Origin: Candidatus Eiseniibacteriota bacterium
Lineage (GTDB): Bacteria > Eisenbacteria > RBG-16-71-46 > SZUA-252
Assembly: GCA_036274595.1 (NCBI GenBank)
Contig: DASUFL010000087.1
Coordinates: 2,348-66,347, forward strand
Direction of reading: 5' to 3'
Length of the DNA: 64,000 bases
Below are positions 1 to 64,000 of the stretch, in pieces. Both the position numbers and the translations under genes were made by a program. Each line of letters opens with the position of its first letter. Positions within the stretch are counted from its first letter, which is position 1. The notes under the pieces were generated by a model that had not been told where the DNA came from, did not search any database, and saw nothing but the letters and a program-made list of their open reading frames with translations.

Positions 1-447
1 CTCGCGCCCTTCGAGCGCGCCGACGGTCCATCCCCGTACGACATCCACGCCAAGCTCCAGGAGACGATGCAGTCCCTCGTCGGCATCTTCCGCGTCGAGG
101 AGGATCTCGCCGCGGCCATCCATGAGATCGCGCGGCTCAAGCAGGAAGCGGCGCGCGTCCGGGTCTTGGGCTCGCGCGAATTCAATCCCGGATGGCACCT
201 CGCGATCGATCTCAAGGCGATGCTCACCTGCAGCGAGGCGATCGCGCGGAGCGCGCAGCTGCGGAAGGAGAGCCGGGGCGGGCACGCGCGGCTCGACTTC
301 CCGAAGACGGAGCCCGAGTTCGGGACCAAGAACACTGTGGTGAAGAAAGAGGGCGAGACCATGGCGGTGGGGCAGTCGCCCCTTCCGGAGATGCCCGCGG
401 AGCTCCGCGCGATCGTCGACGCGGAGCTCGAAGCGGTGAAGGTCTAG
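1..447 (+). CDS. sdhA: succinate dehydrogenase/fumarate reductase flavoprotein subunit, C-terminal part (5' end outside window)
   Basis: Frame-0 ORF runs from position 1 to the stop at 447. The C-terminal motif ...SRGGHARLDFPKTEPEF... is typical of SdhA/FrdA, and sdhB follows immediately. Confidence 0.8.
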   Translation, partial: LAPFERADGPSPYDIHAKLQETMQSLVGIFRVEEDLAAAIHEIARLKQEAARVRVLGSREFNPGWHLAIDLKAMLTCSEAIARSAQLRKESRGGHARLDFPKTEPEFGTKNTVVKKEGETMAVGQSPLPEMPAELRAIVDAELEAVKV

Positions 448-456
448 GGGGGCGCG

Positions 457-1191
457 ATGGCCGAAGCCGAATTCCACGTCTTCCGCGGAGATGCCAAGGG
501 CGGGACGCTCCAGCCGTACAAGATCCAGGTCGAGGAAGGGATGGTCGTCCTCGACGCCATCCATCACATCCAGGCGCACGGCGCTCCCGACCTGGCGGTC
601 CGCTGGAACTGCAAGGCGGCCAAGTGCGGCTCCTGCAGCGCCGAGGTGAACGGAAGGCCGAGCCTCATGTGCAAGACGCGGCTCGACTCGCTCCCGCTCG
701 AACAGCCGGTGGTCGTGAGGCCGATGCGCTCCTTCCCCGTGATCAAGGACCTCGTCACCGACGTGTCCTGGAACTACGAGGTGAACAAGAAGATCCCGCA
801 CTTCACGCCGAAGAAGGACGCCCCCTGGCGGTGGATGCAGGAGGACATCGATCGCGTGCAGGAGTTCCGGAAGTGCATCGAGTGCTTCCTCTGCCAGAAC
901 GTCTGTCACGTGATCCGGGAGCACGCGATGCAGCCTTCATTCGGCGGCCCGCGCTTCTTCGTGCGCGTAGCGGGGCTCGAGATGCACCCGATGGACGACG
1001 CGAACCGGACGGAGCTGCTCAAGGATGAGCTGGGGATCGGCTACTGCAACATCACGAAGTGCTGCACGGAGGTCTGCCCCGAGGACATCCACATCACCGA
1101 CAACGCGATCATCCCGCTCAAGGAGCGCGTGGTCGACGAGCACTACGATCCGCTCCGGAAGGTCTTCAAGCTCCTGACCGGGAAGAAGTAG
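457..1191 (+). CDS. sdhB: succinate dehydrogenase iron-sulfur subunit
   Basis: 244 aa with a 2Fe-2S ferredoxin-like Cys cluster (CKAAKCGSCSAEVNG) and 4Fe-4S/3Fe-4S motifs (CIECFLCQNVC, CNITKCCTEVCP); lies 9 nt after sdhA. Confidence 0.9.
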   Translation: MAEAEFHVFRGDAKGGTLQPYKIQVEEGMVVLDAIHHIQAHGAPDLAVRWNCKAAKCGSCSAEVNGRPSLMCKTRLDSLPLEQPVVVRPMRSFPVIKDLVTDVSWNYEVNKKIPHFTPKKDAPWRWMQEDIDRVQEFRKCIECFLCQNVCHVIREHAMQPSFGGPRFFVRVAGLEMHPMDDANRTELLKDELGIGYCNITKCCTEVCPEDIHITDNAIIPLKERVVDEHYDPLRKVFKLLTGKK

Positions 1192-1221
1192 TCGAGCGCC
1201 GCGCCACGCGCGGCGCTCCCC

Positions 1222-1746
1222 TCAGTCGGTCCCCGCGCTCCCGCTCCTCCGCTCGAGGAGGAGCACGTCCCGCCAGGCGCCGTGCATCTTTCCGATCCGC
1301 TCGCGGCGCCCCACGTCGCGGAATCCGCACGCGCGATGGAGCGCGAGGCTCGGCATGTTCTCGGGGAAGATGCCCGCCTGGAGCGTCCAGATGCCGGCGC
1401 GCTCGGAGGACTCGATGAGCGCCGTCAGGAGCGCCCGCCCGACGCCACGGCCCCGGGCCGCGCCGCTCACGTAGACCGAGAGATCGGCCACGCCGGCGTA
1501 GACGCAGCGCCCCGAGACCGGCGTGGCAGCGACCCACCCGAGCACCGAGCCGTCGGCATCGCGGGCGACGAACCGGAGCGCCGCGACGTGCGCGCCATCC
1601 CATGCCTCCCAGGACGGCGCCTCGGTCTCGAACGTGGCGTTGCCCGTCGCGATCCCTTCCAGATAGATCGCGCGGACGTGGGGCCAGTCGCCGGGGGTCA
1701 TGGGATCGATCCGAACGGCGGGAGGAGCCATGGCGGATGCTACCAC
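1222..1746 (-). CDS. GNAT family N-acetyltransferase (phosphinothricin-acetyltransferase-like)
   Basis: 174 aa. N-terminus VRIDPMTPGDWPHVRAIYLEGIATGNATFE resembles the PAT/GNAT N-terminus; acetyl-CoA binding region RGRGVGRALL is present. Start could be M1 or M6. Confidence 0.7.
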   Translation of the reverse strand: MVASAMAPPAVRIDPMTPGDWPHVRAIYLEGIATGNATFETEAPSWEAWDGAHVAALRFVARDADGSVLGWVAATPVSGRCVYAGVADLSVYVSGAARGRGVGRALLTALIESSERAGIWTLQAGIFPENMPSLALHRACGFRDVGRRERIGKMHGAWRDVLLLERRSGSAGTD

Positions 1747-1770
1747 ACGGCGTGAGCGGGCCCGGAGGGG

Positions 1771-3759
1771 TCAGGACGTGCGGGCGAGCGCCGCGCGCGC
1801 CGCGGCGAGGAGCGGCATGGCCGAGAGTCCCTCGCCCGTGGCGCCGCGCATCCACGCGTCCGGCGTGAGGCGCCCCTGCCGCGTCATGCGCTCGACGCCC
1901 TCGGCGAACGCGGCGCCTCGGAGCGCCGGCGCGACCTGGAAGGCGACGATCTTTCCGATGGCGTAGTCGGGCGTGTAGAGCGCGGAGTCGATGATGTGGG
2001 AGTAGATCGCGAGGAGATCGCTGTCGCGCCGGCCGAGCACCGGAGCGAACCAGCGGTTCCAGACGTGGCGCGCGATCGCGACGACGGCATCGCGCAGCTC
2101 CCCCGGGGTGGCGCCGGGGTGGGCGTAGAGCCAGTTCCAAACGTCCATGTCGATCAAGCTCACGCCGCAGATCTCGTACGTGCTCCAGAGGGACTGGAGC
2201 ACCTCGCGCGCCCTCGGCTCGTCTCCCTTCTCGCCGTAGCCCAGGATCTCGAGGTCCCGCTCCTGAAACGTGAAGGCGAACGCCTCGGTGAAGGCGGTGT
2301 TGGGGACGCCGCTCAAGGACCAGTAGTCGATCGCGTCCAGCGAGAAGACCTGCTCCACGCAGTGCCCCAGCTCGTGCATCGCGACATTGAAGGTCTGGTA
2401 GCTCATGCCGTTGTGCGCCCGCGTGCGCAGGTGCGACTGGTCCCCGCGCCGCGCGGCGCCCATGGCGTGCCCCGGTCCGCGCGCCGGATCGACCACGATG
2501 CGCTCCGCGAGCCAGGCGGCTCGATCCGCGGCGAACCCGAGCGCCTGAAGCACCCGCGGGAGGTCCCCCTGGAATGCCTCGAGGGTGGGATAGCGATCGC
2601 GCACCACCCGGTCCAGCTCTTCCTCGCTCGTGGCCTCGCGGGGCGAGAATCCCGAGTACCAGACGTCGAACGGCTCGAGGGGACGGCCGAGGCGCGACTC
2701 GATGCGGCGGGCCAGCTCGCGGACCTCGTCCGAGCCGAGGACCGCCTCGAGAAGCGCGCGCACCTCCCCCTCCGGGATCTGCCGGTCCAGGTCGAAGCGG
2801 CGCCGCACGAACGTGGGCGCCGTGGGCGTGTAGGGATCGGCGAGCTTGAGCGCATGGAAGACCTCGAGCAGGTACGCGTAGCGCGTGTCCGGCTCGCGCG
2901 ACGAACGGTCGCCATTCGGCACGACCTCGTTGGTCTCGGGACACCAGTCGACGTCGGGGTTGTCGCGTACCGACGCCGGAATCTCCTGGCGCACGATGCG
3001 CTCCATCACGGTCTGGATCATGCGCTGCTTCTCCTGCCCCTCCTTCCCCTCCCCGTAGCGTCCCTTCAGCTCGTCGCGCAGACCCCAGTGCGAGATGAGC
3101 CGGAGTCCCTCGGGAAACGGGCGGCGGCCGTCCTTCGTGCGGAGCCGATCCATGTGGATGTTGTACTCCGCGATGTAGAGGTCCGCCTCGCGCATGACCT
3201 GGCCCATCTTCTGGATGAGCGAAGACGGGATGCGCTCCGCGAAGCGATCCATGAAGCGCGAGCGGGCCCAGCGCCGGCGGTCCCAGCTGCGTCCCTGATC
3301 GAGGCGCTCCGCCAGCGTGTCCACCGGGAAGTGGAGCAGCGCGAAGAAGGCGGTCTTTGTGCGGAAGAGATCCTCCTCCACGTGCGATCCGAGATCCAGG
3401 TTCTGGAGGAAGAGATCGACGGGGCGGACCGGTCCGAGATCGAGATGGATCGGGCGCTGGAGCTCGCGGCGCACCTCGTGGAGGTGTCCGTCGACCTGCT
3501 CCATCGCCTGCTCGAGGCGGGCGAACGCAGCATCCCGCTCGGCGTCGGACTCGATCCAGCTCTCGGAGCAGAAGGCGACGAATTCGTCTTCGTCCCCGTC
3601 CTCCGGCCACCACCGCTCGGCCACCTGCGCGACGCCGCGCGCCAGCGCGTCCCCATGCGCCGCCCCGTACCGGGTGACGAGAGCCGCGCGGGCGCGCTCG
3701 GCCGCGCTCGCGGGAAGCGAGGTGGGCGGTGATTCCACGACGGGCTCGGCCCGGTTCAA
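1771..3759 (-). CDS. putative gluzincin-type zinc metallopeptidase (HEXXH...E; M3/M2-like oligopeptidase)
   Basis: 662 aa, cytoplasmic-looking. Has AMHELGHCVEQ with a Glu about 26 residues downstream (TEAFAF); length fits M3/M2-type oligopeptidases. Family not resolved. Confidence 0.5.
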   Translation of the reverse strand: MNRAEPVVESPPTSLPASAAERARAALVTRYGAAHGDALARGVAQVAERWWPEDGDEDEFVAFCSESWIESDAERDAAFARLEQAMEQVDGHLHEVRRELQRPIHLDLGPVRPVDLFLQNLDLGSHVEEDLFRTKTAFFALLHFPVDTLAERLDQGRSWDRRRWARSRFMDRFAERIPSSLIQKMGQVMREADLYIAEYNIHMDRLRTKDGRRPFPEGLRLISHWGLRDELKGRYGEGKEGQEKQRMIQTVMERIVRQEIPASVRDNPDVDWCPETNEVVPNGDRSSREPDTRYAYLLEVFHALKLADPYTPTAPTFVRRRFDLDRQIPEGEVRALLEAVLGSDEVRELARRIESRLGRPLEPFDVWYSGFSPREATSEEELDRVVRDRYPTLEAFQGDLPRVLQALGFAADRAAWLAERIVVDPARGPGHAMGAARRGDQSHLRTRAHNGMSYQTFNVAMHELGHCVEQVFSLDAIDYWSLSGVPNTAFTEAFAFTFQERDLEILGYGEKGDEPRAREVLQSLWSTYEICGVSLIDMDVWNWLYAHPGATPGELRDAVVAIARHVWNRWFAPVLGRRDSDLLAIYSHIIDSALYTPDYAIGKIVAFQVAPALRGAAFAEGVERMTRQGRLTPDAWMRGATGEGLSAMPLLAAARAALARTS

Positions 3760-3781
3760 GGGGGTCTCTTGGTGCTCGGCG

Positions 3782-4306
3782 TCATGGCGTGGAATCGGGC
3801 GGCGCCGACGGCGGCGCCGTGACGACCGGCGCGTTCGAGTTCCACATGTCGCGATGCAGCTTCCATCCCCCGGCGCCCTTCTTCCAGAGCACGATGTACT
3901 TGCCGGCGTCGAGCTCCCGTCCGTCGTTTCCGACGAGCGTGTAGCGCCCGACCTCGGACGCGTCGCCGCCGTGCACGGTGAACTCGACGGTGGTCAGGTG
4001 CATCTCCTTGACCGGGAGGGCCAGCACGCCGCGCCAGAGCGCCTCGATGGCCGCGCGCCCCTGGACCGGCAGGTTGCCGGGCGGGAGGAGCTGCGCGTCG
4101 TCGGCGTAGAGGGTGGCGATGCGGGCCGCATCGCCGCGCGCGAAGGCATCCATGAACTGGCGATTGCTCGCGTCGACGGCCCCGCGGACGTCGGCCGCGT
4201 CCTCGTGCGTCTGGGGCACGCAGCCCGCGAGGCCGATGGCGGCGAGTGCCGCGATCCAGGCGGCCACCCGTAGCCCGCGATACGAACGAAACCGTTCCAG
4301 CATCAT
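3782..4306 (-). CDS. SnoaL-like/DUF4440 (NTF2 fold) lipoprotein
   Basis: 174 aa with a lipoprotein signal (AAIGLAGC) and an NTF2-like domain. Motifs AVDASNRQFMDAFARGDAARIATLYADDAQLLPPG ... IVLWKKGAGGWKLHRDMWN are typical of the DUF4440/SnoaL_3 family. Confidence 0.65.
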   Translation of the reverse strand: MMLERFRSYRGLRVAAWIAALAAIGLAGCVPQTHEDAADVRGAVDASNRQFMDAFARGDAARIATLYADDAQLLPPGNLPVQGRAAIEALWRGVLALPVKEMHLTTVEFTVHGGDASEVGRYTLVGNDGRELDAGKYIVLWKKGAGGWKLHRDMWNSNAPVVTAPPSAPPDSTP

Positions 4307-4417
4307 CCTGTTTCCTCCTCGGTTCCGGGTACAGGTGTCGGGCGGACGCTGCGGGGCAGGCGTTTACCCTACCACAGACCGGGGCTGGACGGACGGAGCT
4401 GGGTTCCTGGACAGGGG

Positions 4418-7180
4418 TTAGAGCGCGAGCCAGTAGGTCGCCTTGAGGGCGATGACGTTCTCGGGGTCGATGTCGAAGAGGGCGCGCCAGTCGCGCGAGA
4501 ACTCGAAATCCCCGATCGGCGCGGTGGCTTCGCGCCCCTGCTGCCACACGAGGAAGAGGGCGGAGCCGGGCCTGTATTCCCAACGGAGGACAGCGTTCCC
4601 GCGGAACGATCGGAAGTTGAAGTCGGGGTTGTCGAAGCTGAAGGACGGCGCCGGGCCGCCCGCGTCGGGATCGATGACGACGGCTCCGGTGGAGTCCGAC
4701 CCCACGGTTCCCTGCTGCTTGCCGTAGACGTCGAACTCGAACTGGCGCGGAGCGCGGAGCTCCTTGAAGCGCGTGTAATCACCGCTCACGATCAAGGGCT
4801 GGACGTAGAGCTGGAACGTGAGCTTGGGCGAGAACGTCCACTCGACGCGCGTGTCGAGCGAGATCTGGGTTTGATGGAGTGAGGCAAAGACGTACCGCGC
4901 GCCATAGGTCTCGACCGCGGTCGGATCGTCTTCCGTCGTCACGTACTGCGCGTGATCGAGGAGCTTCCGCACGCCCGGCTCGAACAGGACGCGGAGCGCG
5001 GTGGTCGGACGCGTCGAGAGCGACGCGTTGAGCGTACGCAAGTGTCCCCCCGCGGCGTCCCAGATGAGCGCGCCGTTCAAGCCGAGGGTGGTCGACCGTC
5101 GGGAGTCGGTATTGATGGCAGCCTTGAACGCGCCTCCAGGGGGCACCCGCGACAGCGGCCCCCCGCGCGTCAGCCGGTCGTCGATGCTCCCCGGGTACCA
5201 CTCGCCGCGCAGATAGCCGGACCAGTAACTGGAGAAGGTTCCTTCGGCTTCCCCGGCGTACTCCTGATACGTGCGATCGCCGCCGTAATTCCACGACCAG
5301 TTCGAGAAGGCGAACGCGTCCCAGCTTCGCATCACCTTGTGGGGCGTGTTGTCCTTGTAGAGCGCGAGCGTGGAGAGCCCGCGGCTGTCCGCCGCGTTCT
5401 GGAAGCCCAGGTCGTTGATTTCGAACCCGGGGCTCCAGTCCTGGTAGGTGAGCGAGCCCTGGCCGTGCTTGCCCGCGATCTTGTTGATGGAGAGCTGCCC
5501 CGCGTGGCCGCTCAAGCTCGTGCGCGTGGGGTCGTACTCGAGGTAGTCGGCGTCCGGCCGCTGGTAGTAGCGCGCGCTCGAGGTCTGGGTCGATGCCATC
5601 GCGTCCGGGCTCCCTTTCACATAGCTCCCCATGAACATCGCGTCCAGGGACCATCGCCGGGACGACCAGTAGTGATTGAGGTCCATCCCGCCGGCCCAAG
5701 CGTCCTTGCGGAGGAGGCTCGAGAGGTCGGGATCGTCGAGATCGCGCCGGACTCCGGTCAGGATGGCGCCGACGACCGTGTTCCCCTGCCGGTAGTCGCG
5801 CCGCACGCGGCTGACGAAGTAGTTCGTGAGCGGCTCGACCGGCGTCTTCCGCTCCACGTCCGCGGAGTCCACGTAGTCGGCGCGTTCCTCCGGCGTCACC
5901 GCGTCCAGCACGCCGATCGTCCATCCGTTCCGCGTCTTCCCCGTGAGCTTGGCCGCCCCGGCGATCGTCGTGTGGACGGGCGCGTCGAGGAAGCGATACA
6001 CCTGCGAGTCGAGAGAGCGCTGCGGCTCGCGGCCGATGCGGCGGCCGTGGAAGGCGATCGTCGTGTTGAAGTTGTTGTAGCTCTGCATGTCGCCGAAGCG
6101 GAAGACGTTCGCCCCCTCGACGAAGAAGGGCCGCTTCTCGGGATAGAACGTCTCGAACGCCGAGAGATTCACGATCGCCGGGTCCACCTCCACCTCGCCG
6201 AAGTCCGGATTCACCGTCGCGTTCAGGGTGAGGCTCGAGGTCAGGCCGTACTTGAGATCCACGCCCGCGGCCGGGAACTGGTCCGAGCCGTCGCGGAACG
6301 GATCGTTCGGATCGCTCTGGAAGTGCTCCGATCGGACCATCCCGTACGGAAGGAGCTCGAGGTGCTTTCCCGCCTGCACCGATCCCAGCCCGGTGAGATG
6401 CCCGTACCGCGCGACGCTCGCATTGTCCTTGAGGGGCGTGAACGAGAACTCCGACAGCTCCTGCCGCCGGTTGATCCACCGGCGGATCTGGATGCCCCAG
6501 ACCGCGTCGGCCGCCGTGTTGTAGTGGAGCTGCGACAAGGGAATCTCGACTTCGGCCGTCCAGCCGAGGCTGTCGATCGAGGTGTGCACATGCCAGACCG
6601 GATCCCAGGAGAAGTCCTGGTTGCCGTTCGCCGCGATCGTGGCGTCGTTGATCGAGCCGGAGGGGCTCACGCGGAAGAGGACCGCCGTCGAGTGATCGTG
6701 ATACGCGTCGATCAGGATCGCGAGGTAGTCGGACTCGAGGTCGTCGTCGCGGCGCACCAGCCGGGAGCGGATCTTCCTCGCGTCCTTGTCGTAGAGGCGC
6801 GCGCCGATGAAGAGCGCGTCGTCGGCGATCAGGGCGCGCACCTCGGTGCGCTCGGAGCAGGGCTTCCCTTCATCCGGCTGGCGCTGCGTGAATTGATCGA
6901 CCGGCGTCGCCGTTTTCCATGCGTCGTCGTCGAGACGCCCGTCCACGCGAATCGTGCCCGTGAGCGGTGCCGCATGGAGCTGGGGCGCGTCGGCATGGGA
7001 GGCCGAGGCTCCCGGTCCGGCGGGCGGGGGAAAGACGTTGGGCCCTGGGGCGGTCGAATCGGCGGGCGTGCCGCTACCGGGCAGGGATTGGGCGGCGGAT
7101 GCGGGAGTCGTTGGAAGGAACAGGGTCCATGTCGTGAGAAGCGGCAGAGCCGCGACCAGCCAGCGATTCCGTGCGCGCAT
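4418..7180 (-). CDS. DUF5916 family outer-membrane protein with N-terminal CBM9-like domain
   Basis: 920 aa with a signal peptide. N-terminal GTIRVDGRLDDDAWKTATPVDQF ... matches the family-9 carbohydrate-binding-module pattern. The long beta-rich C-terminal region ending ...LKATYWLAL is barrel-like. Confidence 0.6.
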   Translation of the reverse strand: MRARNRWLVAALPLLTTWTLFLPTTPASAAQSLPGSGTPADSTAPGPNVFPPPAGPGASASHADAPQLHAAPLTGTIRVDGRLDDDAWKTATPVDQFTQRQPDEGKPCSERTEVRALIADDALFIGARLYDKDARKIRSRLVRRDDDLESDYLAILIDAYHDHSTAVLFRVSPSGSINDATIAANGNQDFSWDPVWHVHTSIDSLGWTAEVEIPLSQLHYNTAADAVWGIQIRRWINRRQELSEFSFTPLKDNASVARYGHLTGLGSVQAGKHLELLPYGMVRSEHFQSDPNDPFRDGSDQFPAAGVDLKYGLTSSLTLNATVNPDFGEVEVDPAIVNLSAFETFYPEKRPFFVEGANVFRFGDMQSYNNFNTTIAFHGRRIGREPQRSLDSQVYRFLDAPVHTTIAGAAKLTGKTRNGWTIGVLDAVTPEERADYVDSADVERKTPVEPLTNYFVSRVRRDYRQGNTVVGAILTGVRRDLDDPDLSSLLRKDAWAGGMDLNHYWSSRRWSLDAMFMGSYVKGSPDAMASTQTSSARYYQRPDADYLEYDPTRTSLSGHAGQLSINKIAGKHGQGSLTYQDWSPGFEINDLGFQNAADSRGLSTLALYKDNTPHKVMRSWDAFAFSNWSWNYGGDRTYQEYAGEAEGTFSSYWSGYLRGEWYPGSIDDRLTRGGPLSRVPPGGAFKAAINTDSRRSTTLGLNGALIWDAAGGHLRTLNASLSTRPTTALRVLFEPGVRKLLDHAQYVTTEDDPTAVETYGARYVFASLHQTQISLDTRVEWTFSPKLTFQLYVQPLIVSGDYTRFKELRAPRQFEFDVYGKQQGTVGSDSTGAVVIDPDAGGPAPSFSFDNPDFNFRSFRGNAVLRWEYRPGSALFLVWQQGREATAPIGDFEFSRDWRALFDIDPENVIALKATYWLAL

Positions 7181-7429
7181 GACGATCCCTCGAAACGCTC
7201 CTTCCCCGATCCTCCTTCATCTACGGCTGGATGGCGCGCCCGGTTTCTTCGGCGTCGCCGGCGAGGGATGAGACGGTCCTGGCCGGGATTTGGTTGGAAC
7301 GTTGGGCGCGGCGGCCGCGGACTCGGTGGCCGCGGACTCGGTGGCTCCCGTGACTCGAGGCGGCGAGACCAGTGCGAATAGAGCGATCGCGAGACAGGCG
7401 GTTCGGAGCATGTCCGGTATCGGAACGGC

Positions 7430-8743
7430 TCAGGCGGCCGTACCGTCCTCCACCACCCAGCGGACCGAGCGCGAGCAGGGACACATCCCGCCGACGCGTT
7501 TCAGCTTCGGCATCTTCCTGATCGCCTGATCCACGGTGGTCCGGCCGGCTACAACGTCTCGAAGCGTTTCCAGATAGCTCTTCAGATCGCGGCTGTGGAG
7601 GTAGGGCTCGGGGAGATTCTGCTTCAGATGGCGCAGGTACGAATCCACGTCCGTGTAGGACTCTCCGCGCGTGCCCACCATCGTGAACGCCGGCTCGCCT
7701 TTCCGACGATAGAAGGACGGATGCGGGATCCGGATCAGGTCCTCGTGATCGATCCCCTCATGGCGCCCGCCGTCCTTCATCAGGCGATCGGCGATCCGTT
7801 CGGCTTCCTCGGGCGAGAGATTGGGGAGTCTCGCGCGGAGGTAGCGCTGGTTCAAGTCCGCGATCATCTTGCGGACCTCCTCGTAGTAGAGCGACTGCGC
7901 CTCCGCGTTCTTCATGTTCTTGAAGCCGAACCGGATGTTGGAGTCGCCCCCCTTCTCGTGGCCGAACATCTCGAGCCCGCGGGGGAGCCACTTGTTGAAG
8001 GAGCGCTGGATGGCCCGGGTGGAGATGAGCTCGTTCCCTTCGGCGGCGCGCTGGACCCAGCGGCGAAGCGGAATGACGCCCGCGGCGAGGTGGAAGGCCT
8101 CCTCCCTCAGCATGGGGGGCATCGATTGCGCGAACGGCTTGTACGCGCAGACTTTCTGCATCGAGAGCTGGTACTTGCCGACCCGGTCGATGACCGCGGC
8201 GAAGACCACGTTGTCCACGAAGGAGTCGTACTCGAGGTTGAAGGCGTCGAGGACGTGCGATCCCGTCTGCATGGAGAGGATCTCCTCGACCATCTCTTCC
8301 GCCTTCTGCCCCGAGACCCCGCTCCAGTCCTGCGAGACGAGGAGATGGAACATCTGGTAGCCGTGCCTGAGCTCCTCCGCCATCACGCGGAGCACCCAGA
8401 AGCGATCCTCGTCGTCCTGCGCGCGGGCCAGCGTTCCCTCGTGCTGCTGGATGGAGCCGAATTCGGTCGAGGCCTGCGCGCGGATGATGGCCAGAAGGTG
8501 CCGCGCCGGCTCCTCCCCCATCTCCGAGGGCTTCGTCATCCGGCGCTCGCCCTTCTTGTCCCCGACCTCGATCGTGTCCCCCATCCCGATCTCCATCTTG
8601 GCGCAGAGGCAGAACTCGGGATCGTTGGGGAAATAGGTCTGCCAGCTCTCGGGGAGGAGTCCGTAGTCGGGGAAGTTGTGCCGCCGCCAGTGGATGACGG
8701 CGTCGTGGAACTTCTTCGGCAGCGTGGTCTGCTCGACGTTCAT
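7430..8743 (-). CDS. BoxB-like ferritin-fold diiron oxygenase (benzoyl-CoA 2,3-epoxidase subunit B family), orphan
   Basis: 437 aa with two EXXH diiron motifs (MAEELRHGYQMFH and LREEAFHLAAG) plus additional carboxylates. Size and pattern fit the BoxB/PaaA-like class. C-terminal CPC motif (GGMCPCSRS). Confidence 0.5.
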   Translation of the reverse strand: MNVEQTTLPKKFHDAVIHWRRHNFPDYGLLPESWQTYFPNDPEFCLCAKMEIGMGDTIEVGDKKGERRMTKPSEMGEEPARHLLAIIRAQASTEFGSIQQHEGTLARAQDDEDRFWVLRVMAEELRHGYQMFHLLVSQDWSGVSGQKAEEMVEEILSMQTGSHVLDAFNLEYDSFVDNVVFAAVIDRVGKYQLSMQKVCAYKPFAQSMPPMLREEAFHLAAGVIPLRRWVQRAAEGNELISTRAIQRSFNKWLPRGLEMFGHEKGGDSNIRFGFKNMKNAEAQSLYYEEVRKMIADLNQRYLRARLPNLSPEEAERIADRLMKDGGRHEGIDHEDLIRIPHPSFYRRKGEPAFTMVGTRGESYTDVDSYLRHLKQNLPEPYLHSRDLKSYLETLRDVVAGRTTVDQAIRKMPKLKRVGGMCPCSRSVRWVVEDGTAA

Positions 8744-8754
8744 GGAGCCTTTCG

Positions 8755-9225
8755 CTAAGCCGTCGCGCCCGCGCCCGCCACGCGGAGCTCGAGCGCCTGG
8801 AGCGATGCGTTGTCGAACCCGACCGCGCGCAGGAACGCGGCGAGATCGGAATCGTTCTTGTCGACCAGAGTGCGGATGGTGGCGACCTCGTTTCGTACCA
8901 TGTGGGACTTCACGGCGTCGAAGAGCCGCCGGCCGATGGAGCGCCCCTGGTAGTCCGGATCGACGCCGAACCGCTCGATCCAGCCCGTGGTCTCCTCGAG
9001 ACCGAACTCGCCGCCACGGACATCCGAGAACATGAAGCCGACCACCTTGCCCTCGAACTCGGCCACGGGACAGCTCTCGGGATCCCGGCGCAGGTAGTAG
9101 CCCACGCGGCGCTCCCAGACCTCCGGACGGTAGACCCCCGTGAGCCGCTCGTCGATCGAGACGATGCGCGAAATGTCGAGCTCGGAAAGTGGGCGGATGT
9201 GGATGTCCGAAGCGATGGAAGTCAC
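8755..9225 (-). CDS. GNAT family N-acetyltransferase
   Basis: 156 aa with motif A region RSIGRRLFDAVKSHM; typical GNAT length. Confidence 0.7.
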   Translation of the reverse strand: MTSIASDIHIRPLSELDISRIVSIDERLTGVYRPEVWERRVGYYLRRDPESCPVAEFEGKVVGFMFSDVRGGEFGLEETTGWIERFGVDPDYQGRSIGRRLFDAVKSHMVRNEVATIRTLVDKNDSDLAAFLRAVGFDNASLQALELRVAGAGATA

Positions 9226-9270
9226 GCGCTCAGAATACCATCCGGGCGGGACCCCGCGCGAGCGGTTCCG

Positions 9271-10800
9271 CTACCAGCTGGAGCGGCGCCGGCGGGTGGC
9301 CGCGCGCACGCCGAGCACCCCCAGAAGGCCCCGGACGAGCTCCCTCTGGAGCGTCTTGCCCGCGGGCGAGGAGAGCGCCTTGCCCACGGTGCCCGCCAGG
9401 GAGGTTTCCTGGGCGGCCCCCTTGCCTTTCGACGCGGCCGCGGGCGCGGCCGGAGCGGCTCCAGCCCGTGCGGCCAGGACCTCGCGCGCACTCTCGCGGT
9501 CCACCGCCTGGGCGTACTCCGAGCGGAGCGGCGACGCCTCGACGTTCGTCTTGAGCTCGTCGGGAGCGATGGGACCCATCCGGCTCGAAGGCGGACGAAG
9601 CAGCGTCGCCGCGACCGGCGTCGGGGTGCCGCGCGGGGAGAGCACCGTGACGAGCGCCTCCCCGATCCCGAGCGACGTCAGGACCTTGGGGATGTCGTAG
9701 AACTCCGATCGCGGGAACGTGTTCGCGGTCGCGCGGAGCGCCTTCTCGTCGTCGGGCGAAAACGCGCGCAGCGCGTGCTGCACGCGATGCCCGAGCTGCG
9801 CCAGGATCTCCTCGGGAACGTCCTTCGGGGTGTGCGTGACGAAGAAGACGCCCACTCCCTTCGAGCGGATCAACCGCACGACCTGCTCGATCTGATCGCG
9901 GAGCGCCTTCCCCGCATCCTCGAAGAGGAGATGCGCCTCGTCGAAGAAGAAGACCAGCTTCGGCTTCGGCGCGTCGCCGATCTCCGGAAGCTCGCGATAC
10001 AGGGACGCGAGCATCCACATCATGAACGTGGAGAAGAGCGCTGGATGATCTTGAAGATCATCCAGCTCCAGCACGCTCACGACGCCGCGCCCGTCCTTCG
10101 TGAGGCGGACCAGGTCCTCGATCTCGAATTCCGGCTCTCCAAAGAAGGCGCCGGCGCCCTGCTGTTCCAGCTCGGTGATCGTACGCAGAAGAACCCCGAC
10201 CGTCGCCTTCGAGAGCGCGCCGTACTGCATAAGTGCCGCGGATCCTTCCCCGATCAGGTGCTGGAGCACCGAGCGGAGGTCAGGCAGGTCGAGGAGGAGG
10301 AGCTTCGAGTCATCGCAGTACTTGAAGACCATCGCGAGCGCGCTCTCCTGGGTGTCGTTCAGCCCCAGGGTGCGCGCGAGGAGGAGCGGTCCGAACGAGG
10401 ACACGGTGGCTCGCACCGGGATGCCTCGCGTTCCGGTCAAGCTCAGGAACTCGACCGGCGACGCCGCGGGCGTGAAGGGGGTCCCGATCGCCTTGGAGCG
10501 CTCGAGCACGCGCGGGTCGGGCTCACCCGGAGCCGCGAGTCCGCTCAGATCGCCCTTCAGATCGGCGAGGAAGACGGGGACCCCGGCGGCGCTCAGCTCT
10601 TCGGCGAGCCCCTGGAGCGTCTTCGTCTTTCCGGTGCCGGTCGCGCCCGCGATGAGACCGTGGCGGTTCATCATCGCGAGCGGCACCCGGACACGCGCCG
10701 TCGCCGCGACCTTGCCGTCGAGGAGCGGCGCGCCGAGAAGGAGCGTCTCCCCCTCGAACGCGTATCCGGACTCCATCGCAGCCGCGAAATCGCTCGCCAT
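9271..10800 (-). CDS. HerA-like/DUF853 family P-loop ATPase (YjgR-like)
   Basis: 509 aa. Walker A (GATGTGKT), Walker B (LVFFFDEAH) and overall length match E. coli YjgR / the helicase HerA-like C-terminal family. Confidence 0.7.
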   Translation of the reverse strand: MASDFAAAMESGYAFEGETLLLGAPLLDGKVAATARVRVPLAMMNRHGLIAGATGTGKTKTLQGLAEELSAAGVPVFLADLKGDLSGLAAPGEPDPRVLERSKAIGTPFTPAASPVEFLSLTGTRGIPVRATVSSFGPLLLARTLGLNDTQESALAMVFKYCDDSKLLLLDLPDLRSVLQHLIGEGSAALMQYGALSKATVGVLLRTITELEQQGAGAFFGEPEFEIEDLVRLTKDGRGVVSVLELDDLQDHPALFSTFMMWMLASLYRELPEIGDAPKPKLVFFFDEAHLLFEDAGKALRDQIEQVVRLIRSKGVGVFFVTHTPKDVPEEILAQLGHRVQHALRAFSPDDEKALRATANTFPRSEFYDIPKVLTSLGIGEALVTVLSPRGTPTPVAATLLRPPSSRMGPIAPDELKTNVEASPLRSEYAQAVDRESAREVLAARAGAAPAAPAAASKGKGAAQETSLAGTVGKALSSPAGKTLQRELVRGLLGVLGVRAATRRRRSSW

Positions 10801-10954
10801 CGTGCTTCGAATCTAGGAGCAGCGAGCCGCGACGTCAACGCGGCGTTGATTCCCGTTGAAGCCGCGCCTTCGTTCCGATACATTGCGCGCCGTCGAGCCC
10901 CACTCCATTCTCCGTCGAGCACGGCCACGCGTTTCGAAGCTCCTGGAGGGCAAC

Positions 10955-12412
10955 GTGAGCACGAGGCTGTACCGATTTGGACTTTCCGTGGCGGCACTCC
11001 TTCTCCTCGCCGGCACGGCGCTCGCCCAGCCTCCCGCCGGACCCGCCTTCTGGGTCGTCCCGGGCGGCGGCGCCTACTGGCCTCCCGCGGAATGGGGTGT
11101 GAAGGATCCGGTTCCCTCCTTCGGCGGGATTCTCGGGCTTCGTATCAGCGACCCGGTCGCGTTCGAGCTCCGCGGCCACTACTCGAAGGCCGACAGCTCC
11201 AAGCCCTACGCCGCGGGGCCCGATCTCAAGCTCCTCCACGGCGAAGGCAACATCACCTGGTTCCTCAGCCCCGGCGTTCCGGTGAGCCCCTATCTCACGC
11301 TCGGCGCCGGCGTCGTGAACGGGGATACGGGGGGCGACAGCCAGTCCAAGTTCGCCTGGAACGCCGGAGCCGGCGTCCGCATCCGCGTCTCCGATCAGAT
11401 GGCGGTGCGGCTCGACGGGCGGGACATCAGCTACAAGCTTGCCGTCTCGACGACTCCCGACGATGAGAGCTATCGCCACTCGGTCGAGGTCTTCGGCGGC
11501 CTGTCGTTTGGATTCGGCGGAGGGCCGTCCGACGAGGACCAGGACGGCGTGAGCAACAAGGCGGACAAGTGCCCCGGCACGCCGCCGGGCGCGCGCGTGG
11601 ACGCCGGCGGATGCCCGCTCGACGGCGACGGGGACGGCGTGTTCGACGGGATCGACAAGTGCGACGGCACGCCGGCGGGCGCGCTCGTCGACGCGACCGG
11701 ATGCCCGAAGGACTCGGATGGCGACGGCGTGTTCGACGGCATCGACAAGTGCGAGAACACGCCCGCGGGAGCGCGCGTGGACGCGTCCGGATGCGAGAGC
11801 GATTCCGACGGGGACAGCGTGCCCGACGGGATCGATCAGTGCGAGGCCACCCCGCGCGGCTGCACGGTCAACCCGAATGGCTGCCCGACCGACGCGGATC
11901 AGGACGGCGTGTGCGACGGGCTCGACCAGTGCCCCGATACGCAATCGAATGTCCGCGTGGACGCGAAGGGATGCCCGATGCAGATCAGCGTGCGCGAGAC
12001 GGAGATGATGGAAACCGGAATGATCCGGCTCCAGGACGTCAACTTCGACACCGGCAAGGCGACCATCAAGCCGGAGTCGTTCAAGATCCTCGACGACGTG
12101 GGACAGATCCTCGGGCACTGGCCGCAGCTCAGGATCGAGATCGGCGGGCACACGGACAGCCGCGGCTCGGACGCGCGGAACCAGCAGCTCAGCGAGGCGC
12201 GCGCCAAGGCCGTGCGCGACTATCTCACCAACAAGTTCCCCGAGCTGGACGCCGAGCAGTTCACGGCGGTCGGGTACGGGGAGAGGCAGCCCATCGCCAC
12301 CAACACGACGGCGCTGGGCATGGCGAAAAATCGCAGGGTCGAGTTCAAGGTGCTCAACAAGGAAGCACTCCGCAAGGAGAACACGAAGCAGCAGTTCGTT
12401 CCCAAGGAGTAG
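10955..12412 (+). CDS. OmpA-family outer-membrane protein with N-terminal beta-barrel, thrombospondin type-3 (TSP3) Ca-binding repeats and C-terminal OmpA domain
   Basis: C-terminal OmpA peptidoglycan-binding motifs (IEIGGHTDSRGSDARNQQLSEARAKAV, NRRVEFKV). Five tandem TSP3 repeats (GCPxDxDGDGVxDGIDKCxxTPxGAxVD). Signal peptide VSTRLYRFGLSVAALLLLAGTALAQ begins at an in-frame GTG at 10955, preceded by GGAGGG; the ORF tracker's ATG is at 10856. Confidence 0.8.
   Translation: MSTRLYRFGLSVAALLLLAGTALAQPPAGPAFWVVPGGGAYWPPAEWGVKDPVPSFGGILGLRISDPVAFELRGHYSKADSSKPYAAGPDLKLLHGEGNITWFLSPGVPVSPYLTLGAGVVNGDTGGDSQSKFAWNAGAGVRIRVSDQMAVRLDGRDISYKLAVSTTPDDESYRHSVEVFGGLSFGFGGGPSDEDQDGVSNKADKCPGTPPGARVDAGGCPLDGDGDGVFDGIDKCDGTPAGALVDATGCPKDSDGDGVFDGIDKCENTPAGARVDASGCESDSDGDSVPDGIDQCEATPRGCTVNPNGCPTDADQDGVCDGLDQCPDTQSNVRVDAKGCPMQISVRETEMMETGMIRLQDVNFDTGKATIKPESFKILDDVGQILGHWPQLRIEIGGHTDSRGSDARNQQLSEARAKAVRDYLTNKFPELDAEQFTAVGYGERQPIATNTTALGMAKNRRVEFKVLNKEALRKENTKQQFVPKE
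11521..11985 (+). repeat. intragenic tandem array of about 5 thrombospondin type-3-like repeats (about 28-31 aa / 84-93 nt each)
   Basis: Repeated peptide DGDGVFDGIDKC(D/E)(G/N)TPAGA(R/L)VDA(T/S)GCP(K/L)D.. seen in the translation; the nucleotide repeats are also visible. Confidence 0.8.
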
Positions 12413-12609
12413 GTTCCGCCGGGTCGGGTTCGGGGTTGGCGGGGAGGGACCTGTTCCTGGCCGATGTGGGGTTGGTCGCTTCCGTGCCGCGAGGCACGGT
12501 GCGGCCCTCCCCCATCGGAGCAGGGCCGGACGCCAAGCTCAAGATCCCTCGCTAGGGAGCCGATCGCTACCGTCAGGCGACTCCACGTCCTGTGAGACGC
12601 GGAGGGCTG

Positions 12610-12669
12610 CCCCGTCAAGGATGACGGGGATCGTGTGCAGGGGCCGCAGTGATGCGGCCCCATTTTTTT
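12610..12669 (+). terminator. tandem hairpins ending in a rho-independent terminator (GGGGCCGCA-GTGA-TGCGGCCCC + ATTTTTTT)
   Basis: Perfect 9-bp GC stem at 12640-12661 followed by a 7-T run, which is very unusual in this GC-rich DNA. It is preceded by a second hairpin, CCCCGTC-AAGGAT-GACGGGG (12610-12629). Confidence 0.65.
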
Positions 12670-12681
12670 GTGCTCTTGGCC

Positions 12682-12802
12682 GGCGAGGGGAGGGAGTGGG
12701 GGTCCGGGACAAGCACGTCCCGGCGCTCGCAATCGGACCGCTTCCGGCGGCTTGGTGGGCGCCGGGCGCGAAAGTCCCGGACCCTCACTCCCTCCCCTCG
12801 CC
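12682..12802. repeat. palindromic intergenic element, copy 1 (24-bp terminal inverted repeats GGCGAGGGGAGGGAGTGGGGGTCC / GGACCCTCACTCCCTCCCCTCGCC)
   Basis: The same element architecture recurs at 48723-48840 and, inverted, at 49016-49133. Shared flank CTTGGCC; loop ends shared (GACAAGCACGTCC...GCGCGAAAGTCCC). Confidence 0.8.
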
Positions 12803-12859
12803 TACCATGAGACCTAAGAGCTCAGGGTCGCCATCCACATGGAGAGAATAGACTCGCTC

Positions 12860-15127
12860 TCAGTCCGGGAGGGGCCAGCGGAAGTCGCGGCGGTAGGTTT
12901 CGATGCGGCGTTCCATTGCGGTGATGAACGCGCTCCATCTCGGATCGGCATGGAGCGGCTTGTACATCTCCTCACGAAATCTCGTGAGCGTATCGTTCCC
13001 TAGCGCGACAGCGCGATCCAGGTACTGGAAGGCTTTGTCGGTCTCGCCCAGCTGCGCCATCAGTCCGGCGAAATCGCCCGCCGCATCCATGTCCACGCTC
13101 GCGTATGCCTCCGCGTCTGGAATGAGGGCTCGCACGCCATCTCGGTCGCCGAGGGCCAGGAGCGCGAAGGCTCGCTGGCCGAACGCGAGGCCCTGGTCAT
13201 ATCCGATGCGGTCCATGAGCGCGAGCGCATGGGCGGGACGCCCCTCGCCGATGAGGATCGACGCCTCGATTCCGAATAACCGATTGTGCCGCGGGAACCG
13301 GGTCAGTCCCTTCTCGAGCCATTCGCGGGCGCCGCGAACATCCCCCTGCACGTGATGGATGCGGACCATGTGCGCATAGGGCCAGACGACCGACGGATCG
13401 AGCTCGATCGCCATGGCGACCGACTGCCTCGCCTCCTCCAGCATGTCGCAGAGCCGGAACAGGTAGCCGAAGTAGTGGTAATTGTGCGCGAAATTCGGCG
13501 CGCTGCGCCTCGTGGCGAGAAAGCATCGGTACGCCTCGTGTTTGCGGCCGAAGACCAGATGAAGGCGACCCAGACCGAAGTTCACGGTCGGACCCTGGGG
13601 ATCGAGCGACTGGGCGCGGGCGAGGGCCTCCGTCGATTTGTCGTACCACCGTGGATCGGAATCGAAGCCTGCGTCCACCATGGATGCCCGAGCCATGCCG
13701 AGCCGTGCCCACGCTTCGGCCCATCGTGGCTCGAGCGACGTCACGCGTTCGAAATCACGGATGGCCCGCAGCATGCCTTCGTGCGTGCCCTCCTGCGAGG
13801 CGCGCGATCCCCGGAGGAACATCTCGTACGCCTCCGGCGACAGACCACCTGTCGCGCCGACGACAGGAGACACCGCGTCGCGCGAGACCAGCCGCACCGT
13901 AAGCGCCTCAGCGATGCCCTGGGCCACCTGATCCTGGACTTCGAAGATGTCCGCGAAGCGAAGGTCCACTTTCCCCGCCCACAGTCCGCGACCGCTCGGT
14001 GTCTCCACGAGGCGCGCCGTCGCGCGGAATCGATCGCCGATGCACTGGAACGAGGCATCGAGCACCGCGGACACGCCGAGCTCCTGCCCGACGCGGCGCG
14101 GCTCGACCGCGTGGTTCTCATAAACGGCGATGCTCCCGGTCGACCGCACGATGAGATCGGGCGAGTCCATGAGACGCGTGATCACGGCGTCAGCGAGCCC
14201 CACGCCGAGGTAGTTCAGGTCCTGGCTGCCGCCGATGTTCTTGAACGGGAGGACCGCGATGGCCCGCGGCCCGGACCCGCTCTCGGCTTTCGAGGGCCCC
14301 GACACGCAACCGCACTCCACCGTCTCGAGATCGATGTCGAAGTCGTGCGCGGATGAGTGGCGGCGCCCGGGATCCTTGGTCAGCGCCTTCGCGAACACGA
14401 AGTCGAACTCCGGCGTGAGCGCTGGATTCACGCGCGACGGCGGCTCGGGAGAGTCGTGGAGGATGCGGTGCATCGTCTCCACGGCCGAATCGGACGCGAA
14501 GGGATGGCGCCCGGTCAGGAGCTCGTACGCCACGGTTCCAAGCGAGAAGAGATCGCTCGCAGGTCCGGCCGGCTGTCCGAGAACCTGCTCCGGGGACATG
14601 TACGGAGCCGTTCCCAGGATCGTTCCGGGCTGGGTCGCGGTTCGTCCCTCTCCCGGCGAGAAGCTCCGCGCCAGTCCGAAGTCGAGGATCTTCAAGAGGC
14701 CGTCCTTGCGGACGAGCATGTTCTCCGGTTTGAGATCTCTATGGACGAGCCCAGCCGCATGCGCGACCTCGAGCGCTGCCGTGGCCTGCCGTAGAAGCCG
14801 CACGATCTCGACCGGCGAGCGCCGCTTCTCCTCGGCCCATCGCCGGAGGGTGACTCCGTCGATCAGCTCCATCGCGAGATAGAGGATGCCGTCCGATTCG
14901 CCGAGGTCGTGCACGACGACGATATTGGGATGGTTGAGCGCGCTCGCCGCCCGCGCTTCGTGGAGGAGGCGCTCGCGCCTGTCCCTGTCGTGCATGACCT
15001 CGGGCGGGAGCACTTTCACCGCCAGCATCCGTCCGAGGAGTGGGTCTTCGGCGAGGTAGACCCGGCCCATGCCTCCTGAGCCGATTGGCTCATGGATGCG
15101 GAAGCGGCCCAATGTAGTTCCAATCAT
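12860..15127 (-). CDS. Ser/Thr protein kinase with C-terminal TPR-like domain
   Basis: Hanks kinase motifs: GSGGMGRVY, VAVK-like (LAVKVL), HRDLKPEN, DFGLA, APYMSPE. Long helical/TPR-like C-terminus. Start at internal ATG (MIGTTLGRFRI...) at 15127; the ORF extends to 15229. Confidence 0.85.
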   Translation of the reverse strand: MIGTTLGRFRIHEPIGSGGMGRVYLAEDPLLGRMLAVKVLPPEVMHDRDRRERLLHEARAASALNHPNIVVVHDLGESDGILYLAMELIDGVTLRRWAEEKRRSPVEIVRLLRQATAALEVAHAAGLVHRDLKPENMLVRKDGLLKILDFGLARSFSPGEGRTATQPGTILGTAPYMSPEQVLGQPAGPASDLFSLGTVAYELLTGRHPFASDSAVETMHRILHDSPEPPSRVNPALTPEFDFVFAKALTKDPGRRHSSAHDFDIDLETVECGCVSGPSKAESGSGPRAIAVLPFKNIGGSQDLNYLGVGLADAVITRLMDSPDLIVRSTGSIAVYENHAVEPRRVGQELGVSAVLDASFQCIGDRFRATARLVETPSGRGLWAGKVDLRFADIFEVQDQVAQGIAEALTVRLVSRDAVSPVVGATGGLSPEAYEMFLRGSRASQEGTHEGMLRAIRDFERVTSLEPRWAEAWARLGMARASMVDAGFDSDPRWYDKSTEALARAQSLDPQGPTVNFGLGRLHLVFGRKHEAYRCFLATRRSAPNFAHNYHYFGYLFRLCDMLEEARQSVAMAIELDPSVVWPYAHMVRIHHVQGDVRGAREWLEKGLTRFPRHNRLFGIEASILIGEGRPAHALALMDRIGYDQGLAFGQRAFALLALGDRDGVRALIPDAEAYASVDMDAAGDFAGLMAQLGETDKAFQYLDRAVALGNDTLTRFREEMYKPLHADPRWSAFITAMERRIETYRRDFRWPLPD

Positions 15128-15504
15128 GATCCGGAGAGGATACCACCGGCAAATCGAGCGATGCGTAGCGGTTCTCCATTGACCGTGCACGCGCGTCGGT
15201 GGTACTCTCCCGCCCGTTCCTCGAATCATTCATCGCCTCGATCGCTCGTACGAGAGCCGCGCGATCGAAGAGAACTCCTCCTCAGCGAATTCCCCCTGAC
15301 CGCTAGGAGCAGAAACTCGTCCGTGCCCCGCGCCGCGAGTGTTCTCAGCCTCACGAAATTCGCGGCTACTTCGGCCGATTCCTACCGGTACGTCCCCACC
15401 GCATCGTCATGGAACGGCGACACACGTCCGCCGCGCGGACCTCCATAGGCCCTCCTCATCCCGCCTGAACCATTCCCCGTGAATTCAGGACCGAGGAGGC
15501 ATTC

Positions 15505-17661
15505 ATGTACAAGCGACTCATCGCAGTGCTCGCTCTCGCCACGCTCGTCTTCGCCGCACCCGCGCTCGCGCGCCCCATCGAGCGCTGGGCCAACGCCGAA
15601 AACGAACGCAAGAGCGACGCGGGCGAAACCGTGTATCGATGCGGCACCGATGATCATGGACGCAAGGTCGATCTCCAGACGCAGATCGACCGGCTGATCC
15701 AGGAGGGCCGCATCCAGGCCGGCGGTCAGATCGGCGTCTACTTCCACGTCGTCTACAATGGCAGCGAAGGGAACGTGAGCGACGCCGCTCTCGACGCCCA
15801 GATCCTCGTCATGAACCGCAACTACGCGGGCAGGGACTACAACGGCAACACCGTCGCCGGCGCCGCGAACACGGGCTACACGTTCGTCAAGGTCGGGACC
15901 TCCCGCACGAACAACCGGCAGTGGTTCAAGATGGTCCCTGGCTCGCGCAACGAGTCCCAGGCCAAGAGCGCGCTCGCGGTCTCGCCGGGCAACACGCTCA
16001 ACATCTACACCTGCAAGCCGGGACAGAACCTGCTCGGCTGGTCGGTCTTCCCGTGGGACCCGCAGGCGGGAACGAGCCAGGATGGCGTCGTGATCCACTA
16101 CGGATCGCTGCCGGGCGGCTACCTCTCACCCTACAACCTGGGCGGAACCGCCACGCACGAGGTCGGCCACTACCTGGGCCTGTATCACACGTTCCAGGGG
16201 GGATGTGACACGGGCTCCTGCTCGACCACGGGCGATCTCATCTGCGACACGCCGGCCGAGGGAACCGCGACGTCAGGCTGCCCGTCGGGCAAGGACACCT
16301 GTCCGGCCACCGGCCTCGATCCGATCCACAACTACATGGATTACTCCACGGACATCTGCTACACGAACTTCACCGCCGGCCAGGACACCCGCATGAACGC
16401 CGCGGTGAACACGTACCGCTCGTGGATCGGGAACGTCCGCGTGGCGAATGCGGACGTCGCGGACGACGCGGCCGACGACGCGGCCGACCGCTGGATGGCC
16501 AAGCTGCCCGATCCGGGCGAGCGCAAGAGCGATGCCGGCGAGACCGTGTACCGCTGCGGCACCGACGAGCATGGACCCAAGGTCCCGATGCTCCAGGAGC
16601 AGATCGACGCGCTCCGGGCTCAGGGCCGTCTCCAGGCAGGCGGTCAGATCGGCGTCTACTTCCACGTGATCTACGGCGGCAACGAAGGCAACGTGAGTGA
16701 CGCGGCTCTCGACGCGCAGATCCTCGTGCTGAACCGCAACTACGCGGGCAAGGACTACAACGGCAATACCGTCGCCGGCGCCGCGAACACGGGCTACACG
16801 TTCGTCAAGGTCGGAACCTCCCGCACGAACAGCAAGCAGTGGTTCAAGATGGTTCCCGGATCACGCGCCGAGAGCCAGGCCAAGAATGGGCTCGCGGTCT
16901 CGCCGGGCAACACGCTCAACATCTACACCTGCAAGCCGGGACAGAACCTGCTCGGCTGGTCGGTCTTCCCGAACGATCCCCAGGCGGGGACGAACCTGGA
17001 CGGCGTCGTGATCCACTACGGGTCGCTGCCGGGCGGCTACCTCTCGCCCTACAACCTGGGCGGAACCGCCACGCACGAGGTCGGCCACTACCTGGGTCTG
17101 TATCACACGTTCCAGGGCGGCTGCGACACGGGCTCCTGCTCCACGACCGGCGACAACGTCTGCGACACGCCGGCGCAGGGGACCGCGACGTCGGGCTGCC
17201 CGTCGGGCAAGGACACCTGCCCCGCGACCGGCCTCGACCCGATTCACAACTACATGGATTACTCCACGGACATCTGCTACACGAACTTCACGCCGGGCCA
17301 GGACACCCGCATGAACGGGATGGTGAACACGTACCGCTCCTGGATCGGCAACGTGCGCATCGCGAACGGAGCTTCGACGAGCCAGAACGGGGCCGCGGCG
17401 GTCACCGCGTTCCGCGCGGTTCCGAACCCGTTCAATCCGCGCACGAAGATCGAGTTCGGTCTGCGCACGGGCACGCAGGTGTCGGTGCGCGTGTATGACA
17501 TCCAGGGGCGCCTGGTCGCGACGCTCGTGAACCGCGAGCTCCCGGCCGGAAACCACTCGGTGGACTTCAACGGCGACAAGCTCGCCAGCGGCGTCTACAT
17601 GATGGTGCTCCACGTGAAGGGCGAGGCTCCGGTCGTGCGGAGGATGTCGCTCCTCAAGTAG
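15505..17661 (+). CDS. secreted protein with two tandem M43 (ulilysin/pappalysin-type) zinc-metalloprotease domains and a T9SS-type C-terminal sorting domain
   Basis: Signal peptide. Two copies of HEVGHYLGLYHTFQGGC (HEXXHXXGXXH metzincin motif of M43B) with Cys-rich surroundings. C-terminus VPNPFNPRTKIEFGL...VRVYDIQGRLVATLV...SGVYMMVLHV...LLK matches the T9SS type-A sorting / FlgD-Ig-like pattern. Confidence 0.8.
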   Translation: MYKRLIAVLALATLVFAAPALARPIERWANAENERKSDAGETVYRCGTDDHGRKVDLQTQIDRLIQEGRIQAGGQIGVYFHVVYNGSEGNVSDAALDAQILVMNRNYAGRDYNGNTVAGAANTGYTFVKVGTSRTNNRQWFKMVPGSRNESQAKSALAVSPGNTLNIYTCKPGQNLLGWSVFPWDPQAGTSQDGVVIHYGSLPGGYLSPYNLGGTATHEVGHYLGLYHTFQGGCDTGSCSTTGDLICDTPAEGTATSGCPSGKDTCPATGLDPIHNYMDYSTDICYTNFTAGQDTRMNAAVNTYRSWIGNVRVANADVADDAADDAADRWMAKLPDPGERKSDAGETVYRCGTDEHGPKVPMLQEQIDALRAQGRLQAGGQIGVYFHVIYGGNEGNVSDAALDAQILVLNRNYAGKDYNGNTVAGAANTGYTFVKVGTSRTNSKQWFKMVPGSRAESQAKNGLAVSPGNTLNIYTCKPGQNLLGWSVFPNDPQAGTNLDGVVIHYGSLPGGYLSPYNLGGTATHEVGHYLGLYHTFQGGCDTGSCSTTGDNVCDTPAQGTATSGCPSGKDTCPATGLDPIHNYMDYSTDICYTNFTPGQDTRMNGMVNTYRSWIGNVRIANGASTSQNGAAAVTAFRAVPNPFNPRTKIEFGLRTGTQVSVRVYDIQGRLVATLVNRELPAGNHSVDFNGDKLASGVYMMVLHVKGEAPVVRRMSLLK
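15604..17370 (+). repeat. intragenic tandem duplication: two about 915-nt units (15604-16518 and 16519-~17370) with high nucleotide identity
   Basis: Long runs are identical at the DNA level (e.g. GGGCAACACGCTCAACATCTACACCTGCAAGCCGGGACAGAACCTGCTCGGCTGGTCGGTCTTCCCG in both units). The protein repeat period is 305 aa. Confidence 0.9.
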
Positions 17662-17732
17662 CGCTCGCTTAGCGCTCGCTCGACCGCATCGCAGGGAAAC
17701 GGGGCCGGTCCGCAAGGATCGGCCCCGCTGCT

Positions 17733-18581
17733 ATGATGGAGGGACATCCCTTCCCGTCACCCTGTCCCGGAGGTCCCGTGAAATCGCCCGTGACGATACG
17801 CCCCGGACGCTCGTTCCAGCTCGAGGATCTCCCGACCACGGACGTCGCAGGCTTCAAGGACAAGGCGGACGGGCGCGGCCAGCTCGAGAAGCACTTGGAG
17901 CGGCTCCGCGAGCTCCAGCATCTCCTCTACGCGGACGGGCGGTATGCGGTTCTGATCGTGCTCCAGGCCATGGACACAGGCGGCAAGGACGGCACGATCC
18001 GCCACGTCATGAGCGGATTCAACCCGGCGGGATGCATGGTCACGTCGTTCAAGGTTCCCTCCGACGACGAGCGAAAGCACGACTTTCTCTGGCGCATCCA
18101 CCACGCCGTGCCGCCCAAGGGAGTGATCGGGGTCTTCAACCGGTCGCACTACGAGGACGTGCTGGTGGTCCGCGTGCACAAGATGGTGCCGAAGGAGGTC
18201 TGGAAGGCCCGCTACAGGCAGATCAACGAGTTCGAGCGCATGCTCACCGAGACGGGAACCACGGTCATCAAGTTCTTCCTCCACATCAGCAAGAAGGAGC
18301 AGGCGAAACGGCTCAGGTCGCGGATCGAGGACAAGAGGAAGAACTGGAAGTTCTCGTCGGCGGACCTGGCCGAGCGGAAGCTCTGGAGCGAGTATCAGGA
18401 CGCGTACGAGGACGCGCTCCGCGAGTGCTCCACGGAGTGGGCCCCATGGACGGTGGTCCCGGCCGACGTGAAGTGGGCGCGGGACGAGATGGTGGCCCGC
18501 GTCATGGTGGAGAAGCTCGAGGCCCTCGACCTGCGCTATCCCAAGCCGCAGAAGGATCTCGATCTGGCCGTCGTGAAGTAG
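17733..18581 (+). CDS. ppk2: polyphosphate kinase 2 family protein (polyphosphate:nucleotide phosphotransferase)
   Basis: 282 aa. PPK2 Walker-A-like motif AMDTGGKDG and lid region; family-typical length. Confidence 0.8.
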   Translation: MMEGHPFPSPCPGGPVKSPVTIRPGRSFQLEDLPTTDVAGFKDKADGRGQLEKHLERLRELQHLLYADGRYAVLIVLQAMDTGGKDGTIRHVMSGFNPAGCMVTSFKVPSDDERKHDFLWRIHHAVPPKGVIGVFNRSHYEDVLVVRVHKMVPKEVWKARYRQINEFERMLTETGTTVIKFFLHISKKEQAKRLRSRIEDKRKNWKFSSADLAERKLWSEYQDAYEDALRECSTEWAPWTVVPADVKWARDEMVARVMVEKLEALDLRYPKPQKDLDLAVVK

Positions 18582-18584
18582 CGG

Positions 18585-19277
18585 CTACTTCGCTTCGGGG
18601 GACTTCGTCTCCGACTCGGCCCCGGCCGGCTTCGTTTCGGTCTTGGATTCGGACGCCGCTTCGGTCTTGGCGCCTTCCTCCTTCACGCCCGCCTTCTTGC
18701 CCTCGGCCTTCTCGATCGCCTCCGCCAGCTCCTCCGCCTCGTCCGAGCCTTCGGCCTTGAGCCACGCCAGCTCCTGCTTGGCGAGATCGATCTGCCCGCT
18801 CATGAGATAGGCCTCGCCGCGGTACTCGTGGGCCTCGTCGTAGTCGGGCTTGATCGCGAGGCACTTGTCGTACGCCGCGAACGCGGCCTTCAGGTCTCCC
18901 GACTGCCGCGCCGAGAAGCCGAGCATGTTCCAGGCCTCGAAGTAATCGGGATCCAGCTTCACCGCCTCCTCGAACTTGCCGCGCGCCTTGCCGAAGCGCT
19001 TCTTCGCGTCGTTCGCCTTGCCCGCTTCCTTGTCCTTCTTGGCCTTCTCGACATCCTTGTATCCGGCGGCGTAGTAGGTCTCGGCCTGGGTCCGGGCGGC
19101 GCTCTTCGCGGAGGAAGCGCTCAGGGTGTCTCCGAGCAGGGACGAGTTCGTCGACGTGGAAGGGGGCGGCGGCTCCTGGCGCGGCGGCGGGGACGGGGCC
19201 GCGGTCACGGAAGACGCGACGGCGCAAGTGACTACGAAGGACACGGTGCTGGCCAGGAAGCGTGAAAGGGGGGTCAT
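18585..19277 (-). CDS. secreted TPR-repeat protein with Lys/Glu-rich C-terminal tail
   Basis: Start at internal ATG (MTPLSRFLASTVSFVVTCAVASS... signal) at 19277. TPR motifs (AWNMLGFSARQSGDLKAAFAAYDKCLAIKPDYDEAHEYRGEAYL). The listed longer ORF is a frame artefact upstream of this start. Confidence 0.7.
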   Translation of the reverse strand: MTPLSRFLASTVSFVVTCAVASSVTAAPSPPPRQEPPPPSTSTNSSLLGDTLSASSAKSAARTQAETYYAAGYKDVEKAKKDKEAGKANDAKKRFGKARGKFEEAVKLDPDYFEAWNMLGFSARQSGDLKAAFAAYDKCLAIKPDYDEAHEYRGEAYLMSGQIDLAKQELAWLKAEGSDEAEELAEAIEKAEGKKAGVKEEGAKTEAASESKTETKPAGAESETKSPEAK

Positions 19278-19365
19278 GGAAGGCTCTCCTCGATGGGGTC
19301 CGAGCGCCGGCACGGCGCCAGGCTCGATGCTACCAGAACCCCCTCCCTTTCGGTATGCTGCCGCG

Positions 19366-20685
19366 ATGCTTTCCGCCCGCCGCGTCCACCCGCTCCTGAT
19401 CGTGCTCCTTGCGTGCGTGATCGCCGCTCCGAGGGCGCTCGCTTCGCAGCACGGAGATCCGGTCGTTCCGCTCCTTCTCGCCCTCACGGTGGTCCTCGTG
19501 TCGGCCAAGATCGGCGGGTGGATCGCGACCCGCATCCACCAGCCGGCGGTGCTCGGAGAGCTCGTCGCGGGAATCTTGATCGGCAATCTCGGCCTCGTCG
19601 GATTCCGTGGATTCGAGCCGTTCCAGACGGACACCACGCTCTCGATCCTGGCCGGACTCGGCGTGATCCTGCTCCTCTTCGAGGTTGGCCTCGACTCCAC
19701 CGTGCTCGAGATGATGCAGGTGGGCGCGTCGGCGCTCCTCGTCGCGCTGCTCGGCGTGGTCACGCCCTTCGCGCTCGGATGGCTCGTCGGCGCGTGGCTC
19801 CTGCCGGACCGGCCGAGCTACGTGCACGCCTTCCTCGGCGCCGTGCTCACGGCCACCAGCGTCGGCATCACCGCGCGCGTGCTCCGCGACCTCGACGCGT
19901 CACGCACGAGCGAGGCCAAGATCATCCTGGGAGCCGCCGTCATCGACGACGTGCTGGGCCTCGTGATCCTGGCCGTGGTGAGCGGCGTGATCGCGGCCGC
20001 CGGCCAGGGTACGGGCGTCTCCCTGACGGCGATCGCCTGGGTCTGCGCCAAGGCGATCGGCTTCCTCGCGGGAGCGATCCTCCTGGGGCGGCTCCTCGCG
20101 CCATGGCTCTTCCGTATCGCGGCGCTCGTGCGCGTGCGCGGCATCCTGCTCACGACCGGGCTCATCTTCTGCTTCCTCCTTTCGTACCTGGCCGCGCTCG
20201 CGGACCTGGCACCGATCGTCGGCGCGTTCGCCGCCGGGCTCGTCCTCGAGGGCTCGCATCTGGAGCGGTTCGAGGAAGCGAAGGAGACCACGCTCGAGTC
20301 GCTGCTCCATCCCATCTCGACCTTCCTCGTGCCGATCTTCTTCGTGATGACCGGGATGCGCGTTTCCCTCGAGACCTTCGCCGATCCGGCCGTCATCGGG
20401 CTCGCCGCGGCGATCACCGTGATCGCCTGGGTCGGCAAGCAGGCCTGCTCGCTCGGCGTCCTCCAGAGAGGGGTCGACCGGCTCACCGTGGGCCTCGGGA
20501 TGGTGCCCCGGGGCGAGGTGGGGCTCATCTTCGCCACCATGGGCGCCACGCTCACCCTTGCGGGCCAGCCTGTGATCGGACCGGCCACCTATTCCGCCAT
20601 CGTCATCATGGTCATCGTCACCACGCTGGTCACGCCTCCCGCTCTCAAGTGGAGCATCGAGCGGCAGAGGCGTCGGGCCGCGTAG
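19366..20685 (+). CDS. cation:proton antiporter (CPA1/Kef-type Na+/H+ exchanger family)
   Basis: About 439 aa polytopic membrane protein with typical sodium/hydrogen exchanger TM pattern (LGELVAGILIGNLGL, GLEL / DAAVIDDVLGL region). Start taken at ATG 19366 (MLSARRVHPLLIVLL); the ORF extends further upstream. Confidence 0.7.
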   Translation: MLSARRVHPLLIVLLACVIAAPRALASQHGDPVVPLLLALTVVLVSAKIGGWIATRIHQPAVLGELVAGILIGNLGLVGFRGFEPFQTDTTLSILAGLGVILLLFEVGLDSTVLEMMQVGASALLVALLGVVTPFALGWLVGAWLLPDRPSYVHAFLGAVLTATSVGITARVLRDLDASRTSEAKIILGAAVIDDVLGLVILAVVSGVIAAAGQGTGVSLTAIAWVCAKAIGFLAGAILLGRLLAPWLFRIAALVRVRGILLTTGLIFCFLLSYLAALADLAPIVGAFAAGLVLEGSHLERFEEAKETTLESLLHPISTFLVPIFFVMTGMRVSLETFADPAVIGLAAAITVIAWVGKQACSLGVLQRGVDRLTVGLGMVPRGEVGLIFATMGATLTLAGQPVIGPATYSAIVIMVIVTTLVTPPALKWSIERQRRRAA

Positions 20686-20696
20686 AAAGGAGCGCG

Positions 20697-21983
20697 ATGC
20701 GTTTCCTGGTTCTGGGAGCGGGATTGCAGGGCTTTGCCGCGGCGCTGGACCTCGCGCGCGCGCGCGAGGTGGAAGAAGTCGTGGTCGCCGACTCGGACGG
20801 CTCCCGAGCGGCGCGCGCGGCGGAGCGGCTCCAGGGTCTCGGCGCGACCGTGCGCGCGGAGACGATCGACGTCACGAGGGAGAGCCGGCTCGTCGAGCGC
20901 CTCCGCGGCTACGACGTCGTGATCTCGGCGGTCCCCTATTTCCTGAACCTGGACCTCACGAAGGCCGCGATCCAAGCCCAGGTCTCCTTTTGCGATCTCG
21001 GCGGGAACACCGATGTGGTCCGCGCGCAGGAGGCCTTGAACGACGAGGCGCAGGACGCCGATATCACGATCGTCCCCGATTGCGGACTCGCGCCGGGCAT
21101 GGCCAATGTGCTCGCCGCCGCGGGCATCGGACGTCTGGATCGCGCGGACCTCGTTCAGATCCGCGTGGGCGGGCTGCCGCTCAACCCCAAGCCGCCGCTC
21201 GAATACATGATGGTCTTCTCGATGCATGGGCTCCTGAACGAGTACCTGGGACGCGCCGTCGCGCTCCGGAACGGCAAGCGGACCGAGATCGAGACCCTGA
21301 CCGAAGTCGAGGAGCTCCAGTTCCCCAAGCCGGTCGGACGCTGCGAGGCATTCGTGACGCTCGGCGGCACGTCCACCATGCCCTGGACCTACGAGGGAAA
21401 GCTCGCGACGCTCGACTACAAGACCGTGCGCTATCCCGGACACGCGGCGAAGATCCGGCTCTTCCGCGACCTCGGCCTCCTCGAGACCACGCCCGTGCTG
21501 GTCGAAGGCGCGTCGGTCGCGCCGCGCTCGCTCTTCGCGGCGGTCGCGGAGCCGAGGCTCACGTTCCCGAACGAGCCCGACCTCGTGGTGATGCGCGTCA
21601 TCGTGGAGGGCGTGAAGGACGGCAAGAAGAAGGAGATCGTCTTCGAGATGCTGGACCGGATGGACACGAAGCGGGGCGTGACCGCGATGATGCGGACGAC
21701 CGCCTATCCCACCACGGCGGCCGCCCTCATGATCGCGCGCGGCGAGGTGCCGTTCCGCGGCGTCGCGGCGATGGAGCGCGCCATTCCCGCGGAGGCCTTC
21801 CTCCTCGAGATCGGCAAGCACGAGCTCAAGATCGAGGTTCGGGAGCGGACGAAGGCGCCGTCGAAGGGGAAAGCGCCTCGCGGACGCGCGAGCGCAAAGG
21901 CCGCCCGAGCGCCGAAGCGAGGAGGTCGGAAGCAGCCGACACCCGCCCGAGGTCGATCCCGGTCGAAGCGCCGGAGCGCGTGA
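20697..21983 (+). CDS. saccharopine dehydrogenase family NAD(P)-binding protein with basic Lys/Arg-rich C-terminal tail
   Basis: Rossmann N-terminus MRFLVLGAGLQGFAAALDLA; saccharopine dehydrogenase-like middle and C-terminal regions. RBS GAAAGGAG upstream. The tail overlaps the convergent HMG-CoA lyase gene by about 158 nt. Confidence 0.7.
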   Translation: MRFLVLGAGLQGFAAALDLARAREVEEVVVADSDGSRAARAAERLQGLGATVRAETIDVTRESRLVERLRGYDVVISAVPYFLNLDLTKAAIQAQVSFCDLGGNTDVVRAQEALNDEAQDADITIVPDCGLAPGMANVLAAAGIGRLDRADLVQIRVGGLPLNPKPPLEYMMVFSMHGLLNEYLGRAVALRNGKRTEIETLTEVEELQFPKPVGRCEAFVTLGGTSTMPWTYEGKLATLDYKTVRYPGHAAKIRLFRDLGLLETTPVLVEGASVAPRSLFAAVAEPRLTFPNEPDLVVMRVIVEGVKDGKKKEIVFEMLDRMDTKRGVTAMMRTTAYPTTAAALMIARGEVPFRGVAAMERAIPAEAFLLEIGKHELKIEVRERTKAPSKGKAPRGRASAKAARAPKRGGRKQPTPARGRSRSKRRSA

Positions 21984-22773
21984 GCGCCCAGACGAGATCC
22001 TCGGTCGCGACGTTCCCCGCCGCGCCGGGCGCGTAGGGACAGCCCCCGACGCCTCCCGCGGAGGCGTCGAAGATCGTGATCCCGCGGTCGTACGCGGCGA
22101 GCGCGTTCGCGACCGCGGTGCCGTAGGTGTCATGGAAGTGCATCGCCACCCGCTCTTGCGGAATCGCGTCGAGGAGCACGTCGAGCAGATCGTCCACCTC
22201 GACGGGCACCGCCTTCCCGATCGTATCGCCGATCGAGATCTCGTCCACGTCGAGGTCGAGAAGGCGTCGCACCACGTCCGTGACCGCGCGCGGACCGATC
22301 TTTCCTTCGTACGGGCACCAGAACGCCGTCGACACATAGCCGCGCACGGAGAGCCCCTCCCGCTTGGCGCGCGGCACGACTTGCTTAAAGCGCTCGATCG
22401 ACTCCGCGATCGACGCGTTGATGTTCTTCCGGTTGAAGGTCTCCGACGCCGCCGTGAAGACGGCCACCGCCTGCACGCGGGCCTCGAGCGCACGGTCGAG
22501 CCCCTTCTCGTTCGGCACGAGCGCGGAGTAGCGGACGCCCTCGCGGCGCCGGATGCGCGCGAAGACCTCCGCCGCGTCGGCGAGCTGCGGCACCCAGGTC
22601 GGGGACACGAACGCGCTCACCTCGATGTCCTGGTAGCCCGCTTCGGAGAGCGCGTCGACGAACGCGACCTTGGTCTCGGTCGGGATCAGGTCCTTCTCGT
22701 TCTGGAGTCCGTCCCTCGGGCCCACCTCGACGATGCGGACCTGGGTCATGGGATCGCGCGCTTCCGCGTTCAT
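21826..22773 (-). CDS. liuE: hydroxymethylglutaryl-CoA lyase
   Basis: 315 aa. HMGL-like TIM-barrel motifs: VEVGPRDGLQNE, SFVSPTWVPQ, MHFHDTYG, GGCPYAPGAAGN. Last gene of the liu operon; ATGA overlap with the upstream BCCP ORF. Confidence 0.9.
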   Translation of the reverse strand: MNAEARDPMTQVRIVEVGPRDGLQNEKDLIPTETKVAFVDALSEAGYQDIEVSAFVSPTWVPQLADAAEVFARIRRREGVRYSALVPNEKGLDRALEARVQAVAVFTAASETFNRKNINASIAESIERFKQVVPRAKREGLSVRGYVSTAFWCPYEGKIGPRAVTDVVRRLLDLDVDEISIGDTIGKAVPVEVDDLLDVLLDAIPQERVAMHFHDTYGTAVANALAAYDRGITIFDASAGGVGGCPYAPGAAGNVATEDLVWALTRSGASTGIDLGRVSAASDLLASALGRPLRSRVREALSPSTAPSSAPEPRS

Positions 22774-23285
22774 GACGCTCCTTTCGCCGACTCGACCGGC
22801 GGCGCGAGACGCACGAGGAGCTGACCCAGCTCCACGCGGTCGCCGTCGGCGCAGAGGATCTCCTCGACGCGGGAATCCGCGGGGGCCGTGAGCTTGAACT
22901 CCATCTTCATCGCCTCGATGGTGAGGAGGAGATCGCCCTCCTTCACAGGATCGCCGGCGGCCGCCGTGACGCGCACGACCTTGCCGGTCATGGGAGCGCG
23001 GATCTCGTCATGGGAGGAGGCGGCCGCGGAGCCGGCCGACGTTCGGTGCGAGCGCTCGAGCACGTACGTCCGCCCGCGGAGCGACACCCAGACTTCCTTG
23101 GGCCCCGCCTTGACGGCGGCGCGGGACGCGCCGGCGGGAGTGCGGATCTCGACCCAGGCGCCGTCGCGTACGACCTCGGCATCGAGCGCCTTGGCGTCGC
23201 GCGTCCAGGTGGCGCGGCTCCCCTGAGTCTCGATCGAGCCCTCGATCGCGCGCCCCTCCCAGCGGAAGATCACCTTCCGGCTCAT
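22770..23285 (-). CDS. biotin carboxyl carrier (BT + biotinyl domain) portion of methylcrotonyl-CoA carboxylase alpha subunit
   Basis: 171 aa with biotinylation motif EAMKME. The ATG overlaps the TGA of the upstream biotin-carboxylase ORF (ATGA). Together, 489+171 aa equals the length of a single-chain MCC/PCC alpha subunit. Confidence 0.75.
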   Translation of the reverse strand: MSRKVIFRWEGRAIEGSIETQGSRATWTRDAKALDAEVVRDGAWVEIRTPAGASRAAVKAGPKEVWVSLRGRTYVLERSHRTSAGSAAASSHDEIRAPMTGKVVRVTAAAGDPVKEGDLLLTIEAMKMEFKLTAPADSRVEEILCADGDRVELGQLLVRLAPPVESAKGAS

Positions 23286-24751
23286 ACGCGTCCCCACGCG
23301 CCGAGGAGGCGCCACGGGGACCAGCGGTCCGCGTCGCGCCGTCCGCCGAGCGCGGCGCGCGGCGCTTCGAGCGCGAGCGCGGCCGCGAGGAGCGCCTCGT
23401 CGGGAACGTCGTCCGGCGGGGGCCACGACGAGGACTCGACGGTGTGGGTGTAGGTCGCTCCGGCCGCGAACGCCTCGCTCGCGAGGAGGTCGATCAGGAA
23501 TCCCTGATTCGTGCGGATGCCGAGGAGCGCAAGGGCACGGAGCGCCTGGATCAGGCGGTCGCGCGCTTCCGAACGATCCTTCCCGTACGCGATCACCTTC
23601 GCGAGGAGCGAGTCGTAGTGCGCGTGCACGGGATGCCCTTCCTCGATTCCCGCGTCCACGCGGATGCCTTCCCCCGGCGGCCAGGCGAGAAACGAGATCG
23701 GGCCGCTCTGCGGAATGAACCCGCGATACGGATCCTCGGCGTTCAACCGCACCTCGATGGCGTGCCCCTTCGGCTCCGGGCGCTTGGGGAGCGTCCCGCC
23801 GGCGGCAATCTCGATCTGCGCCCTCACGAGGTCGAGCCCGAACCGGGCCTCGGTCACCGGATGCTCCACCTGGAGCCGCGTGTTCACCTCGAGGAAATAG
23901 AACGCTCCGTCGGGGCCGAGCAGGAACTCCACCGTTCCCGCCCCCGAGTAGCGCGCGTCCCGGGCGAGCGTGATCGCCGCCTCCTCGAGCTTCGCACGCG
24001 TCTCGGGCGTGACGGCCGACGAGGGGGACTCCTCGACGATCTTCTGATAGCGCCGCTGGAGGCTGCACTCGCGCTCGCCCAGGGCGATCGCGTTCTTGCC
24101 GTCGGCGAGGATCTGCACTTCGATGTGGCGCGCGGGGTGGACCAATTTCTCGAGGAGGAGGCGCCCGTCGCCGAACGACGCTTCGGCTTCACGGCGACCG
24201 CTCTCGAACGCGCCGTCCATCTCCTCCGCCCTCGCCACGCGGCGCATGCCGCGTCCGCCGCCGCCGCTCGCCGCCTTGAGGAGAACCGGATAGCCGATTC
24301 GGTCCGCCTCCTTGCGCGCGCGCGCGGCGTCGGGCACGTCCTCGACGCCGGGCACGACGGGGACGTTCAAGCGAATCGCGGCCTCGCGCGCCTTTGTCTT
24401 CGAACCGAGACGCTCCATCGACTCGGGCGAAGGGCCGATGAACGTGACGTTCGCGGCCGCGCAGGCGCGGGCGAAGGCTGCGTTCTCCGCGAGGAACCCG
24501 TATCCGGGATGGAGGGCGCCCGCGCCCGTGGCGCGCGCTGCCCCGAGGATGCGTTCGACGTTGAGGTAGCTCTGCTGGGGCTCCGCCCCTCCCAGGAGCA
24601 CGGCCTCGTCGCCCGCCTTCGTGTGCGGCGCGCCCCGGTCGGCCTCGGAGAAGACGACGACCGAGGGAATTCCCATCGCCCGGAGCGTGCGGCAGATCCG
24701 GACCGCGATCTCGCCCCGGTTGGCGACGAGGACCTTCGTGATCGGCGTCAC
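23282..24751 (-). CDS. biotin carboxylase portion of methylcrotonyl-CoA carboxylase alpha subunit
   Basis: 489 aa ATP-grasp biotin carboxylase (KVLVANRGEIAVR, GYPVLLKAASGGGGRGMR, EVNTRLQVEHPVTE). Confidence 0.9.
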   Translation of the reverse strand: MTPITKVLVANRGEIAVRICRTLRAMGIPSVVVFSEADRGAPHTKAGDEAVLLGGAEPQQSYLNVERILGAARATGAGALHPGYGFLAENAAFARACAAANVTFIGPSPESMERLGSKTKAREAAIRLNVPVVPGVEDVPDAARARKEADRIGYPVLLKAASGGGGRGMRRVARAEEMDGAFESGRREAEASFGDGRLLLEKLVHPARHIEVQILADGKNAIALGERECSLQRRYQKIVEESPSSAVTPETRAKLEEAAITLARDARYSGAGTVEFLLGPDGAFYFLEVNTRLQVEHPVTEARFGLDLVRAQIEIAAGGTLPKRPEPKGHAIEVRLNAEDPYRGFIPQSGPISFLAWPPGEGIRVDAGIEEGHPVHAHYDSLLAKVIAYGKDRSEARDRLIQALRALALLGIRTNQGFLIDLLASEAFAAGATYTHTVESSSWPPPDDVPDEALLAAALALEAPRAALGGRRDADRWSPWRLLGAWGRV

Positions 24752-25551
24752 GACTTCCAGGCGGGAGCGCGCTTCGCGAGGAAGGCGCCCAGGCCCTCCT
24801 GTCCCTCCGCCGATGCGCGAAGACCCGCGATCGCGCGGACGGAGTTCTCGATGGCCGCGTCGCGCGTGAGCGCGAGGTTCTCGCGGATGAGCCGCTTCGC
24901 CGCGGCCACCGCGCGCGGGCCGCAGCCGCGGAGCGCCCCGACCAGACGCTCGACCGCCCCGTCCAGCCCCTCGAGCGGGACGACCTCGTGCACGAGACCG
25001 ATGTCGCGCGCGACGGGAGCCTTGAAGATCTCGGCGGTGAGGAAGTAGCGCCGCGCAAAGGCGGCGCCGATCTTGGGCAGGACGAAGGACGAGATCACCG
25101 CCGGGGCGATCCCGAGACGGGTCTCGGTGAATCCGAAGTCGGCCGCCTCGGCCGCCACCACGATGTCGCAGCAGGCGATGAGCCCCATGCCGCCCCCGAG
25201 GCAGGCGCCGTTCACGCGCGCGATCACCGGGACCGGGAGCTCGTCGAGGCTCCGGAGCATGCCGGCCATGCGTCGCGCGTCCGCCTCGTTCTCCTCGCGG
25301 GTGTAGGTCACGCTCCGGCGCATCCAGTTCGCGTCCGCCCCCGCGCAGAAGGCGGTTCCGTCGCCGGTCAGTACGACGGCCCGCGGCGCTTGGTCCGGAT
25401 CGGCATTCGCCCGGTCGCGCAGGTCTTCGAGCAGGCGGATCAGCTCCGCGATCAGAACGTCGTCGAACGCGTTCCTCACCTCGGGACGGGCGAGCGTCAC
25501 GCGCGCGACCGCCCCGTCACGCTCGACGCGAAGGCGGGTCTCGGGACTCAA
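24748..25551 (-). CDS. liuC: enoyl-CoA hydratase family (methylglutaconyl-CoA hydratase-like)
   Basis: 267 aa crotonase fold (AFCAGADANWM, GACLGGGMGLIACCDI). Located between the MCC beta and alpha genes. Confidence 0.8.
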   Translation of the reverse strand: MSPETRLRVERDGAVARVTLARPEVRNAFDDVLIAELIRLLEDLRDRANADPDQAPRAVVLTGDGTAFCAGADANWMRRSVTYTREENEADARRMAGMLRSLDELPVPVIARVNGACLGGGMGLIACCDIVVAAEAADFGFTETRLGIAPAVISSFVLPKIGAAFARRYFLTAEIFKAPVARDIGLVHEVVPLEGLDGAVERLVGALRGCGPRAVAAAKRLIRENLALTRDAAIENSVRAIAGLRASAEGQEGLGAFLAKRAPAWKS

Positions 25552-25590
25552 GCGGAATTCCTCCTCGGGCGGGCCGATGCGGCCCGCGGG

Positions 25591-27198
25591 TCACATGCGG
25601 TAGACGGGAGCGGGCCCGCGGGTCACGGGCGCGTTCAGGCTGGCTGAGAGCGCGAGCGCCACGACGGCGCGCGTGTCGGCGGGATCGATGATGCCGTCGT
25701 CCCAGAGCTGTCCCGTGGCGTAGTAGGGGCTTCCCTCGCGCTCGTACTTCTCGAGCACCGGCTTCGCGATGGCGTCCGCTTCCGCGGCGGTGAGCGTCTT
25801 GCCCTCGCGCGCGAGCTGATCCCGCTTGACCTGCGTGAGAACCGACGCCGCCTGCTCCGCCCCCATGACCGAGATGCGCGAGTTGGGCCAGGTGAAGAGG
25901 AACCGCGGGCGGTAGCCGCGTCCGCACATCGCGTAGTTCCCGGCCCCGTGCGAGGCGCCGATCAGGACCGTGATGCGCGGCACTTCCGCGGTGGCCACGG
26001 CCTGCACCATCTTGGCGCCGTCCTTCGCGATGCCGCCCGACTCGTAGCGCTTCCCCACCATGAAGCCGGTGATGTTCTGGAGGAAGATGAGGGGGATCTT
26101 CCGCTGCGAGCAGAGCTCGACGAAGTGCGCCCCCTTCAACGCGCTCTCCGAGAAGAGGACGCCGTTGTTCGCCACGATCCCGACCGGATAGCCCATCCAC
26201 CGCGCGAAGCCGCAGACGAGCGTGGTGCCGTAGTTCGATTTGAACTCGTGGAGCCGGCTGTCGTCGACGAGGCGAGCGATCACCTCGCGGACGTCGTACG
26301 GCTGCTTCGTGTCCTCGGGCAGGATTCCGTAGAGCTCCTCGGCGGGATAGTGGGGGTCCACGGGCTCGGCCAGATCGAGGTCGACGCGCTTGACCGTGTT
26401 GAGGCGCTCGACGATGTCGCGCACCGTGTGGAGCGCGTCCTCCTCGTTCGCCGCCATGTGATCGGTCACCCCGCTCACGCGCGAGTGAACCTCGGCGCCG
26501 CCCAGGTCCTCGGGCGTCACCTCCTCGCCCGTCGCCGCCTTCACGAGCGGCGGCCCCGCGAGATAGATCGTGCCCGCGCCCTTCACGATGACGTTCTCGT
26601 CCGACATGGCCGGAACGTAGGCGCCCCCCGCGGTGCACATTCCGAGCACCGCCGCCACTTGCGGGATCCCCTCGGCCGACATGATCGCCTGGTTGTAGAA
26701 GATCCGCCCGAAGTGCTCCTTGTCCGGGAAGACCTCCGCCTGCATCGGCAGGAAGACGCCGCCGGAATCGACGAGGTAGACCGCGGGCATCCGGTTCTCG
26801 AGCGCGATCTCCTGCGCGCGGATGTGCTTCTTGATGGTGAGCGGGTAGTAGGTGCCCCCCTTGACCGTGGCGTCGTTGGCGACGATCACGCACTCGCGGC
26901 CGGAGATCACACCGATCCCGGTCACGATGCCGGCCGACGGCACCTCGTCCCCGTAGGAGCCGCGCGCGGCCAGGGGCGAGAGCTCCAGGAATGGCGTGCC
27001 GGGGTCGAGGAGCAGCTCGATCCGCTCGCGCGGCAAGAGCTTGCCGCGGCTCCGGTGGAGCTCGACCGCCTGCGCGCTCCCGCCCCGCTTGACCTCGGTC
27101 AGGACGCGCTTGAGCTCGGCGGCCAGCCCCTCGTGGTGCTTCTTCCTGGCCCCGAACTCGGGGCCGCGGGGTTTCACGTGGCTCGTCAGGACGGTCAT
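25591..27198 (-). CDS. liuB: methylcrotonyl-CoA carboxylase beta subunit (carboxyltransferase)
   Basis: 535 aa carboxyltransferase with N- and C-terminal CoA-carboxylase domains, and typical MccB/PccB motifs ([38 protein letters not shown]). Confidence 0.9.
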
Positions 27199-27217
27199 GG
27201 GCAGGTCACTCTAAAGG

Positions 27218-28936
27218 GTGTGCCCGCAAAGGGAAAGGGGGGAGAATGGCGCTCTCTCCGCTCCAGAACGGCTCCCCGGCTGCCGATTCATCCCCTGCAT
27301 GCCTCTCCCCAAGCGCACCCAGAACGGGAAGCCCCGGCCGCGGGCTCGGGCCAGTGCCGCCCCCAACGCTCCGTTCGAGCGGAAATCGTGGTGGCTGCTC
27401 GGCCTCGCCCTTCTCATCATCATCGCGCTCTCGTGCACGATCCCGTCCCTCTACGTCGGGCTGATCCGCTCCGGCTTCCTCGGCGACCACGTCCCCGCGA
27501 GCGGCGAGGCGGTCCTCCTGACGGGGCTCATCGGGCTCACCCTCCTCTTCTGCCTCTACATGGTCCACCAGCAGGCCCAGCTCAACACCCTGCGGCGGAA
27601 GATGCACTACGACTCGATGGAGCTGGAGCAGGCGCGCGGGCGCCTCGCCGAGCTCACGTCCCTCTTCCAGCTCGGAGGGACGCTCCAGATGAACCTCCCG
27701 CTCGGAACCGTCGCCGAGATCACCGTGCGACGCGTCGCGAGCTCGCTCCACTCGTACGATGCGACGCTCTTCCTGATCGACGCGGACGGACGGCGGCTCG
27801 TGCCGCGCGCGAGCTTCGGCCTGACCGCGCGCGGACCCGAGCCCGAGGCCCTCGTCGGTGAGGGGGCGCTCGGCTGGGCGGCCCGGGCGCGCGAGCCCAT
27901 CCTGATGCGCGCCGCCGATCACGAGGCGCGCTTCGCCGACTTCTTCACCAGGCACCCGGACGCGGGCTCGGTCCTGATCCTGCCGGTCTGCGTGGAGAAG
28001 CGGTGCATCGGGGTCCTTCAAGTATGCCGCGCCTCGTGCGCCGATCCCTTCCGGATCGAGCACCGAGACGTGGGGCAGCTCTTCGCCGACAACGTCGCGC
28101 CGGTGATCGACCGCGCGCAGGCACAGCTCCGGTTCCGCGAGGCGGCGGCGGCGGCCGGCACGGTGACGCCTCCGGCGGAGGAGGTCGCTTCGGGCGCCTT
28201 CCGCGATGTCTTCCTGACCTCGGCCGCGAACGAGCTCAAGTCCCCGCTCACGAGCCTCGTCGCGTACACCGAAGTCTTCGACCAGAACGATCCGGCGATG
28301 ACGCCGGCCACGCGGCGCGAGTTCACGGCGCGGCTCTACGAGGAAGCGCAGCGCATGCTCGGCCTCGTCGACGACGTGCTCGACCTGGTCCGCCTCGAGC
28401 TGGGGCGCTACCTCCTCGACGTGCGGCTCGGAAGCGTGAATCAGGCCGTTCGCGCGGCGCGCGACATCGTGGCCCCCTTCGCGGAGAGCCGCTCGGTGGC
28501 GATCGATCTCGATCTCGAGGGATCGATCCCCGACCAGCACTTCGATCCCGCCAAGATCCGGCAGTCGCTCGTCCACATCCTGCGCCACGCGATCCGCTTC
28601 TCGCCGCAGCGCTCCAGGGTCCGGCTCCGCTCCATCGTGGACGGCGAGGGAATGCTGATCGAGGTGAAGGATTCGGGACCGACGATTCCCGCGGAAGCCT
28701 CGGAGGCGATGTTCAATCTGGAGTCCGTCGGCGATCAGTTCGGCAAGCGGTGCAAGGAGCGCCAGGGCTTCGGGCTCCATCTCGCGCGCCGCTTCGTCGA
28801 GCTCCACGGCGGCCGCGTGGGCGCGGGCCCGGCGCCCGACGGCGGCGCCGTGATCTGGATGCGACTGCCCCGCGGCGAAGACCTCTCGAGCCTCCTCGGC
28901 TCGGCTCCATTCATGGAGGACTTCGCGAAGTCCTAG
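27218..28936 (+). CDS. membrane-anchored GAF-domain sensor histidine kinase
   Basis: Two TM helices, GAF-like middle, HisKA (ANELKSPLTS) and HATPase_c (G-boxes DSGPTIP, GFGLHLARRFVELHGG). Alternative start at ATG 27299. Confidence 0.75.
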   Translation: MCPQRERGENGALSAPERLPGCRFIPCMPLPKRTQNGKPRPRARASAAPNAPFERKSWWLLGLALLIIIALSCTIPSLYVGLIRSGFLGDHVPASGEAVLLTGLIGLTLLFCLYMVHQQAQLNTLRRKMHYDSMELEQARGRLAELTSLFQLGGTLQMNLPLGTVAEITVRRVASSLHSYDATLFLIDADGRRLVPRASFGLTARGPEPEALVGEGALGWAARAREPILMRAADHEARFADFFTRHPDAGSVLILPVCVEKRCIGVLQVCRASCADPFRIEHRDVGQLFADNVAPVIDRAQAQLRFREAAAAAGTVTPPAEEVASGAFRDVFLTSAANELKSPLTSLVAYTEVFDQNDPAMTPATRREFTARLYEEAQRMLGLVDDVLDLVRLELGRYLLDVRLGSVNQAVRAARDIVAPFAESRSVAIDLDLEGSIPDQHFDPAKIRQSLVHILRHAIRFSPQRSRVRLRSIVDGEGMLIEVKDSGPTIPAEASEAMFNLESVGDQFGKRCKERQGFGLHLARRFVELHGGRVGAGPAPDGGAVIWMRLPRGEDLSSLLGSAPFMEDFAKS

Positions 28937-28943
28937 CTTCGCG

Positions 28944-30050
28944 TCAGGACGCGGCGCGCCGCGAGCGGGCCGCCGACCCGAGCGCCGCCTGCACCGTCGC
29001 CAGCTCCCCCACGTTCTCGAGCGTGAGCATCCCCACCAGCTTGCCGTCTTCCTCGAGGACCGGAAGCGCCGGGCAGCCGCTCTCCTGCATGCGCAGCACC
29101 GCCCCCTCCAGCATCTCGCGCGGATGCGCCGATCCGCACGTGCGCCGCGCGATCTCGTCGACGCGCACGTTCGTCTTTCCCTCGCTCAGCGCCCGGAAGA
29201 GATCCGCGCGAAGCAGGATGCCCACGGGCGGGATCCCGGGCAGGCCGATGACCGGAAAGTCCTGCTGGTGCCCGTTCAGGAGGAGCTCGACCGCGCGCGA
29301 CACAGGCTCGTCTCCCTGGAGCGCGCGAAAGTCCCGGATCATCGCCTTCCAGACCGGAACGCCGTCGAACGCCGATCGCATCTGCACCGCCGCCGACTCC
29401 TGCCCCGCCCCCAGGAAGACGAACATCGCGATGAAGAGGAGCATCGGATTCCAGATGAGGCCGAGGAGGCCGAAGAGGATCGCGATCCCCTGCCCGATCG
29501 AGGCCGCGATCCGCGTGGCCTTCACGTAGTCGAGCCGGATCGCGAGGAGCGCGCGGAGCACGCGACCGCCGTCCATCGGAAAGGCCGGGATCATGTTGAA
29601 GATCACGAGAAGGACGTTCATACCGAGGAGCTTCGTCACGAAGTTGTGCTCGAGGGCGTCCGCCGTCGCGAAGGTGCGGAGATTTCCCGTGGCCGCGATG
29701 AGTGCGAGGAGGAGGGAAGCGATCAGCACGTTCACCGCGGGGCCCGCGAGGGCCACCGCGATCTCCTGGGCCGGCTTGTCCGGAATCCGCTCCAGACGGG
29801 CGACGCCGCCGATGGGAAGGAGCGTGATGTCGCGCGTCCTCACCCCGAAGCGCCGCGCCGTGAGCGCGTGCCCCAGCTCGTGGAGCACGAGGCAGGTGAA
29901 GAGGGCGATGATGAGGGCGATCGCCTCGATGCCCCGCCCCGGATCACCCTGCGCTTCGGCGAACCAGGCATAGGGGAAGATAAGGAAGAAGGTCGCGTGC
30001 ACGCGGAGCGGGATGCCCGCGAGCGTCGCGACCTTCCAGGACCAGCGCAT
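28944..30050 (-). CDS. site-2 protease family (M50) zinc metalloprotease with C-terminal CBS pair
   Basis: HELGH in the first TM region, LDG-like motif (FPMDGGRVL), and a CBS-like C-terminal domain. Confidence 0.8.
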   Translation of the reverse strand: MRWSWKVATLAGIPLRVHATFFLIFPYAWFAEAQGDPGRGIEAIALIIALFTCLVLHELGHALTARRFGVRTRDITLLPIGGVARLERIPDKPAQEIAVALAGPAVNVLIASLLLALIAATGNLRTFATADALEHNFVTKLLGMNVLLVIFNMIPAFPMDGGRVLRALLAIRLDYVKATRIAASIGQGIAILFGLLGLIWNPMLLFIAMFVFLGAGQESAAVQMRSAFDGVPVWKAMIRDFRALQGDEPVSRAVELLLNGHQQDFPVIGLPGIPPVGILLRADLFRALSEGKTNVRVDEIARRTCGSAHPREMLEGAVLRMQESGCPALPVLEEDGKLVGMLTLENVGELATVQAALGSAARSRRAAS

Positions 30051-30058
30051 GTGGTGTA

Positions 30059-30805
30059 TCAGGAACCGGTGCGGGTCACCTTGAGCGGAGCATCGAGCAC
30101 GACGTTGATCTTCTGCCCGGTTCCGAGAACGATCTGGTCGCCCTTCGTCGCGACGGCGACGCCGGTGCCCACGACCGCGCCCACTGCGGCTCCCTTGGCC
30201 ACGTCACCGGATCCGTGCCCCAGCACGCCGCCCAGGATGCCGCCCGCGACGGCGCCTCCGCCGATCTCGAGCGCGCTCTCCTTGGCGTCCCCCTTGCCCT
30301 CCAGGCGAAGCGGCGCGGCGGAGATGTCATAGGTCGTCCCGTCCGGCAGCTTGATGCTGTCGTAACGGAGCGTCAGCTTGGCCCCGCCGGCGACGCGTCC
30401 CGCTCCGTCCACATAGGAGAGGTGGCCGCGGATCGTCGAGCCGGCCGGCACGGCCGTGGCGCCGTCCACGGTCTTGGCGAGGACGGTGCGGATGCTGAAG
30501 GGATCGCCGACGTGATTCTTGCCGGAGTCGAGCGTTTGCTGGAGCGTGCCCGTGAAGGACGTCCCGGCCGCCAGCGTGTACGTGCGCGACGTCGGCCCCG
30601 CCTTCGACGGGGCTTGCTCCGAAGCTTGCTCCTCTCCGGCCGGCGTGAGCTTGTCCTCGGTGGCCGTCGCCCCCTGGTCCTTCGGCTGCTCCTTGTCCGC
30701 GACCGCCTTCTGCTGATCGCCGCAGCCGGCGAGCACGAATGCCAGGACGAGGACGCCACCCATTCCACTCAGCGTTCGCATCATGCGCTTGTCGAGCATC
30801 GTCAT
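30059..30805 (-). CDS. hypothetical lipoprotein with C-terminal glycine-zipper segment
   Basis: Lipobox LAGC. Low-complexity linker and Gly-rich stretch GGGAVAGGILGGVLGHGSGDVAKGAAVGAVVGTGVAV. Confidence 0.5.
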   Translation of the reverse strand: MTMLDKRMMRTLSGMGGVLVLAFVLAGCGDQQKAVADKEQPKDQGATATEDKLTPAGEEQASEQAPSKAGPTSRTYTLAAGTSFTGTLQQTLDSGKNHVGDPFSIRTVLAKTVDGATAVPAGSTIRGHLSYVDGAGRVAGGAKLTLRYDSIKLPDGTTYDISAAPLRLEGKGDAKESALEIGGGAVAGGILGGVLGHGSGDVAKGAAVGAVVGTGVAVATKGDQIVLGTGQKINVVLDAPLKVTRTGS

Positions 30806-30815
30806 TCTCCTTCGT

Positions 30816-32930
30816 TCAGGCCTGGCCTAGATAGCGATCCAGCCATTCCCGAACCTCACGGTTCCAGACGAGCGAGTTCTTGGGTTTCAAGACCCAGTGG
30901 TTCTCGTCCGGGAAGAAGACCAGGCGGGAATCGACCCGCTTGGCTTGGTAGATGTTGTACGCGGCGAGCGCCTGCGTGTGCGGCACGCGGTAGTCGCGCT
31001 CTCCGTGAAGAATCAGCATCGGCGTCGTGAATCCGCGCGCGAACCGCGCGGGATTCCACCGGTCGATCGCCTCGAGCCGGTCCCACGGCTCCCCGCCGTA
31101 GGCCTGATGCCTCCCCTGCGTGACGTCGCTCCCGTACTCGGCCAGCAGATCGAACACGCCCGCGTGGTTCACGAGACAGCGGAAGCGATCCGTGTGCCCC
31201 GCGATCCAGCAGACGAGGTATCCGCCGTAGGAGCCGCCCGCCGCGGCCATGCGCGCGGGATCCACGAAGCCGGTCTCGATCAGGACGTCGGTCGCGCGCA
31301 TGATGTCGGTGAACGGCTTGTCTCCATGCCCGCCCTGGATGCAGGCGGCGAACTCCTGCCCCCACGACGTCGATCCGTGGAAGTTCACGGACGCGACCAC
31401 GTAGCCGCGGGCCGCGAAGAGATGCGGATTCCACCGGAAGTGGAAGTTGTCCCCCGAGATCGCGTGCGGCCCGCCGTGGATGACGTGGACCAGCGGCCAC
31501 TTCTTCGACGGATCGAAGTTGGGCGGGAGCGTCACGTACATCTGGACCGGATCGTTGTCCGCTCCCTGGAAGATCATCTCGCGCACCTCGCCCATCGCGA
31601 TCCCGGCGAGGATGGGAGCGTTGAAGCTCGTGTGCATCTGGAGGTCGCTGCCGTCCGGCTTGGCGCTCGCCGCCTCGGCGGGCGCGCTCAGCGACTGGAT
31701 CGTGAAGTAGAGGCGGCCGTCCCGGCCCACCCTGAGCCCGCCGACGGTCCCTGGGATTCCGAGGGGGCGCGGCGTCGGCTCCTCGGCCGGAAAATGGAAC
31801 AGCGCATTCCTGCCTCGATCCTCCGCATCGATCGCGAGCGAGCCGTCAGGGAGGAACTCCCACGCTCCCGCCGAGCGATCCCACGCCTCGGTGAGCGTCC
31901 GATGCGTGTCCGTCGCGCGGTCGTAGCGCACGAGCCGCACCTTGTCGGCATAGAAGAAGGGATCGCGCTGTGCGCCGTAGACGATCGACCGCCCGTCGGG
32001 CGAATAGCGCGGACGGAGCGCGTCGGACACGTTCTCGGGCGAGCCCTCCGGCGTCAGGCAGCGCACCGGCCCTTGGCCGGACGTCGGAACCGTGTAGACG
32101 GCCCAGCGCAGAAGGTAATGAGGCGGCTGGCTGGAGTTGGCGGAGAACGCGATCTCCGATCCGTCCGGGGCGATGTCGTAATGCCCCGTCGGATCCATGA
32201 AGTCGAGCCAGCCCGCTCCGTCGGGGGTGAGATCGGTGAGAGCGCGCGTCGCGAGATCGAGCACGAACAGATGCGGGCGCTCGCCTCCCGTGAGCCACTT
32301 GTCCCAGAAGCGGTAGATGCGATCCGAGGTCACGTGCGCCTTCACCGGATCCTTGGCGCGCTTCTCGAGGAGCTCCTTCGTCCCGACGGGCGTGGGCGCG
32401 TCCGCGAGCAGGAACGCGACGAACGCGATCCGCTTCCCATCCGGGAGCCAGCGTGGATCCATCGCGCCGAGCGGCATCTCGGTGAGGCGCTCGGGCTCGC
32501 CCCCCTGGAGCGCGAGGATGTGGATCTGCGGCTTCTCGTCTCCCTGGCACCGCGCGTAGAGGAGCCGCGTGCCGTCGGGGGAGAGCGCGGGCTCGGTGGA
32601 CGAGGCATCCGCGCTGGTCAACGGGCGCGCCTCACCCTGGCGGGGAATCCGCCAGAGACGTGCGCGGCCGCGATTCTCTTCGATGTCGTAGGTCGTGACG
32701 GGAACGATCAGGAAGGAACCGTCCGGCGCGGGCGCGGGAGCGCCGACGCGGCTCATGCGCCAGAGATCCTCCGCCGCCATGGGACGCTGGCCACGGTTCC
32801 GGGCCTGGTGAAGGACGGCGAACGGCTGTGCTTCCGATCGGGGCTCGGCGACGTGCACGGCACACCTCCGGTGGGGAGAGACCCGCAGCCACCCCGGCGT
32901 GGGCGCGGGACTGACGGAATGGGTCATCAT
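30816..32930 (-). CDS. S9 family serine peptidase (prolyl oligopeptidase/acylaminoacyl-peptidase type) with N-terminal beta-propeller
   Basis: TolB-like WD/propeller repeats. C-terminal alpha/beta hydrolase with GGSYGG nucleophile motif, and Asp/His later (HGERDYRVP...ENHWV). Start uncertain (M1 at 32930 or M51 at 32780). Confidence 0.8.
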   Translation of the reverse strand: MMTHSVSPAPTPGWLRVSPHRRCAVHVAEPRSEAQPFAVLHQARNRGQRPMAAEDLWRMSRVGAPAPAPDGSFLIVPVTTYDIEENRGRARLWRIPRQGEARPLTSADASSTEPALSPDGTRLLYARCQGDEKPQIHILALQGGEPERLTEMPLGAMDPRWLPDGKRIAFVAFLLADAPTPVGTKELLEKRAKDPVKAHVTSDRIYRFWDKWLTGGERPHLFVLDLATRALTDLTPDGAGWLDFMDPTGHYDIAPDGSEIAFSANSSQPPHYLLRWAVYTVPTSGQGPVRCLTPEGSPENVSDALRPRYSPDGRSIVYGAQRDPFFYADKVRLVRYDRATDTHRTLTEAWDRSAGAWEFLPDGSLAIDAEDRGRNALFHFPAEEPTPRPLGIPGTVGGLRVGRDGRLYFTIQSLSAPAEAASAKPDGSDLQMHTSFNAPILAGIAMGEVREMIFQGADNDPVQMYVTLPPNFDPSKKWPLVHVIHGGPHAISGDNFHFRWNPHLFAARGYVVASVNFHGSTSWGQEFAACIQGGHGDKPFTDIMRATDVLIETGFVDPARMAAAGGSYGGYLVCWIAGHTDRFRCLVNHAGVFDLLAEYGSDVTQGRHQAYGGEPWDRLEAIDRWNPARFARGFTTPMLILHGERDYRVPHTQALAAYNIYQAKRVDSRLVFFPDENHWVLKPKNSLVWNREVREWLDRYLGQA

Positions 32931-32981
32931 AGACGACCCACGCCGCCGACGGAACCGCGGAACGCGGCTCCGGGAGTCGGG

Positions 32982-34130
32982 CTAGTAGCGAAAGACCGCC
33001 GCGATCGGGCTGGCGGTGGGCATCGAGGCGCGTGGCACTACGAAGGCCTCGCCACCCCGCTTGAGCGCTTCCTCGCAAAGGTCGTCGAGGAGATCGTCGT
33101 CCACGGCGTCGAGCTGACGCTCGCGCCGCTCCACCGAGCCCGTGGCCCGGTCGAGGATCCCCCAGACCGTCTCGCCCTCGGCTGCGAGCACGCACGACAC
33201 CCGTCCCTGGATCACGGCTTCCGCCACGGACTCGATGCGATCGCTCGCGAGGCCGCTCGGGGCCGACGTCTTGTAGCGCTCGACCCAAGGCTCGAAGCCA
33301 CGCGGCGCGGCCGCGCTCACGATGGGCCACGCGTCCGCATGGATCTTGTCGCCGTTCGCGTGCTCGTAGCTCCCCTCGAGCATGGTGGCCATCAGATGCG
33401 GGTACGTGTTCGCCTCGTGGTAGATCGGCTGGTAGTACTTCACCGCGGCGAGGAGGAGCGGGGCGCGCTCGCCGTGCAGGAATTCGCGGAGCGCCTTGTC
33501 GATGACATGGAAGTAGGAGAGGAGATCTTCCTTCGTCTCCTCCTTCCCCGGCCCGTAGCCGTGATACGCGGCGCCCCCCGCGTGCAGCGTCATCAAGCGG
33601 CGCTCGTTCACCACCTCGCCGAGCGCGTCGGTGACGCTCTGCGGGAGCCCGGGCACGTCCACGGCCGACGCGCCGAGCGGCCCGCCCTCGAAGAGCCGCG
33701 CCGATTTCTGGCTCACGGCGAGGACGAAGTAGCGGGTCGCCTCATGCTTGAGACGGAGGAGCGGCTTCACGTGGAACGAGTCGGCCACCACCGCGATCTC
33801 GGGCAGGGACGCGGACACGCGGTACGCGGCCGCGAGCGATGGCGAGAGGAAAGCCGCGAATCCGTCGAGCGAGCGCTGCCAGTGCGATTCCTGCTCGAGC
33901 GCGCGGAGCGGAGCGATCATCGCTTCGGCATCGGGCGCGTCCTGCTTGAGGAGCGCCGCCGCCTTGTCGACGAGATTCCGGTAGCGGAGGGGATCCTGCC
34001 GCTTCTCCGGAAAACGGCGCGAGGTCGGCAGGTAGATCGAAACGCATGGGGCGCCTGCCGCCTGGAGAAGCGGCTTCAGGTCCTCGCTCCGGAAGGTCTG
34101 GACGTCGATCTTTTGTGCGCGGGAGGCCAT
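32982..34130 (-). CDS. eRF1/Pelota-like (bacterial baeRF / host-attachment-type) protein
   Basis: 382 aa. C-terminal segment ...VWGILDRATGSVE...DLLDDLCEEALKRGGEAFVV...SPIAAVFRY resembles domain 3 of eRF1/Pelota, which ends GGI(A/G)AILRY/F. No GGQ motif. Confidence 0.5.
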   Translation of the reverse strand: MASRAQKIDVQTFRSEDLKPLLQAAGAPCVSIYLPTSRRFPEKRQDPLRYRNLVDKAAALLKQDAPDAEAMIAPLRALEQESHWQRSLDGFAAFLSPSLAAAYRVSASLPEIAVVADSFHVKPLLRLKHEATRYFVLAVSQKSARLFEGGPLGASAVDVPGLPQSVTDALGEVVNERRLMTLHAGGAAYHGYGPGKEETKEDLLSYFHVIDKALREFLHGERAPLLLAAVKYYQPIYHEANTYPHLMATMLEGSYEHANGDKIHADAWPIVSAAAPRGFEPWVERYKTSAPSGLASDRIESVAEAVIQGRVSCVLAAEGETVWGILDRATGSVERRERQLDAVDDDLLDDLCEEALKRGGEAFVVPRASMPTASPIAAVFRY

Positions 34131-34133
34131 GGC

Positions 34134-34367
34134 TCAGACCGCCTTGGGTGCCGGGGGCGGAAGCGCGATCGCGACGACGGCGGAGTCGAAGCCACAGGTC
34201 TTGTGCGCCGAGTCGCAGAACGGCTTCTTGGAGGACTGTCCGCAGCGGCAGAGGGTGATCGCGGTGCGACCCGCCAGGTCGAACTCGCGGCCGTCCTGAT
34301 CCACGATCGTGAACTCCCCCTCGATGCGGATGGGGCCGTTGTTCCGGATGATGATCTTGGCGGGCAT
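34134..34367 (-). CDS. CDGSH-type iron-sulfur domain protein (variant CDSAH)
   Basis: 77 aa from ATG at 34367. Motif [17 protein letters not shown] = C-X-C-X2-S-X3-P-X-C-D-S-A-H. Lies 3 nt upstream of the eRF1-like gene. Confidence 0.75.
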
Positions 34368-34497
34368 TCGCTCCTCCCAGGTCCATGGATCGGGCCCACG
34401 CCGGTGCGCGGCGGTCCCCCTCGTCGTCGCCTCCAAGTATATACTCCCCGGGAACCGTCTCGCCTCATCCCCCAAACCCAGAGAGGTCAGCCGCCCC

Positions 34498-36177
34498 ATG
34501 GCGCCCCAGTACATCTTCACGATGGTCAATCTCGGCAAGGTCCATCCGCCCAACAAGGAGGTCCTGAAGGGGATCTACCTGTCCTTCTATCCGGGCGCCA
34601 AGATCGGCGTCCTCGGCCAGAACGGCGCGGGCAAGAGCACGCTCCTCCGCATCATGGCCGGAGTCGAGGAGCCGACGTCGGGCGAGGCCAGGCCGGCCAG
34701 GGGGATCAAGGTCGGCTTCCTGCCCCAGGAGCCCGTGCTCGATCCCACGAAGGACGTGCTCGGCAACATCCAGGAGGGCGTGGCCGAGACGAAGGCGCTG
34801 CTGGACCGCTTCAACGAGCTGAACATGAAGCTGGGCGAGTCGCTCTCCGACGCCGAGATGGAGAAGGTGATGGAAGAGCACGGACGCGTGATGGCCGAGA
34901 TCGAGGCGGTCAATGCCTGGGAGCTCGACCGCACGCTCGAGATCGCGATGGATGCGCTCCGCGTGCCCCCTGGCGATGCCAAGGTCGAGACCTTGTCGGG
35001 TGGCGAGCGGCGCCGCGTCGCTCTCTGCCGGCTCCTGTTGACGCGTCCTGATTTGCTGTTGCTGGACGAGCCCACGAACCACCTCGACGCCGAGTCGGTG
35101 GCGTGGCTCGAGCGCTTCCTCCACGACTACCCCGGCACCGTCGTCGCCGTGACCCACGACCGCTACTTCCTCGACAACGTCGCCGGCTGGATCCTCGAGC
35201 TGGATCGCGGACAGGGCATTCCCTGGGAGGGAAACTACTCGTCCTGGCTCGATCAGAAGAAGAACCGGCTCGCGCTCGAGGAGAAGGCCGAGTCCTCGCG
35301 CCAGCGCACGCTCGCCCGCGAGCTCGAATGGATCCGCATGTCGCCCCGCGCGCGGCAGGCCAAGAGCAAGGCGCGCGTCACCGCGTATGAGGAATTGCTG
35401 CGAGAGGACACGGAGAAGCGGAGCGAGATCACCGAGATCACGATCCCCCCCGGCCCGCGCCTCGGGAACCTCGTGGTCGAAGCGACGAACCTCTCGAAGG
35501 GCTACGGCGACCGAGCGTTGATCGAGGACCTCTCGTTCCGTCTCCCTCCCGGCGGCATCGTCGGCATCATCGGCCCGAACGGCGCCGGCAAGACGACGCT
35601 CTTCCGCATGATCGCCGGCCAGGAGAAGCCGGATGGCGGCACGCTCCGCCTCGGCGACACGGTGACGCTCTCCTACGTGGACCAGTCGCGCGAGGCCCTC
35701 GACGGCAAGAAGACGGTGTGGGAGGAGATCTCCGGAGGCGAGGACCTGATCGAGCTCGGCACCCGGAGCGTCCCCTCGCGCTCCTACGTGGCCGCCTTCA
35801 ACTTCAAGGGCGCCGATCAGCAAAAGCCCGTGAAGAACCTCTCCGGCGGCGAGCGGAACCGCGTGCACCTGGCCAAGGTCTTGAAGTCAGGCGGGAACTT
35901 GCTGCTCCTCGACGAGCCGACGAACGACCTCGACGTCGATACGCTGCGCGCGCTCGAAGAGGCGATCCTGGGCTTCGCGGGCTGCGTTTGCGTGATCACC
36001 CACGATCGCTGGTTCCTCGACCGGATCGCCACGCACATGCTGGCGTTCGAAGAGGACGGGAGCGTGGTGTGGTTCGAGGGCAACTTCCAGGACTACGAAG
36101 CCAACCGCCACATGCGCCTGGGAGCCGCGGCGGACCAGCCGCACCGGCCGAGGTACAAGAAGCTGGTGCGGGAGTAG
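34498..36177 (+). CDS. ettA: energy-dependent translational throttle protein EttA (ABC-F ATPase)
   Basis: 559 aa. Two ABC cassettes ([31 protein letters not shown]; [20 protein letters not shown]) and an arm/linker region; near-identical in length to E. coli EttA. Confidence 0.9.
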
Positions 36178-36489
36178 ATGCCGAGAGCCCTCCCCCGGCA
36201 GACGCCCCACATGAGCCGATGTCGCCCGTTTCTGCGCCTTATCAGGCAGAAGCGTCGTCGGTCGCGACTGGAGAGCACGGTCGAGCCCGCGGCCGCCCTA
36301 CTTATGCCCTGACATCCGTTTCGCCATAATACACACTCACCCCATGGCTTAGCGGACCCAGGCGCCGCCCGGGGCGCCCGTCCGAGCCTCCCCCGCGATC
36401 CCGCGCTCCTCGATATCCCGATCCAGCTTCAGGTCCAGCTTCATGAGGTCGCTCGGTACTGACCGACCGTGCTCTAGGGGGGCACTCTC

Positions 36490-38973
36490 ATGACACGTCT
36501 GCTCGCGCCCGCATCGCTTGCCGTTCTGCTCGTGTCCGTTCCGCTCGCCTTGCCCGCAGCCGCGCCCGCGGCCGACCTCGACACGAGATACGGGGCTCCG
36601 TTCTCGACCCTGCCCATGTATCAGACGAACACGAGCGTCCTCATGCGGGACTGGAACGGGGACGGGCTGCTGGACGTCACCGTTACCTGCAACGCGGACG
36701 ACCGCGTCTCCACGCTGAAGGGCGTAGGTCAAGGCGGCTTCGGGGGGCGCATTGATTTCTCCGGCCCGGACGGTCCGTACAAGGTCGCGGCTGGAGACAT
36801 CGATGGCGATGGGACGGCGGACATGGTGCTGGCCCTGTACGACGCGAATTCGGTGCGGGTCTACTACCTCGTGCCGGGCGACGTGAGCTACAGCACCTTC
36901 GCGGATCTGCCCACCGGCTCGGGGCCGGTCGACGTCGCCGTGGCTGACATCGATCAAGACGGAGACAACGACATCGTGACGTCGAACTTCAACTCGAACA
37001 ACATCTCGGTCCTGCGCAACAGCGGCGGCGGCACCTTCCTCCCTCACGCCGACTACGCAGCCGGCCAGAACCCGTGGGGCATGGCCGTGGGACGTGTGAA
37101 CGCCGATGCCTACCCCGACGTCGTCACCGCCGACTTCTCGAGCAGCACCGTGACGCTCTGGCTCGGGTCGTCCACGGGAACGCTCACATTCGGCTACAGC
37201 CTGTCGGCCGGCAGCAATCCTACCGATGTGGCGCTCGTCGACCTGGACGCGGACGGCGTCCAGGACATGGCACTCGCGAATCTCAATGCCCCGAGCATCA
37301 CGCTCGTGGACGCCTATGGAGACATTGCCCTCCAGGTCGTCGGAACTCTCCCGAGCCTCTCCGGCTACGAAGTCGTAGCGGCCGATTTCAACAACGACGG
37401 AAAAGTCGATCTGGCGATCGCGGGGTCCGAGAACGCGAGCGGCTCGGGCACCGTGCACCTCGGATCCGGAGTCGGCGCGTTCGGTCCCCGCCACGATTTC
37501 GCCACGGGAGGGAACCTCTCGATCGGGATGGCGGCGGGGGATCTGGATGGTGACGGAAAGGCCGACCTGGCCCTCGCCTCATCGCCGAACAATGTCTCGC
37601 TGCTCCGGGGGAATGGCGACGGAACGTTCGGCGTGAATCGAGCGGTGGCTCCCGACGGCGTGAACGCGGATTTCAAGAGAGTGGCGCTGGCCGAGATGAC
37701 CGGTGACAGCCATCTCGATCTCGTCCTCGCGGGAAATGCCAACGTGCGCGTCGCCCAGGGAAACGGCTCCGGCGCCTTCTCCTTCGTAGGACAGAGCGGA
37801 GCTCCGGCGGTCGATATCGCCGTGGCCGACCTCGATGGCGATGGCGATCGCGACATCGCGAGCGTCAGCGGCACCGCGTTCACGAACCTCGCCATCTCCT
37901 ACAATCCGGGGAACGGGGCCATCGCGACGGGCGCCATCTACACGGTGGGAGGAATCGCTCTGGCGGTGGCCGCTGGTGACGTCGACCACGACGGGTACCC
38001 CGATCTGGTCGTCGGCTGCGACGTCCCCGGCGATCTCTTCTTCTTGCGGAACCTTGGGGACGGCTCGTTCGCCGCTGCGACGTCCGTCGCGGGGAGCGGG
38101 TGGCGGCGTGCCGTGGCCGTCGTCGACGTGGACGGAGACGGCGACCCCGACATCGTGGCCGCGAATTACCTCGCGGACAACGTGGAGGTCTACCCGGGAG
38201 ATGGCTCGGGGGGCTTCGGACCGAGCACGACCTTCGCGACGGGACACCGACCGGTCTCGATCGGGACCGGCGACTTCAATACGGACGGAGCTACCGATCT
38301 CGCTCTCGCATGCGAAGGGAACACGATTTCCGTCCTTCTGAATTCCGGGAGCGGAACGTTTCTCCCCGCGACCGCGTACGTCAAGCCTGGTGTCTGGAGC
38401 GGTATCGCGGTCGGGAGCGCGGACCAGGACGCCTCGCCCGATCTCTTCGTCGTCGACGGTTACAACTATTCCGTCTCGATCCTGAACGGCTCGCCCGGGG
38501 GCGGATTCACGTTCCAGGGACGCTCCTGGGGTGTCCCGGCGACGCCGGAGGGGCTCGCCGTTGGCGATCTGAACGAGGATGGCCGCACGGATATCGTGGC
38601 GTCCGGAGGCGCACTCTACGGAGGAGCCGGTTTCGCGCAGGTTCTCCTGTACGAGGGAGGGACCGTGACGGGGGTCGAGTCCTCTCCGGCCATCGATCGG
38701 AACGGGCTCGCCCAGAACCGGCCCAATCCATTCAATCCTCGCACCGAGATTTCCTTCGTGATGGCGCGAAGCGGTCCGGCGACGCTTCGCGTCTACGACG
38801 CAAGTGGGCGTCTGGTTCGGACCCTCCTCGAGCGGTCGCTCGATGCTGGACTCCACAGTGCTGGATGGGACGGCATGGACGCAGAGGGCCGGAGGGCGGC
38901 TTCGGGAGTCTATTTCTACCGTCTGGTCACGCCGGGATTCGACAGCGCGAAGAAGATGCTGCTGATGAAGTAA
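36490..38973 (+). CDS. FG-GAP/VCBS repeat (integrin-alpha-like beta-propeller) protein with T9SS-type C-terminal sorting domain
   Basis: Signal peptide. Many DxDGDGxxD/FG-GAP motifs. C-terminus NRPNPFNPRTEISFVMARSGPATLRVYDASGRLVRTLL...SGVYFYRLV...KKMLLMK matches the TIGR04183-like tail. Confidence 0.8.
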   Translation: MTRLLAPASLAVLLVSVPLALPAAAPAADLDTRYGAPFSTLPMYQTNTSVLMRDWNGDGLLDVTVTCNADDRVSTLKGVGQGGFGGRIDFSGPDGPYKVAAGDIDGDGTADMVLALYDANSVRVYYLVPGDVSYSTFADLPTGSGPVDVAVADIDQDGDNDIVTSNFNSNNISVLRNSGGGTFLPHADYAAGQNPWGMAVGRVNADAYPDVVTADFSSSTVTLWLGSSTGTLTFGYSLSAGSNPTDVALVDLDADGVQDMALANLNAPSITLVDAYGDIALQVVGTLPSLSGYEVVAADFNNDGKVDLAIAGSENASGSGTVHLGSGVGAFGPRHDFATGGNLSIGMAAGDLDGDGKADLALASSPNNVSLLRGNGDGTFGVNRAVAPDGVNADFKRVALAEMTGDSHLDLVLAGNANVRVAQGNGSGAFSFVGQSGAPAVDIAVADLDGDGDRDIASVSGTAFTNLAISYNPGNGAIATGAIYTVGGIALAVAAGDVDHDGYPDLVVGCDVPGDLFFLRNLGDGSFAAATSVAGSGWRRAVAVVDVDGDGDPDIVAANYLADNVEVYPGDGSGGFGPSTTFATGHRPVSIGTGDFNTDGATDLALACEGNTISVLLNSGSGTFLPATAYVKPGVWSGIAVGSADQDASPDLFVVDGYNYSVSILNGSPGGGFTFQGRSWGVPATPEGLAVGDLNEDGRTDIVASGGALYGGAGFAQVLLYEGGTVTGVESSPAIDRNGLAQNRPNPFNPRTEISFVMARSGPATLRVYDASGRLVRTLLERSLDAGLHSAGWDGMDAEGRRAASGVYFYRLVTPGFDSAKKMLLMK

Positions 38974-38978
38974 TTTGA

Positions 38979-39016
38979 GCGCCCGGCCGCAGCCGGGCGG
39001 AACTCCTGTTCTTTCC
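38979..39016 (+). terminator. possible intrinsic terminator (GCCCGGC-CGCA-GCCGGGC followed by T-rich tract)
   Basis: 7-bp GC stem immediately after the stop of the FG-GAP gene, with TTCTTTCC downstream. Confidence 0.4.
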
Positions 39017-39106
39017 GTGAGGCGGTGGCGACCGAGGCGGAACCCGGAGCGATCCAGGTTCCGCCTTCGCCTTACGCGTTCCAGGCCAACCATTTGAGTC
39101 GATCCC

Positions 39107-39135
39107 TTGACAGCGAGCTATCTTGATGATATCAT
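39107..39135 (+). promoter_or_regulatory. sigma70-like promoter TTGACA-17 nt-TATCAT in an AT-rich island, with RBS GAAAGGAG before the SPFH gene
   Basis: Near-consensus -35/-10 with 17-nt spacing about 65 nt upstream of ATG 39202. The local AT-richness stands out in 70% GC DNA. Confidence 0.5.
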
Positions 39136-39201
39136 ATTAGTATCGAACCACGGGACAGCCACGGTGGCCGTCCCGGCACCTCGAAAGGAGCGTGTTCGTC
39201 C

Positions 39202-40074
39202 ATGATCCACGAACGTCGGGTCGCTGCCCTGAGCGGGGCCATCGGTCTGACCATCACCCTGCTTCTCGGGGGATTGGCCGTTTATCTCTTCGTCGGCGCG
39301 GTCCAAGCCGGCCGTCCTCTCCTGCTCGCGACGACAGTGCTTCCCCTGGCTGTCGTCACGGCGCTTTGCGCGGCGGGACTCTTCACGGTCCAGCCAAACC
39401 AGGCCGTGGTCTTGATCCTGTTCGGATCCTACGCGGGGACGGTGCGCGACAGCGGCTGGTGGTGGACGAACCCCTTCAACACGCGGAAGAGGATCTCGCT
39501 CCGCGTGCGGTCCCTGAACGGACACATGATCAAGGTGAACGATCACGCCGGGAATCCGGTCGAGATCGCCGCCGTCGTCGTGTGGAACGTTCTGGACACG
39601 GCGCAGGCCGTGTTCGACGTGGAGAACTACGAGGACTTCGTCTCGGTGCAGAGCGAGACCGCGGTCCGGCATCTCGCGAGCATCTATCCGTACGACGAGT
39701 ACGACCACGACGCGATCTCGCTGCGCGGGAGCACGGACAAGGTGTCCGACGCGCTTCGCGCCGAGCTCCAGGAGCGTCTGCGTCCGGCGGGCGTGCAGAT
39801 CGTCGAGGCCAGGCTGAGCCACCTCGCGTACGCGCCCGAGATCGCGGGGGCGATGCTCCAGCGCCAGCAGGCCGCGGCCATCATCGCGGCGCGTCAGCGG
39901 ATCGTGGAGGGCGCGGTGGGCATGGTGGAGATGGCGCTCGAGCGGCTGAGCGCGAACAAGATCGTGGAGCTGGATGAGGAGCGGAAGGCCGCGATGGTGT
40001 CGAACCTGCTCGTGGTGCTCTGCGGCGAGCGCGCCGCGACGCCCGTGCTCAACACGGGAACGCTGTACAACTGA
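39202..40074 (+). CDS. SPFH/band-7 domain membrane protein
   Basis: 290 aa. N-terminal TM helices, then a band-7 core ([26 protein letters not shown]... [10 protein letters not shown]...). Confidence 0.75.
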
Positions 40075-40077
40075 GCC

Positions 40078-40296
40078 ATGACGCCCCGCAAGGCGTTCCT
40101 GCTCCGGATCGACCCGGAGCTCTGGCGGGCGATCGAAGCCTGGGCGGCCGACGAGCTACGCAGCGTGAACGGGCAGATCGAATATCTGCTCTCCAACGCT
40201 GTGAAGGGCGCCGGCCGTTCCAGGTCTTCGAAGGCTAGAGAGCGTCCTCGTCGTCCGCCGGAGGCGGAGGGGGAGGAGCCGGACGATCGTTCTTGA
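40078..40296 (+). CDS. Arc/MetJ-type ribbon-helix-helix domain protein with acidic/basic tail
   Basis: 72 aa. [36 protein letters not shown] matches the Arc-like RHH pattern (F.LR.P.EL...I...A....RS.N.EI...L). Starts 3 nt after the SPFH stop. Confidence 0.55.
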
Positions 40297-40960
40297 AGTA
40301 GGAGCGTTCATCGCTGTCGCCGCCGAGATCGCGGCGTCCTTCATCCCGATCGTCCTCGAGATCGTTCCAGAGCTCGCGCCGATCCTCACGTAGCTCCCTC
40401 CCGCTCGCAAGCGCATCCTCCCTCGTCAGCCTCGAGAATTCCCGCAGCAGTCTCCTCTCGCGATCGAGCGCCCACGGCGCCCCGCGCGAGACGCTGGTCT
40501 CGATCGACGCGAGCTCGTGCACCACGCGCCGCTCGCGCGCGAGGCGAGCGCGCGCGGCCTCGGCGTCGCGGCGGTCGTCCCAGCGCGCGTCCGTATCGTC
40601 GCGGTCCCACCGAGCCTCGCCCTGATCGAGCGTGAGATCCCGGCGCGATTCCACGAGCTCGAGGCGCATGAGACGCTGCAGCTCGAGCCGTGCGCGCCGC
40701 TCTTCGAAGCGATCCCCCACCCGCTCCGCGCGCACGAGCCTCTGGAGCTGTCGATCGAACCGGCGAACGTCGGCCCAGTCGCCGCTTCGATCCCACTGGT
40801 CGTGGCGCAGCTCCTGCCGGTCACCCCCGATCTCCCCTCCGACCTGAGCCTGGGCCCGAGGGGCGAAGAGCAGGAACAGGGTCGCGACGGTGCCCGCCGC
40901 GATGGCCGCCACGATCCATGGGCGTTCGTAGGTTTTCGTCCACACTGTGTCGGTGCGCAT
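40235..40960 (-). CDS. hypothetical exported highly charged (Arg/Asp/Glu-rich) coiled-coil protein with LTXXQ-like motif
   Basis: Start at ATG 40960 (MRTDTVW...). Signal/anchor [24 protein letters not shown]. Contains repeated RRxxxR / DxxRxD units and LTLDQ (the CpxP/Spy-family signature), and ends with a poly-Pro tail. Confidence 0.4.
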
Positions 40961-41036
40961 CGCGTCTCCTCCGGCTCTGGCATTGGGGCACAACGGGTTC
41001 GGTCCGCGAGCGGACCGATGCCGGAGGAGAGGGCAA

Positions 41037-42488
41037 CTACCGTGCCCGGGCGGAGGCCTCGTGGACGGTGTGGAGGAGGGGCTGGTCGAACCGGATCTCG
41101 CGCACGGGCCCGTAGCTCCGCGCGACCTTCCGGATGGCGGCCGCGTTCCCGATCATCACGATGGAGAGGTCTTGGGGATCGGGATAGACGCGCCGGATGA
41201 CGGGGAGGATCGACGCGTCCGGGACGCGCTGGATCCGCTCGACGTACTGGGTCACCTCGGTGATCGGGAATCCGTGATACGCGAGATCGGCGAACGTGGC
41301 CGCGATCTGGTCCCCGGTTTCGTAGTCGGGCGGATAGAGGCCGCTCAAGTAGCTCTTCACCGATGCGACCGTCGTCGCGTCGATCCCCTTCTCGCGAAGC
41401 TGGCCGAGGAGGCGCAGCGCCATGTCCATCGCGCGCTGCGTGGAGTCGGTCTTCGTGAAGCTCGAGATGGCGACCGAGGCGGGCTGCCCCAGGCGCAGGA
41501 AGCGGCAGCGCACGCCATACGTGAGGCCGCTCTTGGTGCGCATCTCATTGTTCAGGATGGATGTGAATCGCCCGCCGAAGGCCGTGTTCGCCACGTCCAC
41601 CACGTCCCGGTCCGGATCGTGGCGCCCGATGCCGCGGTTTCCCATCCAGAAGTAGGTCTGGGACGCATCCGGCTTGTCCACGAGGAGCACGCGGCGTCCA
41701 TCGACCCGCGGAGTCTCGGGCACGTTCGGAAGCGGGTCGGTGGCACGCGCCCAGTCGCCGAACGCCGCCCTGAGCCGCGACTCCATGCGCTTGGAGTCGA
41801 AGTCCCCCACCACCGCGAGGATCAACCGATCGCCGCCGAACCGGCCCCGATAGCAGGCGATCACATCGTCGCGCGTGATGCCCGCCACCGTGCTTTCGTC
41901 TCCGCTGGTCGGTCGGCCGTAGAGATGGTCCGGGAACAGGTAGGCGAGGCCGTACTCGCCGAGCACCCCCCACGGATCGTCCTTCTCGGACTTGAGCGCG
42001 TCGACCGTCTGCGCGCGGAGCTTCACGAACTCGGAGTCCGGGAAGAGCGGGTGCCGGAACGAATCGCGCAAGAGCTCGACCATGAGCGCTTCGTCCCTGG
42101 ACATGAACTCGCCCGCGGCCCAGAAGATCTCCAGACCGCCTCCCGTGTCGAACGAGGCGCCCGCTCCGTCCGCGGCCTGGGAGATCTGGAGAGCGGAGCG
42201 CTTCCCCGCTCCCTTCCGCAGCATCGCCCCGGTGAGCGCGGCCAGGCCCTCCTTGCCCGGGGGATCGGCGAGCGATCCACCGTTCACGAACGCCCGGAAA
42301 GCAATGAGCGGGAGATCGTGCCGCTCCGCCAGAATGATCCGCGCGCCATTCCCGAGGGTGATCGCGCGCGACTTGGGGAGAACGATCTCCGCGCCGGCGG
42401 GCGTGCCGAGCAGAGCCGTGAGCACGAGCGCCGCGAGCACGGTGCGCAGCGCGGCCACGGGAGCGCGCGTCCGGAAACCGGTCGTCAT
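41037..42488 (-). CDS. M16 family peptidase subunit lacking the HXXEH motif (non-catalytic partner)
   Basis: 483 aa with signal peptide and M16 N- and C-domain architecture, but no HXXEH. ATGA overlap with the upstream M16 gene. Confidence 0.7.
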   Translation of the reverse strand: MTTGFRTRAPVAALRTVLAALVLTALLGTPAGAEIVLPKSRAITLGNGARIILAERHDLPLIAFRAFVNGGSLADPPGKEGLAALTGAMLRKGAGKRSALQISQAADGAGASFDTGGGLEIFWAAGEFMSRDEALMVELLRDSFRHPLFPDSEFVKLRAQTVDALKSEKDDPWGVLGEYGLAYLFPDHLYGRPTSGDESTVAGITRDDVIACYRGRFGGDRLILAVVGDFDSKRMESRLRAAFGDWARATDPLPNVPETPRVDGRRVLLVDKPDASQTYFWMGNRGIGRHDPDRDVVDVANTAFGGRFTSILNNEMRTKSGLTYGVRCRFLRLGQPASVAISSFTKTDSTQRAMDMALRLLGQLREKGIDATTVASVKSYLSGLYPPDYETGDQIAATFADLAYHGFPITEVTQYVERIQRVPDASILPVIRRVYPDPQDLSIVMIGNAAAIRKVARSYGPVREIRFDQPLLHTVHEASARAR

Positions 42489-43912
42489 GGCTTCCCCTTC
42501 CGCGCGGACGACGAGCCCTTGGCGTCGGCCTCGGGCTCGTTCTCCGGGACCAGCGTCCCGACCGTGCGATTCTTCTCCGTGAAGATGCGCCGCGCGACCT
42601 CCTGGACCTTCTGACGCGTCACCTTCTCGTAGCGCGCCGGCGCGGTGAAGAGCATCCGGTAGTCGCCGCGCAGCGTCTCGTAGCGTCCGAGAGCGGACGC
42701 CTTGTCGTCGATGGTCTTGAGCGATCGCCAGTACGAGGCCAGGCGGATGGTCTTGGCCTTCTTGAGCTCGGCCTCGGTGACGCCATCCTTCGCGACGCGC
42801 GCGAGCTCGTCGAGCAGGGAGGCTTCCGCGGCCTCGAGCCCCTTGTCCGGAGCGACCGTCACGAAGAACGCGTAGAGGCCGGGATCGAAGCCCCGCTGGA
42901 GCCAGGAACCCACGTCCACCGCCACGCGATCGCGATCGACCATCCGCTGGTAGAGGCGCGACGATTCGCCGGCCGTGAGGATCATGTCCAGGAGCTCCTC
43001 CGCCTCGGCGTCGGGGCCGCTCGCCGAGCCCGCGTGGTAGCCGACCTCGAGGAGCGGCACCGGTGCGGGACGGCGGATCTCGACCCGGCGCTCGCCCATC
43101 TGCGGCGGCTCGATCGTGCGCACCTCGGGCGGCGGCGGCTGCGCCGGGATGCCCGCGAAGTACCTGTCCATGAGCGTCATGATCTCCGGCCCCGTCACGT
43201 CTCCGACGACGACGAGCACCGCGTTGTTCGGCGCGTAGTAGATGCGGAAGTACTCCTTCAGGTCGGCCATGGTCCAGCGCTCGATGTCGCTCGGCCATCC
43301 GATCGTGGGGATCTGGTACGGATGCGCTTCGAACGCCGTCGCTTCCAACGACTCGTCGAGGAACTGCTGGTTGTTGTTGTCCACGCTCGTGCGCCGCTCG
43401 GAGTAGACCACCTCGCGCTCGCTCTGCACGGAGGTGGAGTCGAACGTGAGGCAGCACATCCGGTCCGCCTCCATGCGGAGGACGAGATCGAGCGCGCTCT
43501 TGGCGAACCAGTCCGAATAGACGGTCACGTCCTGGGTCGTGAAGGCGTTGTTCGCGCCGCCGTTCCCTTCCATGACCCGGTCGAACTCGCCGCCGGGGTA
43601 GTTCTTCGAGCCGAGGAACATCATGTGCTCGAAGAAGTGCGAGAGCCCTGTGATGCCGTTGTGCTCGTTGCGGCTCCCCACCTTGTGCCAGATGTAGAGC
43701 GCGACGTTCGGAATGTCGTGGTCGGGCCAGACGATCACGCGAAGACCGTTGGGCAGGGTCTTGGCGACGATGTCGGAGCCGATCGCCCCCTTCTTGGGAG
43801 TGGGCTTGGCGGCCGCGCGCGGCTGCGCGAACGCCGGTGGGGCGAGCGTCAAGAAGGCCGCGACGAGCGCGGCCGGCAGCCGTAACCTGGTCTCCAGACG
43901 GCGCTGGGCCAT
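42485..43912 (-). CDS. M16 family zinc peptidase (pitrilysin/insulinase-like), catalytic subunit
   Basis: Start at ATG 43912 (MAQRRLETRL... signal). Inverted zinc motif HFFEHMMF (HXXEH) with downstream Glu. Confidence 0.8.
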   Translation of the reverse strand: MAQRRLETRLRLPAALVAAFLTLAPPAFAQPRAAAKPTPKKGAIGSDIVAKTLPNGLRVIVWPDHDIPNVALYIWHKVGSRNEHNGITGLSHFFEHMMFLGSKNYPGGEFDRVMEGNGGANNAFTTQDVTVYSDWFAKSALDLVLRMEADRMCCLTFDSTSVQSEREVVYSERRTSVDNNNQQFLDESLEATAFEAHPYQIPTIGWPSDIERWTMADLKEYFRIYYAPNNAVLVVVGDVTGPEIMTLMDRYFAGIPAQPPPPEVRTIEPPQMGERRVEIRRPAPVPLLEVGYHAGSASGPDAEAEELLDMILTAGESSRLYQRMVDRDRVAVDVGSWLQRGFDPGLYAFFVTVAPDKGLEAAEASLLDELARVAKDGVTEAELKKAKTIRLASYWRSLKTIDDKASALGRYETLRGDYRMLFTAPARYEKVTRQKVQEVARRIFTEKNRTVGTLVPENEPEADAKGSSSARKGKP

Positions 43913-44082
43913 TCTTCGAAACACGGCGTCCGAGTCCTCCGTAGGATCGACGAGTCTAGTCCCGGCCCGGGGTTCTGTCACGCGGCGCCCACCCGGCCCT
44001 ATAGTGAACGGCCATCGAAGGCTTCCCCGGGCGGCGGGATCGCCGGCCGTGGATGCTACGGCACCCCAGAGGAGGAGCAACC

Positions 44083-44883
44083 ATGCCGACCATGCACGAG
44101 GTCGATTACGAGATCCTGGGCGACGACATGCAGTTCGTCCGCATCATCCTGGATCCGGGCGAGGCGGTCGTCGCCGAGGCGGGCGGAATGATGTACCTCG
44201 AGGACGGGATCCAGATGGACACCATCTTCGGCGACGGCTCGCAGCCGAACCAGGATTTCCTTGGCAAGCTGGTCGGCGCCGGCAAGCGGCTCCTCACGGG
44301 CGAGTCGCTCTTCATGACCGTCTACCACAACGAGGGACGCGAGCGCCGCGCGGTCGCGTTCGCCGCTCCGTACCCCGGCAAGATCGAGCCCCTCCACTTG
44401 AAGGAGCTCGGAGGCGAGATCATCGCGCAGAAGGACTCGTTCCTCGCCGCGGCGAAGGGCGTGAGCGTCGGGATCGCGTTCAACAAACGGTTCGGCGTGG
44501 GACTGTTCGGCGGCGAAGGCTTCATCATGGAGCGCCTGACCGGCGACGGCTGGTGCTTCGTGCACGCCGGGGGCACGCTCGAGAAGCGGCAGCTTACGGC
44601 GGGCGAGACGCTCCGAGTGGACACGGGATGCATCGTGGCGCTGCAGCCCTCGGTCTCGTACGACATCCAGTACGTGGGCAAGCTGAAGAGCGCGATCTTC
44701 GGCGGCGAGGGGCTCTTCTTCGCGACGCTCCGGGGCCCCGGGACCGTCTGGCTGCAGTCGCTCCCGTTCAGCCGCCTCGCGAGCCGCATCTACGCGGCCG
44801 CGCCGCAGGCCGGTGGACGCCGGCGCGAGGAAGGCTCGCTCCTCGGCGGTCTCGGGAATCTCCTCGACGGCGACGGGCAGTAG
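44083..44883 (+). CDS. TIGR00266/AIM24 (DUF124) family protein
   Basis: Start at ATG 44083 with upstream GAGGAGGAG. Sequence pattern of the AIM24 family (…[18 protein letters not shown]…[22 protein letters not shown]…). Confidence 0.7.
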
Positions 44884-44915
44884 CGGGTCGTCGAGAGCGA
44901 CCCAGGGCGTTGCGC

Positions 44916-45134
44916 CTATCGTCGGCGCAGCGCCCAGAATAGAAGCGAGAGGACCAAGCTCAGGAGGAGCGAGGTCCCGAGCGGAATGTAGACCTTCCAG
45001 CTCGGTCCGCCGAAGCGGAAGTCGCCGGGCAAGCGCCCGAGCCAGGGGATGCGCGGCCCCCACGTCAAGACCGCTCCCACAAGAAAGAGCGCGGCTCCAA
45101 GAACGAGGAGCGCGCGCCCCCAGGATTCGTTCAT
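44916..45134 (-). CDS. DUF2905 family small membrane protein
   Basis: 72 aa with two TM segments and a GDFRFGGPSWKVYIPL motif. Confidence 0.6.
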   Translation of the reverse strand: MNESWGRALLVLGAALFLVGAVLTWGPRIPWLGRLPGDFRFGGPSWKVYIPLGTSLLLSLVLSLLFWALRRR

Positions 45135-45149
45135 CCCTCGACGATACGC

Positions 45150-46238
45150 TCAGGGCTTTCGCTCCCGCAAGGTGACGGTGCCCGAGCCGGTCTCGATGCC
45201 GATCGAGCCGCGCCCGTCCCCGATCCGCCCGACCAGGGCGTCGTGCTTCCGCACCTGCGTCTCGAGGGCCAGCTCGGAGCGGATCCCGCCGCTTCCCGAT
45301 TCCACCGAGACCTGCGCGCCGACGTCAGGCGGGAAGGAGACCGTGATGTCGCCGCTGCCCGATTCCACGAGGAGCGTCGAGACGTCGCCGGCCAGGTCGA
45401 GATCGATCTCGCCCGATCCGGTGTCCATGGTGACCGACTTCGCATCCACGTTCTCCAGATTGATCGAGCCGGAACCCGTGTCGATCGCGAGCGATCGTGC
45501 CCTCAAATTCTCCCCGGCCACCTCGCCCGAGCCCGTGTCCACGAGGATGTCCTCACTCGTGCGCACGTCGCGAAGGTGGACGCGTCCGGATCCGGTATCG
45601 ATGTTGATCGTCGCATCCGAACCGAGCACCTCGACTTCGCCCGAGCCGATGTCCGCGTGGAACGGGCCGTGCATGTCCTCGGCGTGAATCGGCATCGCGG
45701 CGCCGTCCAGGAAGAGGTCGGCATCGACCCGGGCCACCGAGGCGCTGCCATGCCCCCAGTTGACCTTCAGCTGGGTCCCTGGCGGGACGAAGAGCTTCAC
45801 GTCGGCGCTCGCCTCGACCCCCGGACCGCGGCCGGAGAGAGTCATCCGGTCTCCCTTTTCGACGCCATCCTGGTCGTCCCCAAAGGTCCCGTCGTCCCTC
45901 ACGCGCATCGTGGTCGTGGAGTTGTGCCCCATGGAGCGGTCGATCACGTGGTCTCCCGGATAGAGCACTCGGAGGGTCTGGCGGCCCCGGACCGGCCCGG
46001 TCAAAACCTTGAGCTTGGCGGCATCCGGCCCCTGGAGGTCGACCTCGGCCATGACGGCCGAGCCGGTCCCGGGCACGATCTCGAGTGACCCCACGAGGTT
46101 GTAGACGGACACCCTGTTGCCGGTGATGGTGTAGCGGACCGGAGCCGCCTGGGCTTTGCCCCACCCGAGGCCAGCCCCTGCGAGAACGAGGAGGAGTCCC
46201 GCGGCGCGGGATCCGGCCAAGCCACGTCGAACGCTCAT
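45150..46238 (-). CDS. DUF4097 family beta-strand repeat (putative adhesin-like) protein
   Basis: Signal peptide. More than 10 repeats of the (I/V)DTGSG(E/S)(I/V) motif at about 18-20 aa spacing. Divergent from the ECF sigma gene. Confidence 0.7.
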   Translation of the reverse strand: MSVRRGLAGSRAAGLLLVLAGAGLGWGKAQAAPVRYTITGNRVSVYNLVGSLEIVPGTGSAVMAEVDLQGPDAAKLKVLTGPVRGRQTLRVLYPGDHVIDRSMGHNSTTTMRVRDDGTFGDDQDGVEKGDRMTLSGRGPGVEASADVKLFVPPGTQLKVNWGHGSASVARVDADLFLDGAAMPIHAEDMHGPFHADIGSGEVEVLGSDATINIDTGSGRVHLRDVRTSEDILVDTGSGEVAGENLRARSLAIDTGSGSINLENVDAKSVTMDTGSGEIDLDLAGDVSTLLVESGSGDITVSFPPDVGAQVSVESGSGGIRSELALETQVRKHDALVGRIGDGRGSIGIETGSGTVTLRERKP

Positions 46239-46339
46239 GCGTCGCTCCTTTCGGTTTCAGAATGTTGAAGGGACGCCTGTTGAGAGGGTCCCGGAGCCGA
46301 AAACGTTGGGGCCGAGGGGGACCTGCCCCTAGACTTCCC

Positions 46340-46366
46340 TACGCGCCCCCCGTCCGACCAGTTTCC
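46340..46366 (-). promoter_or_regulatory. ECF-sigma-type promoter candidate (GGAAAC-N16/17-CGTA) upstream of the DUF4097 gene
   Basis: On the minus strand: GGAAAC (46366-46361), 16-17 nt spacer, GCGTA (46344-46340). Resembles AAC/CGT-type ECF promoters. About 100 nt upstream of ATG 46238. Confidence 0.35.
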
Positions 46367-46371
46367 AACCC

Positions 46372-46986
46372 TTGTCCCACCTGGCCTGTCCAACACTGGC
46401 GACACCGGGGCCCGAGAGACCAGGAGTGAACGCGTCGACCACACTCGGACGAGTCGTGCCGCAGGCCATCGATAGGACCGACGTCACGCGCGCGCAGGAC
46501 GGTGACACGCGCGCATTCGAGCGGCTCTACCGCAGCCACGTCGCGCGCGTCCACGGACTCGCCCGCCGGATGATCGGCCCCGAGCACGCGGCCGAAGTGA
46601 CCCAGGACGTCTTCGTGAGGGCCTGGGAGAAGCTCGGCACGTTCCGCGGCGAGTCGGCCTTCGGAACGTGGCTCCACCGGGTCGCGGTGAACGTGGTCCT
46701 CCACCGCCGCGCCGCGCTCAAGCTGGAGCGGACGCGGTTCGACGAGGACGAGGAGGCGCTGGACGTCATACCGGCGCCGGTCCGCCACGCGACGGTCGAG
46801 TTCGGCATGGACTTCGACCGCGCCATCGACAAGCTCCCGGACGGCGCGCGCGTGGTGTTCGTGCTCCACGACGTGGAAGGATTCAAGCACGAGGAGATCG
46901 CCGGATTCCTGGGCATCACCTCGGGAACGACCAAGGCGCAGCTCCATCGAGCACGGATGATCCTGCGCCAGCACCTCACACGATGA
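46372..46986 (+). CDS. RNA polymerase sigma-70 factor, ECF subfamily
   Basis: Region 2 (FERLYRSHVARVHGLARRMIGPEHAAEVTQDVFVRAWEKLGTF) and region 4 (DKLPDGARVVFVLHDVEGFKHEEIAGFLGITSGTTKAQLHRARMILRQ). The start may be an internal GTG (46426). Confidence 0.85.
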   Translation: MSHLACPTLATPGPERPGVNASTTLGRVVPQAIDRTDVTRAQDGDTRAFERLYRSHVARVHGLARRMIGPEHAAEVTQDVFVRAWEKLGTFRGESAFGTWLHRVAVNVVLHRRAALKLERTRFDEDEEALDVIPAPVRHATVEFGMDFDRAIDKLPDGARVVFVLHDVEGFKHEEIAGFLGITSGTTKAQLHRARMILRQHLTR

Positions 46987-46999
46987 GACGGAACGAACG

Positions 47000-47698
47000 A
47001 TGAGCGATCGCTACACCGATCTGATCTCGGATTATCTCGACGGCACGCTCGACCCGGGGACGCACCGGCAGGTCGAGCGCCACCTCGCGGGCTGCACCGA
47101 GTGCGCCGCCCTCCTCGCCGATTTCGAGCGCGTCGTCGGACGGGCCCGCGTTCTGGCCGAGGACGACACGCCCCCGGCCGAGGATCTCTGGCCCGGCATC
47201 GAGGCGAGGCTCAGGCGCGCCGCGCAGACGCCGCTCCCGATTCCGGTCACGCTCACCGCGGTGCCGGAGCGCCGCTCGCTCAAACCGAGGATCTCCTTCA
47301 CCCTTCCTCAGCTCGCCGCCGCGTGCCTCGCGGTCGTCGCGCTCTCGGCCGCCGGAGCCTTCTACATCGGCGGCGGTGCGCGCAAGGCCGAGACGACGGC
47401 CCCCGTCGCGCAGCAGCTTCCGGCACCGGCCGCGGCGACCATGACGGAGAGCCAGGACGCCATCAAGGACGTGGAGCGGCTCAAAGAGATTCTCGCGTCG
47501 CGCCGCAACGAGCTCGATCCCGCGACGGTCGCCGCGCTCGAGGGGAGCCTGCGCGCGATCGACATGGCCATCCGCCAGGGACAGCTCGCGCTGGCGGCGG
47601 ATCCCAAGAACCCGTACCTGCGCGACCATCTCGACGACACGATGCGCCGCAAGGTGGACCTCATGCGCCGCGCCACCATGCTCGCGAGCGCGGACTAG
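47000..47698 (+). CDS. zinc-finger anti-sigma factor (ZAS-like, HxxxCxxC), single-pass membrane
   Basis: N-terminal HLAGCTECAALL, a central TM helix (AAACLAVVALSAAGAFYIGG), and a periplasmic C-domain. Lies 13 nt after the sigma gene. Confidence 0.75.
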   Translation: MSDRYTDLISDYLDGTLDPGTHRQVERHLAGCTECAALLADFERVVGRARVLAEDDTPPAEDLWPGIEARLRRAAQTPLPIPVTLTAVPERRSLKPRISFTLPQLAAACLAVVALSAAGAFYIGGGARKAETTAPVAQQLPAPAAATMTESQDAIKDVERLKEILASRRNELDPATVAALEGSLRAIDMAIRQGQLALAADPKNPYLRDHLDDTMRRKVDLMRRATMLASAD

Positions 47699-47720
47699 CG
47701 AACCGGAGACCCCCCACACC

Positions 47721-48698
47721 ATGAGCCTGCCCGTCGTCCTCGCCGCCGCCGCAGTCCTGTCGCTCCAAGCCGACGTCGACACCACGTTCGCCGTGAAGCA
47801 GGGAGCGGCCCTCCAGGTGGAGAACTTCGCCGGCGAGGTCGTCCTGAGCGCCTGGGACAGGAACGCGGTGCGCATTCAGGCCCCCGAGGCGGGCGACGCG
47901 CGCGTGATCGTGAAGCCGACGCCGCGCGGGCTCGTCGTCAAGACGGGCTCCAAGCACATCGCGGCCGGATCCGTCGATCTCAGGATCACCGTGCCTTCGT
48001 GGATGGATCTCGACGTCTCGGGCGTCCAGACCGACGTCACGATCGACGGCGCGCGGGGACGCGTGCGGGTCGCGACGATCCATGGCGACATCGCGGTGTC
48101 GGGCGGGCGCGGGCAGATCGAGCTGAACGCGGTGGATCAGGACATCCACCTGGCGGACGCGTCGGGGGTGGTCGTGTCCGAGACGGTGAACGGCGACCTG
48201 ACGCTCCAGCGAATCGAATCGGACAGCGTGGACGTCTCGACGGTGAACGGGGAGATCTTCTACGAAGGCACTCTCCGGAGCCGCGGCGTCTACCGATTTA
48301 CCAGCCACAACGGCGACATCGCGGTGGCCATCCCCACGACCACGAGCGCCACCGTCAACGTCTCCACCTTCTCCGGCGAGTTCGCCTCCGACTTCCCCGT
48401 CACGCTCCAGGAGTCACGCCCCGGCCGCCGCTACTGCTTCACGCTCGGCAAGGGAGGCGCCCGCGTCGATCTCGAATCCTTTCAGGGAACGATCCACGTC
48501 TTCCGCCCCGGCACCAGAGGGCCCGTCGCCGACGTCGAGAACCAACGGATGGAGCGGCTTCAGGAGCGCATGGAGAAGGTGAAGGAGAAGTTCGAGCAGA
48601 GGAAGCAGGAGTACAAGCACCTGAAGAAGTCCACCAAGGGCGACGACGCTGACGATGACTCCGACTCCGATGACGATGATTCGGAGGATTCGAAGTAA
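47721..48698 (+). CDS. DUF4097 family protein with acidic C-terminal tail
   Basis: Signal peptide, DUF4097-like beta-repeat body (IHGDIAVSGGRGQIELNAVDQDIHLADASG...), Lys/Glu coiled region, and a DDADDDSDSDDDDSEDSK tail. Confidence 0.65.
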   Translation: MSLPVVLAAAAVLSLQADVDTTFAVKQGAALQVENFAGEVVLSAWDRNAVRIQAPEAGDARVIVKPTPRGLVVKTGSKHIAAGSVDLRITVPSWMDLDVSGVQTDVTIDGARGRVRVATIHGDIAVSGGRGQIELNAVDQDIHLADASGVVVSETVNGDLTLQRIESDSVDVSTVNGEIFYEGTLRSRGVYRFTSHNGDIAVAIPTTTSATVNVSTFSGEFASDFPVTLQESRPGRRYCFTLGKGGARVDLESFQGTIHVFRPGTRGPVADVENQRMERLQERMEKVKEKFEQRKQEYKHLKKSTKGDDADDDSDSDDDDSEDSK

Positions 48699-48722
48699 CC
48701 TCTGGGTCGTCGCGGCTTGGCC

Positions 48723-48840
48723 GGCGAGGGGAGGGTATGAGGGTCCTGGACAAGCACGTCCGGCGCTCGCTACCGCACCCCTACACTGGTTTGGTTGGCG
48801 CCGGCGCGAAAGTCCCGGACCCTCATACCCTCCCCTCGCC
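48723..48840. repeat. palindromic intergenic element, copy 2 (perfect 24-bp TIRs GGCGAGGGGAGGGTATGAGGGTCC / GGACCCTCATACCCTCCCCTCGCC)
   Basis: Begins 25 nt after the DUF4097 stop, preceded by CTTGGCC as in copy 1. Loop ends are shared with the other copies. Confidence 0.85.
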
Positions 48841-49015
48841 TCCCATGGCCCCGATAGCCTAGGGGTACGCATCACCGCCCCGTTGTCGTCAGGCGTCGGC
48901 CTGGCCTCGTCGGCGTAGACCTCGGAGCCGGTGAGATGATGACTCCGATGACGGATTCGAGGTAACTGCTAGCTCATCGCGACTGGCTGGAATCGTGGCT
49001 CTCGGGCACTTGGGA

Positions 49016-49133
49016 GGCGAGGGGAGGATGTGAGGGTCCGGGACTTTCGCGCCGGCGCCAACCAAGTCACTGTAGGGGCGCGATAGCGAGCGCCGGACGT
49101 GCTTGTCCAGGACCCTCACATCCTCCCCTCGCC
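49016..49133. repeat. palindromic intergenic element, copy 3, inverted orientation (TIRs GGCGAGGGGAGGATGTGAGGGTCC / GGACCCTCACATCCTCCCCTCGCC)
   Basis: The loop is the reverse complement of copy 2's loop with a few substitutions. Flank GGCCAAG (= CTTGGCC reverse complement) is on the right side. Confidence 0.85.
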
Positions 49134-49167
49134 GGCCAAGTCGCGCGTCAAGCCGCGGTCCCCCCGT

Positions 49168-50886
49168 CTACGTAGAGCTCCTCCGGTACGGCCTGTAGAC
49201 CGGATGCCAGATCATCGCGCGGATGCGCGCCTCGACCGCCGCGGGATCCAGCTCGGGCGCGGCGCCCTCGGATACCAGCGTGGTCCCCACAGCCAGCGCG
49301 ACCCGGAAGGAGATCTCCCGGAGCCTCGACAGCGGGGGGTAGATGGGCGCGCCCGGCCGTCCGCTCTTGTCGGTGCACTCGAAGACCGCGCGGCTCGCGG
49401 CCGCGAAGGCTTCATCGGTGAGACGCCGGGCCTCGACGGCCACGGCTCCCAGCCCCACACCGGGAAAGACGAGCACGTTGTTTCCCTGCCCGATCTCATG
49501 AACGGTTCCGCCGATCTCGACCGGCGAAAACGGGCTCCCCGTTCCGACGACTGCCGCGCCCCCCGTCCAGCCGAGGAGCTCCGCCGGCGTGGCTTCGCTC
49601 TTCGACGTCGGGTTGGAGATCGGGAGGATCACCGGCCGATCGCATTGCCGGAGCATCGCGCGGATGATCGGCTCCGTGAAGGCGCCGGGTTGCCCCGACG
49701 CTCCGACGAGGACGGTCGGGTGGAAGCTGGACACCACTTGCTCCAGGGTCACGGGGCCGTCTCCGACGTGCCCCCAGCTTCGGACCAGCTCGGCCGGCGC
49801 GGCAATCGCCGCCTTCTCGGCCTCGAGACCGGGCCGGTCCGCCACGATGAGCCCTTTCGAATCCAGACATAGGACTCGGGAAGAGAGCTCACGGGAGGGC
49901 ACGCCGGCCTCCGCGAGCGCGCGCCGTACCGCGAGAGCCGAGCCGGCGCCGGACGCGCCGGCTCCGAAGAAAACGATGCGCTCCTCGGCCATCGCGCGGC
50001 CCACCTGGTGGGTGGCGCTCCGGATCCCCGCCGTGACCACCGCGCCCGTTCCCTCGATGTCGTCGTTGAAGGAGAGGATTCGATCTCGATGACGCGAGAG
50101 GACACGGAACGCGTTCCGGCTCGACAGGTCCTCCCACTGGAGGAGCGCGCGCGGGAAGAGGTCGCGGATCGCGTCCACGATCTCGTCGATCAAGGTGTCG
50201 TACTCCCGGCCCCGCGCGCGCCGCCGCGGAACGCCGAGGTAGAGAGGATCGTCGAGGAGCGCCTGATTGTCCGTGCCGACGTCGATGTCGAGTGGCAGGC
50301 AGCGCGACGGATGAAAGCCGCCCCCCGCGGTGTAAAGGGCGAGCTTCCCGATCGGAATCCCCATGCCCCCGACGCCCTGGTCGCCGATGCCGAGGATCGC
50401 CTCGTTGTCGGTCGCCACGATCACGCGCACGTCGGGAAGGGACGCGTGGCGCAGGATCTCGACGACCCGTCCCCGATCTTCGATCGACACGTAGACCCCG
50501 CGCGGGCGGCGATAGATGTGGCTGAACTGCTCGCACACCTTTCCCACCGTCGGCGTATAGACGATCGGGGCCATCTCCTCGAGATGGTCCAGGAGGAGGC
50601 GGTAGAAGAGAGTCTCGTTGCGGTCTTGGAGGGCTGCCAGGAAGAGATAGCGCTGCACGTCGGAGCCCGAGCGGAGGTAGTTCTCGTACGCGCGGGCTCG
50701 CTGCTCTTCCTCGGTCGCGACGCCCGGCGGAAGGAGCCCGTGGAGATGAAACGCCTCTCGCTCTTCCGGTGAGAAGCAGGTCCCCTTGTTGAGGAGGGGG
50801 TCGTCCAACAGCGCTTCCCCCTCCCGGCTCACGGCCCAGTAGGTTTCGCCGGTCCTCTGGTCGGTGCGCTCTTCGAACGGGATCAT
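49168..50886 (-). CDS. NAD(P)-dependent malic enzyme
   Basis: 572 aa. Malic enzyme N-terminal and NAD-binding domains (FNDDIEGTGAVVTAGI, VFFGAGASGAG). Confidence 0.9.
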   Translation of the reverse strand: MIPFEERTDQRTGETYWAVSREGEALLDDPLLNKGTCFSPEEREAFHLHGLLPPGVATEEEQRARAYENYLRSGSDVQRYLFLAALQDRNETLFYRLLLDHLEEMAPIVYTPTVGKVCEQFSHIYRRPRGVYVSIEDRGRVVEILRHASLPDVRVIVATDNEAILGIGDQGVGGMGIPIGKLALYTAGGGFHPSRCLPLDIDVGTDNQALLDDPLYLGVPRRRARGREYDTLIDEIVDAIRDLFPRALLQWEDLSSRNAFRVLSRHRDRILSFNDDIEGTGAVVTAGIRSATHQVGRAMAEERIVFFGAGASGAGSALAVRRALAEAGVPSRELSSRVLCLDSKGLIVADRPGLEAEKAAIAAPAELVRSWGHVGDGPVTLEQVVSSFHPTVLVGASGQPGAFTEPIIRAMLRQCDRPVILPISNPTSKSEATPAELLGWTGGAAVVGTGSPFSPVEIGGTVHEIGQGNNVLVFPGVGLGAVAVEARRLTDEAFAAASRAVFECTDKSGRPGAPIYPPLSRLREISFRVALAVGTTLVSEGAAPELDPAAVEARIRAMIWHPVYRPYRRSST

Positions 50887-50956
50887 GGGCGGAGTATAGG
50901 GGCGCGGTTCGTCCGTGAAACGGTGGCCGGAGGTAGCATCGTCGTCCCGGTCGTGG

Positions 50957-51424
50957 TCAGGGAATCGCGCACTCCTTCCCCGCCATGCGGCGAAGCAGAC
51001 CGGCCTGGCCGATGTGGTACGCCTCGTGGAACTGTAGAAAATGGAGCTTGTCCGCGAGCGTGTCGTCGCCGCGCTTCTCGAGGAGTCCCTCGTCGCTCAG
51101 CCGCGCGAGACCGGCCTGGACCCGCTCCTGCGAGCGTCGGAAGTCGGCCACGATCGACTCGAACGGAAGCGAGTCCTGGGCGCCCTGCACGGGCCGGGAG
51201 CCTCGCTTGAAGCGGTCGTTCCGGTCGGCGTCCCACACTTGCGCCTCGCCCAGGAGATCGAGAATCGCGCCCCGGCTCGCCACGATGTGGGCCGCGACCC
51301 AGTTGAGGCAGTTTCCCCCGGCCGGCGGCTGCACCAGGCTGTCCTCGTGGCTCAGCCCTTTCACGTTCACCCCGAACGCGTAGGCGTCGATCTCGAAGAG
51401 GCGCTGAAGCTGGCGAAGGCTCAC
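50957..51424 (-). CDS. DinB_2/DUF664 family (four-helix-bundle metal-dependent) protein
   Basis: 155 aa with HxxxH-type spacing (WVAAHIVASRG ... FHEAYHIGQAGLL). Confidence 0.6.
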   Translation of the reverse strand: MSLRQLQRLFEIDAYAFGVNVKGLSHEDSLVQPPAGGNCLNWVAAHIVASRGAILDLLGEAQVWDADRNDRFKRGSRPVQGAQDSLPFESIVADFRRSQERVQAGLARLSDEGLLEKRGDDTLADKLHFLQFHEAYHIGQAGLLRRMAGKECAIP

Positions 51425-51437
51425 GACGGCTCCTTTC

Positions 51438-52028
51438 TCAGGTGACGGGACGCGACGTGCGGACTCCGCCGAACACGCGCTTCAAGAGGCGATAGATCAG
51501 GATCAGGGCCACGATGGCCAGGACGAGCAGGATCGCGGTCAGGACCAGTGTGAGCACGGGATGCGTGGCCGCGAGCCAGGCGAGGCCGATCGCGATCACG
51601 TCCTCCGTGGTGCTCAGGATGCCGTTCGAGATGGGCTCGGGGCTCGTGTTGACCGCCGCGCGCGCGGACGCCTTGGTTCCATGCGAGGTCAGGGCGACGC
51701 CCCCCGCGACGAGCGCGGCCGCGACGCGCCAGGGCTCGTCGATGCCCGCCACCGCGGCGTAGGCGAGGATCGCGGCCGCCGGGGGACGGATGAACGTGTG
51801 AACAGCGTCCCATACGTTGTCGAAGAAGGGCACCTTGTCCGCCACGAACTCCACGACGAACAGAACGAGGGCGAGGCCGATCACGACCGGATGGCCGAGC
51901 GCGGCGAGCGACGGCGGCAGCGTGGCGACGTGGAACCGCTGAAGGAGGCCCAGCGTCGCGACGGTGGCGTAGAGATTGAGTCCGGCCGCGAACGAGGTGC
52001 CCGCGACCAGCCCCATCCACTCGGTCAT
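51438..52028 (-). CDS. DUF4126 family membrane protein
   Basis: 196 aa with multiple TM helices. Sequence pattern (…FVADKVPFFDNVWDAVHTFIRPPAAAI…) is typical of DUF4126. Confidence 0.55.
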   Translation of the reverse strand: MTEWMGLVAGTSFAAGLNLYATVATLGLLQRFHVATLPPSLAALGHPVVIGLALVLFVVEFVADKVPFFDNVWDAVHTFIRPPAAAILAYAAVAGIDEPWRVAAALVAGGVALTSHGTKASARAAVNTSPEPISNGILSTTEDVIAIGLAWLAATHPVLTLVLTAILLVLAIVALILIYRLLKRVFGGVRTSRPVT

Positions 52029-52043
52029 CGCTCGGCTCCGGCG

Positions 52044-52442
52044 CTAGCCCTGCCGCGCTTCCCCGCGGCGCACGATGGCGAACGCGATCAGCGCGACGAC
52101 GAAGAAGACGAGGAGCGCCCACGCCACGCCCTGGAGCGTCTGGATGATGGTCCGGTAGATCTCGAGCCCCATGGAGGGTCCGTCGAGCGGCAGGGTCTTC
52201 ATGGCCTGGTCGGGGCCAAAGCGCTCTGGATGGACGTACTGCTCGAGCTTCCAGATCTGCACGCCGTTCGAGATGCCGACCACGAACACCGCGAACAGGA
52301 GGAAGCGTTGCCATCCCTCGGCGATCTGCTCGCCGATGACGCGGTCCAGGATCTGGCGGATCGGCTTCCGGAAGAGGAGGACGACGAGCCCCGCGGTGGC
52401 GAGCGCGACGAAGAGCGTGAGGAGAAGGAGGACGAAGAACAT
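52044..52442 (-). CDS. hypothetical small membrane protein (3-4 TM)
   Basis: 132 aa, hydrophobic. Tightly spaced with the DUF4126 and DinB genes. Confidence 0.45.
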   Translation of the reverse strand: MFFVLLLLTLFVALATAGLVVLLFRKPIRQILDRVIGEQIAEGWQRFLLFAVFVVGISNGVQIWKLEQYVHPERFGPDQAMKTLPLDGPSMGLEIYRTIIQTLQGVAWALLVFFVVALIAFAIVRRGEARQG

Positions 52443-52564
52443 CGATTCCCTTTCGATGGGGTCTTGGGCTGGACGCCAGGCAGGAGTCTAGCCGAGAGTC
52501 GGCTTCCCGGCGTAGAGTTGCTTCTCAGCTCCCGAAAGACGGGACGACCCGAACGGAGGATCCC

Positions 52565-52942
52565 ATGACGGCAACTCCCGCTATGGCGCACGCCGCATCG
52601 CGCCGCTTCGGCCGCTCCGCGGCCATTCTCGCCGCCGCGCTCCTTGTCTCGGTCGCGGGCTGCAAGGGCGCCACTCCGATCCACGATCTCCTCGCCAACG
52701 CGGCCGCGCAGGACGGCAAGACCGTGCGCATCGCCGGCAAGGTCGAGAACTCCGCGGGGGCGTTCGGCTACGCCGTCTACCGTGTGAATGACGGCACCGG
52801 CAAGATCGACGTGGTGGCCAAGACCGGCGGCGCCCCCGCCCAAGGAGCCGAAGTCGGGGTGGAGGGCACGTTCCGCCAAGCCTTCACGATCGGCACCGAC
52901 GTGGTAGCCGTCATCGAAGAAAGCAAGCGATCCTCCCGTTGA
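52565..52942 (+). CDS. hypothetical lipoprotein (OB-fold-like small secreted protein)
   Basis: Lipobox SVAGC; beta-rich body (KTVRIAGKVENSAGAFGYAVYRVNDGTGKIDVV). Confidence 0.5.
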   Translation: MTATPAMAHAASRRFGRSAAILAAALLVSVAGCKGATPIHDLLANAAAQDGKTVRIAGKVENSAGAFGYAVYRVNDGTGKIDVVAKTGGAPAQGAEVGVEGTFRQAFTIGTDVVAVIEESKRSSR

Positions 52943-53087
52943 GCGCCAAGGCGAGCCAGGCGATCCGCCCTTGATTCAACCACCATGGGAGGGACGGAGA
53001 GGCGATGACCGGAGGGCGCCTCACAGTCGCGCGAAGCGCGACATGTGCCGCGCCCGGAGGTTATCGCCTCTCCGTCCCGGCCCATAA

Positions 53088-53975
53088 ATGGATAAAGCCA
53101 AGCCCGGCATAGCCAGGCTAGAAATCGCAATCACAGCGATCCTGTTCTCACTCGGCGGCGCAGGCATCAAGGCCTGCTCGCTCACGAGCTGGCAGATCGC
53201 CATGTTCCGCTCCGCCATCGCGGCCGTGATGTTCCTCGTGTTCCTTCCGGAGTCCCGTCGAGGCTGGACGCGCTGGACCTGGATCGTGGGCGCGGGCTAC
53301 GCATCCACGATGCTGCTCTTCGTGATCGCGAACAAGCTCACGACCTCGGCGAACACGATCTTTCTCCAGTCGACGGCGCCACTCTACGTGCTGCTGCTCG
53401 CGCCCTGGCTGCTCCGGGAGCGGAACCGGGCGTCCGATTTCCTGGTCATGGCGCTCCTCGCCGTGGGGCTCTGTCTCTTCTTCGTCGGGCACGAGAACCC
53501 GTGGCGCACCGCGCCCGATCCGCTGCGCGGGAACGTGCTCGCGGCCATCTCGGGCGTCTCCTGGGCGCTCACCATCATGGGAATGAGGCTCCTCGGCCGC
53601 GAGAGCCACGACGCCCCGAACCCGACCGTGCCCGCGGTCCTCGTTGGAAACCTGATCGCCGTCATCGTCTCTCTCCCGTTCGCGGTCCCGGTTCCCGCGC
53701 TGGGCCGCGTGGACGCTCTCGTCCTGCTCGGGCTCGGGACGGTGCAGATCGGACTCGCCTATGTCTTCCTCACGCGCGGGATCCGGAGCGTTCCCGCCTT
53801 CGAGGCGATGGTGATCCTGCTCCTCGAGCCGGCGCTCAACCCCGTATGGTCGTGGCTCGTGCACGGCGAGCGGCCGGGTGGATGGGCGATCGTGGGGGGC
53901 GTTCTGATCCTGGGAGCGAGCGCGCTCAAGACCTGGAACGACGCCCGGCTCGCGCCCGAGATCCCTCCAGCGTGA
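53088..53975 (+). CDS. EamA/DMT superfamily transporter
   Basis: 295 aa, 10 TM, two EamA-like halves. Confidence 0.75.
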   Translation: MDKAKPGIARLEIAITAILFSLGGAGIKACSLTSWQIAMFRSAIAAVMFLVFLPESRRGWTRWTWIVGAGYASTMLLFVIANKLTTSANTIFLQSTAPLYVLLLAPWLLRERNRASDFLVMALLAVGLCLFFVGHENPWRTAPDPLRGNVLAAISGVSWALTIMGMRLLGRESHDAPNPTVPAVLVGNLIAVIVSLPFAVPVPALGRVDALVLLGLGTVQIGLAYVFLTRGIRSVPAFEAMVILLLEPALNPVWSWLVHGERPGGWAIVGGVLILGASALKTWNDARLAPEIPPA

Positions 53976-55027
53976 CACGCCGGCGGAAGACGCTCCTCGC
54001 GCTCCTCGCGATCGTCCTCGCCGCCCTGGTCTGGCTCTTCCTTCCCACGGACTGGAACCCGCCTTCCGCGCGGGCGCGCCCGGCCCTGAGCCGGGCCGAC
54101 GCGATCGAGAGGCTGCATCGCCTCGAAGCGCTCGATGATTCGGTGCCGCTCTATCCCCCGTGCCGCACGATGGTCCTCGACCATGGGGTGAGGACGGAGC
54201 GCGCGTACGTGCTGCTGCACGGCTTCACGAACTGCCCGCGCCAATTCGGGGCCCTCGCCCAGCTCCTCTACGACGACGGCGCCAACGTGCTCGTTCCGCG
54301 CATGCCGCGACACGGGCTCGCGAACGCGTCGCCCCACGTGCTCGCCGATCTCACGGCGGACGAGCTCACAAGGGCCGCGGGAGAAGCCGTCGACATCGCG
54401 CGCGGTCTCGGAAAGCGAGTCACCGTGGTCGGGCTCTCCTCGAGCGCCGTGGCCGCGGCTTGGCTGGCGCAAGAGCGGGCTGATCTCGACCAGGTCCTCC
54501 TGATCGCGCCGTCGTTCGCGCCGAAGGGCGTGCCGGAGGACCTCGCGATCCCGCTCTCGAACGCGCTCCTTCGCGTTCCCGACGTCTTCGTCGCCTGGGA
54601 TCCGAAGCACGAGCGGCCCGACGGGCCGAAGTCGGCGTATGCCGGGTTCTCGACGCACGCCCTCGCAAGGGTGTATGCGCTCGGCGCGCGCGTCCTCGAG
54701 TCAGGCCCCCCGGCGCCGGGCACGCGGGTGCTCGTCGTCACGACGCCGCACGACGAAGGGGTGAACAACGAGGTCGTCCTGGAGCTGGTGAAGCGGTGGG
54801 CCGAGCGAGGCGTGGACGTGCGGTCGTTCGAGTTCCCGGCCGCGGCATGGGTGCGCCACGATATGATCGATCCGGAGCAGCCGTACCAGCGTGTGGCGGT
54901 CGTCTATCCCCTGCTTCGGAAGCTGCTCGAGACCGGGCGTATACCGACGCTCGCCGACTCGGTCGCCTACGGTGCAGACTCGACCCGCGCCGCGAACGCG
55001 GGTCAGGCGGGCGCGGCTCCTCCGTAG
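53972..55027 (+). CDS. alpha/beta hydrolase fold protein, membrane-anchored
   Basis: GTG start overlapping the EamA stop (GTGA). N-terminal TM helix (LLALLAIVLAALVWLFL). HG motif (YVLLHGFTNCP) and nucleophile elbow-like GLSSS. Confidence 0.55.
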   Translation: MTRRRKTLLALLAIVLAALVWLFLPTDWNPPSARARPALSRADAIERLHRLEALDDSVPLYPPCRTMVLDHGVRTERAYVLLHGFTNCPRQFGALAQLLYDDGANVLVPRMPRHGLANASPHVLADLTADELTRAAGEAVDIARGLGKRVTVVGLSSSAVAAAWLAQERADLDQVLLIAPSFAPKGVPEDLAIPLSNALLRVPDVFVAWDPKHERPDGPKSAYAGFSTHALARVYALGARVLESGPPAPGTRVLVVTTPHDEGVNNEVVLELVKRWAERGVDVRSFEFPAAAWVRHDMIDPEQPYQRVAVVYPLLRKLLETGRIPTLADSVAYGADSTRAANAGQAGAAPP

Positions 55028-56157
55028 CGGATCACGAGGACCGTGACGTCGTCCGCCGGAGGCTGCTCCGCAACGAACGCCCGCACGCTCGCGAGCACCT
55101 TCTCCAAGATCTCGTCCGGAGCGCGCCGCTTAGACCCGGCGAGCGCTTCGAGCAGGCGCTCCTCACCGTACTGCTCCCCCTCCGGATTCTCGGCATCCGT
55201 CACGCCGTCGCTGAAGAGGACCATCGTGTCTCCCTGCTGGAGCGCGATCGCTTCCTCTTCATAGCGCGCCGTATCGAACGCGCCGAGCACGAGCCCGCCG
55301 CGATCCGGCCTCTCGATCGTCCCGCTCGCCCGGAGGAGGACCGCCGGGTTGTGCCCCGCGCTGCAGGAGGTGAGCGTGCCGCCCGGATCGAGGACCACGT
55401 ACGCCATCGTGGCGAAGCGTCCTTCGATGGCGCGGCGGCAGAGCGCTTCATTGACCCGCTCCAGCGTGGCGGCCGGGCCGTCGTTCGCATGGGTGATGAG
55501 GATGCCCTGCACCATCGCGGCGAGGATCGCTGCGGGCGGCCCCTTGCCCGCGACGTCGCCGAGCGCGAATCCCATGCGTCCCGAGGTGAAGTCGAAGTAC
55601 TCGAAGAAGTCGCCGCCGATGGTGCGGCACGGTATCGACGCCCCGGCGGCCTCGTAGCTCGCGCCGCTACGCCTTCGCGGCGGGAGGAGCGCCCGCTGGA
55701 TCTCGGCCGCCATGCGGAGCTCCTGCGCCTCGCGGGCGGTCTTCTCGGCGCGCTCCACGAGGAGGGCCTTCCATCGGACGGCGTAGACGAGGGCCATGAA
55801 GAACGCCGTGAAGATGACGCTGAAGACCAGGAACATGATGACCTGCCGGGCCGTTCCAAACGATCCGGGAAGGACCGTCAGGTTGAGGATCGTGCCCGCG
55901 ATGACGCTTCCCAGGAGGGCCGCGAGCGCGAAGCTCGCGATCTCGAGCGGGTGTCCCGGAGCCCGATCGGGCGGGAGGATGCGGGGCACGACGAAGGCGC
56001 GGTTCAGCTCGACCATTCCCACGATGATGAAGGAGAAGAGGAGCGTCACCAGGTAGTACGCGGGGAGCTCGCGAAAGGAGCTCCCTTGCCAGAACGTGAA
56101 GAAGATGGCGAACGGGATCCCGAAGAGAAGGGGCCGGAGGAGGAGACGTCCGAGCAT
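55003..56157 (-). CDS. PP2C-family (SpoIIE/RsbU-like) serine phosphatase with N-terminal membrane sensor domain
   Basis: Start at ATG 56157 (MLGRLLLRPLLFG...). 5-6 TM helices, then a PP2C domain (GGDFFEYF, ALGDVAGKG, VLFSDGVTDAEN). Confidence 0.75.
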   Translation of the reverse strand: MLGRLLLRPLLFGIPFAIFFTFWQGSSFRELPAYYLVTLLFSFIIVGMVELNRAFVVPRILPPDRAPGHPLEIASFALAALLGSVIAGTILNLTVLPGSFGTARQVIMFLVFSVIFTAFFMALVYAVRWKALLVERAEKTAREAQELRMAAEIQRALLPPRRRSGASYEAAGASIPCRTIGGDFFEYFDFTSGRMGFALGDVAGKGPPAAILAAMVQGILITHANDGPAATLERVNEALCRRAIEGRFATMAYVVLDPGGTLTSCSAGHNPAVLLRASGTIERPDRGGLVLGAFDTARYEEEAIALQQGDTMVLFSDGVTDAENPEGEQYGEERLLEALAGSKRRAPDEILEKVLASVRAFVAEQPPADDVTVLVIRYGGAAPA

Positions 56158-56177
56158 CGCGCGCCTCCGAGACCGGC

Positions 56178-56642
56178 TCACAGCTCGAGCTCCATGAAGA
56201 GCGCGCCGGGCACCGGATTCGTCCTGTAGGGAGCGATGTCGCGGAATCCCGCTGCCCGGTAGAGCGCGATGGCGGCTTCCATCCCCGGAACGGTGTCGAG
56301 CCGCATCCGCCGGTATCCACGGGCGCGAGCCTCGTCGAGGATGCGTGCGACGAGGGACCCGCCCACGCGCTTCCCCCGCATCGCCGGGCGGACGTAGAGC
56401 CGCTTCATCTCGCAGGCATCCTCGTCGCCCCACGGGCGGAGCGCGACGCATCCGGCCGGCGTCGCGCCGTCTGTCGCAAGGAGGAGCGCGCCGCGCGGCG
56501 GAGCATAGTCCCCCGGCAGTGACGTCACCTCGCGCCCGAAATCCTGGAACGCGAGATCGAACCCGAGCGACGCCGCGTACTCGAGGAAGAGCACCCGCAC
56601 GGCCTCGACGTCCTCGGCCGTCTCCGCAGGGCGCACGTCCAT
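56178..56642 (-). CDS. GNAT family N-acetyltransferase
   Basis: Start at ATG 56642 (MDVRPAETAEDVEAV...). Motif A RGKRVGGSLVARILDEARARG. Confidence 0.65.
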   Translation of the reverse strand: MDVRPAETAEDVEAVRVLFLEYAASLGFDLAFQDFGREVTSLPGDYAPPRGALLLATDGATPAGCVALRPWGDEDACEMKRLYVRPAMRGKRVGGSLVARILDEARARGYRRMRLDTVPGMEAAIALYRAAGFRDIAPYRTNPVPGALFMELEL

Positions 56643-56649
56643 GGCGCGG

Positions 56650-56982
56650 TCACCCGCGAGCGCCGGCACGAAGCTCCTCGACCATCACCACGCGCGCGAC
56701 CTTGCCCACGCCTCTGTAGCGCGCGTCGTACTCCTCGCGCATCCGAAGCCCGTAGCCGTCCCGGTAGGCCGCGTAGTCCTCGAGCGAGTCGAGCCTGTAG
56801 AGCGTCACGTACTGAGGGCGAAAGCCCTCCAGATTCGTATCGGTCACACGGAGCTTCACGGCGCTCCGCATCTCGGGCGCCTTGAGCACGTTGGGAATGT
56901 GGACCCCGCTGTGCCACGCGTTCCACTCCGCGAGCACGTCTTCGGGCACCCAGGTGTAGACCGCGTAGATCACGCCGCTCAT
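56650..56982 (-). CDS. small DUF4286-like / Dabb-fold protein
   Basis: 110 aa (MSGVIYAVYTWVPEDVLAEWNAWHSGVHIPNVL...). ATGA overlap with the upstream SCP2 gene. Confidence 0.35.
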   Translation of the reverse strand: MSGVIYAVYTWVPEDVLAEWNAWHSGVHIPNVLKAPEMRSAVKLRVTDTNLEGFRPQYVTLYRLDSLEDYAAYRDGYGLRMREEYDARYRGVGKVARVVMVEELRAGARG

Positions 56983-57401
56983 CCCGGAAACTCCGTCGGC
57001 ACGGACGCCGTGCAGTGGATGAGCGAGCGGCTCGATCCCGCGTGCTTGAGGAGGGTGATCTTGTCTCCCTCGACCTTCATCTTGCCGGTCAGGATCGCGG
57101 TGGCGGCCAGGGTGCGCCGCTCGAGGACGTCGCGCCAGAGGCCAAACGGCGCGCGCAGCGTGAAGCCCGCCTCGGGATGAGAGGGTCCTGGAACGAACTC
57201 GGCCCCGTCGCATCGACCCGCCTGGAGGCGCACCAGGAGGTAGAGCGCGCTCCGGAGCGCGCCGTCCGCTTCGAACGCGAAGAGGAGGTTCCCGTTGAAG
57301 CCGACGCCCCACTTGGAGGCCGCGTTCCGGTACTCGCTCGATCCATTGATCTCGTCGCAGAGGGCCCGCGCGTACTCGGCGGTGCCGAAGCGGTGGGCCA
57401 T
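56979..57401 (-). CDS. SCP2 sterol-carrier-like domain protein
   Basis: 140 aa; sequence pattern of SCP-2 family lipid-binding proteins (…GVGFNGNLLFAFEADGALRSALYLLVRLQAG…ILTGKMKVEGD…). Confidence 0.6.
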   Translation of the reverse strand: MAHRFGTAEYARALCDEINGSSEYRNAASKWGVGFNGNLLFAFEADGALRSALYLLVRLQAGRCDGAEFVPGPSHPEAGFTLRAPFGLWRDVLERRTLAATAILTGKMKVEGDKITLLKHAGSSRSLIHCTASVPTEFPG

Positions 57402-57402
57402 C

Positions 57403-58815
57403 TCAGCCCTTCCGCGCCGGCGCGGCTGCTCCGCGCAGAGGCACGAATCCGGGGTTCAGGATCCCGTCCGGGTCATGGCGCCGCTTCGCCGCTTCGAAGA
57501 ACGCCCAGGTGTCGCCGTAGTGCGCCCGCCATGCCTCGTCGTCGAAGTCGACGTAGCCCGAGAGGTAGCGGTTCCCTCCCATCGCGACGACGAGGCGGCT
57601 CAAGTTCTCGAGCATCGGCTTGGCCTCCTCCCAGAAGTGCGCCGGGATCGCGGGAAGGATGCCGAACCCCATCAGATCCTCTCCTTGGGGACGGCGGAAG
57701 AGCTTCGATCGCGACGTGCTCCCTTTGGCGGGCCAGAGGAGCACGTGCCCGCCCACGAGGATGGCCGGCGGAAGATCGGGGAGCACGGCCTCGAGCACGT
57801 CGGGGGTCCGCTCCCACGGCAGCACGACCTCCATCCAGGGATGCACGTGCCCCCAGGTGCCGCCGCGCTTCCAGAGATCGAACACCGGTTCCAGCCGCTC
57901 GAAGAAGTCGAGGATGGGGAGATCGTCCGTGTAGAGGTGGTCGTAGGGATGGAGCCCGTCGAGGAGCGCGCGGTCGTCCGGAGGCGATCCCGTGTCGAAC
58001 TCCACGGTCGGATGGAACGGGAAGAACCAGCGGGCGAACACCTGCCGCCGTCCGTTCACCGGCTTCGTCCCCTGCGGGGACGGGGACGCCCAGCTCTCGA
58101 GATGATCCCAGCGTCCGGAGTCCATCGCGCTCTTCGTGTCTTCCATGAAGCGGTGCGCGTCGTCGTAGAGGAGGTAGTAGGTGCGGGTCATCGGGCGGAC
58201 GGCCCGGAGCTTCAAGCGCGCGCTCGTGATGACGCCCACCTGGCCCAGCCCCGCGATCACCGCATCGAAGAGATCCGAATCGCGATCGGGGCCGCACGTG
58301 CGGACGTCGCCCGCGCCGGTGACGACCGTGAGCTCCTCGACCTGATCGCCTTGCGTGCCGTAGCGGTGCGACGCGACGCCGACCCCGGCCGTGGAGAGGG
58401 TGCCGCCGACGGTGACGCTCAAGTTGTTCGTCAGGACCGGCGGTGCGAGGCGGTGCCGGAGCGTGGCGCGCGTCACATCGCGCCAGATCGCGCCTCCCTC
58501 GACCTCGACGCTCGACGCGCCTCTCGCGACAGGGCCGATCCGCCCCATGGAACGCATGTCGATGAGGATGCCGCCGTTCGAGATCGCGATCCGGCTCTGG
58601 CTGTGCGCGGCGCCGCGCACCGAGACCGGGATTCCTTCGCCGCGCGCGAAGGCGATCGCCGCGGCCACGTCCTCGGCGTGCGCGGGCTCGAGCACCGCGC
58701 CCGGCCGCGCCATGAAGATGTGGCCGAAGTTGGTGGTCCGCTCCGGCTCGACCTCGAAGGATTCGAGGACCCGGCCCTTCACGAGCGGCCGGAGTCCTTC
58801 CGCGATGGGACGCAC
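57403..58815 (-). CDS. FAD-linked oxidase (FAD_binding_4 family, cytokinin-dehydrogenase/vanillyl-alcohol-oxidase-like)
   Basis: FAD-binding PCMH domain (PAHAEDVAAAIAFARGEGIPVSVRGAAHSQ...GGTLSTAGVG...HRYG). Start assigned to the GTG overlapping the upstream TAG (TAGTG) at 58815; the ORF extends to 58917. Confidence 0.7.
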   Translation of the reverse strand: MRPIAEGLRPLVKGRVLESFEVEPERTTNFGHIFMARPGAVLEPAHAEDVAAAIAFARGEGIPVSVRGAAHSQSRIAISNGGILIDMRSMGRIGPVARGASSVEVEGGAIWRDVTRATLRHRLAPPVLTNNLSVTVGGTLSTAGVGVASHRYGTQGDQVEELTVVTGAGDVRTCGPDRDSDLFDAVIAGLGQVGVITSARLKLRAVRPMTRTYYLLYDDAHRFMEDTKSAMDSGRWDHLESWASPSPQGTKPVNGRRQVFARWFFPFHPTVEFDTGSPPDDRALLDGLHPYDHLYTDDLPILDFFERLEPVFDLWKRGGTWGHVHPWMEVVLPWERTPDVLEAVLPDLPPAILVGGHVLLWPAKGSTSRSKLFRRPQGEDLMGFGILPAIPAHFWEEAKPMLENLSRLVVAMGGNRYLSGYVDFDDEAWRAHYGDTWAFFEAAKRRHDPDGILNPGFVPLRGAAAPARKG

Positions 58816-59393
58816 TAGGCCTTGGCCGGTACCTGGGCCGCGCGATACAGATGCCGGAGCAGCAGGACCTGCCCGTAGTGCCCCGCGAAGTGCTCGAGGA
58901 GGTGGTAGTAGTACCACCGCACGTTGATGAGCCGGCGGGTGCCGTCCGCGCGCGTGCGCGGTATCTCGCGCTCGAGCTCCGAGTCGGGCGCCTCCTTGGC
59001 GGCTTCCTTCACGTACGCGCGGCCGCGCGCGAGCAGATCGTCGAAGAACGCGATGTCCTTCCCCGCGAGGGTCGCGGGGGGCAGCCCCTCCTCGGGAATG
59101 GGCATCCCGTCGTCGTCGGCGCCAATGCCGAGCACGGGCTCGCTCCGGAAGTGCTCCTCATGCTTCATGACGATCGCGGTCCAGAACACCTCCACGATCG
59201 CCATGTGCGCGAGCAGCATTCCGATCGTGTTCGTTCCGGGGCGCGGCTGCCACTCGAGCTCCTCGGGTGTCATGTCTCGCGTGACATCGGTGAGGCGCTT
59301 CGTCTGGTCGTCCATCTGCGCGAGGAACGACGCGATCTCCCGGGAGGCGTAGCCGGGAGCGGGCTCGAGGATGGAACGGATCACGGTCGACAT
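58815..59393 (-). CDS. DinB_2 family protein
   Basis: Start at ATG 59393 (MSTVIRSILEP...). His spacing typical of DinB/YfiT-like metal-dependent enzymes (LLAHMAIVEVFW ... YYHLLEHFAGHYGQ). Confidence 0.6.
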   Translation of the reverse strand: MSTVIRSILEPAPGYASREIASFLAQMDDQTKRLTDVTRDMTPEELEWQPRPGTNTIGMLLAHMAIVEVFWTAIVMKHEEHFRSEPVLGIGADDDGMPIPEEGLPPATLAGKDIAFFDDLLARGRAYVKEAAKEAPDSELEREIPRTRADGTRRLINVRWYYYHLLEHFAGHYGQVLLLRHLYRAAQVPAKA

Positions 59394-59560
59394 GGTGATG
59401 CCTCCGGAGCGGAATCGGGTCGATGGTCGTCGGGACTGGCAAAGCATAGCAGTCCCGAGCCGCCAGGGCACGCGCGCGACGCCGCCGCCCGGAATCGTTG
59501 CCGCGGAGCGGGTTACAAAACGGTGGGACGCCTCACATCGAACGAGTATCATCGCCCGCC

Positions 59561-61441
59561 ATGTCCTTCGAGCCGCTTCCCGTCGAGCGCCTCTACCTCG
59601 CGCATGAGCTGAGCGAAGCGACCTTCGGCGATACGTCCGACGAGGTTTTCTACGCGCGGCGCGCCGACGGGAAGCGGAGCATCGTGCGCCAGCGCCTTGG
59701 AAGCGGCCTCGCCGAGATCGTCACCGCCGAGCCGCGCCCCATGGGAGGCGTCGGCTATGGCGGCGGCGTCTTCACGGTCCGCGGCACGACGCTCGTCTAC
59801 GCGGGGAGCGATGGGCGCCTCCACGCGGTGGACCTCGCCTCGGGCGCCCAGAGACCCCTGACCCCGACGTTCGAGGGAGTGGCCGCGCCGGCCATCTCGC
59901 CGTGCGGACGAGCGGTCGCGTTTCTCGCCGAACAGGACGGGCACTGCAACGTGATGCTCGCCGACCTGAAGGGCAAGACGGGCGCGATCCGGCTCACCGA
60001 CGATCCCTGGTATGCATTCAATCCCGCGTTCTCCCCCGACGGCGCGCGGATCGCGTGGCAGGAGTGGGACCGACTCGACATGCCGTGGGATCAGTCCCGG
60101 ATCGTGATCGCGAAGCTCGCGAAGCCGATCCCCGCCTGCTCGACCCTCTTCGAGGCGGCGCCGGCCACGGTCATCTCGACCATCGCCAAGGAGAACGCGA
60201 GCTTCGCCGCCCCTCAGTGGAGTCCCGACGGAAGGCGCTTCACCTACCAGAGCGACGTCTCGGGCTGGCGATCCCTGTGGATCGGCGACGCCGACGGCGC
60301 GAACGCTTCGCGTGTGGACGCGGGCGAGGGGGAGATCGGCCTCGCGGACTGGCTGCCGGCGCGCTCCGGCTATCGGTGGAGCGACGACGGCACGGCGATC
60401 TACGCGGTGCGAAGCCGTCAGAGCCGGGACACGCTGCTTCGGATCGATCCATCGTCGCGGGCGGTCGAGGAGATCCCGTCGGCGTACACGGACATCCAGG
60501 GACTCCAGATTCGCGGGCACTCGCTCGTGTACACCGCGACGAACCCATCGACGCCCCAGGCTCTCGTGACCCGGCTCGCTCAGGGCGCCCGTCCCGGCGA
60601 CGAGGCCGCGCGGGCTTCGAGCGCGGTCGGCCTCGTCGATCCCGAGTCGATCTCGAAGCCCGAAGTGATCTCCTGGAAGACGGCCGGGGGGGCGTTGGCG
60701 TGGGGCATCTACTACCCACCCGTGGGTCCCGACGCCGCGCTCGGTCCGCGCCCTTTGATCGTCTTGATGCACGGCGGTCCCACGTCGCAGGTCCCCTTCT
60801 CGTGGCAGGCGCAGGCGCAGTACTACGCCACGCGGGGCTGGCACTACCTCATCGTGAACCATCGCGGCGGCACGGGCTACGGACGCGCGTACCAGGACCA
60901 GCTCCGGGATTCCTGGGGCGTGGTGGATCGCGAGGATGCGCAAAGCGGCGCGGAGCACGTGCTGAAGACGCGCGGCGCCGATCGGGGCCGCGTCGTGATC
61001 ACCGGCGGAAGCGCGGGCGGGTACGCCACGCTCTGGGCGCTCACGCAGGAGCCCGATTTCTGGACGGCGGGCATCGCGCTCTTCCCGCTCGCGCACATCT
61101 ACGACGCCGTGGTCGGCGCGCACCGCTTCGAGCGGCACTACGAGGAGTCGCTCTTCGGACGCCTCCCCAAGGCCGGCGCCGTCTGGATGGAGCGCTCCCC
61201 CATCACCCACGTGGACCGCGTGAAAGCACCCTTGCTCCTCTTTCACGGCACCGCCGACAAGGCGGTCCCCTACCAGCAGTCGGTCGATTTCGCGGACGCG
61301 CTCAAGCGCCGCGGCGGCTCGGTGGAGCTGGTCAGCTACGAGGGAGAGGGGCACGGATTCGCCAAGGAGGCGAACCGGCGCGACATGATGGAGCGGATGG
61401 ATCGCTTCCTCGAGAAGTACGTCATCTGCCTGCAGCGCTGA
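59561..61441 (+). CDS. S9 family serine peptidase (acylaminoacyl-peptidase/POP-like) with beta-propeller
   Basis: Start at ATG 59561 (MSFEPLPV...). Propeller repeats. C-terminal hydrolase with GGSAGGYAT nucleophile, and Asp/His (FHGTADKAVP ... GEGHGF). Confidence 0.8.
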   Translation: MSFEPLPVERLYLAHELSEATFGDTSDEVFYARRADGKRSIVRQRLGSGLAEIVTAEPRPMGGVGYGGGVFTVRGTTLVYAGSDGRLHAVDLASGAQRPLTPTFEGVAAPAISPCGRAVAFLAEQDGHCNVMLADLKGKTGAIRLTDDPWYAFNPAFSPDGARIAWQEWDRLDMPWDQSRIVIAKLAKPIPACSTLFEAAPATVISTIAKENASFAAPQWSPDGRRFTYQSDVSGWRSLWIGDADGANASRVDAGEGEIGLADWLPARSGYRWSDDGTAIYAVRSRQSRDTLLRIDPSSRAVEEIPSAYTDIQGLQIRGHSLVYTATNPSTPQALVTRLAQGARPGDEAARASSAVGLVDPESISKPEVISWKTAGGALAWGIYYPPVGPDAALGPRPLIVLMHGGPTSQVPFSWQAQAQYYATRGWHYLIVNHRGGTGYGRAYQDQLRDSWGVVDREDAQSGAEHVLKTRGADRGRVVITGGSAGGYATLWALTQEPDFWTAGIALFPLAHIYDAVVGAHRFERHYEESLFGRLPKAGAVWMERSPITHVDRVKAPLLLFHGTADKAVPYQQSVDFADALKRRGGSVELVSYEGEGHGFAKEANRRDMMERMDRFLEKYVICLQR

Positions 61442-61442
61442 G

Positions 61443-62600
61443 CTAGAGAAGCTCCCGCCGCTCCACCGTCCCGCCCGCGAAGCGCCCCGGATCGAGCGCC
61501 GACGTGTCCATCGAGGACGCGCGCCCGTTCGACAGGATCTCCGCCGCGAGGAGGCCGAGCGCCGGCGCGTGCATGACGCCGTGCCCCGAGGAGCCGTTCG
61601 CGAGGAACAGGTTGGCGCATCCCGGCGCCGCGCCGAGCAGCGCGTGTCCGTCGGGGGACATTTCGTAAAGTCCGGCCCACGCCGTGCCGCGCTCGAAATC
61701 CGCGTCGCGGAGAACGGGGATCCGCTCCCGAGCGGTGCGGGCCACGCTCGCAACCCACGCGGGATCGACGCGCGTGCTGGTCGGATCCTCGGGATCGCCG
61801 GGCGTCGGCATGAGCGCGAGCACACGTCCGTCGCGGACGCGCGCGTGGAAGCCGTCGTCGACCCAGATGGTCATCGGCATGGTTTCGGGAAGGCCCGCGA
61901 ATGGCGCGCTCGCCAGGGCCTGCCGCCGTAGCGGCGCGACCGGAACGGCGATATCCGCGAGCGCGGCCACCGGTGCGGCCCACGCGCCGGCCGCGTTCAC
62001 GACCGCTTCCACGAGAATCCAATCGGCGCCGACCCGCACCGCCTCGATCCCACCTGGGCCGCGCCGTAGGCCCGTGACCTCGGCGTTCCACCGAACGGTG
62101 ACTCCGAGCCGGTCGGCCGCGCGCAAATAGCCTTCGAGGATCGCGAGGGGGCGCAGGAATCCATCGCTTCCCGCGAAGGTTCCACCGAGGACTCCATCCG
62201 GATTCAGGGCCGGGTTCAGCGCCGCGGCCTCGCGCGCGCCGACCTCGCGCGCGTCCAGGAATCCATTCCGTCTCTGGACGGCGAGCGCCGCCCGGAGCGC
62301 CTCGAGATCCTGCGCGCGCCGAGCGAGCCAGAGGTAGCCGGCCGCGACGAGGCCAGGATCGACGCCCGTTTCCTGCTGGAATGCGGAGAGCCGCTCCCGC
62401 GCAAGGAGCGAGAGGCGCACGTTCACGTCGGAGGCGAACTGCGCGCGAAAGCCACCGGTCGCCGCGCCCGTGCTCCCCATGCCGAAGCGTTCCGCGCGAT
62501 CCAGGAGGAGCACCTCGCGCCATCCGCCGCGCGCCAGGTGGTACGCCACGCTCGCGCCGACCACGCCGGCGCCGATCACGGCGACGGACGCGCGCGTCAT
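61443..62600 (-). CDS. FAD-dependent oxidoreductase, DAO family (D-amino-acid/sarcosine-oxidase-like)
   Basis: 385 aa. N-terminal GXGXXG (VAVIGAGVVGASVA) and DAO-type fold. ATGA overlap with the VOC gene. Confidence 0.75.
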   Translation of the reverse strand: MTRASVAVIGAGVVGASVAYHLARGGWREVLLLDRAERFGMGSTGAATGGFRAQFASDVNVRLSLLARERLSAFQQETGVDPGLVAAGYLWLARRAQDLEALRAALAVQRRNGFLDAREVGAREAAALNPALNPDGVLGGTFAGSDGFLRPLAILEGYLRAADRLGVTVRWNAEVTGLRRGPGGIEAVRVGADWILVEAVVNAAGAWAAPVAALADIAVPVAPLRRQALASAPFAGLPETMPMTIWVDDGFHARVRDGRVLALMPTPGDPEDPTSTRVDPAWVASVARTARERIPVLRDADFERGTAWAGLYEMSPDGHALLGAAPGCANLFLANGSSGHGVMHAPALGLLAAEILSNGRASSMDTSALDPGRFAGGTVERRELL

Positions 62601-63034
62601 GCCGTGAAGACGTGCTCCGGATGCCGGAACGCCTTGAACTCGAGCGCGTTTCCGCTTGGATCGAGGAGGAACATCGTGGCCTGCTCGCCCGGCTGCCCCG
62701 CATAGCGGATCCGGGGCTCCACGACAAACGCGAATCCCGAGGCACGGATCCGCTCCGCGAGGGCATGGAACTCATCCCACCCGAGGATGGCCCCGAAGTG
62801 GGGCATCGGCACCTGGATGTTCTCGACCTTTCCCGTCGGCGCCGTGGCCGCGACGGGGCCGGTCGTGTGGGCGGAGATCTGGTTGCCGAAGAAGTCGAAG
62901 TCGACCCACGTCCCGGTGCTCCGCCCTTCCCGGCAGCCGAGCACGTCGCCATAGAAGCGGCGCGTCGACGCGAGATCGAGCACGTGGAATGCGAAGTGGA
63001 ACGGCCGGAGGGCCGTCGTCGCGGCCCGGCTCAC
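62597..63034 (-). CDS. VOC/glyoxalase-bleomycin-resistance family protein
   Basis: 145 aa from GTG 63034 (VSRAATTALRPFHFAFHV...). Two beta-alpha-beta-beta-beta modules. GTGA overlap with the upstream cytochrome c stop. Confidence 0.6.
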   Translation of the reverse strand: MSRAATTALRPFHFAFHVLDLASTRRFYGDVLGCREGRSTGTWVDFDFFGNQISAHTTGPVAATAPTGKVENIQVPMPHFGAILGWDEFHALAERIRASGFAFVVEPRIRYAGQPGEQATMFLLDPSGNALEFKAFRHPEHVFTA

Positions 63035-63591
63035 TGCGGCTGCGCTCTCGGCGCGTCCCACGCGCCGGGCGCCGGGAGCTCGATCACCGGTCCATGCGCC
63101 ATCCCGTTGGGCGGCAGGGCGGCCGGGACCTTGTGCGCGACGGGGGGCAGGCTCTTCAGGTACGCGATGAGGGAGCTCATGTCGTCCGGCGTGAGCCGCG
63201 CGGTGTTGGGCCACGGCATGGGCGGGAGGATCGGGCTTCCGTCCTTCTTCACTCCGGAGCGGAGCGCGCGCTCGATCTCCACGTTGGTCCAGGTGCCGAG
63301 CCCCGTCTCGAGGTCGGGCGTCAGATTGCTCGAGTACGACACGCCCCACGGTCCGCGCCAGCCGAGATCGCTCCCCGAGAGCTGCCGCTTGAAGTCGGGC
63401 GCGCCATAGAAGGTGCCCGGAGTGTGGCAGTCGTTGCAGCCCGCGGTCGTCGCGATGTACTCCCCGCGCTGGAGCGGAGTCATCGCGGCCGGCTTCGCCT
63501 CCTCGGTCTGCTTCGGGGCCGGAGTGTTGCAGGAGACGGCCGTGACGAGGGTGAGCGCGAGGCAGCCGAGCAAAAGCGGACGGCAGGTCAT
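63031..63591 (-). CDS. c-type cytochrome lipoprotein (single CxxCH)
   Basis: Start at ATG 63591 (MTCRPLLLGCLALTLVTAVSC, lipobox). Heme-binding motif CNDCH. Confidence 0.7.
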   Translation of the reverse strand: MTCRPLLLGCLALTLVTAVSCNTPAPKQTEEAKPAAMTPLQRGEYIATTAGCNDCHTPGTFYGAPDFKRQLSGSDLGWRGPWGVSYSSNLTPDLETGLGTWTNVEIERALRSGVKKDGSPILPPMPWPNTARLTPDDMSSLIAYLKSLPPVAHKVPAALPPNGMAHGPVIELPAPGAWDAPRAQPQ

Positions 63592-64000
63592 CGATGTCCT
63601 CCTGGAATGGAGTGCGTGCCCGAGCCGGGCGCGATGCGAACCGGAACGTCGAGTGCGACCCAAAGGACGAGAGCGAGCACGACCGCCACGGCCACGCCTC
63701 GGATCAGCGCGTCGCCGCGGCGAATGGCGAGGTGCGCGCCACAATATCCCCCGAGGAGCTGGGCCCCCGCCATCGGAATCGCAAGGCCCCAGAGGATCAT
63801 GCCGCCCCGCGCGAAGAAGAGGAGCGCGGCCACGTTCGAGGCGAAGTTGAGCACCTTGGCGTTCGCCGTCGCGCGCGTGAGGGGCAGATGGAGGAGCGCC
63901 GCGTAGCCGGCGATGATGAACGTTCCCGCGCCCGGTCCGAAGAAGCCGTCGTAGAGGCCGATCGCGAGCGCGAACGCGGCCACGAGGAATCCGAGCTTCG
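63588..64000 (-). CDS. TSUP (TauE/SafE) family membrane transporter, C-terminal part (5' end beyond window)
   Basis: TM-rich segment with the TSUP pattern (GFFGPGAGTFIIAGY ... GAQLLGGYCGAHLA). ATGA overlap with the downstream cytochrome c gene. Confidence 0.6.
   Translation of the reverse strand, partial: KLGFLVAAFALAIGLYDGFFGPGAGTFIIAGYAALLHLPLTRATANAKVLNFASNVAALLFFARGGMILWGLAIPMAGAQLLGGYCGAHLAIRRGDALIRGVAVAVVLALVLWVALDVPVRIAPGSGTHSIPGGHR

Follow-up and report, generated by a model that had tools for sequence, protein, structure and literature searches.

A soil bacterium of the Candidatus Eisenbacteria carries one gene for a predicted secreted zinc protease with two complete catalytic heads. 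This double-headed architecture is genuine, old and rare for the M43 family, and its two units have been kept similar by recombination. As an explanation for the whole we favour, as probably correct, a long-standing tandem zymogen gene that is subject to gene conversion and unit loss and whose product is released as two enzymes. The gene lies in a window of 64,000 nucleotides, by which we mean the whole stretch of DNA that was analysed.

Gene neighbourhood and protein anatomy

The gene for the two-headed M43 pre-pro-protease occupies positions 15505-17661 of the forward strand, stop codon included, and is an intact open reading frame in the ORF list, encoding 718 aa with Pfam M43 in two stretches and a Por_Secre_tail. 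Inspection of the sequence revealed a Shine-Dalgarno-like GAGGAGG with a GGAGG core 5 nt before the ATG (15493-15499, forward strand), and the start codon and N-terminus are kept across orthologs. Upstream lies a divergent gene for a Ser/Thr protein kinase with TPR repeats (12860-15229, reverse strand; Pfam), found at the equivalent position at loci L001, L003, L006, L007 and L088 and used as a synteny anchor outside the protease. The downstream PPK2 gene (17733-18581, forward strand; Pfam PF03976, E = 6e-71) was also used as a synteny anchor, and its identity matrix and dS served as the yardstick for species divergence. The locus order is kinase, M43x2, PPK2, TPR and Na/H exchanger. Horizontal acquisition of the protease gene was ruled out, with a gene GC content of 0.66 against 0.66-0.72 for the window and with synteny kept. 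Scans of 15150-17800, which are uninformative for this phylum, gave neither a sigma-70 promoter nor an intrinsic terminator.

The modules of the protein are, in order, a putative signal peptide, two repeats of a predicted Cys-switch pro-segment followed by an M43/pappalysin catalytic domain, and a T9SS C-terminal sorting domain; we have high confidence in this anatomy and in the family assignment. All of these features lie on the forward strand. The putative Sec-type signal peptide (aa 1-22; 15505-15570) was recognized by inspection as MYKR, a hydrophobic core and an ALA/RP cleavage site, a pattern that by the same means appears to be kept in orthologs. It is followed by the leader and pro-segment 1 (aa 23-68; 15571-15708), assigned from conservation and likeness to promirolysin, with the predicted cysteine-switch motif R45-C46-G47 at nt 15637-15645. 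Catalytic domain 1 (aa 69-315; 15709-16449), placed by Pfam and PDB alignments, starts with the predicted auto-activation residue Arg69 and carries HEVGHYLGLYH at nt 16156-16188 and the Met-turn NYMDY at nt 16330-16344. The acidic inter-unit linker ADVADDAADDAADRWMAKLPDPG (aa 316-338; 16450-16518) has a pLDDT below 50 in both models and contains a 12-nt x 2.2 tandem repeat at 16462-16488 (TRF), of which the linkers of L001 and L007 have one copy fewer. Pro-segment 2 (aa 339-374; 16519-16626), with R350-C351-G352 at nt 16552-16560, was assigned from conservation, and catalytic domain 2 (aa 375-621; 16627-17367) from the ulilysin alignment, AF2/Foldseek and conservation. The latter starts with the predicted auto-activation residue Arg375 and repeats both motifs, HEVGHYLGLYH at nt 17074-17106 and NYMDY at nt 17248-17262.

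The T9SS type-A C-terminal sorting domain (aa 640-718; 17422-17658) scores 31.3 bits against PF18962 over aa 640-705 (cutoff 27) and 26.5 bits against TIGR04183 (cutoff 23). Together with the putative signal peptide, it agrees with the architecture given in a first-pass annotation of this DNA. It was modelled by AF2 as all-beta with a pLDDT of 70-88, and Eisenbacteria homologs are named "T9SS type A sorting domain-containing protein" by NCBI. A second protein of the window (36490-38973) has a FlgD_ig-like tail.

Family membership and structure models

Pfam PF05572 (Peptidase_M43) matches the protein in two stretches with E = 1.7e-38 and 132.4 bits (cutoff 23). Two copies of HEVGHYLGLYHTFQGGC are found, one at aa 218 and one at aa 524. 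The extended metzincin motif HEXXHXXGXXH here reads HEVGHYLGLYH (aa 218-228 and 524-534), and two complete metzincin units are present, as had been proposed from the sequence at first pass. The Met-turn and Tyr switch, NYMDY at aa 276-280 and 582-586, align with NYMDY of mirolysin and ulilysin, and the roles of these residues are taken from published work (PMC6949598, PMC11674741). Mirolysin (8e-34) and ulilysin (1e-23) are the best PDB sequence matches, which agrees with the earlier assignment to ulilysin-type M43; both are classed as M43B (PMC8259862) and are the nearest characterised proteins to the heads of the window protein.

An AF2 model of unit 2 alone reached a pTM of 0.79, with a pLDDT above 90 in the N-terminal subdomain and of only 46-78 in the pro-segment and Cys-rich subdomain (46-56 in the latter). 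When this model was searched with Foldseek, mirolysin was the best match (6.5e-16, TM 0.62/0.70); promirolysin was matched over 297 columns, ulilysin was also found, PAPP-A came next and ADAMs had values of at least 3e-6. A full-length AF2 model from a 26-sequence alignment (pLDDT 57, pTM 0.37) was discarded as too poor for head packing or pro-segment docking.

Similarity of the two units and assembly of the repeat

The internal repeat is far above chance (282 aligned residues, BLOSUM62 local score 1389), and its period is 915 nt at the unit start and 918 nt past a one-codon indel, or 305/306 aa, close to the 305 aa given at first pass. The units had been described as near-identical, with long stretches of 100% identity, whereas 100 mismatches among 846 aligned nt leave 88.2% nucleotide and 89.7% amino-acid identity, and the longest identical runs measure 82, 50, 47 and 47 nt. 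Third codon positions hold 59 of the 100 mismatches. The dN/dS comparison of the aligned units that had been suggested gave, by NG86, a dN of 0.072, a dS of 0.345 and a ratio of 0.21.

It could be argued that the real gene has one unit and that assembly created the second one or the doubling as a whole. Assemblers do struggle at this locus, as expected in the first-pass annotation for short reads, and contigs frequently stop within the gene: that of L007 at position 256/283 of unit 2 and the 35-kb contig of L098 in unit 1, with L097, L103 and P0002 truncated as well. In addition, the exact window protein has no record in the public assemblies looked up. However, duplicates made by an assembler are identical, whereas the window copies differ at 12% of sites, with an excess at third codon positions, the dN/dS of 0.21 and a reading frame that is intact across both units. 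Independent assemblies from JGI, ENA and NCBI also show the two-unit architecture (about 27 clusters plus 8 more loci), and the orthologous two-unit P0001 was assembled identically from two independent samples (ENA, JGI). On account of the 12% divergence of the copies and the many independent assemblies of this architecture, an assembler-made duplicate, the outcome that would have undone the first-pass reading, is excluded, and we give the artefact almost no weight. In principle, graph collapse through shared k-mers could have produced some of the one-unit "alleles" found in short-read metagenome assemblies. The gene is a recurrent breakpoint in such assemblies, and one- and two-unit calls at this locus therefore warrant long-read checking.

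Age and origin of the doubling

Two-unit genes are present at the same locus in L087 (65% protein identity), L088 (59%) and L089, where PPK2 is only 68-71% identical, and likewise in L092, L007 and L001. The nearest relative, L092, whose PPK2 is 94.9% identical to that of the window, carries a divergent A-B unit pair with 80% identity. The two-unit architecture very likely predates the split of lineages now at about 60-65% protein identity, with conversion and unit loss as its later history. The polarity, with the two-unit form ancestral and the one-unit form derived, comes from parsimony with outgroups together with dS; strictly speaking, it is conceivable that duplication, or fusion of alleles, took place here several times independently.

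The first-pass annotation had instead traced the second head to a recent tandem duplication inside the gene, about 915 bp long, since which the copies have barely diverged. The N and C units are indeed sisters in the NJ tree (bootstrap only 97/200), low-divergence blocks occur (dS 0.18 at nt 186-576) and identical runs reach 82 nt. Nevertheless, the dS between the units (0.345, or 0.35 when rounded) is about that between orthologs of the window, L007 and L092 (0.29-0.43), and the window and L007 have N-specific and C-specific blocks in common, including a codon indel. The two closest outgroups, L092 and L001, are already two-unit with a divergent C unit, and two-unit genes occupy the same locus in the far more distant lineages of 59-65% identity. 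A recent duplication is accordingly very unlikely, and an old doubling is preferred.

How the doubling first arose is a separate matter, compatible with the later history favoured here. It is possible, if rather doubtful, that two tandem one-unit genes fused, with in-frame loss of CTD1, spacer and signal peptide 2, or that two one-unit alleles recombined. Separate tandem M43 genes are common in other phyla, among them Actinomadura, Myxococcota, Nocardioides and others (L028-30, L034, L038, L042, L050, L054, L081), and some Eisenbacteria have an extra separate M43 paralog at the protease locus (L095, L100, L103, L105). Heterotypic U-L genes, moreover, coexist with one-unit genes of each type that have the same leader and CTD. 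On the other hand, only the short acidic linker lies between the units, with no remnant of a signal peptide or CTD, and the separate third paralog, with a GRCGT motif and HEIGHWIGLLH, falls in another clade. The data cannot distinguish fusion from intragenic duplication as the origin.

Gene conversion and probable loss of units

The four-sequence site patterns of the window and L007 comprise 23 orthology, 19 within-genome (concerted) and 3 cross sites, and they cluster along the sequence (10 runs among 42 sites; P = 1e-4 by permutation). Such block-wise clustering points to gene-conversion tracts, and the ongoing gene conversion that was the alternative in the first-pass annotation is the better reading than recent duplication. 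Between the N and C units of the window (Q_N and Q_C) block-wise dS is 0.58, 0.18, 0.73 and 0.41, orthologous dS being 0.24-0.65, and in L007 one block has a dS of 0. Identical N-C tracts are longer than expected by chance in the window (82 nt, P = 0.001) and in L007 (105 nt, P = 0.002). Significant tracts also occur in L088, L089 and L090; that of L087 is not significant.

The units would thus trade sequence time and again through conversion or recombination within the gene. In the lineage of the window and L007, homogenisation of the second unit would have turned an ancestral divergent A-B pair, as kept in L092 and L001, into A-A', a change that would account for today's 88% identity and for the patchy way in which it is distributed. 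The C unit of L092 is 87% identical to that of L001 and only 79.5% identical to Q_C. The pro-segment of Q_C resembles those of one-unit alleles more than it does those of Q_N or B-type units, and therefore the A' unit may have been donated by another allele and not by the adjoining N unit. Across the family, units combine as U-L, U-U and L-L, never as L-U. The U/L split in the NJ tree has a bootstrap of only 109/200 (55%), and the notion of two ancient clades is kept as suggestive only.

The repeat structure would also let one whole unit drop out in frame, giving one-unit alleles at the same locus, and such alleles adjoin PPK2 in L003-6, L008, L099 and L101-107. A recombination-active repeat with copy-number variation, as foreseen at first pass, is apparent from these one- and two-unit alleles at the orthologous locus. 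Two derivatives keep the leader and CTD of the heterotypic L095/P0020 two-unit gene. Compared with the units of that gene, the delta-N derivative L105 has 85.6% identity with C and 64.9% with N, and the delta-C derivative P0030 has 92.6% with N and 63.3% with C. When the crossover behind the one-unit alleles of the window clade (L003, L006, L008) was sought, these proved C-like at the pro-segment indel and mosaic over 23 N/C diagnostic sites, with 12-14 N and 9-11 C states, and no crossover point emerged.

Catalytic competence and proposed mode of action

Both heads look functional, as all catalytic residues are kept and dN/dS between the units is 0.21. In 26 two-unit proteins H218, E219, H222, H228, M278, Y280 and D283 of head 1 and their counterparts in head 2 are invariant, and so are R45, C46, R350 and C351. 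The pro-segment switch Cys is invariant across 90 sequences, and R69 and R375 are kept in at least 90% of sequences. Asp283 and Asp589, both invariant, align with mirolysin Asp289, which forms the floor of the S1' pocket, and would imply specificity for Xaa/Arg or Lys bonds.

Since duplicated enzyme domains often degenerate, one may ask whether one head is non-catalytic or regulatory, for example a substrate-binding pseudo-protease or an intramolecular inhibitor, so that the protein is functionally single-headed. The heads of heterotypic orthologs do differ systematically (HEVGHYLGL/QDTRMN vs. HEVGHWVGL/QDARAD). A single working head is highly improbable, given that the zinc ligands, catalytic Glu, Met-turn Met, Tyr switch, S1' Asp and switch Cys are invariant in both units of the 26 proteins, that the units are under purifying selection, and that delta-N and delta-C one-unit alleles both exist. 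The latter have leader and CTD intact, which indicates that either head can stand alone.

A Cys-Gly switch and auto-activation at Xaa/Arg have been described for mirolysin and ulilysin (PMC6949598, PMC8259862), and the role of the Cys-Gly motif is taken here from promirolysin (PMC6949598). The activation site of pro-ulilysin, S60/R61, aligns with G374/R375 and, by repeat homology, with G68/R69. The pro-segment departs from that of mirolysin in having R-C-G instead of R-x-C-G and a gap of 23-24 rather than 32 residues between the Cys and the activation Arg.

Our analysis suggests that a tandem zymogen exported once by the T9SS is the most likely mechanism. Sec would export the precursor, and in the periplasm both heads would fold as latent zymogens, with Cys46 and Cys351 capping the zinc ions. 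The one CTD would take both heads through the T9SS and then be removed. Autolysis N-terminal to Arg69 and Arg375, which would fit the Xaa/Arg or Lys specificity, could then strip the pro-segments, and cleavage at Arg375 would necessarily part head 1 from head 2. The outcome would be two LysargiNase-like proteases per secretion event, for extracellular protein degradation. Auto-processing into two enzymes is a plausible part of this scheme, to which we give not quite an even chance.

Comparison with known proteases and implications

Lower pappalysins such as ulilysin/LysargiNase and mirolysin serve as proteomics reagents and have been studied as virulence factors, and to our knowledge every characterised member has a single catalytic domain. 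Fused double M43 heads were found in 3 of the 150 nearest representative clusters at 50% identity, and the first-pass view that double-headed M43 proteases are unusual stands. Entries listed with two stretches in the representative search were not accepted as second catalytic units, because by HMM and motif count only P0129 has two. P0102 (703 aa, locus L090, T9SS-like tail) and P0129 (581 aa) likewise have two M43 units in one ORF and differ from the window protein in genomic context. The two units of P0102 agree at 88.7% of nucleotides and include an identical tract of 190 nt; the unit tree places them as a pair outside the Eisenbacteria units. P0102 and P0129 represent independent origins.

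Angiotensin-converting enzyme, with two M2 domains, and carboxypeptidase D, with three M14 domains, likewise have several homologous metallopeptidase domains in one polypeptide through internal duplication. Both are, however, eukaryotic membrane proteins of other clans, with no zymogens in series and no T9SS, and they are not known for concerted evolution or unit loss of the kind seen at the window locus. No publication on tandem catalytic domains in M43 or lower pappalysins, or on T9SS in Eisenbacteria, turned up in literature searches, and bacterial architectures are not treated in the paper on PAPP-A evolution.

The closest match in sequence and fold, at only about 34% identity, is mirolysin, a KLIKK protease of Tannerella forsythia (PDB 6R7U/6R7V/6R7W, 7OD0). 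It has the module order predicted for the window protein, namely signal peptide, short pro-segment with a Cys-Gly zinc-capping switch, M43 domain and T9SS CTD (PMC8259862), and shares the HEXXHXXGXXH frame, NYMDY Met-turn, Tyr switch and S1' Asp. In contrast to its one catalytic domain, the window protein has two pro-segment and domain units in series on one CTD. Its switch motif is R-C-G instead of R21-T22-C23-G24, its pro-segment is about 8 residues shorter, and it keeps the zinc-motif Gly where mirolysin has Asp. Ulilysin/LysargiNase of Methanosarcina acetivorans (PDB 2CKI, 8CD8) shares the lower-pappalysin catalytic domain (E = 1e-23) but is archaeal, single-domain, without a T9SS CTD and about 29% identical. 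Cytophagalysin CPL1 of Cytophaga sp. L43-1, also a lower pappalysin from a bacterium, has a pro-segment and, putatively, both a Cys switch and a T9SS CTD (PMC11674741); it is multi-domain through eight added Ig-like domains, whereas the window protein is so through a second catalytic unit.

More speculatively, the gene product may be a "polyprotease" precursor, in which one signal peptide and one T9SS tail would deliver two zymogens at a fixed 1:1 ratio. Upon splitting at Arg375, head 1 would be shed and head 2, with its CTD-processed C-terminus, would possibly be anchored at the surface. The U-L orthologs would then yield two enzymes with different subsites, and recombinational switching among U-L, U-U, L-L, U-only and L-only would make the locus a tunable secreted-protease cassette.

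Two zymogen units on one T9SS tail raise the question of how two cysteine-switch zymogens fold, stay latent and are translocated together, and whether auto-activation frees two enzymes. Moreover, the locus brings together several processes at one syntenic site of an uncultured phylum and is a compact natural example of them: the concerted evolution of units, their homogenisation in one direction (U-L to U-U or L-L) and the in-frame loss of one unit or the other.

Architecture of the M43 gene

An intact open reading frame of 718 aa at 15505-17661 (+), with a GAGGAGG Shine-Dalgarno sequence 5 nt 5' of its ATG, encodes a putative Sec-like signal peptide (by inspection only; cleavage between MYKRLIAVLALATLVFAAPALA and RP), a first unit (aa 34-315), an acidic linker (aa 316-338), a second unit (aa 339-621), a short spacer (aa 622-639) and a C-terminal beta domain matching Por_Secre_tail (PF18962, aa 640-705; 31.3 bits vs. 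a Pfam cutoff of 27). The motif HEVGHYLGLYHTFQGGC occurs twice (aa 218 and aa 524), Peptidase_M43 (PF05572) matches in two stretches (132 bits vs. a cutoff of 23) and the score for NCBIfam TIGR04183 is above cutoff. The M43 assignment and two-headed architecture proposed in the first-pass annotation are therefore real. The gene has the same GC content as the rest of the window. It follows, in order, DUF5916, PaaA/PaaC, HerA, OmpA-TSP3 and a Ser/Thr kinase with TPR repeats (-), and precedes PPK2, a TPR protein (-) and a Na/H exchanger.

The linker is predicted to be disordered and is probably a flexible tether until cleavage. It contains a perfect 12-nt tandem repeat at 16462-16488 (GACGACGCGGCC x 2.2, coding for DDAADDAAD) that is one copy shorter (DDAAD) in the orthologs at loci L001 and L007, and its length thus changes by repeat slippage.

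Elsewhere in the window, a 90-nt tandem repeat at 11564-11932 (x 4.1, 75% matches) within an OmpA-family gene (10856-12412) codes for calcium-binding thrombospondin type-3 repeats (TSP_3 by Pfam). An 827-aa protein at 36490-38973 (+) carries 11 FG-GAP repeats and, at its C-terminal end, a FlgD_ig-like domain (aa 763-809), a family also matched weakly by the M43 gene tail; the protein probably shares the C-terminal-sorting route of secretion as a further cargo. Five long ORFs of 508-1384 aa, at 30897-35051 (+), 1166-3613 (-), 59549-61825 (-), 61336-62952 (-) and 53501-55027 (+), went unmatched in Pfam at E <= 1e-5; at 68% GC, some of them may be spurious antisense frames, and the 1384-aa one is overlapped by a 704-aa ORF on the opposite strand.

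Catalytic residues and zymogen elements

A sequence search of solved structures returned mirolysin (E = 8e-34), ulilysin (E = 1e-23) and PAPP-A catalytic domains (about 1e-14). The full-length AF2 model was discarded as poor (pLDDT 57). For the unit 2 model (pTM 0.79, alignment of 90 sequences) the best Foldseek match was mirolysin (6.5e-16, TM 0.62/0.70), with promirolysin (297 aligned columns), ulilysin and PAPP-A also among the best and ADAMs weaker by orders of magnitude. Across 26 aligned two-unit proteins, both units invariably have the three zinc-binding histidines, the catalytic Glu, the Met-turn Met, the Tyr two positions after it (NYMDY), the Asp aligned with mirolysin S1' Asp289 and an Arg-Cys pair in the segment ahead of the catalytic domain; a set of 90 sequences shows no variation at the switch Cys.

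In latent mirolysin, Cys23 of a Cys-Gly motif caps the zinc and Arg21 occupies the S1' pocket (PMC6949598), and auto-activation occurs between Ser54 and Arg55 (PMC6949598, PMC8259862). The ulilysin activation site, between S60 and R61, aligns exactly with G374-R375 of the window protein, of which G68-R69 is the repeat equivalent; R69 and R375 are each conserved in at least 90% of sequences. The switch motif is R-C-G, like the PRCG switch of MMPs, whereas that of mirolysin is R-x-C-G, and 23-24 residues separate Cys from Arg, against 32 in mirolysin. From the conserved catalytic, switch and activation-site residues, each unit therefore appears to be a complete pro-enzyme, beyond the catalytic domain alone.

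Divergence of the two units

The repeat period is 915 nt at the unit start and 918 nt past a one-codon indel. The first and second units (Q_N and Q_C) had been called near-identical, with long stretches of 100% identity, which overstates their likeness: they differ at 100 of 846 aligned nt (88.2% nucleotide and 89.7% amino-acid identity), with 59 of the mismatches at third codon positions, and the longest identical runs are 82, 50, 47 and 47 nt. Aligning them for dN/dS, as the first-pass annotation had proposed, gave dN 0.072, dS 0.345 and a ratio of 0.21 (NG86). The units are clearly diverged and under purifying selection, and on those grounds alone a duplicate made by the assembler is rejected.

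Age and spread of the two-unit architecture

Homologs come nearly all from Candidatus Eisenbacteria MAGs and soil or forest metagenomes. In public data, two-unit proteins of 703-742 aa make up about 27 clusters, the most distant of them 57% identical to the window protein, alongside many one-unit relatives (395-450 aa). Two-unit genes occupy the same syntenic locus in L001/L002 (P0001, 82% identity), L007 (93%), L091-L094, L096, L087 (P0006, 65%), L088 (P0018, 59%) and L089 (P0011). PPK2, the gene just downstream and our yardstick for species divergence, is only 71% identical between the window and L087 and 68% between the window and L088. The duplication is therefore not the recent one that had been supposed; the architecture appears to be older than deep splits in the phylum.

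Within single proteins, the two units are 56% to 92% identical. The unit tree does not resolve N and C units as two clades: they are intermixed with one-unit proteins, and N/C sister pairs recur, with bootstrap values of 187/200 for P0003, 169/200 for P0017, 97/200 for the window protein and 0/200 for P0001. By the signatures HEVGHYLGL ... QDTRMN (U type) and HEVGHW[VI]GL ... QD.RAD (L type), two-unit proteins are U-L, U-U or L-L, never L-U. This set fits an old heterotypic pair homogenised either way, a reading that is only suggestive because the U/L split has a bootstrap of only 55%.

Gene conversion in the window lineage

Nucleotide identity is 90.7% between Q_N and L007_N, 91.0% between Q_C and L007_C and 91.2% between L007_N and L007_C, vs. 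79.6% between the units of L001 and 80.1% between those of L092. By PPK2 the nearest relative is L092 (94.9% aa, dS 0.20), yet the L092 C unit clusters with L001_C (87.2%) rather than Q_C (79.5%), which argues that a divergent A-B pair of N and C units was ancestral to the window/L092/L001 species group. The C unit of the window and L007 lineage was apparently later replaced by A-like sequence.

Among informative sites in Q_N, Q_C, L007_N and L007_C, 23 support N/C orthology, 19 within-genome similarity and 3 the cross pattern, and they are strongly clustered (10 runs over 42 sites, permutation P = 1e-4). Blocks of orthology signal span unit nt ~50-210 (pro-segment and codon indel) and ~599-657; concerted ones span ~187-575 and ~664-755. 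Taken block by block, Q_N and Q_C differ by a dS of 0.58, 0.18, 0.73 and 0.41 (orthologous dS 0.24-0.65), and one L007 block has dS = 0. Identical N-C tracts exceed chance in the window (82 nt, P = 0.001) and L007 (105 nt, P = 0.002), and also in L088, L089 and L090; that of L087 was tested and was not significant. The Q_C pro-segment is closer to those of one-unit alleles (85% to L006) than to Q_N (77%) or B-type units (68-77%), so that the A-like sequence may have been donated by another allele and not by the adjacent unit.

Variation in unit number

The proposed comparison of one-, two- and three-unit alleles recovered the first two at the same locus and no three-unit ORF among the loci compared. 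One-unit genes occur in L003-L005 (P0031, an identical protein from three samples), L006, L008, L099, L101, L102, L104 and L107. By their flanking genes, L003, L006 and L008 fall just outside the group of the window and L001; since more distant outgroups have two units, secondary loss of a unit is the more parsimonious reading. The best example is the heterotypic two-unit gene of L095/L100 (P0020-like), whose leader (75%) and CTD, the T9SS C-terminal sorting domain (90%), are shared by the one-unit gene of L105. The L105 unit is 85.6% identical to the C unit vs. 64.9% to the N unit, with the switch point at a conserved '...NGE.VYRC' motif; P0030, with the same leader and CTD, is its mirror (92.6% to the N unit, 63.3% to the C unit). 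Contigs end inside the M43 gene in L007, L098, L097, L103, P0002 and P0033, which bears out the earlier warning about short-read assembly, and one-unit contigs thus merit long-read confirmation.

In some Eisenbacteria a third M43 paralog stands as a separate gene between the main one and PPK2 (L095 5126-6439, L100 5358-6671, L103 1285-2712, L105 3325-4626). It encodes a signal peptide and CTD of its own, has the switch motif GRCGT and HE[IV]GHWIGLLH, and falls in a distinct clade (P0085/P0118-like); the window has none.

Rarity of fusion

A scan of species-representative genomes found no fused M43 genes outside Eisenbacteria, only separate tandem genes. The latter are common in Actinomadura, Nocardioides, Myxococcota and Fimbriimonadaceae (L028-L030, L034, L038, L042, L050, L054 and L081; mostly two in a row, three in L030). 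With so many such loci, tandem duplication is frequent in the M43 family; fusion is rare. Of the best 150 matches from 1.84 billion cluster representatives, searched exhaustively, three are two-unit proteins (P0009, P0102 and P0129), in agreement with the earlier view that double-headed M43 proteases are unusual. With clustering at 50%, P0009 represents all of the Eisenbacteria family. P0102 (L090 1268-3379; units 88.7% nucleotide-identical, 190-nt identical tract, T9SS-like tail) has a genomic context different from the Eisenbacteria locus, and its units pair together outside the Eisenbacteria units, which points to an independent origin. P0129 (581 aa, two units, no tail) also evolved independently, in another lineage.

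P0111 (579 aa, 122-kb ENA contig) looks frameshifted: its N-terminus resembles an out-of-frame translation of linker and pro-segment, after which come a single good M43 unit and a C-terminus of unrelated sequence that contains PF00486. The probable cause is an error in sequencing or assembly, or decay of a two-unit gene into a pseudogene.

Proposed mode of action

By homology, Sec would take the protein into the periplasm, where each head would fold into a latent zymogen, its zinc ion capped by Cys46 or Cys351. The whole cargo would then pass through the T9SS by its single CTD, which would be removed, and autolysis before Arg69 and Arg375 would remove the pro-segments; the cut at Arg375 would necessarily part head 1 from head 2. 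Two LysargiNase-like enzymes, cleaving between Xaa and Arg/Lys, would thus be released for extracellular proteolysis. Our literature searches found no paper describing tandem lower-pappalysin catalytic domains. The benefit of two heads could be dosage per secretion event in U-U or L-L forms and complementary specificities in U-L forms. The protease belongs to a known family, within which its architecture is a new variant and its evolutionary history is instructive.

Follow-up and report, generated by a model that had tools for sequence, protein, structure and literature searches.

A two-gene operon of Candidatus Eisenbacteria is likely to encode a ribosome hibernation factor of the Balon family together with a type-4 CISD (CDGSH) protein that is induced with it as a stress partner. 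The 382-aa protein of this operon is assigned as a divergent Balon-family member, and with it the family reaches into a soil phylum that is uncultured. The genes lie in a 64-kb stretch of DNA (here called the window) with a G+C content of 68%, and a protein encoded in the window was identical to the Candidatus Eisenbacteria MAG protein P0001 in the homologue search. By ORF reading, the cassette is on the minus strand, with the CDGSH gene at 34367..34134 followed by the 382-aa gene at 34130..32982. The features of the locus are as follows, with the basis of each assignment in brackets.

30816 to 32930, minus strand: S9 (Dpp5-like) peptidase, longest ORF 704 aa (Pfam Peptidase_S9)
32982 to 34130, minus strand: gene for the predicted Balon-family (Pfam baeRF_family3) aeRF1-fold protein, 382 aa (Pfam, NCBIfam, PDB, AF2, Foldseek and motif checks)
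34131 to 34133, minus strand: spacer GCC of 3 nt from the CDGSH stop codon TGA to the ATG at 34130 (sequence)
34134 to 34367, minus strand: gene for the predicted type-4 CISD (CDGSH) [2Fe-2S] protein, 77 aa (ORF, Pfam and solved relative)
34372 to 34378, minus strand: Shine-Dalgarno-like GGGAGGA, 4 nt 5' of the CDGSH ATG (sequence)
34435 to 34446, strand not applicable: AT-rich palindrome AAGTATATACTC, conserved, between ettA and the CDGSH gene (intergenic alignment)
34498 to 36177, plus strand: ettA, ABC-F energy-dependent translational throttle (TIGR03719)

A preliminary description of this DNA had placed the end of the 77-aa gene 3 nt before the 382-aa gene without naming the strand, and the junction indeed reads TGA-GCC-ATG, on the minus strand. 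Its layout suggests that it is probably operonic and translationally coupled and that the CDGSH and Balon-like genes are probably co-transcribed. The terminator search around the cassette found no terminator-like site between the two genes, and the search for consensus sigma-70 promoters and terminators around it gave nothing informative. No Rfam family matched in 30500-36500, and the 5' UTR did not fold better than shuffled sequences (z=+1.5). Programmed read-through across TGA-GCC-ATG, which is in frame here, was considered and rejected because the frame is not kept at other loci. The 64-kb window held no second baeRF or CDGSH gene and no HPF/RaiA gene.

The 382-aa protein matched Pfam baeRF_family3 (PF18845) with E=5.4e-36 and 124.9 bits against a gathering cut-off of 31.5; matches to several of the sister baeRF families were obtained as well. 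Balon, which is AOC03_06830 of Psychrobacter urativorans (PDB 8RD8, 8RDV and 8RDW; PMC10901736), had baeRF_family3 as its own best Pfam match (E=4.6e-30), and the two proteins therefore belong to one Pfam family. This family is large, with 12,031 representatives at 50% identity that have E<=1e-3. The NCBIfam model NF052287 ("AOC03_06830 family ribosome hibernation factor") aligned over its full length (19-382 vs 2-361 of 361) with a score of 150.4 bits, under the equivalog cut-off of 330. The PDB search gave a match over the whole length to chain 8RD8_B, which is Balon (17-382 vs 4-369, E=1.2e-18), and the identity of the protein to Balon was about 21%. It is best classed as a Balon homologue and not as an equivalog as defined by NCBI. 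Its length falls inside the range of 360-420 aa given for the family (bioRxiv 10.1101/2022.11.24.517861).

Three domains were delimited, N (about 1-128), middle (about 134-275) and C (about 280-382), the last ending in PIAAVFRY. The resemblance of this end to eRF1/Pelota, first described as mimicry, reflects true homology, given the baeRF_family3 match and the full-length match to Balon. The motif check found neither GGQ nor NIKS in the protein. The corresponding loop motif of eRF1 is HGRGGQS; the middle-domain loop here is HGYGPGK (190-196) and lacks the glutamine. Across the subfamily the loop reads HG-x-G-(P/A/G)..., likewise without glutamine, and no row of the subfamily alignment had GGQ at this position. 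The assignment to the baeRF-type proteins of the eRF1/Pelota superfamily without GGQ, made in the preliminary description together with a proposal to compare the protein with the baeRF families in Pfam, was thus upheld by Pfam, the PDB, Foldseek and the motif check. The only N-domain His-Pro of Balon (THREHP; the papers number no residues of the HP motif) was aligned with TSRRFP (F40-P41), a position at which most relatives in the alignment carry His-Pro.

A model of the 382-aa protein was built with AF2 from 20 homologues (pLDDT 83.9, pTM 0.71), in which the loop 173-195, at the position equivalent to the Balon lasso/GGQ region, had a pLDDT below 50. The top Foldseek matches in the PDB were Balon chains 8RDV_B, 8RDW_B and 8RD8_B (E about 1e-23, TM 0.63-0.69), followed by 8V9J, 8V9L and 8V9K, which contain the mycobacterial Balon homologues Msmeg1130 and Rv2629. 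Behind these came aRF1/eRF1, with E of 1e-12 at best, and Pelota, with 1e-6; the TM values were 0.24-0.41. The comparison of a model with Pelota that had been proposed for this protein therefore recovered the eRF1/Pelota fold, with Balon ranked above Pelota, and the model indicates a true three-domain aeRF1-fold protein nearest to the solved Balon structures. The C domain of the model has a beta-hairpin (323-336) with strands at 323-326 and 333-336, a statement that concerns secondary structure only. In Balon, the C-domain hairpin is the binding site for EF-Tu(GDP) (PMC10901736).

Ribosome-bound structures and genetics of Balon from P. urativorans and of Rv2629 and Msmeg1130 were published in 2024 (PMC10901736). 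The statement that no bacterial eRF1-fold protein had been characterised is outdated, since Balon falls in baeRF_family3, as does the 382-aa protein, and since all three of these proteins have been solved on ribosomes (PMC10901736). The role in ribosome rescue or quality control first put forward for the protein gives way to A-site hibernation as the expected role, with Balon as the closest precedent. Balon-family proteins are without GGQ and NIKS; in Balon, the N domain touches A1492/A1913 through an HP motif, and the middle domain has a lasso loop and a bL27 trap (PMC10901736; bioRxiv 10.1101/2022.11.24.517861). All Balon genomes were reported to encode RaiA/HPF (bioRxiv 10.1101/2022.11.24.517861), Balon genes are typically found in stress operons, and Rv2629 and Msmeg1130 are induced by hypoxia (PMC10901736).

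By homology to Balon, the 382-aa protein would enter the A site of 70S ribosomes in stress or stationary phase. Its N domain would lie on the decoding center with the mRNA unread, its middle domain would lie beside the peptidyl-transferase center, and its C domain would contact EF-Tu(GDP). No peptidyl-tRNA hydrolysis would be expected, because the GGQ glutamine is replaced (HGYGPG).

Conservation of the pairing was examined at loci collected with a profile of the 382-aa protein, using one genome per species (GTDB) and keeping the best 80 loci, and the presence of CDGSH at pair loci was called by tblastn, by motif and by HMM. A CDGSH gene was found directly upstream and on the same strand at all 18 of the 18 loci that had upstream DNA and a homologue at least 49% identical, and the CDGSH proteins of these loci were 69-96% identical to the 77-aa protein. 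The pair loci were mostly labelled Eisenbacteria; four had other phylum labels and the same flanking genes. The junction gap ranged from -4 (ATGA overlap) to +46 nt and was mostly 3-6 nt, with TGA, TAG and TAA all in use as stop codons. Since the gaps are small and the stops and spacers vary, the junction was kept short while its sequence turned over. Adjacency of the two genes is far above chance expectation, as all 18 related loci retain the CDGSH neighbor, so the arrangement first described from this DNA is conserved in other genomes, with significant eRF1/Pelota similarity of the second protein.

Away from these loci the pairing was not found. None of the 61 loci with baeRF homologues at most 42% identical, which include Nostocales, Desulfobacterota, Gemmatimonadota, Acidobacteriota and others, had a CDGSH gene within 6 kb, and no baeRF lay within 4 kb at any of 80 metagenome loci whose CDGSH homologues were 42-71% identical. 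The genes downstream of these 80 CDGSH homologues were diverse, with no constant partner. With 18/18 close loci paired and 0/61 and 0/80 elsewhere, the pairing is a lineage-specific operon of Candidatus Eisenbacteria and not a general association of both families.

On the other side of the CDGSH gene is ettA, which scored 948.6 bits with TIGR03719 (cut-off 806.75). Wherever a pair locus had upstream DNA, in 17 of 17 cases, ettA was the divergent upstream neighbor, and its identity was 82-97%. EttA acts on the ribosome as a sensor of ATP/ADP. The ettA/CDGSH intergenic region is 130 bp in the window and 80-280 bp over the pair loci, and the only conserved block in its alignment was a palindrome with the family consensus GAGTATATACTC, which precedes the CDGSH start by about 37-70 nt. 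The core GTATATAC occurred in one copy in the 64-kb window (expected 0.03) and once, in the same place, at 16 of the 17 pair loci with upstream DNA; it was almost missing from the other roughly 1.1 Mb examined. The palindrome could serve as an operator or as a shared -10 element, and the CDGSH gene would have its promoter region, palindrome included, in common with the divergent ettA. A purine-rich AGGAGG-like block was also kept at the Shine-Dalgarno position in the aligned intergenic regions.

Downstream, an S9 peptidase (Pfam Peptidase_S9, E=3e-53; NCBIfam Dpp5, under cut-off) was present at 17 of the 18 pair loci at a distance of 50 nt to about 3 kb, and a hypothetical lipoprotein-like gene and an M50/CBS protease were also syntenic downstream of it. 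The peptidase is part of the conserved neighborhood and outside the tight core. Depending on the species, NAPRTase, an ECF sigma factor or a cupin was inserted between the Balon-like gene and the S9 gene.

An HPF/S30AE gene adjoins the Balon-like gene in relatives from Gemmatimonadota and Trueperaceae (L042, L043, L065 and L053; homologues 36-38% identical). It is directly upstream in three Gemmatimonadota loci (L042, L043 and L065), and the slot of the Eisenbacteria CDGSH gene therefore holds a hibernation factor there. These relatives agree with the published associations of Balon with RaiA (PMC10901736) and of baeRF with HPF (Burroughs and Aravind). The CISD gene thus fills the slot of an HPF/RaiA-type gene in Gemmatimonadota relatives.

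Inheritance of the adjacency as an Eisenbacteria syntenic block, with a shared transcript and no further functional relation between the genes, would account for a pairing limited to one lineage in which ettA, the S9 gene, the hypothetical gene and the M50 protease are syntenic as well, and for a CDGSH protein 71% identical whose gene is near ettA yet overlaps a SURF1 gene instead of a Balon-like gene. Part of the conservation could indeed be inheritance, because only one lineage is involved and the larger block from ettA to the S9, hypothetical and M50 genes is also syntenic. As a full explanation we hold descent to be rather unlikely: identity falls to 49% (baeRF) and 69% (CISD) and the junction still measures -4 to +46 nt with differing stops, whereas the next intergenic stretch took up different genes, and the upstream palindrome is conserved and specific to pair loci, its core GTATATAC not being found in the CDGSH-SURF1 loci.

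The match of the 77-aa protein to Pfam zf-CDGSH scored 66.8 bits (cut-off 29.5; E=2.1e-18). Its motif spans residues 40-56, with C40, C42, C51 and H55 as ligands followed by K56, and satisfies C-X-C-X2-(S/T)-X3-P-X-C-D-G-(S/A/T)-H with 3 Cys and 1 His, except for Gly to Ser. The protein reads CDSAH for CDGSH, and its relatives CDG[ST]H or CDS[AST]H. All ligands of the complete CDGSH-type 2Fe-2S motif noted in the preliminary description are there, as confirmed by Pfam and by the best solved relative, the type-4 RsCISD 3TBM_A (5-63 vs 10-67, E=6e-15), and the four cluster ligands were invariant in all relatives examined, including the paired rows (window and 15 loci). A type-4 CISD is defined by beta-strands N-terminal to the motif and Lys/Arg after the His ligand (PMC3174974). 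The 77-aa protein is classed as an ordinary type-4 CISD with a predicted [2Fe-2S] cluster, and it would form a homodimer with 3Cys-1His [2Fe-2S] clusters. A weak match over the motif was obtained with 6Z1P_AV (mL107; E=0.0024). The C-terminal tail is LPPPAPKAV, with LPPPxPK conserved; this tail was rejected as a feature specific to the pairing because it characterizes a large subfamily of soil CISDs in general and is common in CISDs without baeRF.

A direct role of the CISD in control of the hibernation factor is conceivable and, in our judgement, unlikely. The CISD dimer would bind the factor or the ribosome, oxidation or loss of the labile His-ligated [2Fe-2S] cluster would set A-site occupancy, and hibernation would be coupled to oxygen, redox or iron status. 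A tight, probably translationally coupled pair in 18 species favors stoichiometric co-production, the invariant CISD cluster ligands fit such a role, and the neighboring EttA already reads ATP/ADP on the ribosome. Other Balon homologues respond to hypoxia (PMC10901736), and the Tetrahymena mitoribosome has a CDGSH protein, mL107, as an integral Fe-S subunit (PMC7326499; 6Z1P_AV match). Against this, no CDGSH-baeRF fusion was found in the best 120 matches of either protein or in the best 150 of the 12,031 family representatives; the CISD subfamily, including the C-terminal tail, is common without a nearby baeRF; and with the CISD at 0/61 distant loci, the great majority of the 12,031 representatives are evidently CISD-independent. 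A fuller version, in which a dedicated CISD partner bound to the Balon-type factor or to the ribosome would turn A-site hibernation on or off according to the redox state or intactness of its [2Fe-2S] cluster, and in which the locus would act as a hub with EttA under a shared operator, appears slightly more doubtful still. The "redox- or iron-sensing input" proposed in the preliminary description has gene order in a single lineage as its only basis and is plausible but unproven. The CISD is likelier to be a co-induced stress-operon partner for redox or Fe-S homeostasis, comparable to the various stress genes that adjoin Balon elsewhere, than a direct regulator.

Resolution of stalled ribosomes as by Pelota or release of peptides as by aeRF1 is very improbable for the 382-aa protein, even though Foldseek finds the aeRF1/Pelota fold and Burroughs and Aravind named rescue as one possibility for baeRF-1 proteins, for no member of the subfamily has the catalytic Gln in the conserved HGxG loop, the NIKS motif is absent, the nearest structures are Balon and its homologues and not Pelota, and relatives of the protein are linked to HPF/RaiA.

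In comparison with known systems, the 382-aa protein shares with Balon, Rv2629 and Msmeg1130 membership in baeRF_family3 (checked for Balon), the three-domain aeRF1 architecture and a similar length, and with Balon the lack of GGQ/NIKS, the C-domain beta-hairpin and HPF/RaiA beside its relatives. It differs from Balon in its low identity (about 21%), its score below the NCBIfam equivalog cut-off, the Phe-Pro at the position of Balon's only N-domain His-Pro and a CDGSH Fe-S protein as Eisenbacteria operon partner. It shares fold and domain order with aeRF1/Pelota (Dom34), and HGxG from the GGQ loop as well as the ...AA..R[YF] strand at the C-terminus can be recognized in it. It is without the catalytic Gln and NIKS, and its structural scores with these proteins are below those with Balon. 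The 77-aa protein resembles RsCISD of Ralstonia solanacearum (3TBM) in its single motif after beta-strands, its 3Cys-1His ligands, the Lys after His and a length of about 75 aa, and differs in its CDSAH and in the location of its gene in an operon with a translation factor. mL107 of the Tetrahymena mitoribosome large subunit (6Z1P chain AV) is also a CDGSH-type Fe-S protein, one in physical association with a ribosome (PMC7326499), but it is 160 aa long, uses CDGSH motifs to bind two Fe-S clusters and belongs to an organellar ribosome as a structural subunit.

The neighbors listed for Balon are RaiA, Hsp20, OsmC/OsmY, HdeD, MarC/EmrB and RtcB (PMC10901736). Among the papers searched, none connected CDGSH with baeRF or with ribosome hibernation, and CDGSH is not mentioned in the Balon paper (PMC10901736) or in the supplements examined. 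The Balon neighborhoods described so far include neither a CDGSH partner nor a divergent ettA nor the palindrome (PMC10901736). Triggers for the loading and release of Balon-type factors are only partly understood, and the published model invokes the nucleotide state of EF-Tu. With an Fe-S partner that is conserved and translationally coupled, the Balon family would gain its first candidate for an attached sensor, and a partnership of this kind would give bacterial type-4 CISDs their first functional context. If the Fe-S switch is true, the locus would couple energy and redox status to translation shutdown; if there is co-expression only, CDGSH with divergent ettA and the palindrome is an added neighbor type for Balon stress operons.

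Two minor observations concern the searches and the downstream gene. The two long matches among the best 150 of the 12,031 representatives were a DUF2267 fusion and an unannotated extension. The S9 peptidase had been placed 51 nt downstream of the 382-aa gene, and the longest ORF does start there; its true start is uncertain, since the public gene call on the identical contig starts at M51, 201 nt downstream, and the S9 homologues are conserved from about residue 16-25.

The divergent ettA gene, encoding the ABC-F translational throttle, adjoins the cassette of the CDGSH (CISD) gene and the Balon-like baeRF_family3 gene in all 17 related loci that include upstream DNA. At loci L084, L085, L087, and L093, ettA likewise lies near CDGSH genes, but there is no Balon-like gene. 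The ettA/CDGSH intergenic region holds an AT-rich palindrome, AAGTATATACTC (consensus GAGTATATACTC), which occurs once in the window and whose position is kept in 16 of the 17 related loci, the remaining intergenic sequence being divergent. The palindrome is a candidate element that may act as an operator or as a bidirectional -10 element.

Features of the CISD gene and its upstream flank (positions in the window)
34134-34160: C-terminal tail of the CISD, LPPPxPK(P), residues 69-77
34435-34446: AT-rich palindrome
34498-36177, plus strand: ettA, divergent from the cassette

The LPPPxPK(P) tail is invariant within the subfamily of the window's CISD and is common in soil type-4 CISDs (a strict pattern matches at 35/80 metagenome loci, and LPPKK variants occur as well). 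The polyproline run of the tail precedes the stop by 5-7 codons and adjoins the start of the downstream gene. At three loci, the gene that overlaps the CDGSH gene, by 4 nt, is not baeRF but SURF1 (cytochrome oxidase assembly), and the CISD operon partner therefore differs among lineages. The CDGSH protein of these loci is 71% identical to that of the window, and the palindrome is absent from them.

In Gemmatimonadota and Trueperaceae, baeRF_family3 homologues with 36-38% identity to the window protein are directly adjoined by HPF/S30AE-type genes, which at L042, L043, and L065, the three loci from Gemmatimonadota, occupy the CDGSH slot of Eisenbacteria.

Neighboring genes at other loci (positions in each locus)
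L083, 1708-2711: CDGSH-SURF1 pair
L084 and L085, 5426-6429: CDGSH-SURF1 pair
L042, 139-504: HPF/S30AE-type gene
L043, about 2246-2386: HPF/S30AE-type gene
L065, about 5569-5988: HPF/S30AE-type gene
L053, about 6909-7508: HPF/S30AE-type gene

In contrast to the fixed CDGSH-baeRF junction, the stretch directly 3' of the Balon-like gene is a hot spot for insertions and holds unrelated genes that vary by species. Between the baeRF and S9 peptidase genes lie a NAPRTase gene (L006, L011, and L018), an ECF sigma factor gene (L015), or a cupin_7 gene (L017 and L081). Where the S9 (Dpp5-like) peptidase begins is ambiguous (window 32780-32930): the longest ORF runs from 32930, one public gene call places the start at M51 (about 32780), and conservation among homologues begins at about residue 16-25.

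The homologue P0104 (54% identity) is missing the entire C-domain beta-hairpin region (columns about 347-367 of A1, the alignment of homologues), which is the region aligned with the EF-Tu(GDP) hairpin of Balon. Among other baeRF_family3 proteins, P0279 (526 aa) carries a fused N-terminal DUF2267 domain, and P0376 (496 aa) has a 115-aa extension without annotation. At many cyanobacterial (Nostocales) loci, the baeRF_family3 gene is preceded by a DUF1361 membrane protein gene and followed by a gene whose 273-aa product is conserved and matches no Pfam family (for instance, flanking genes at 5096-5752 and 7225-8046 of L027).
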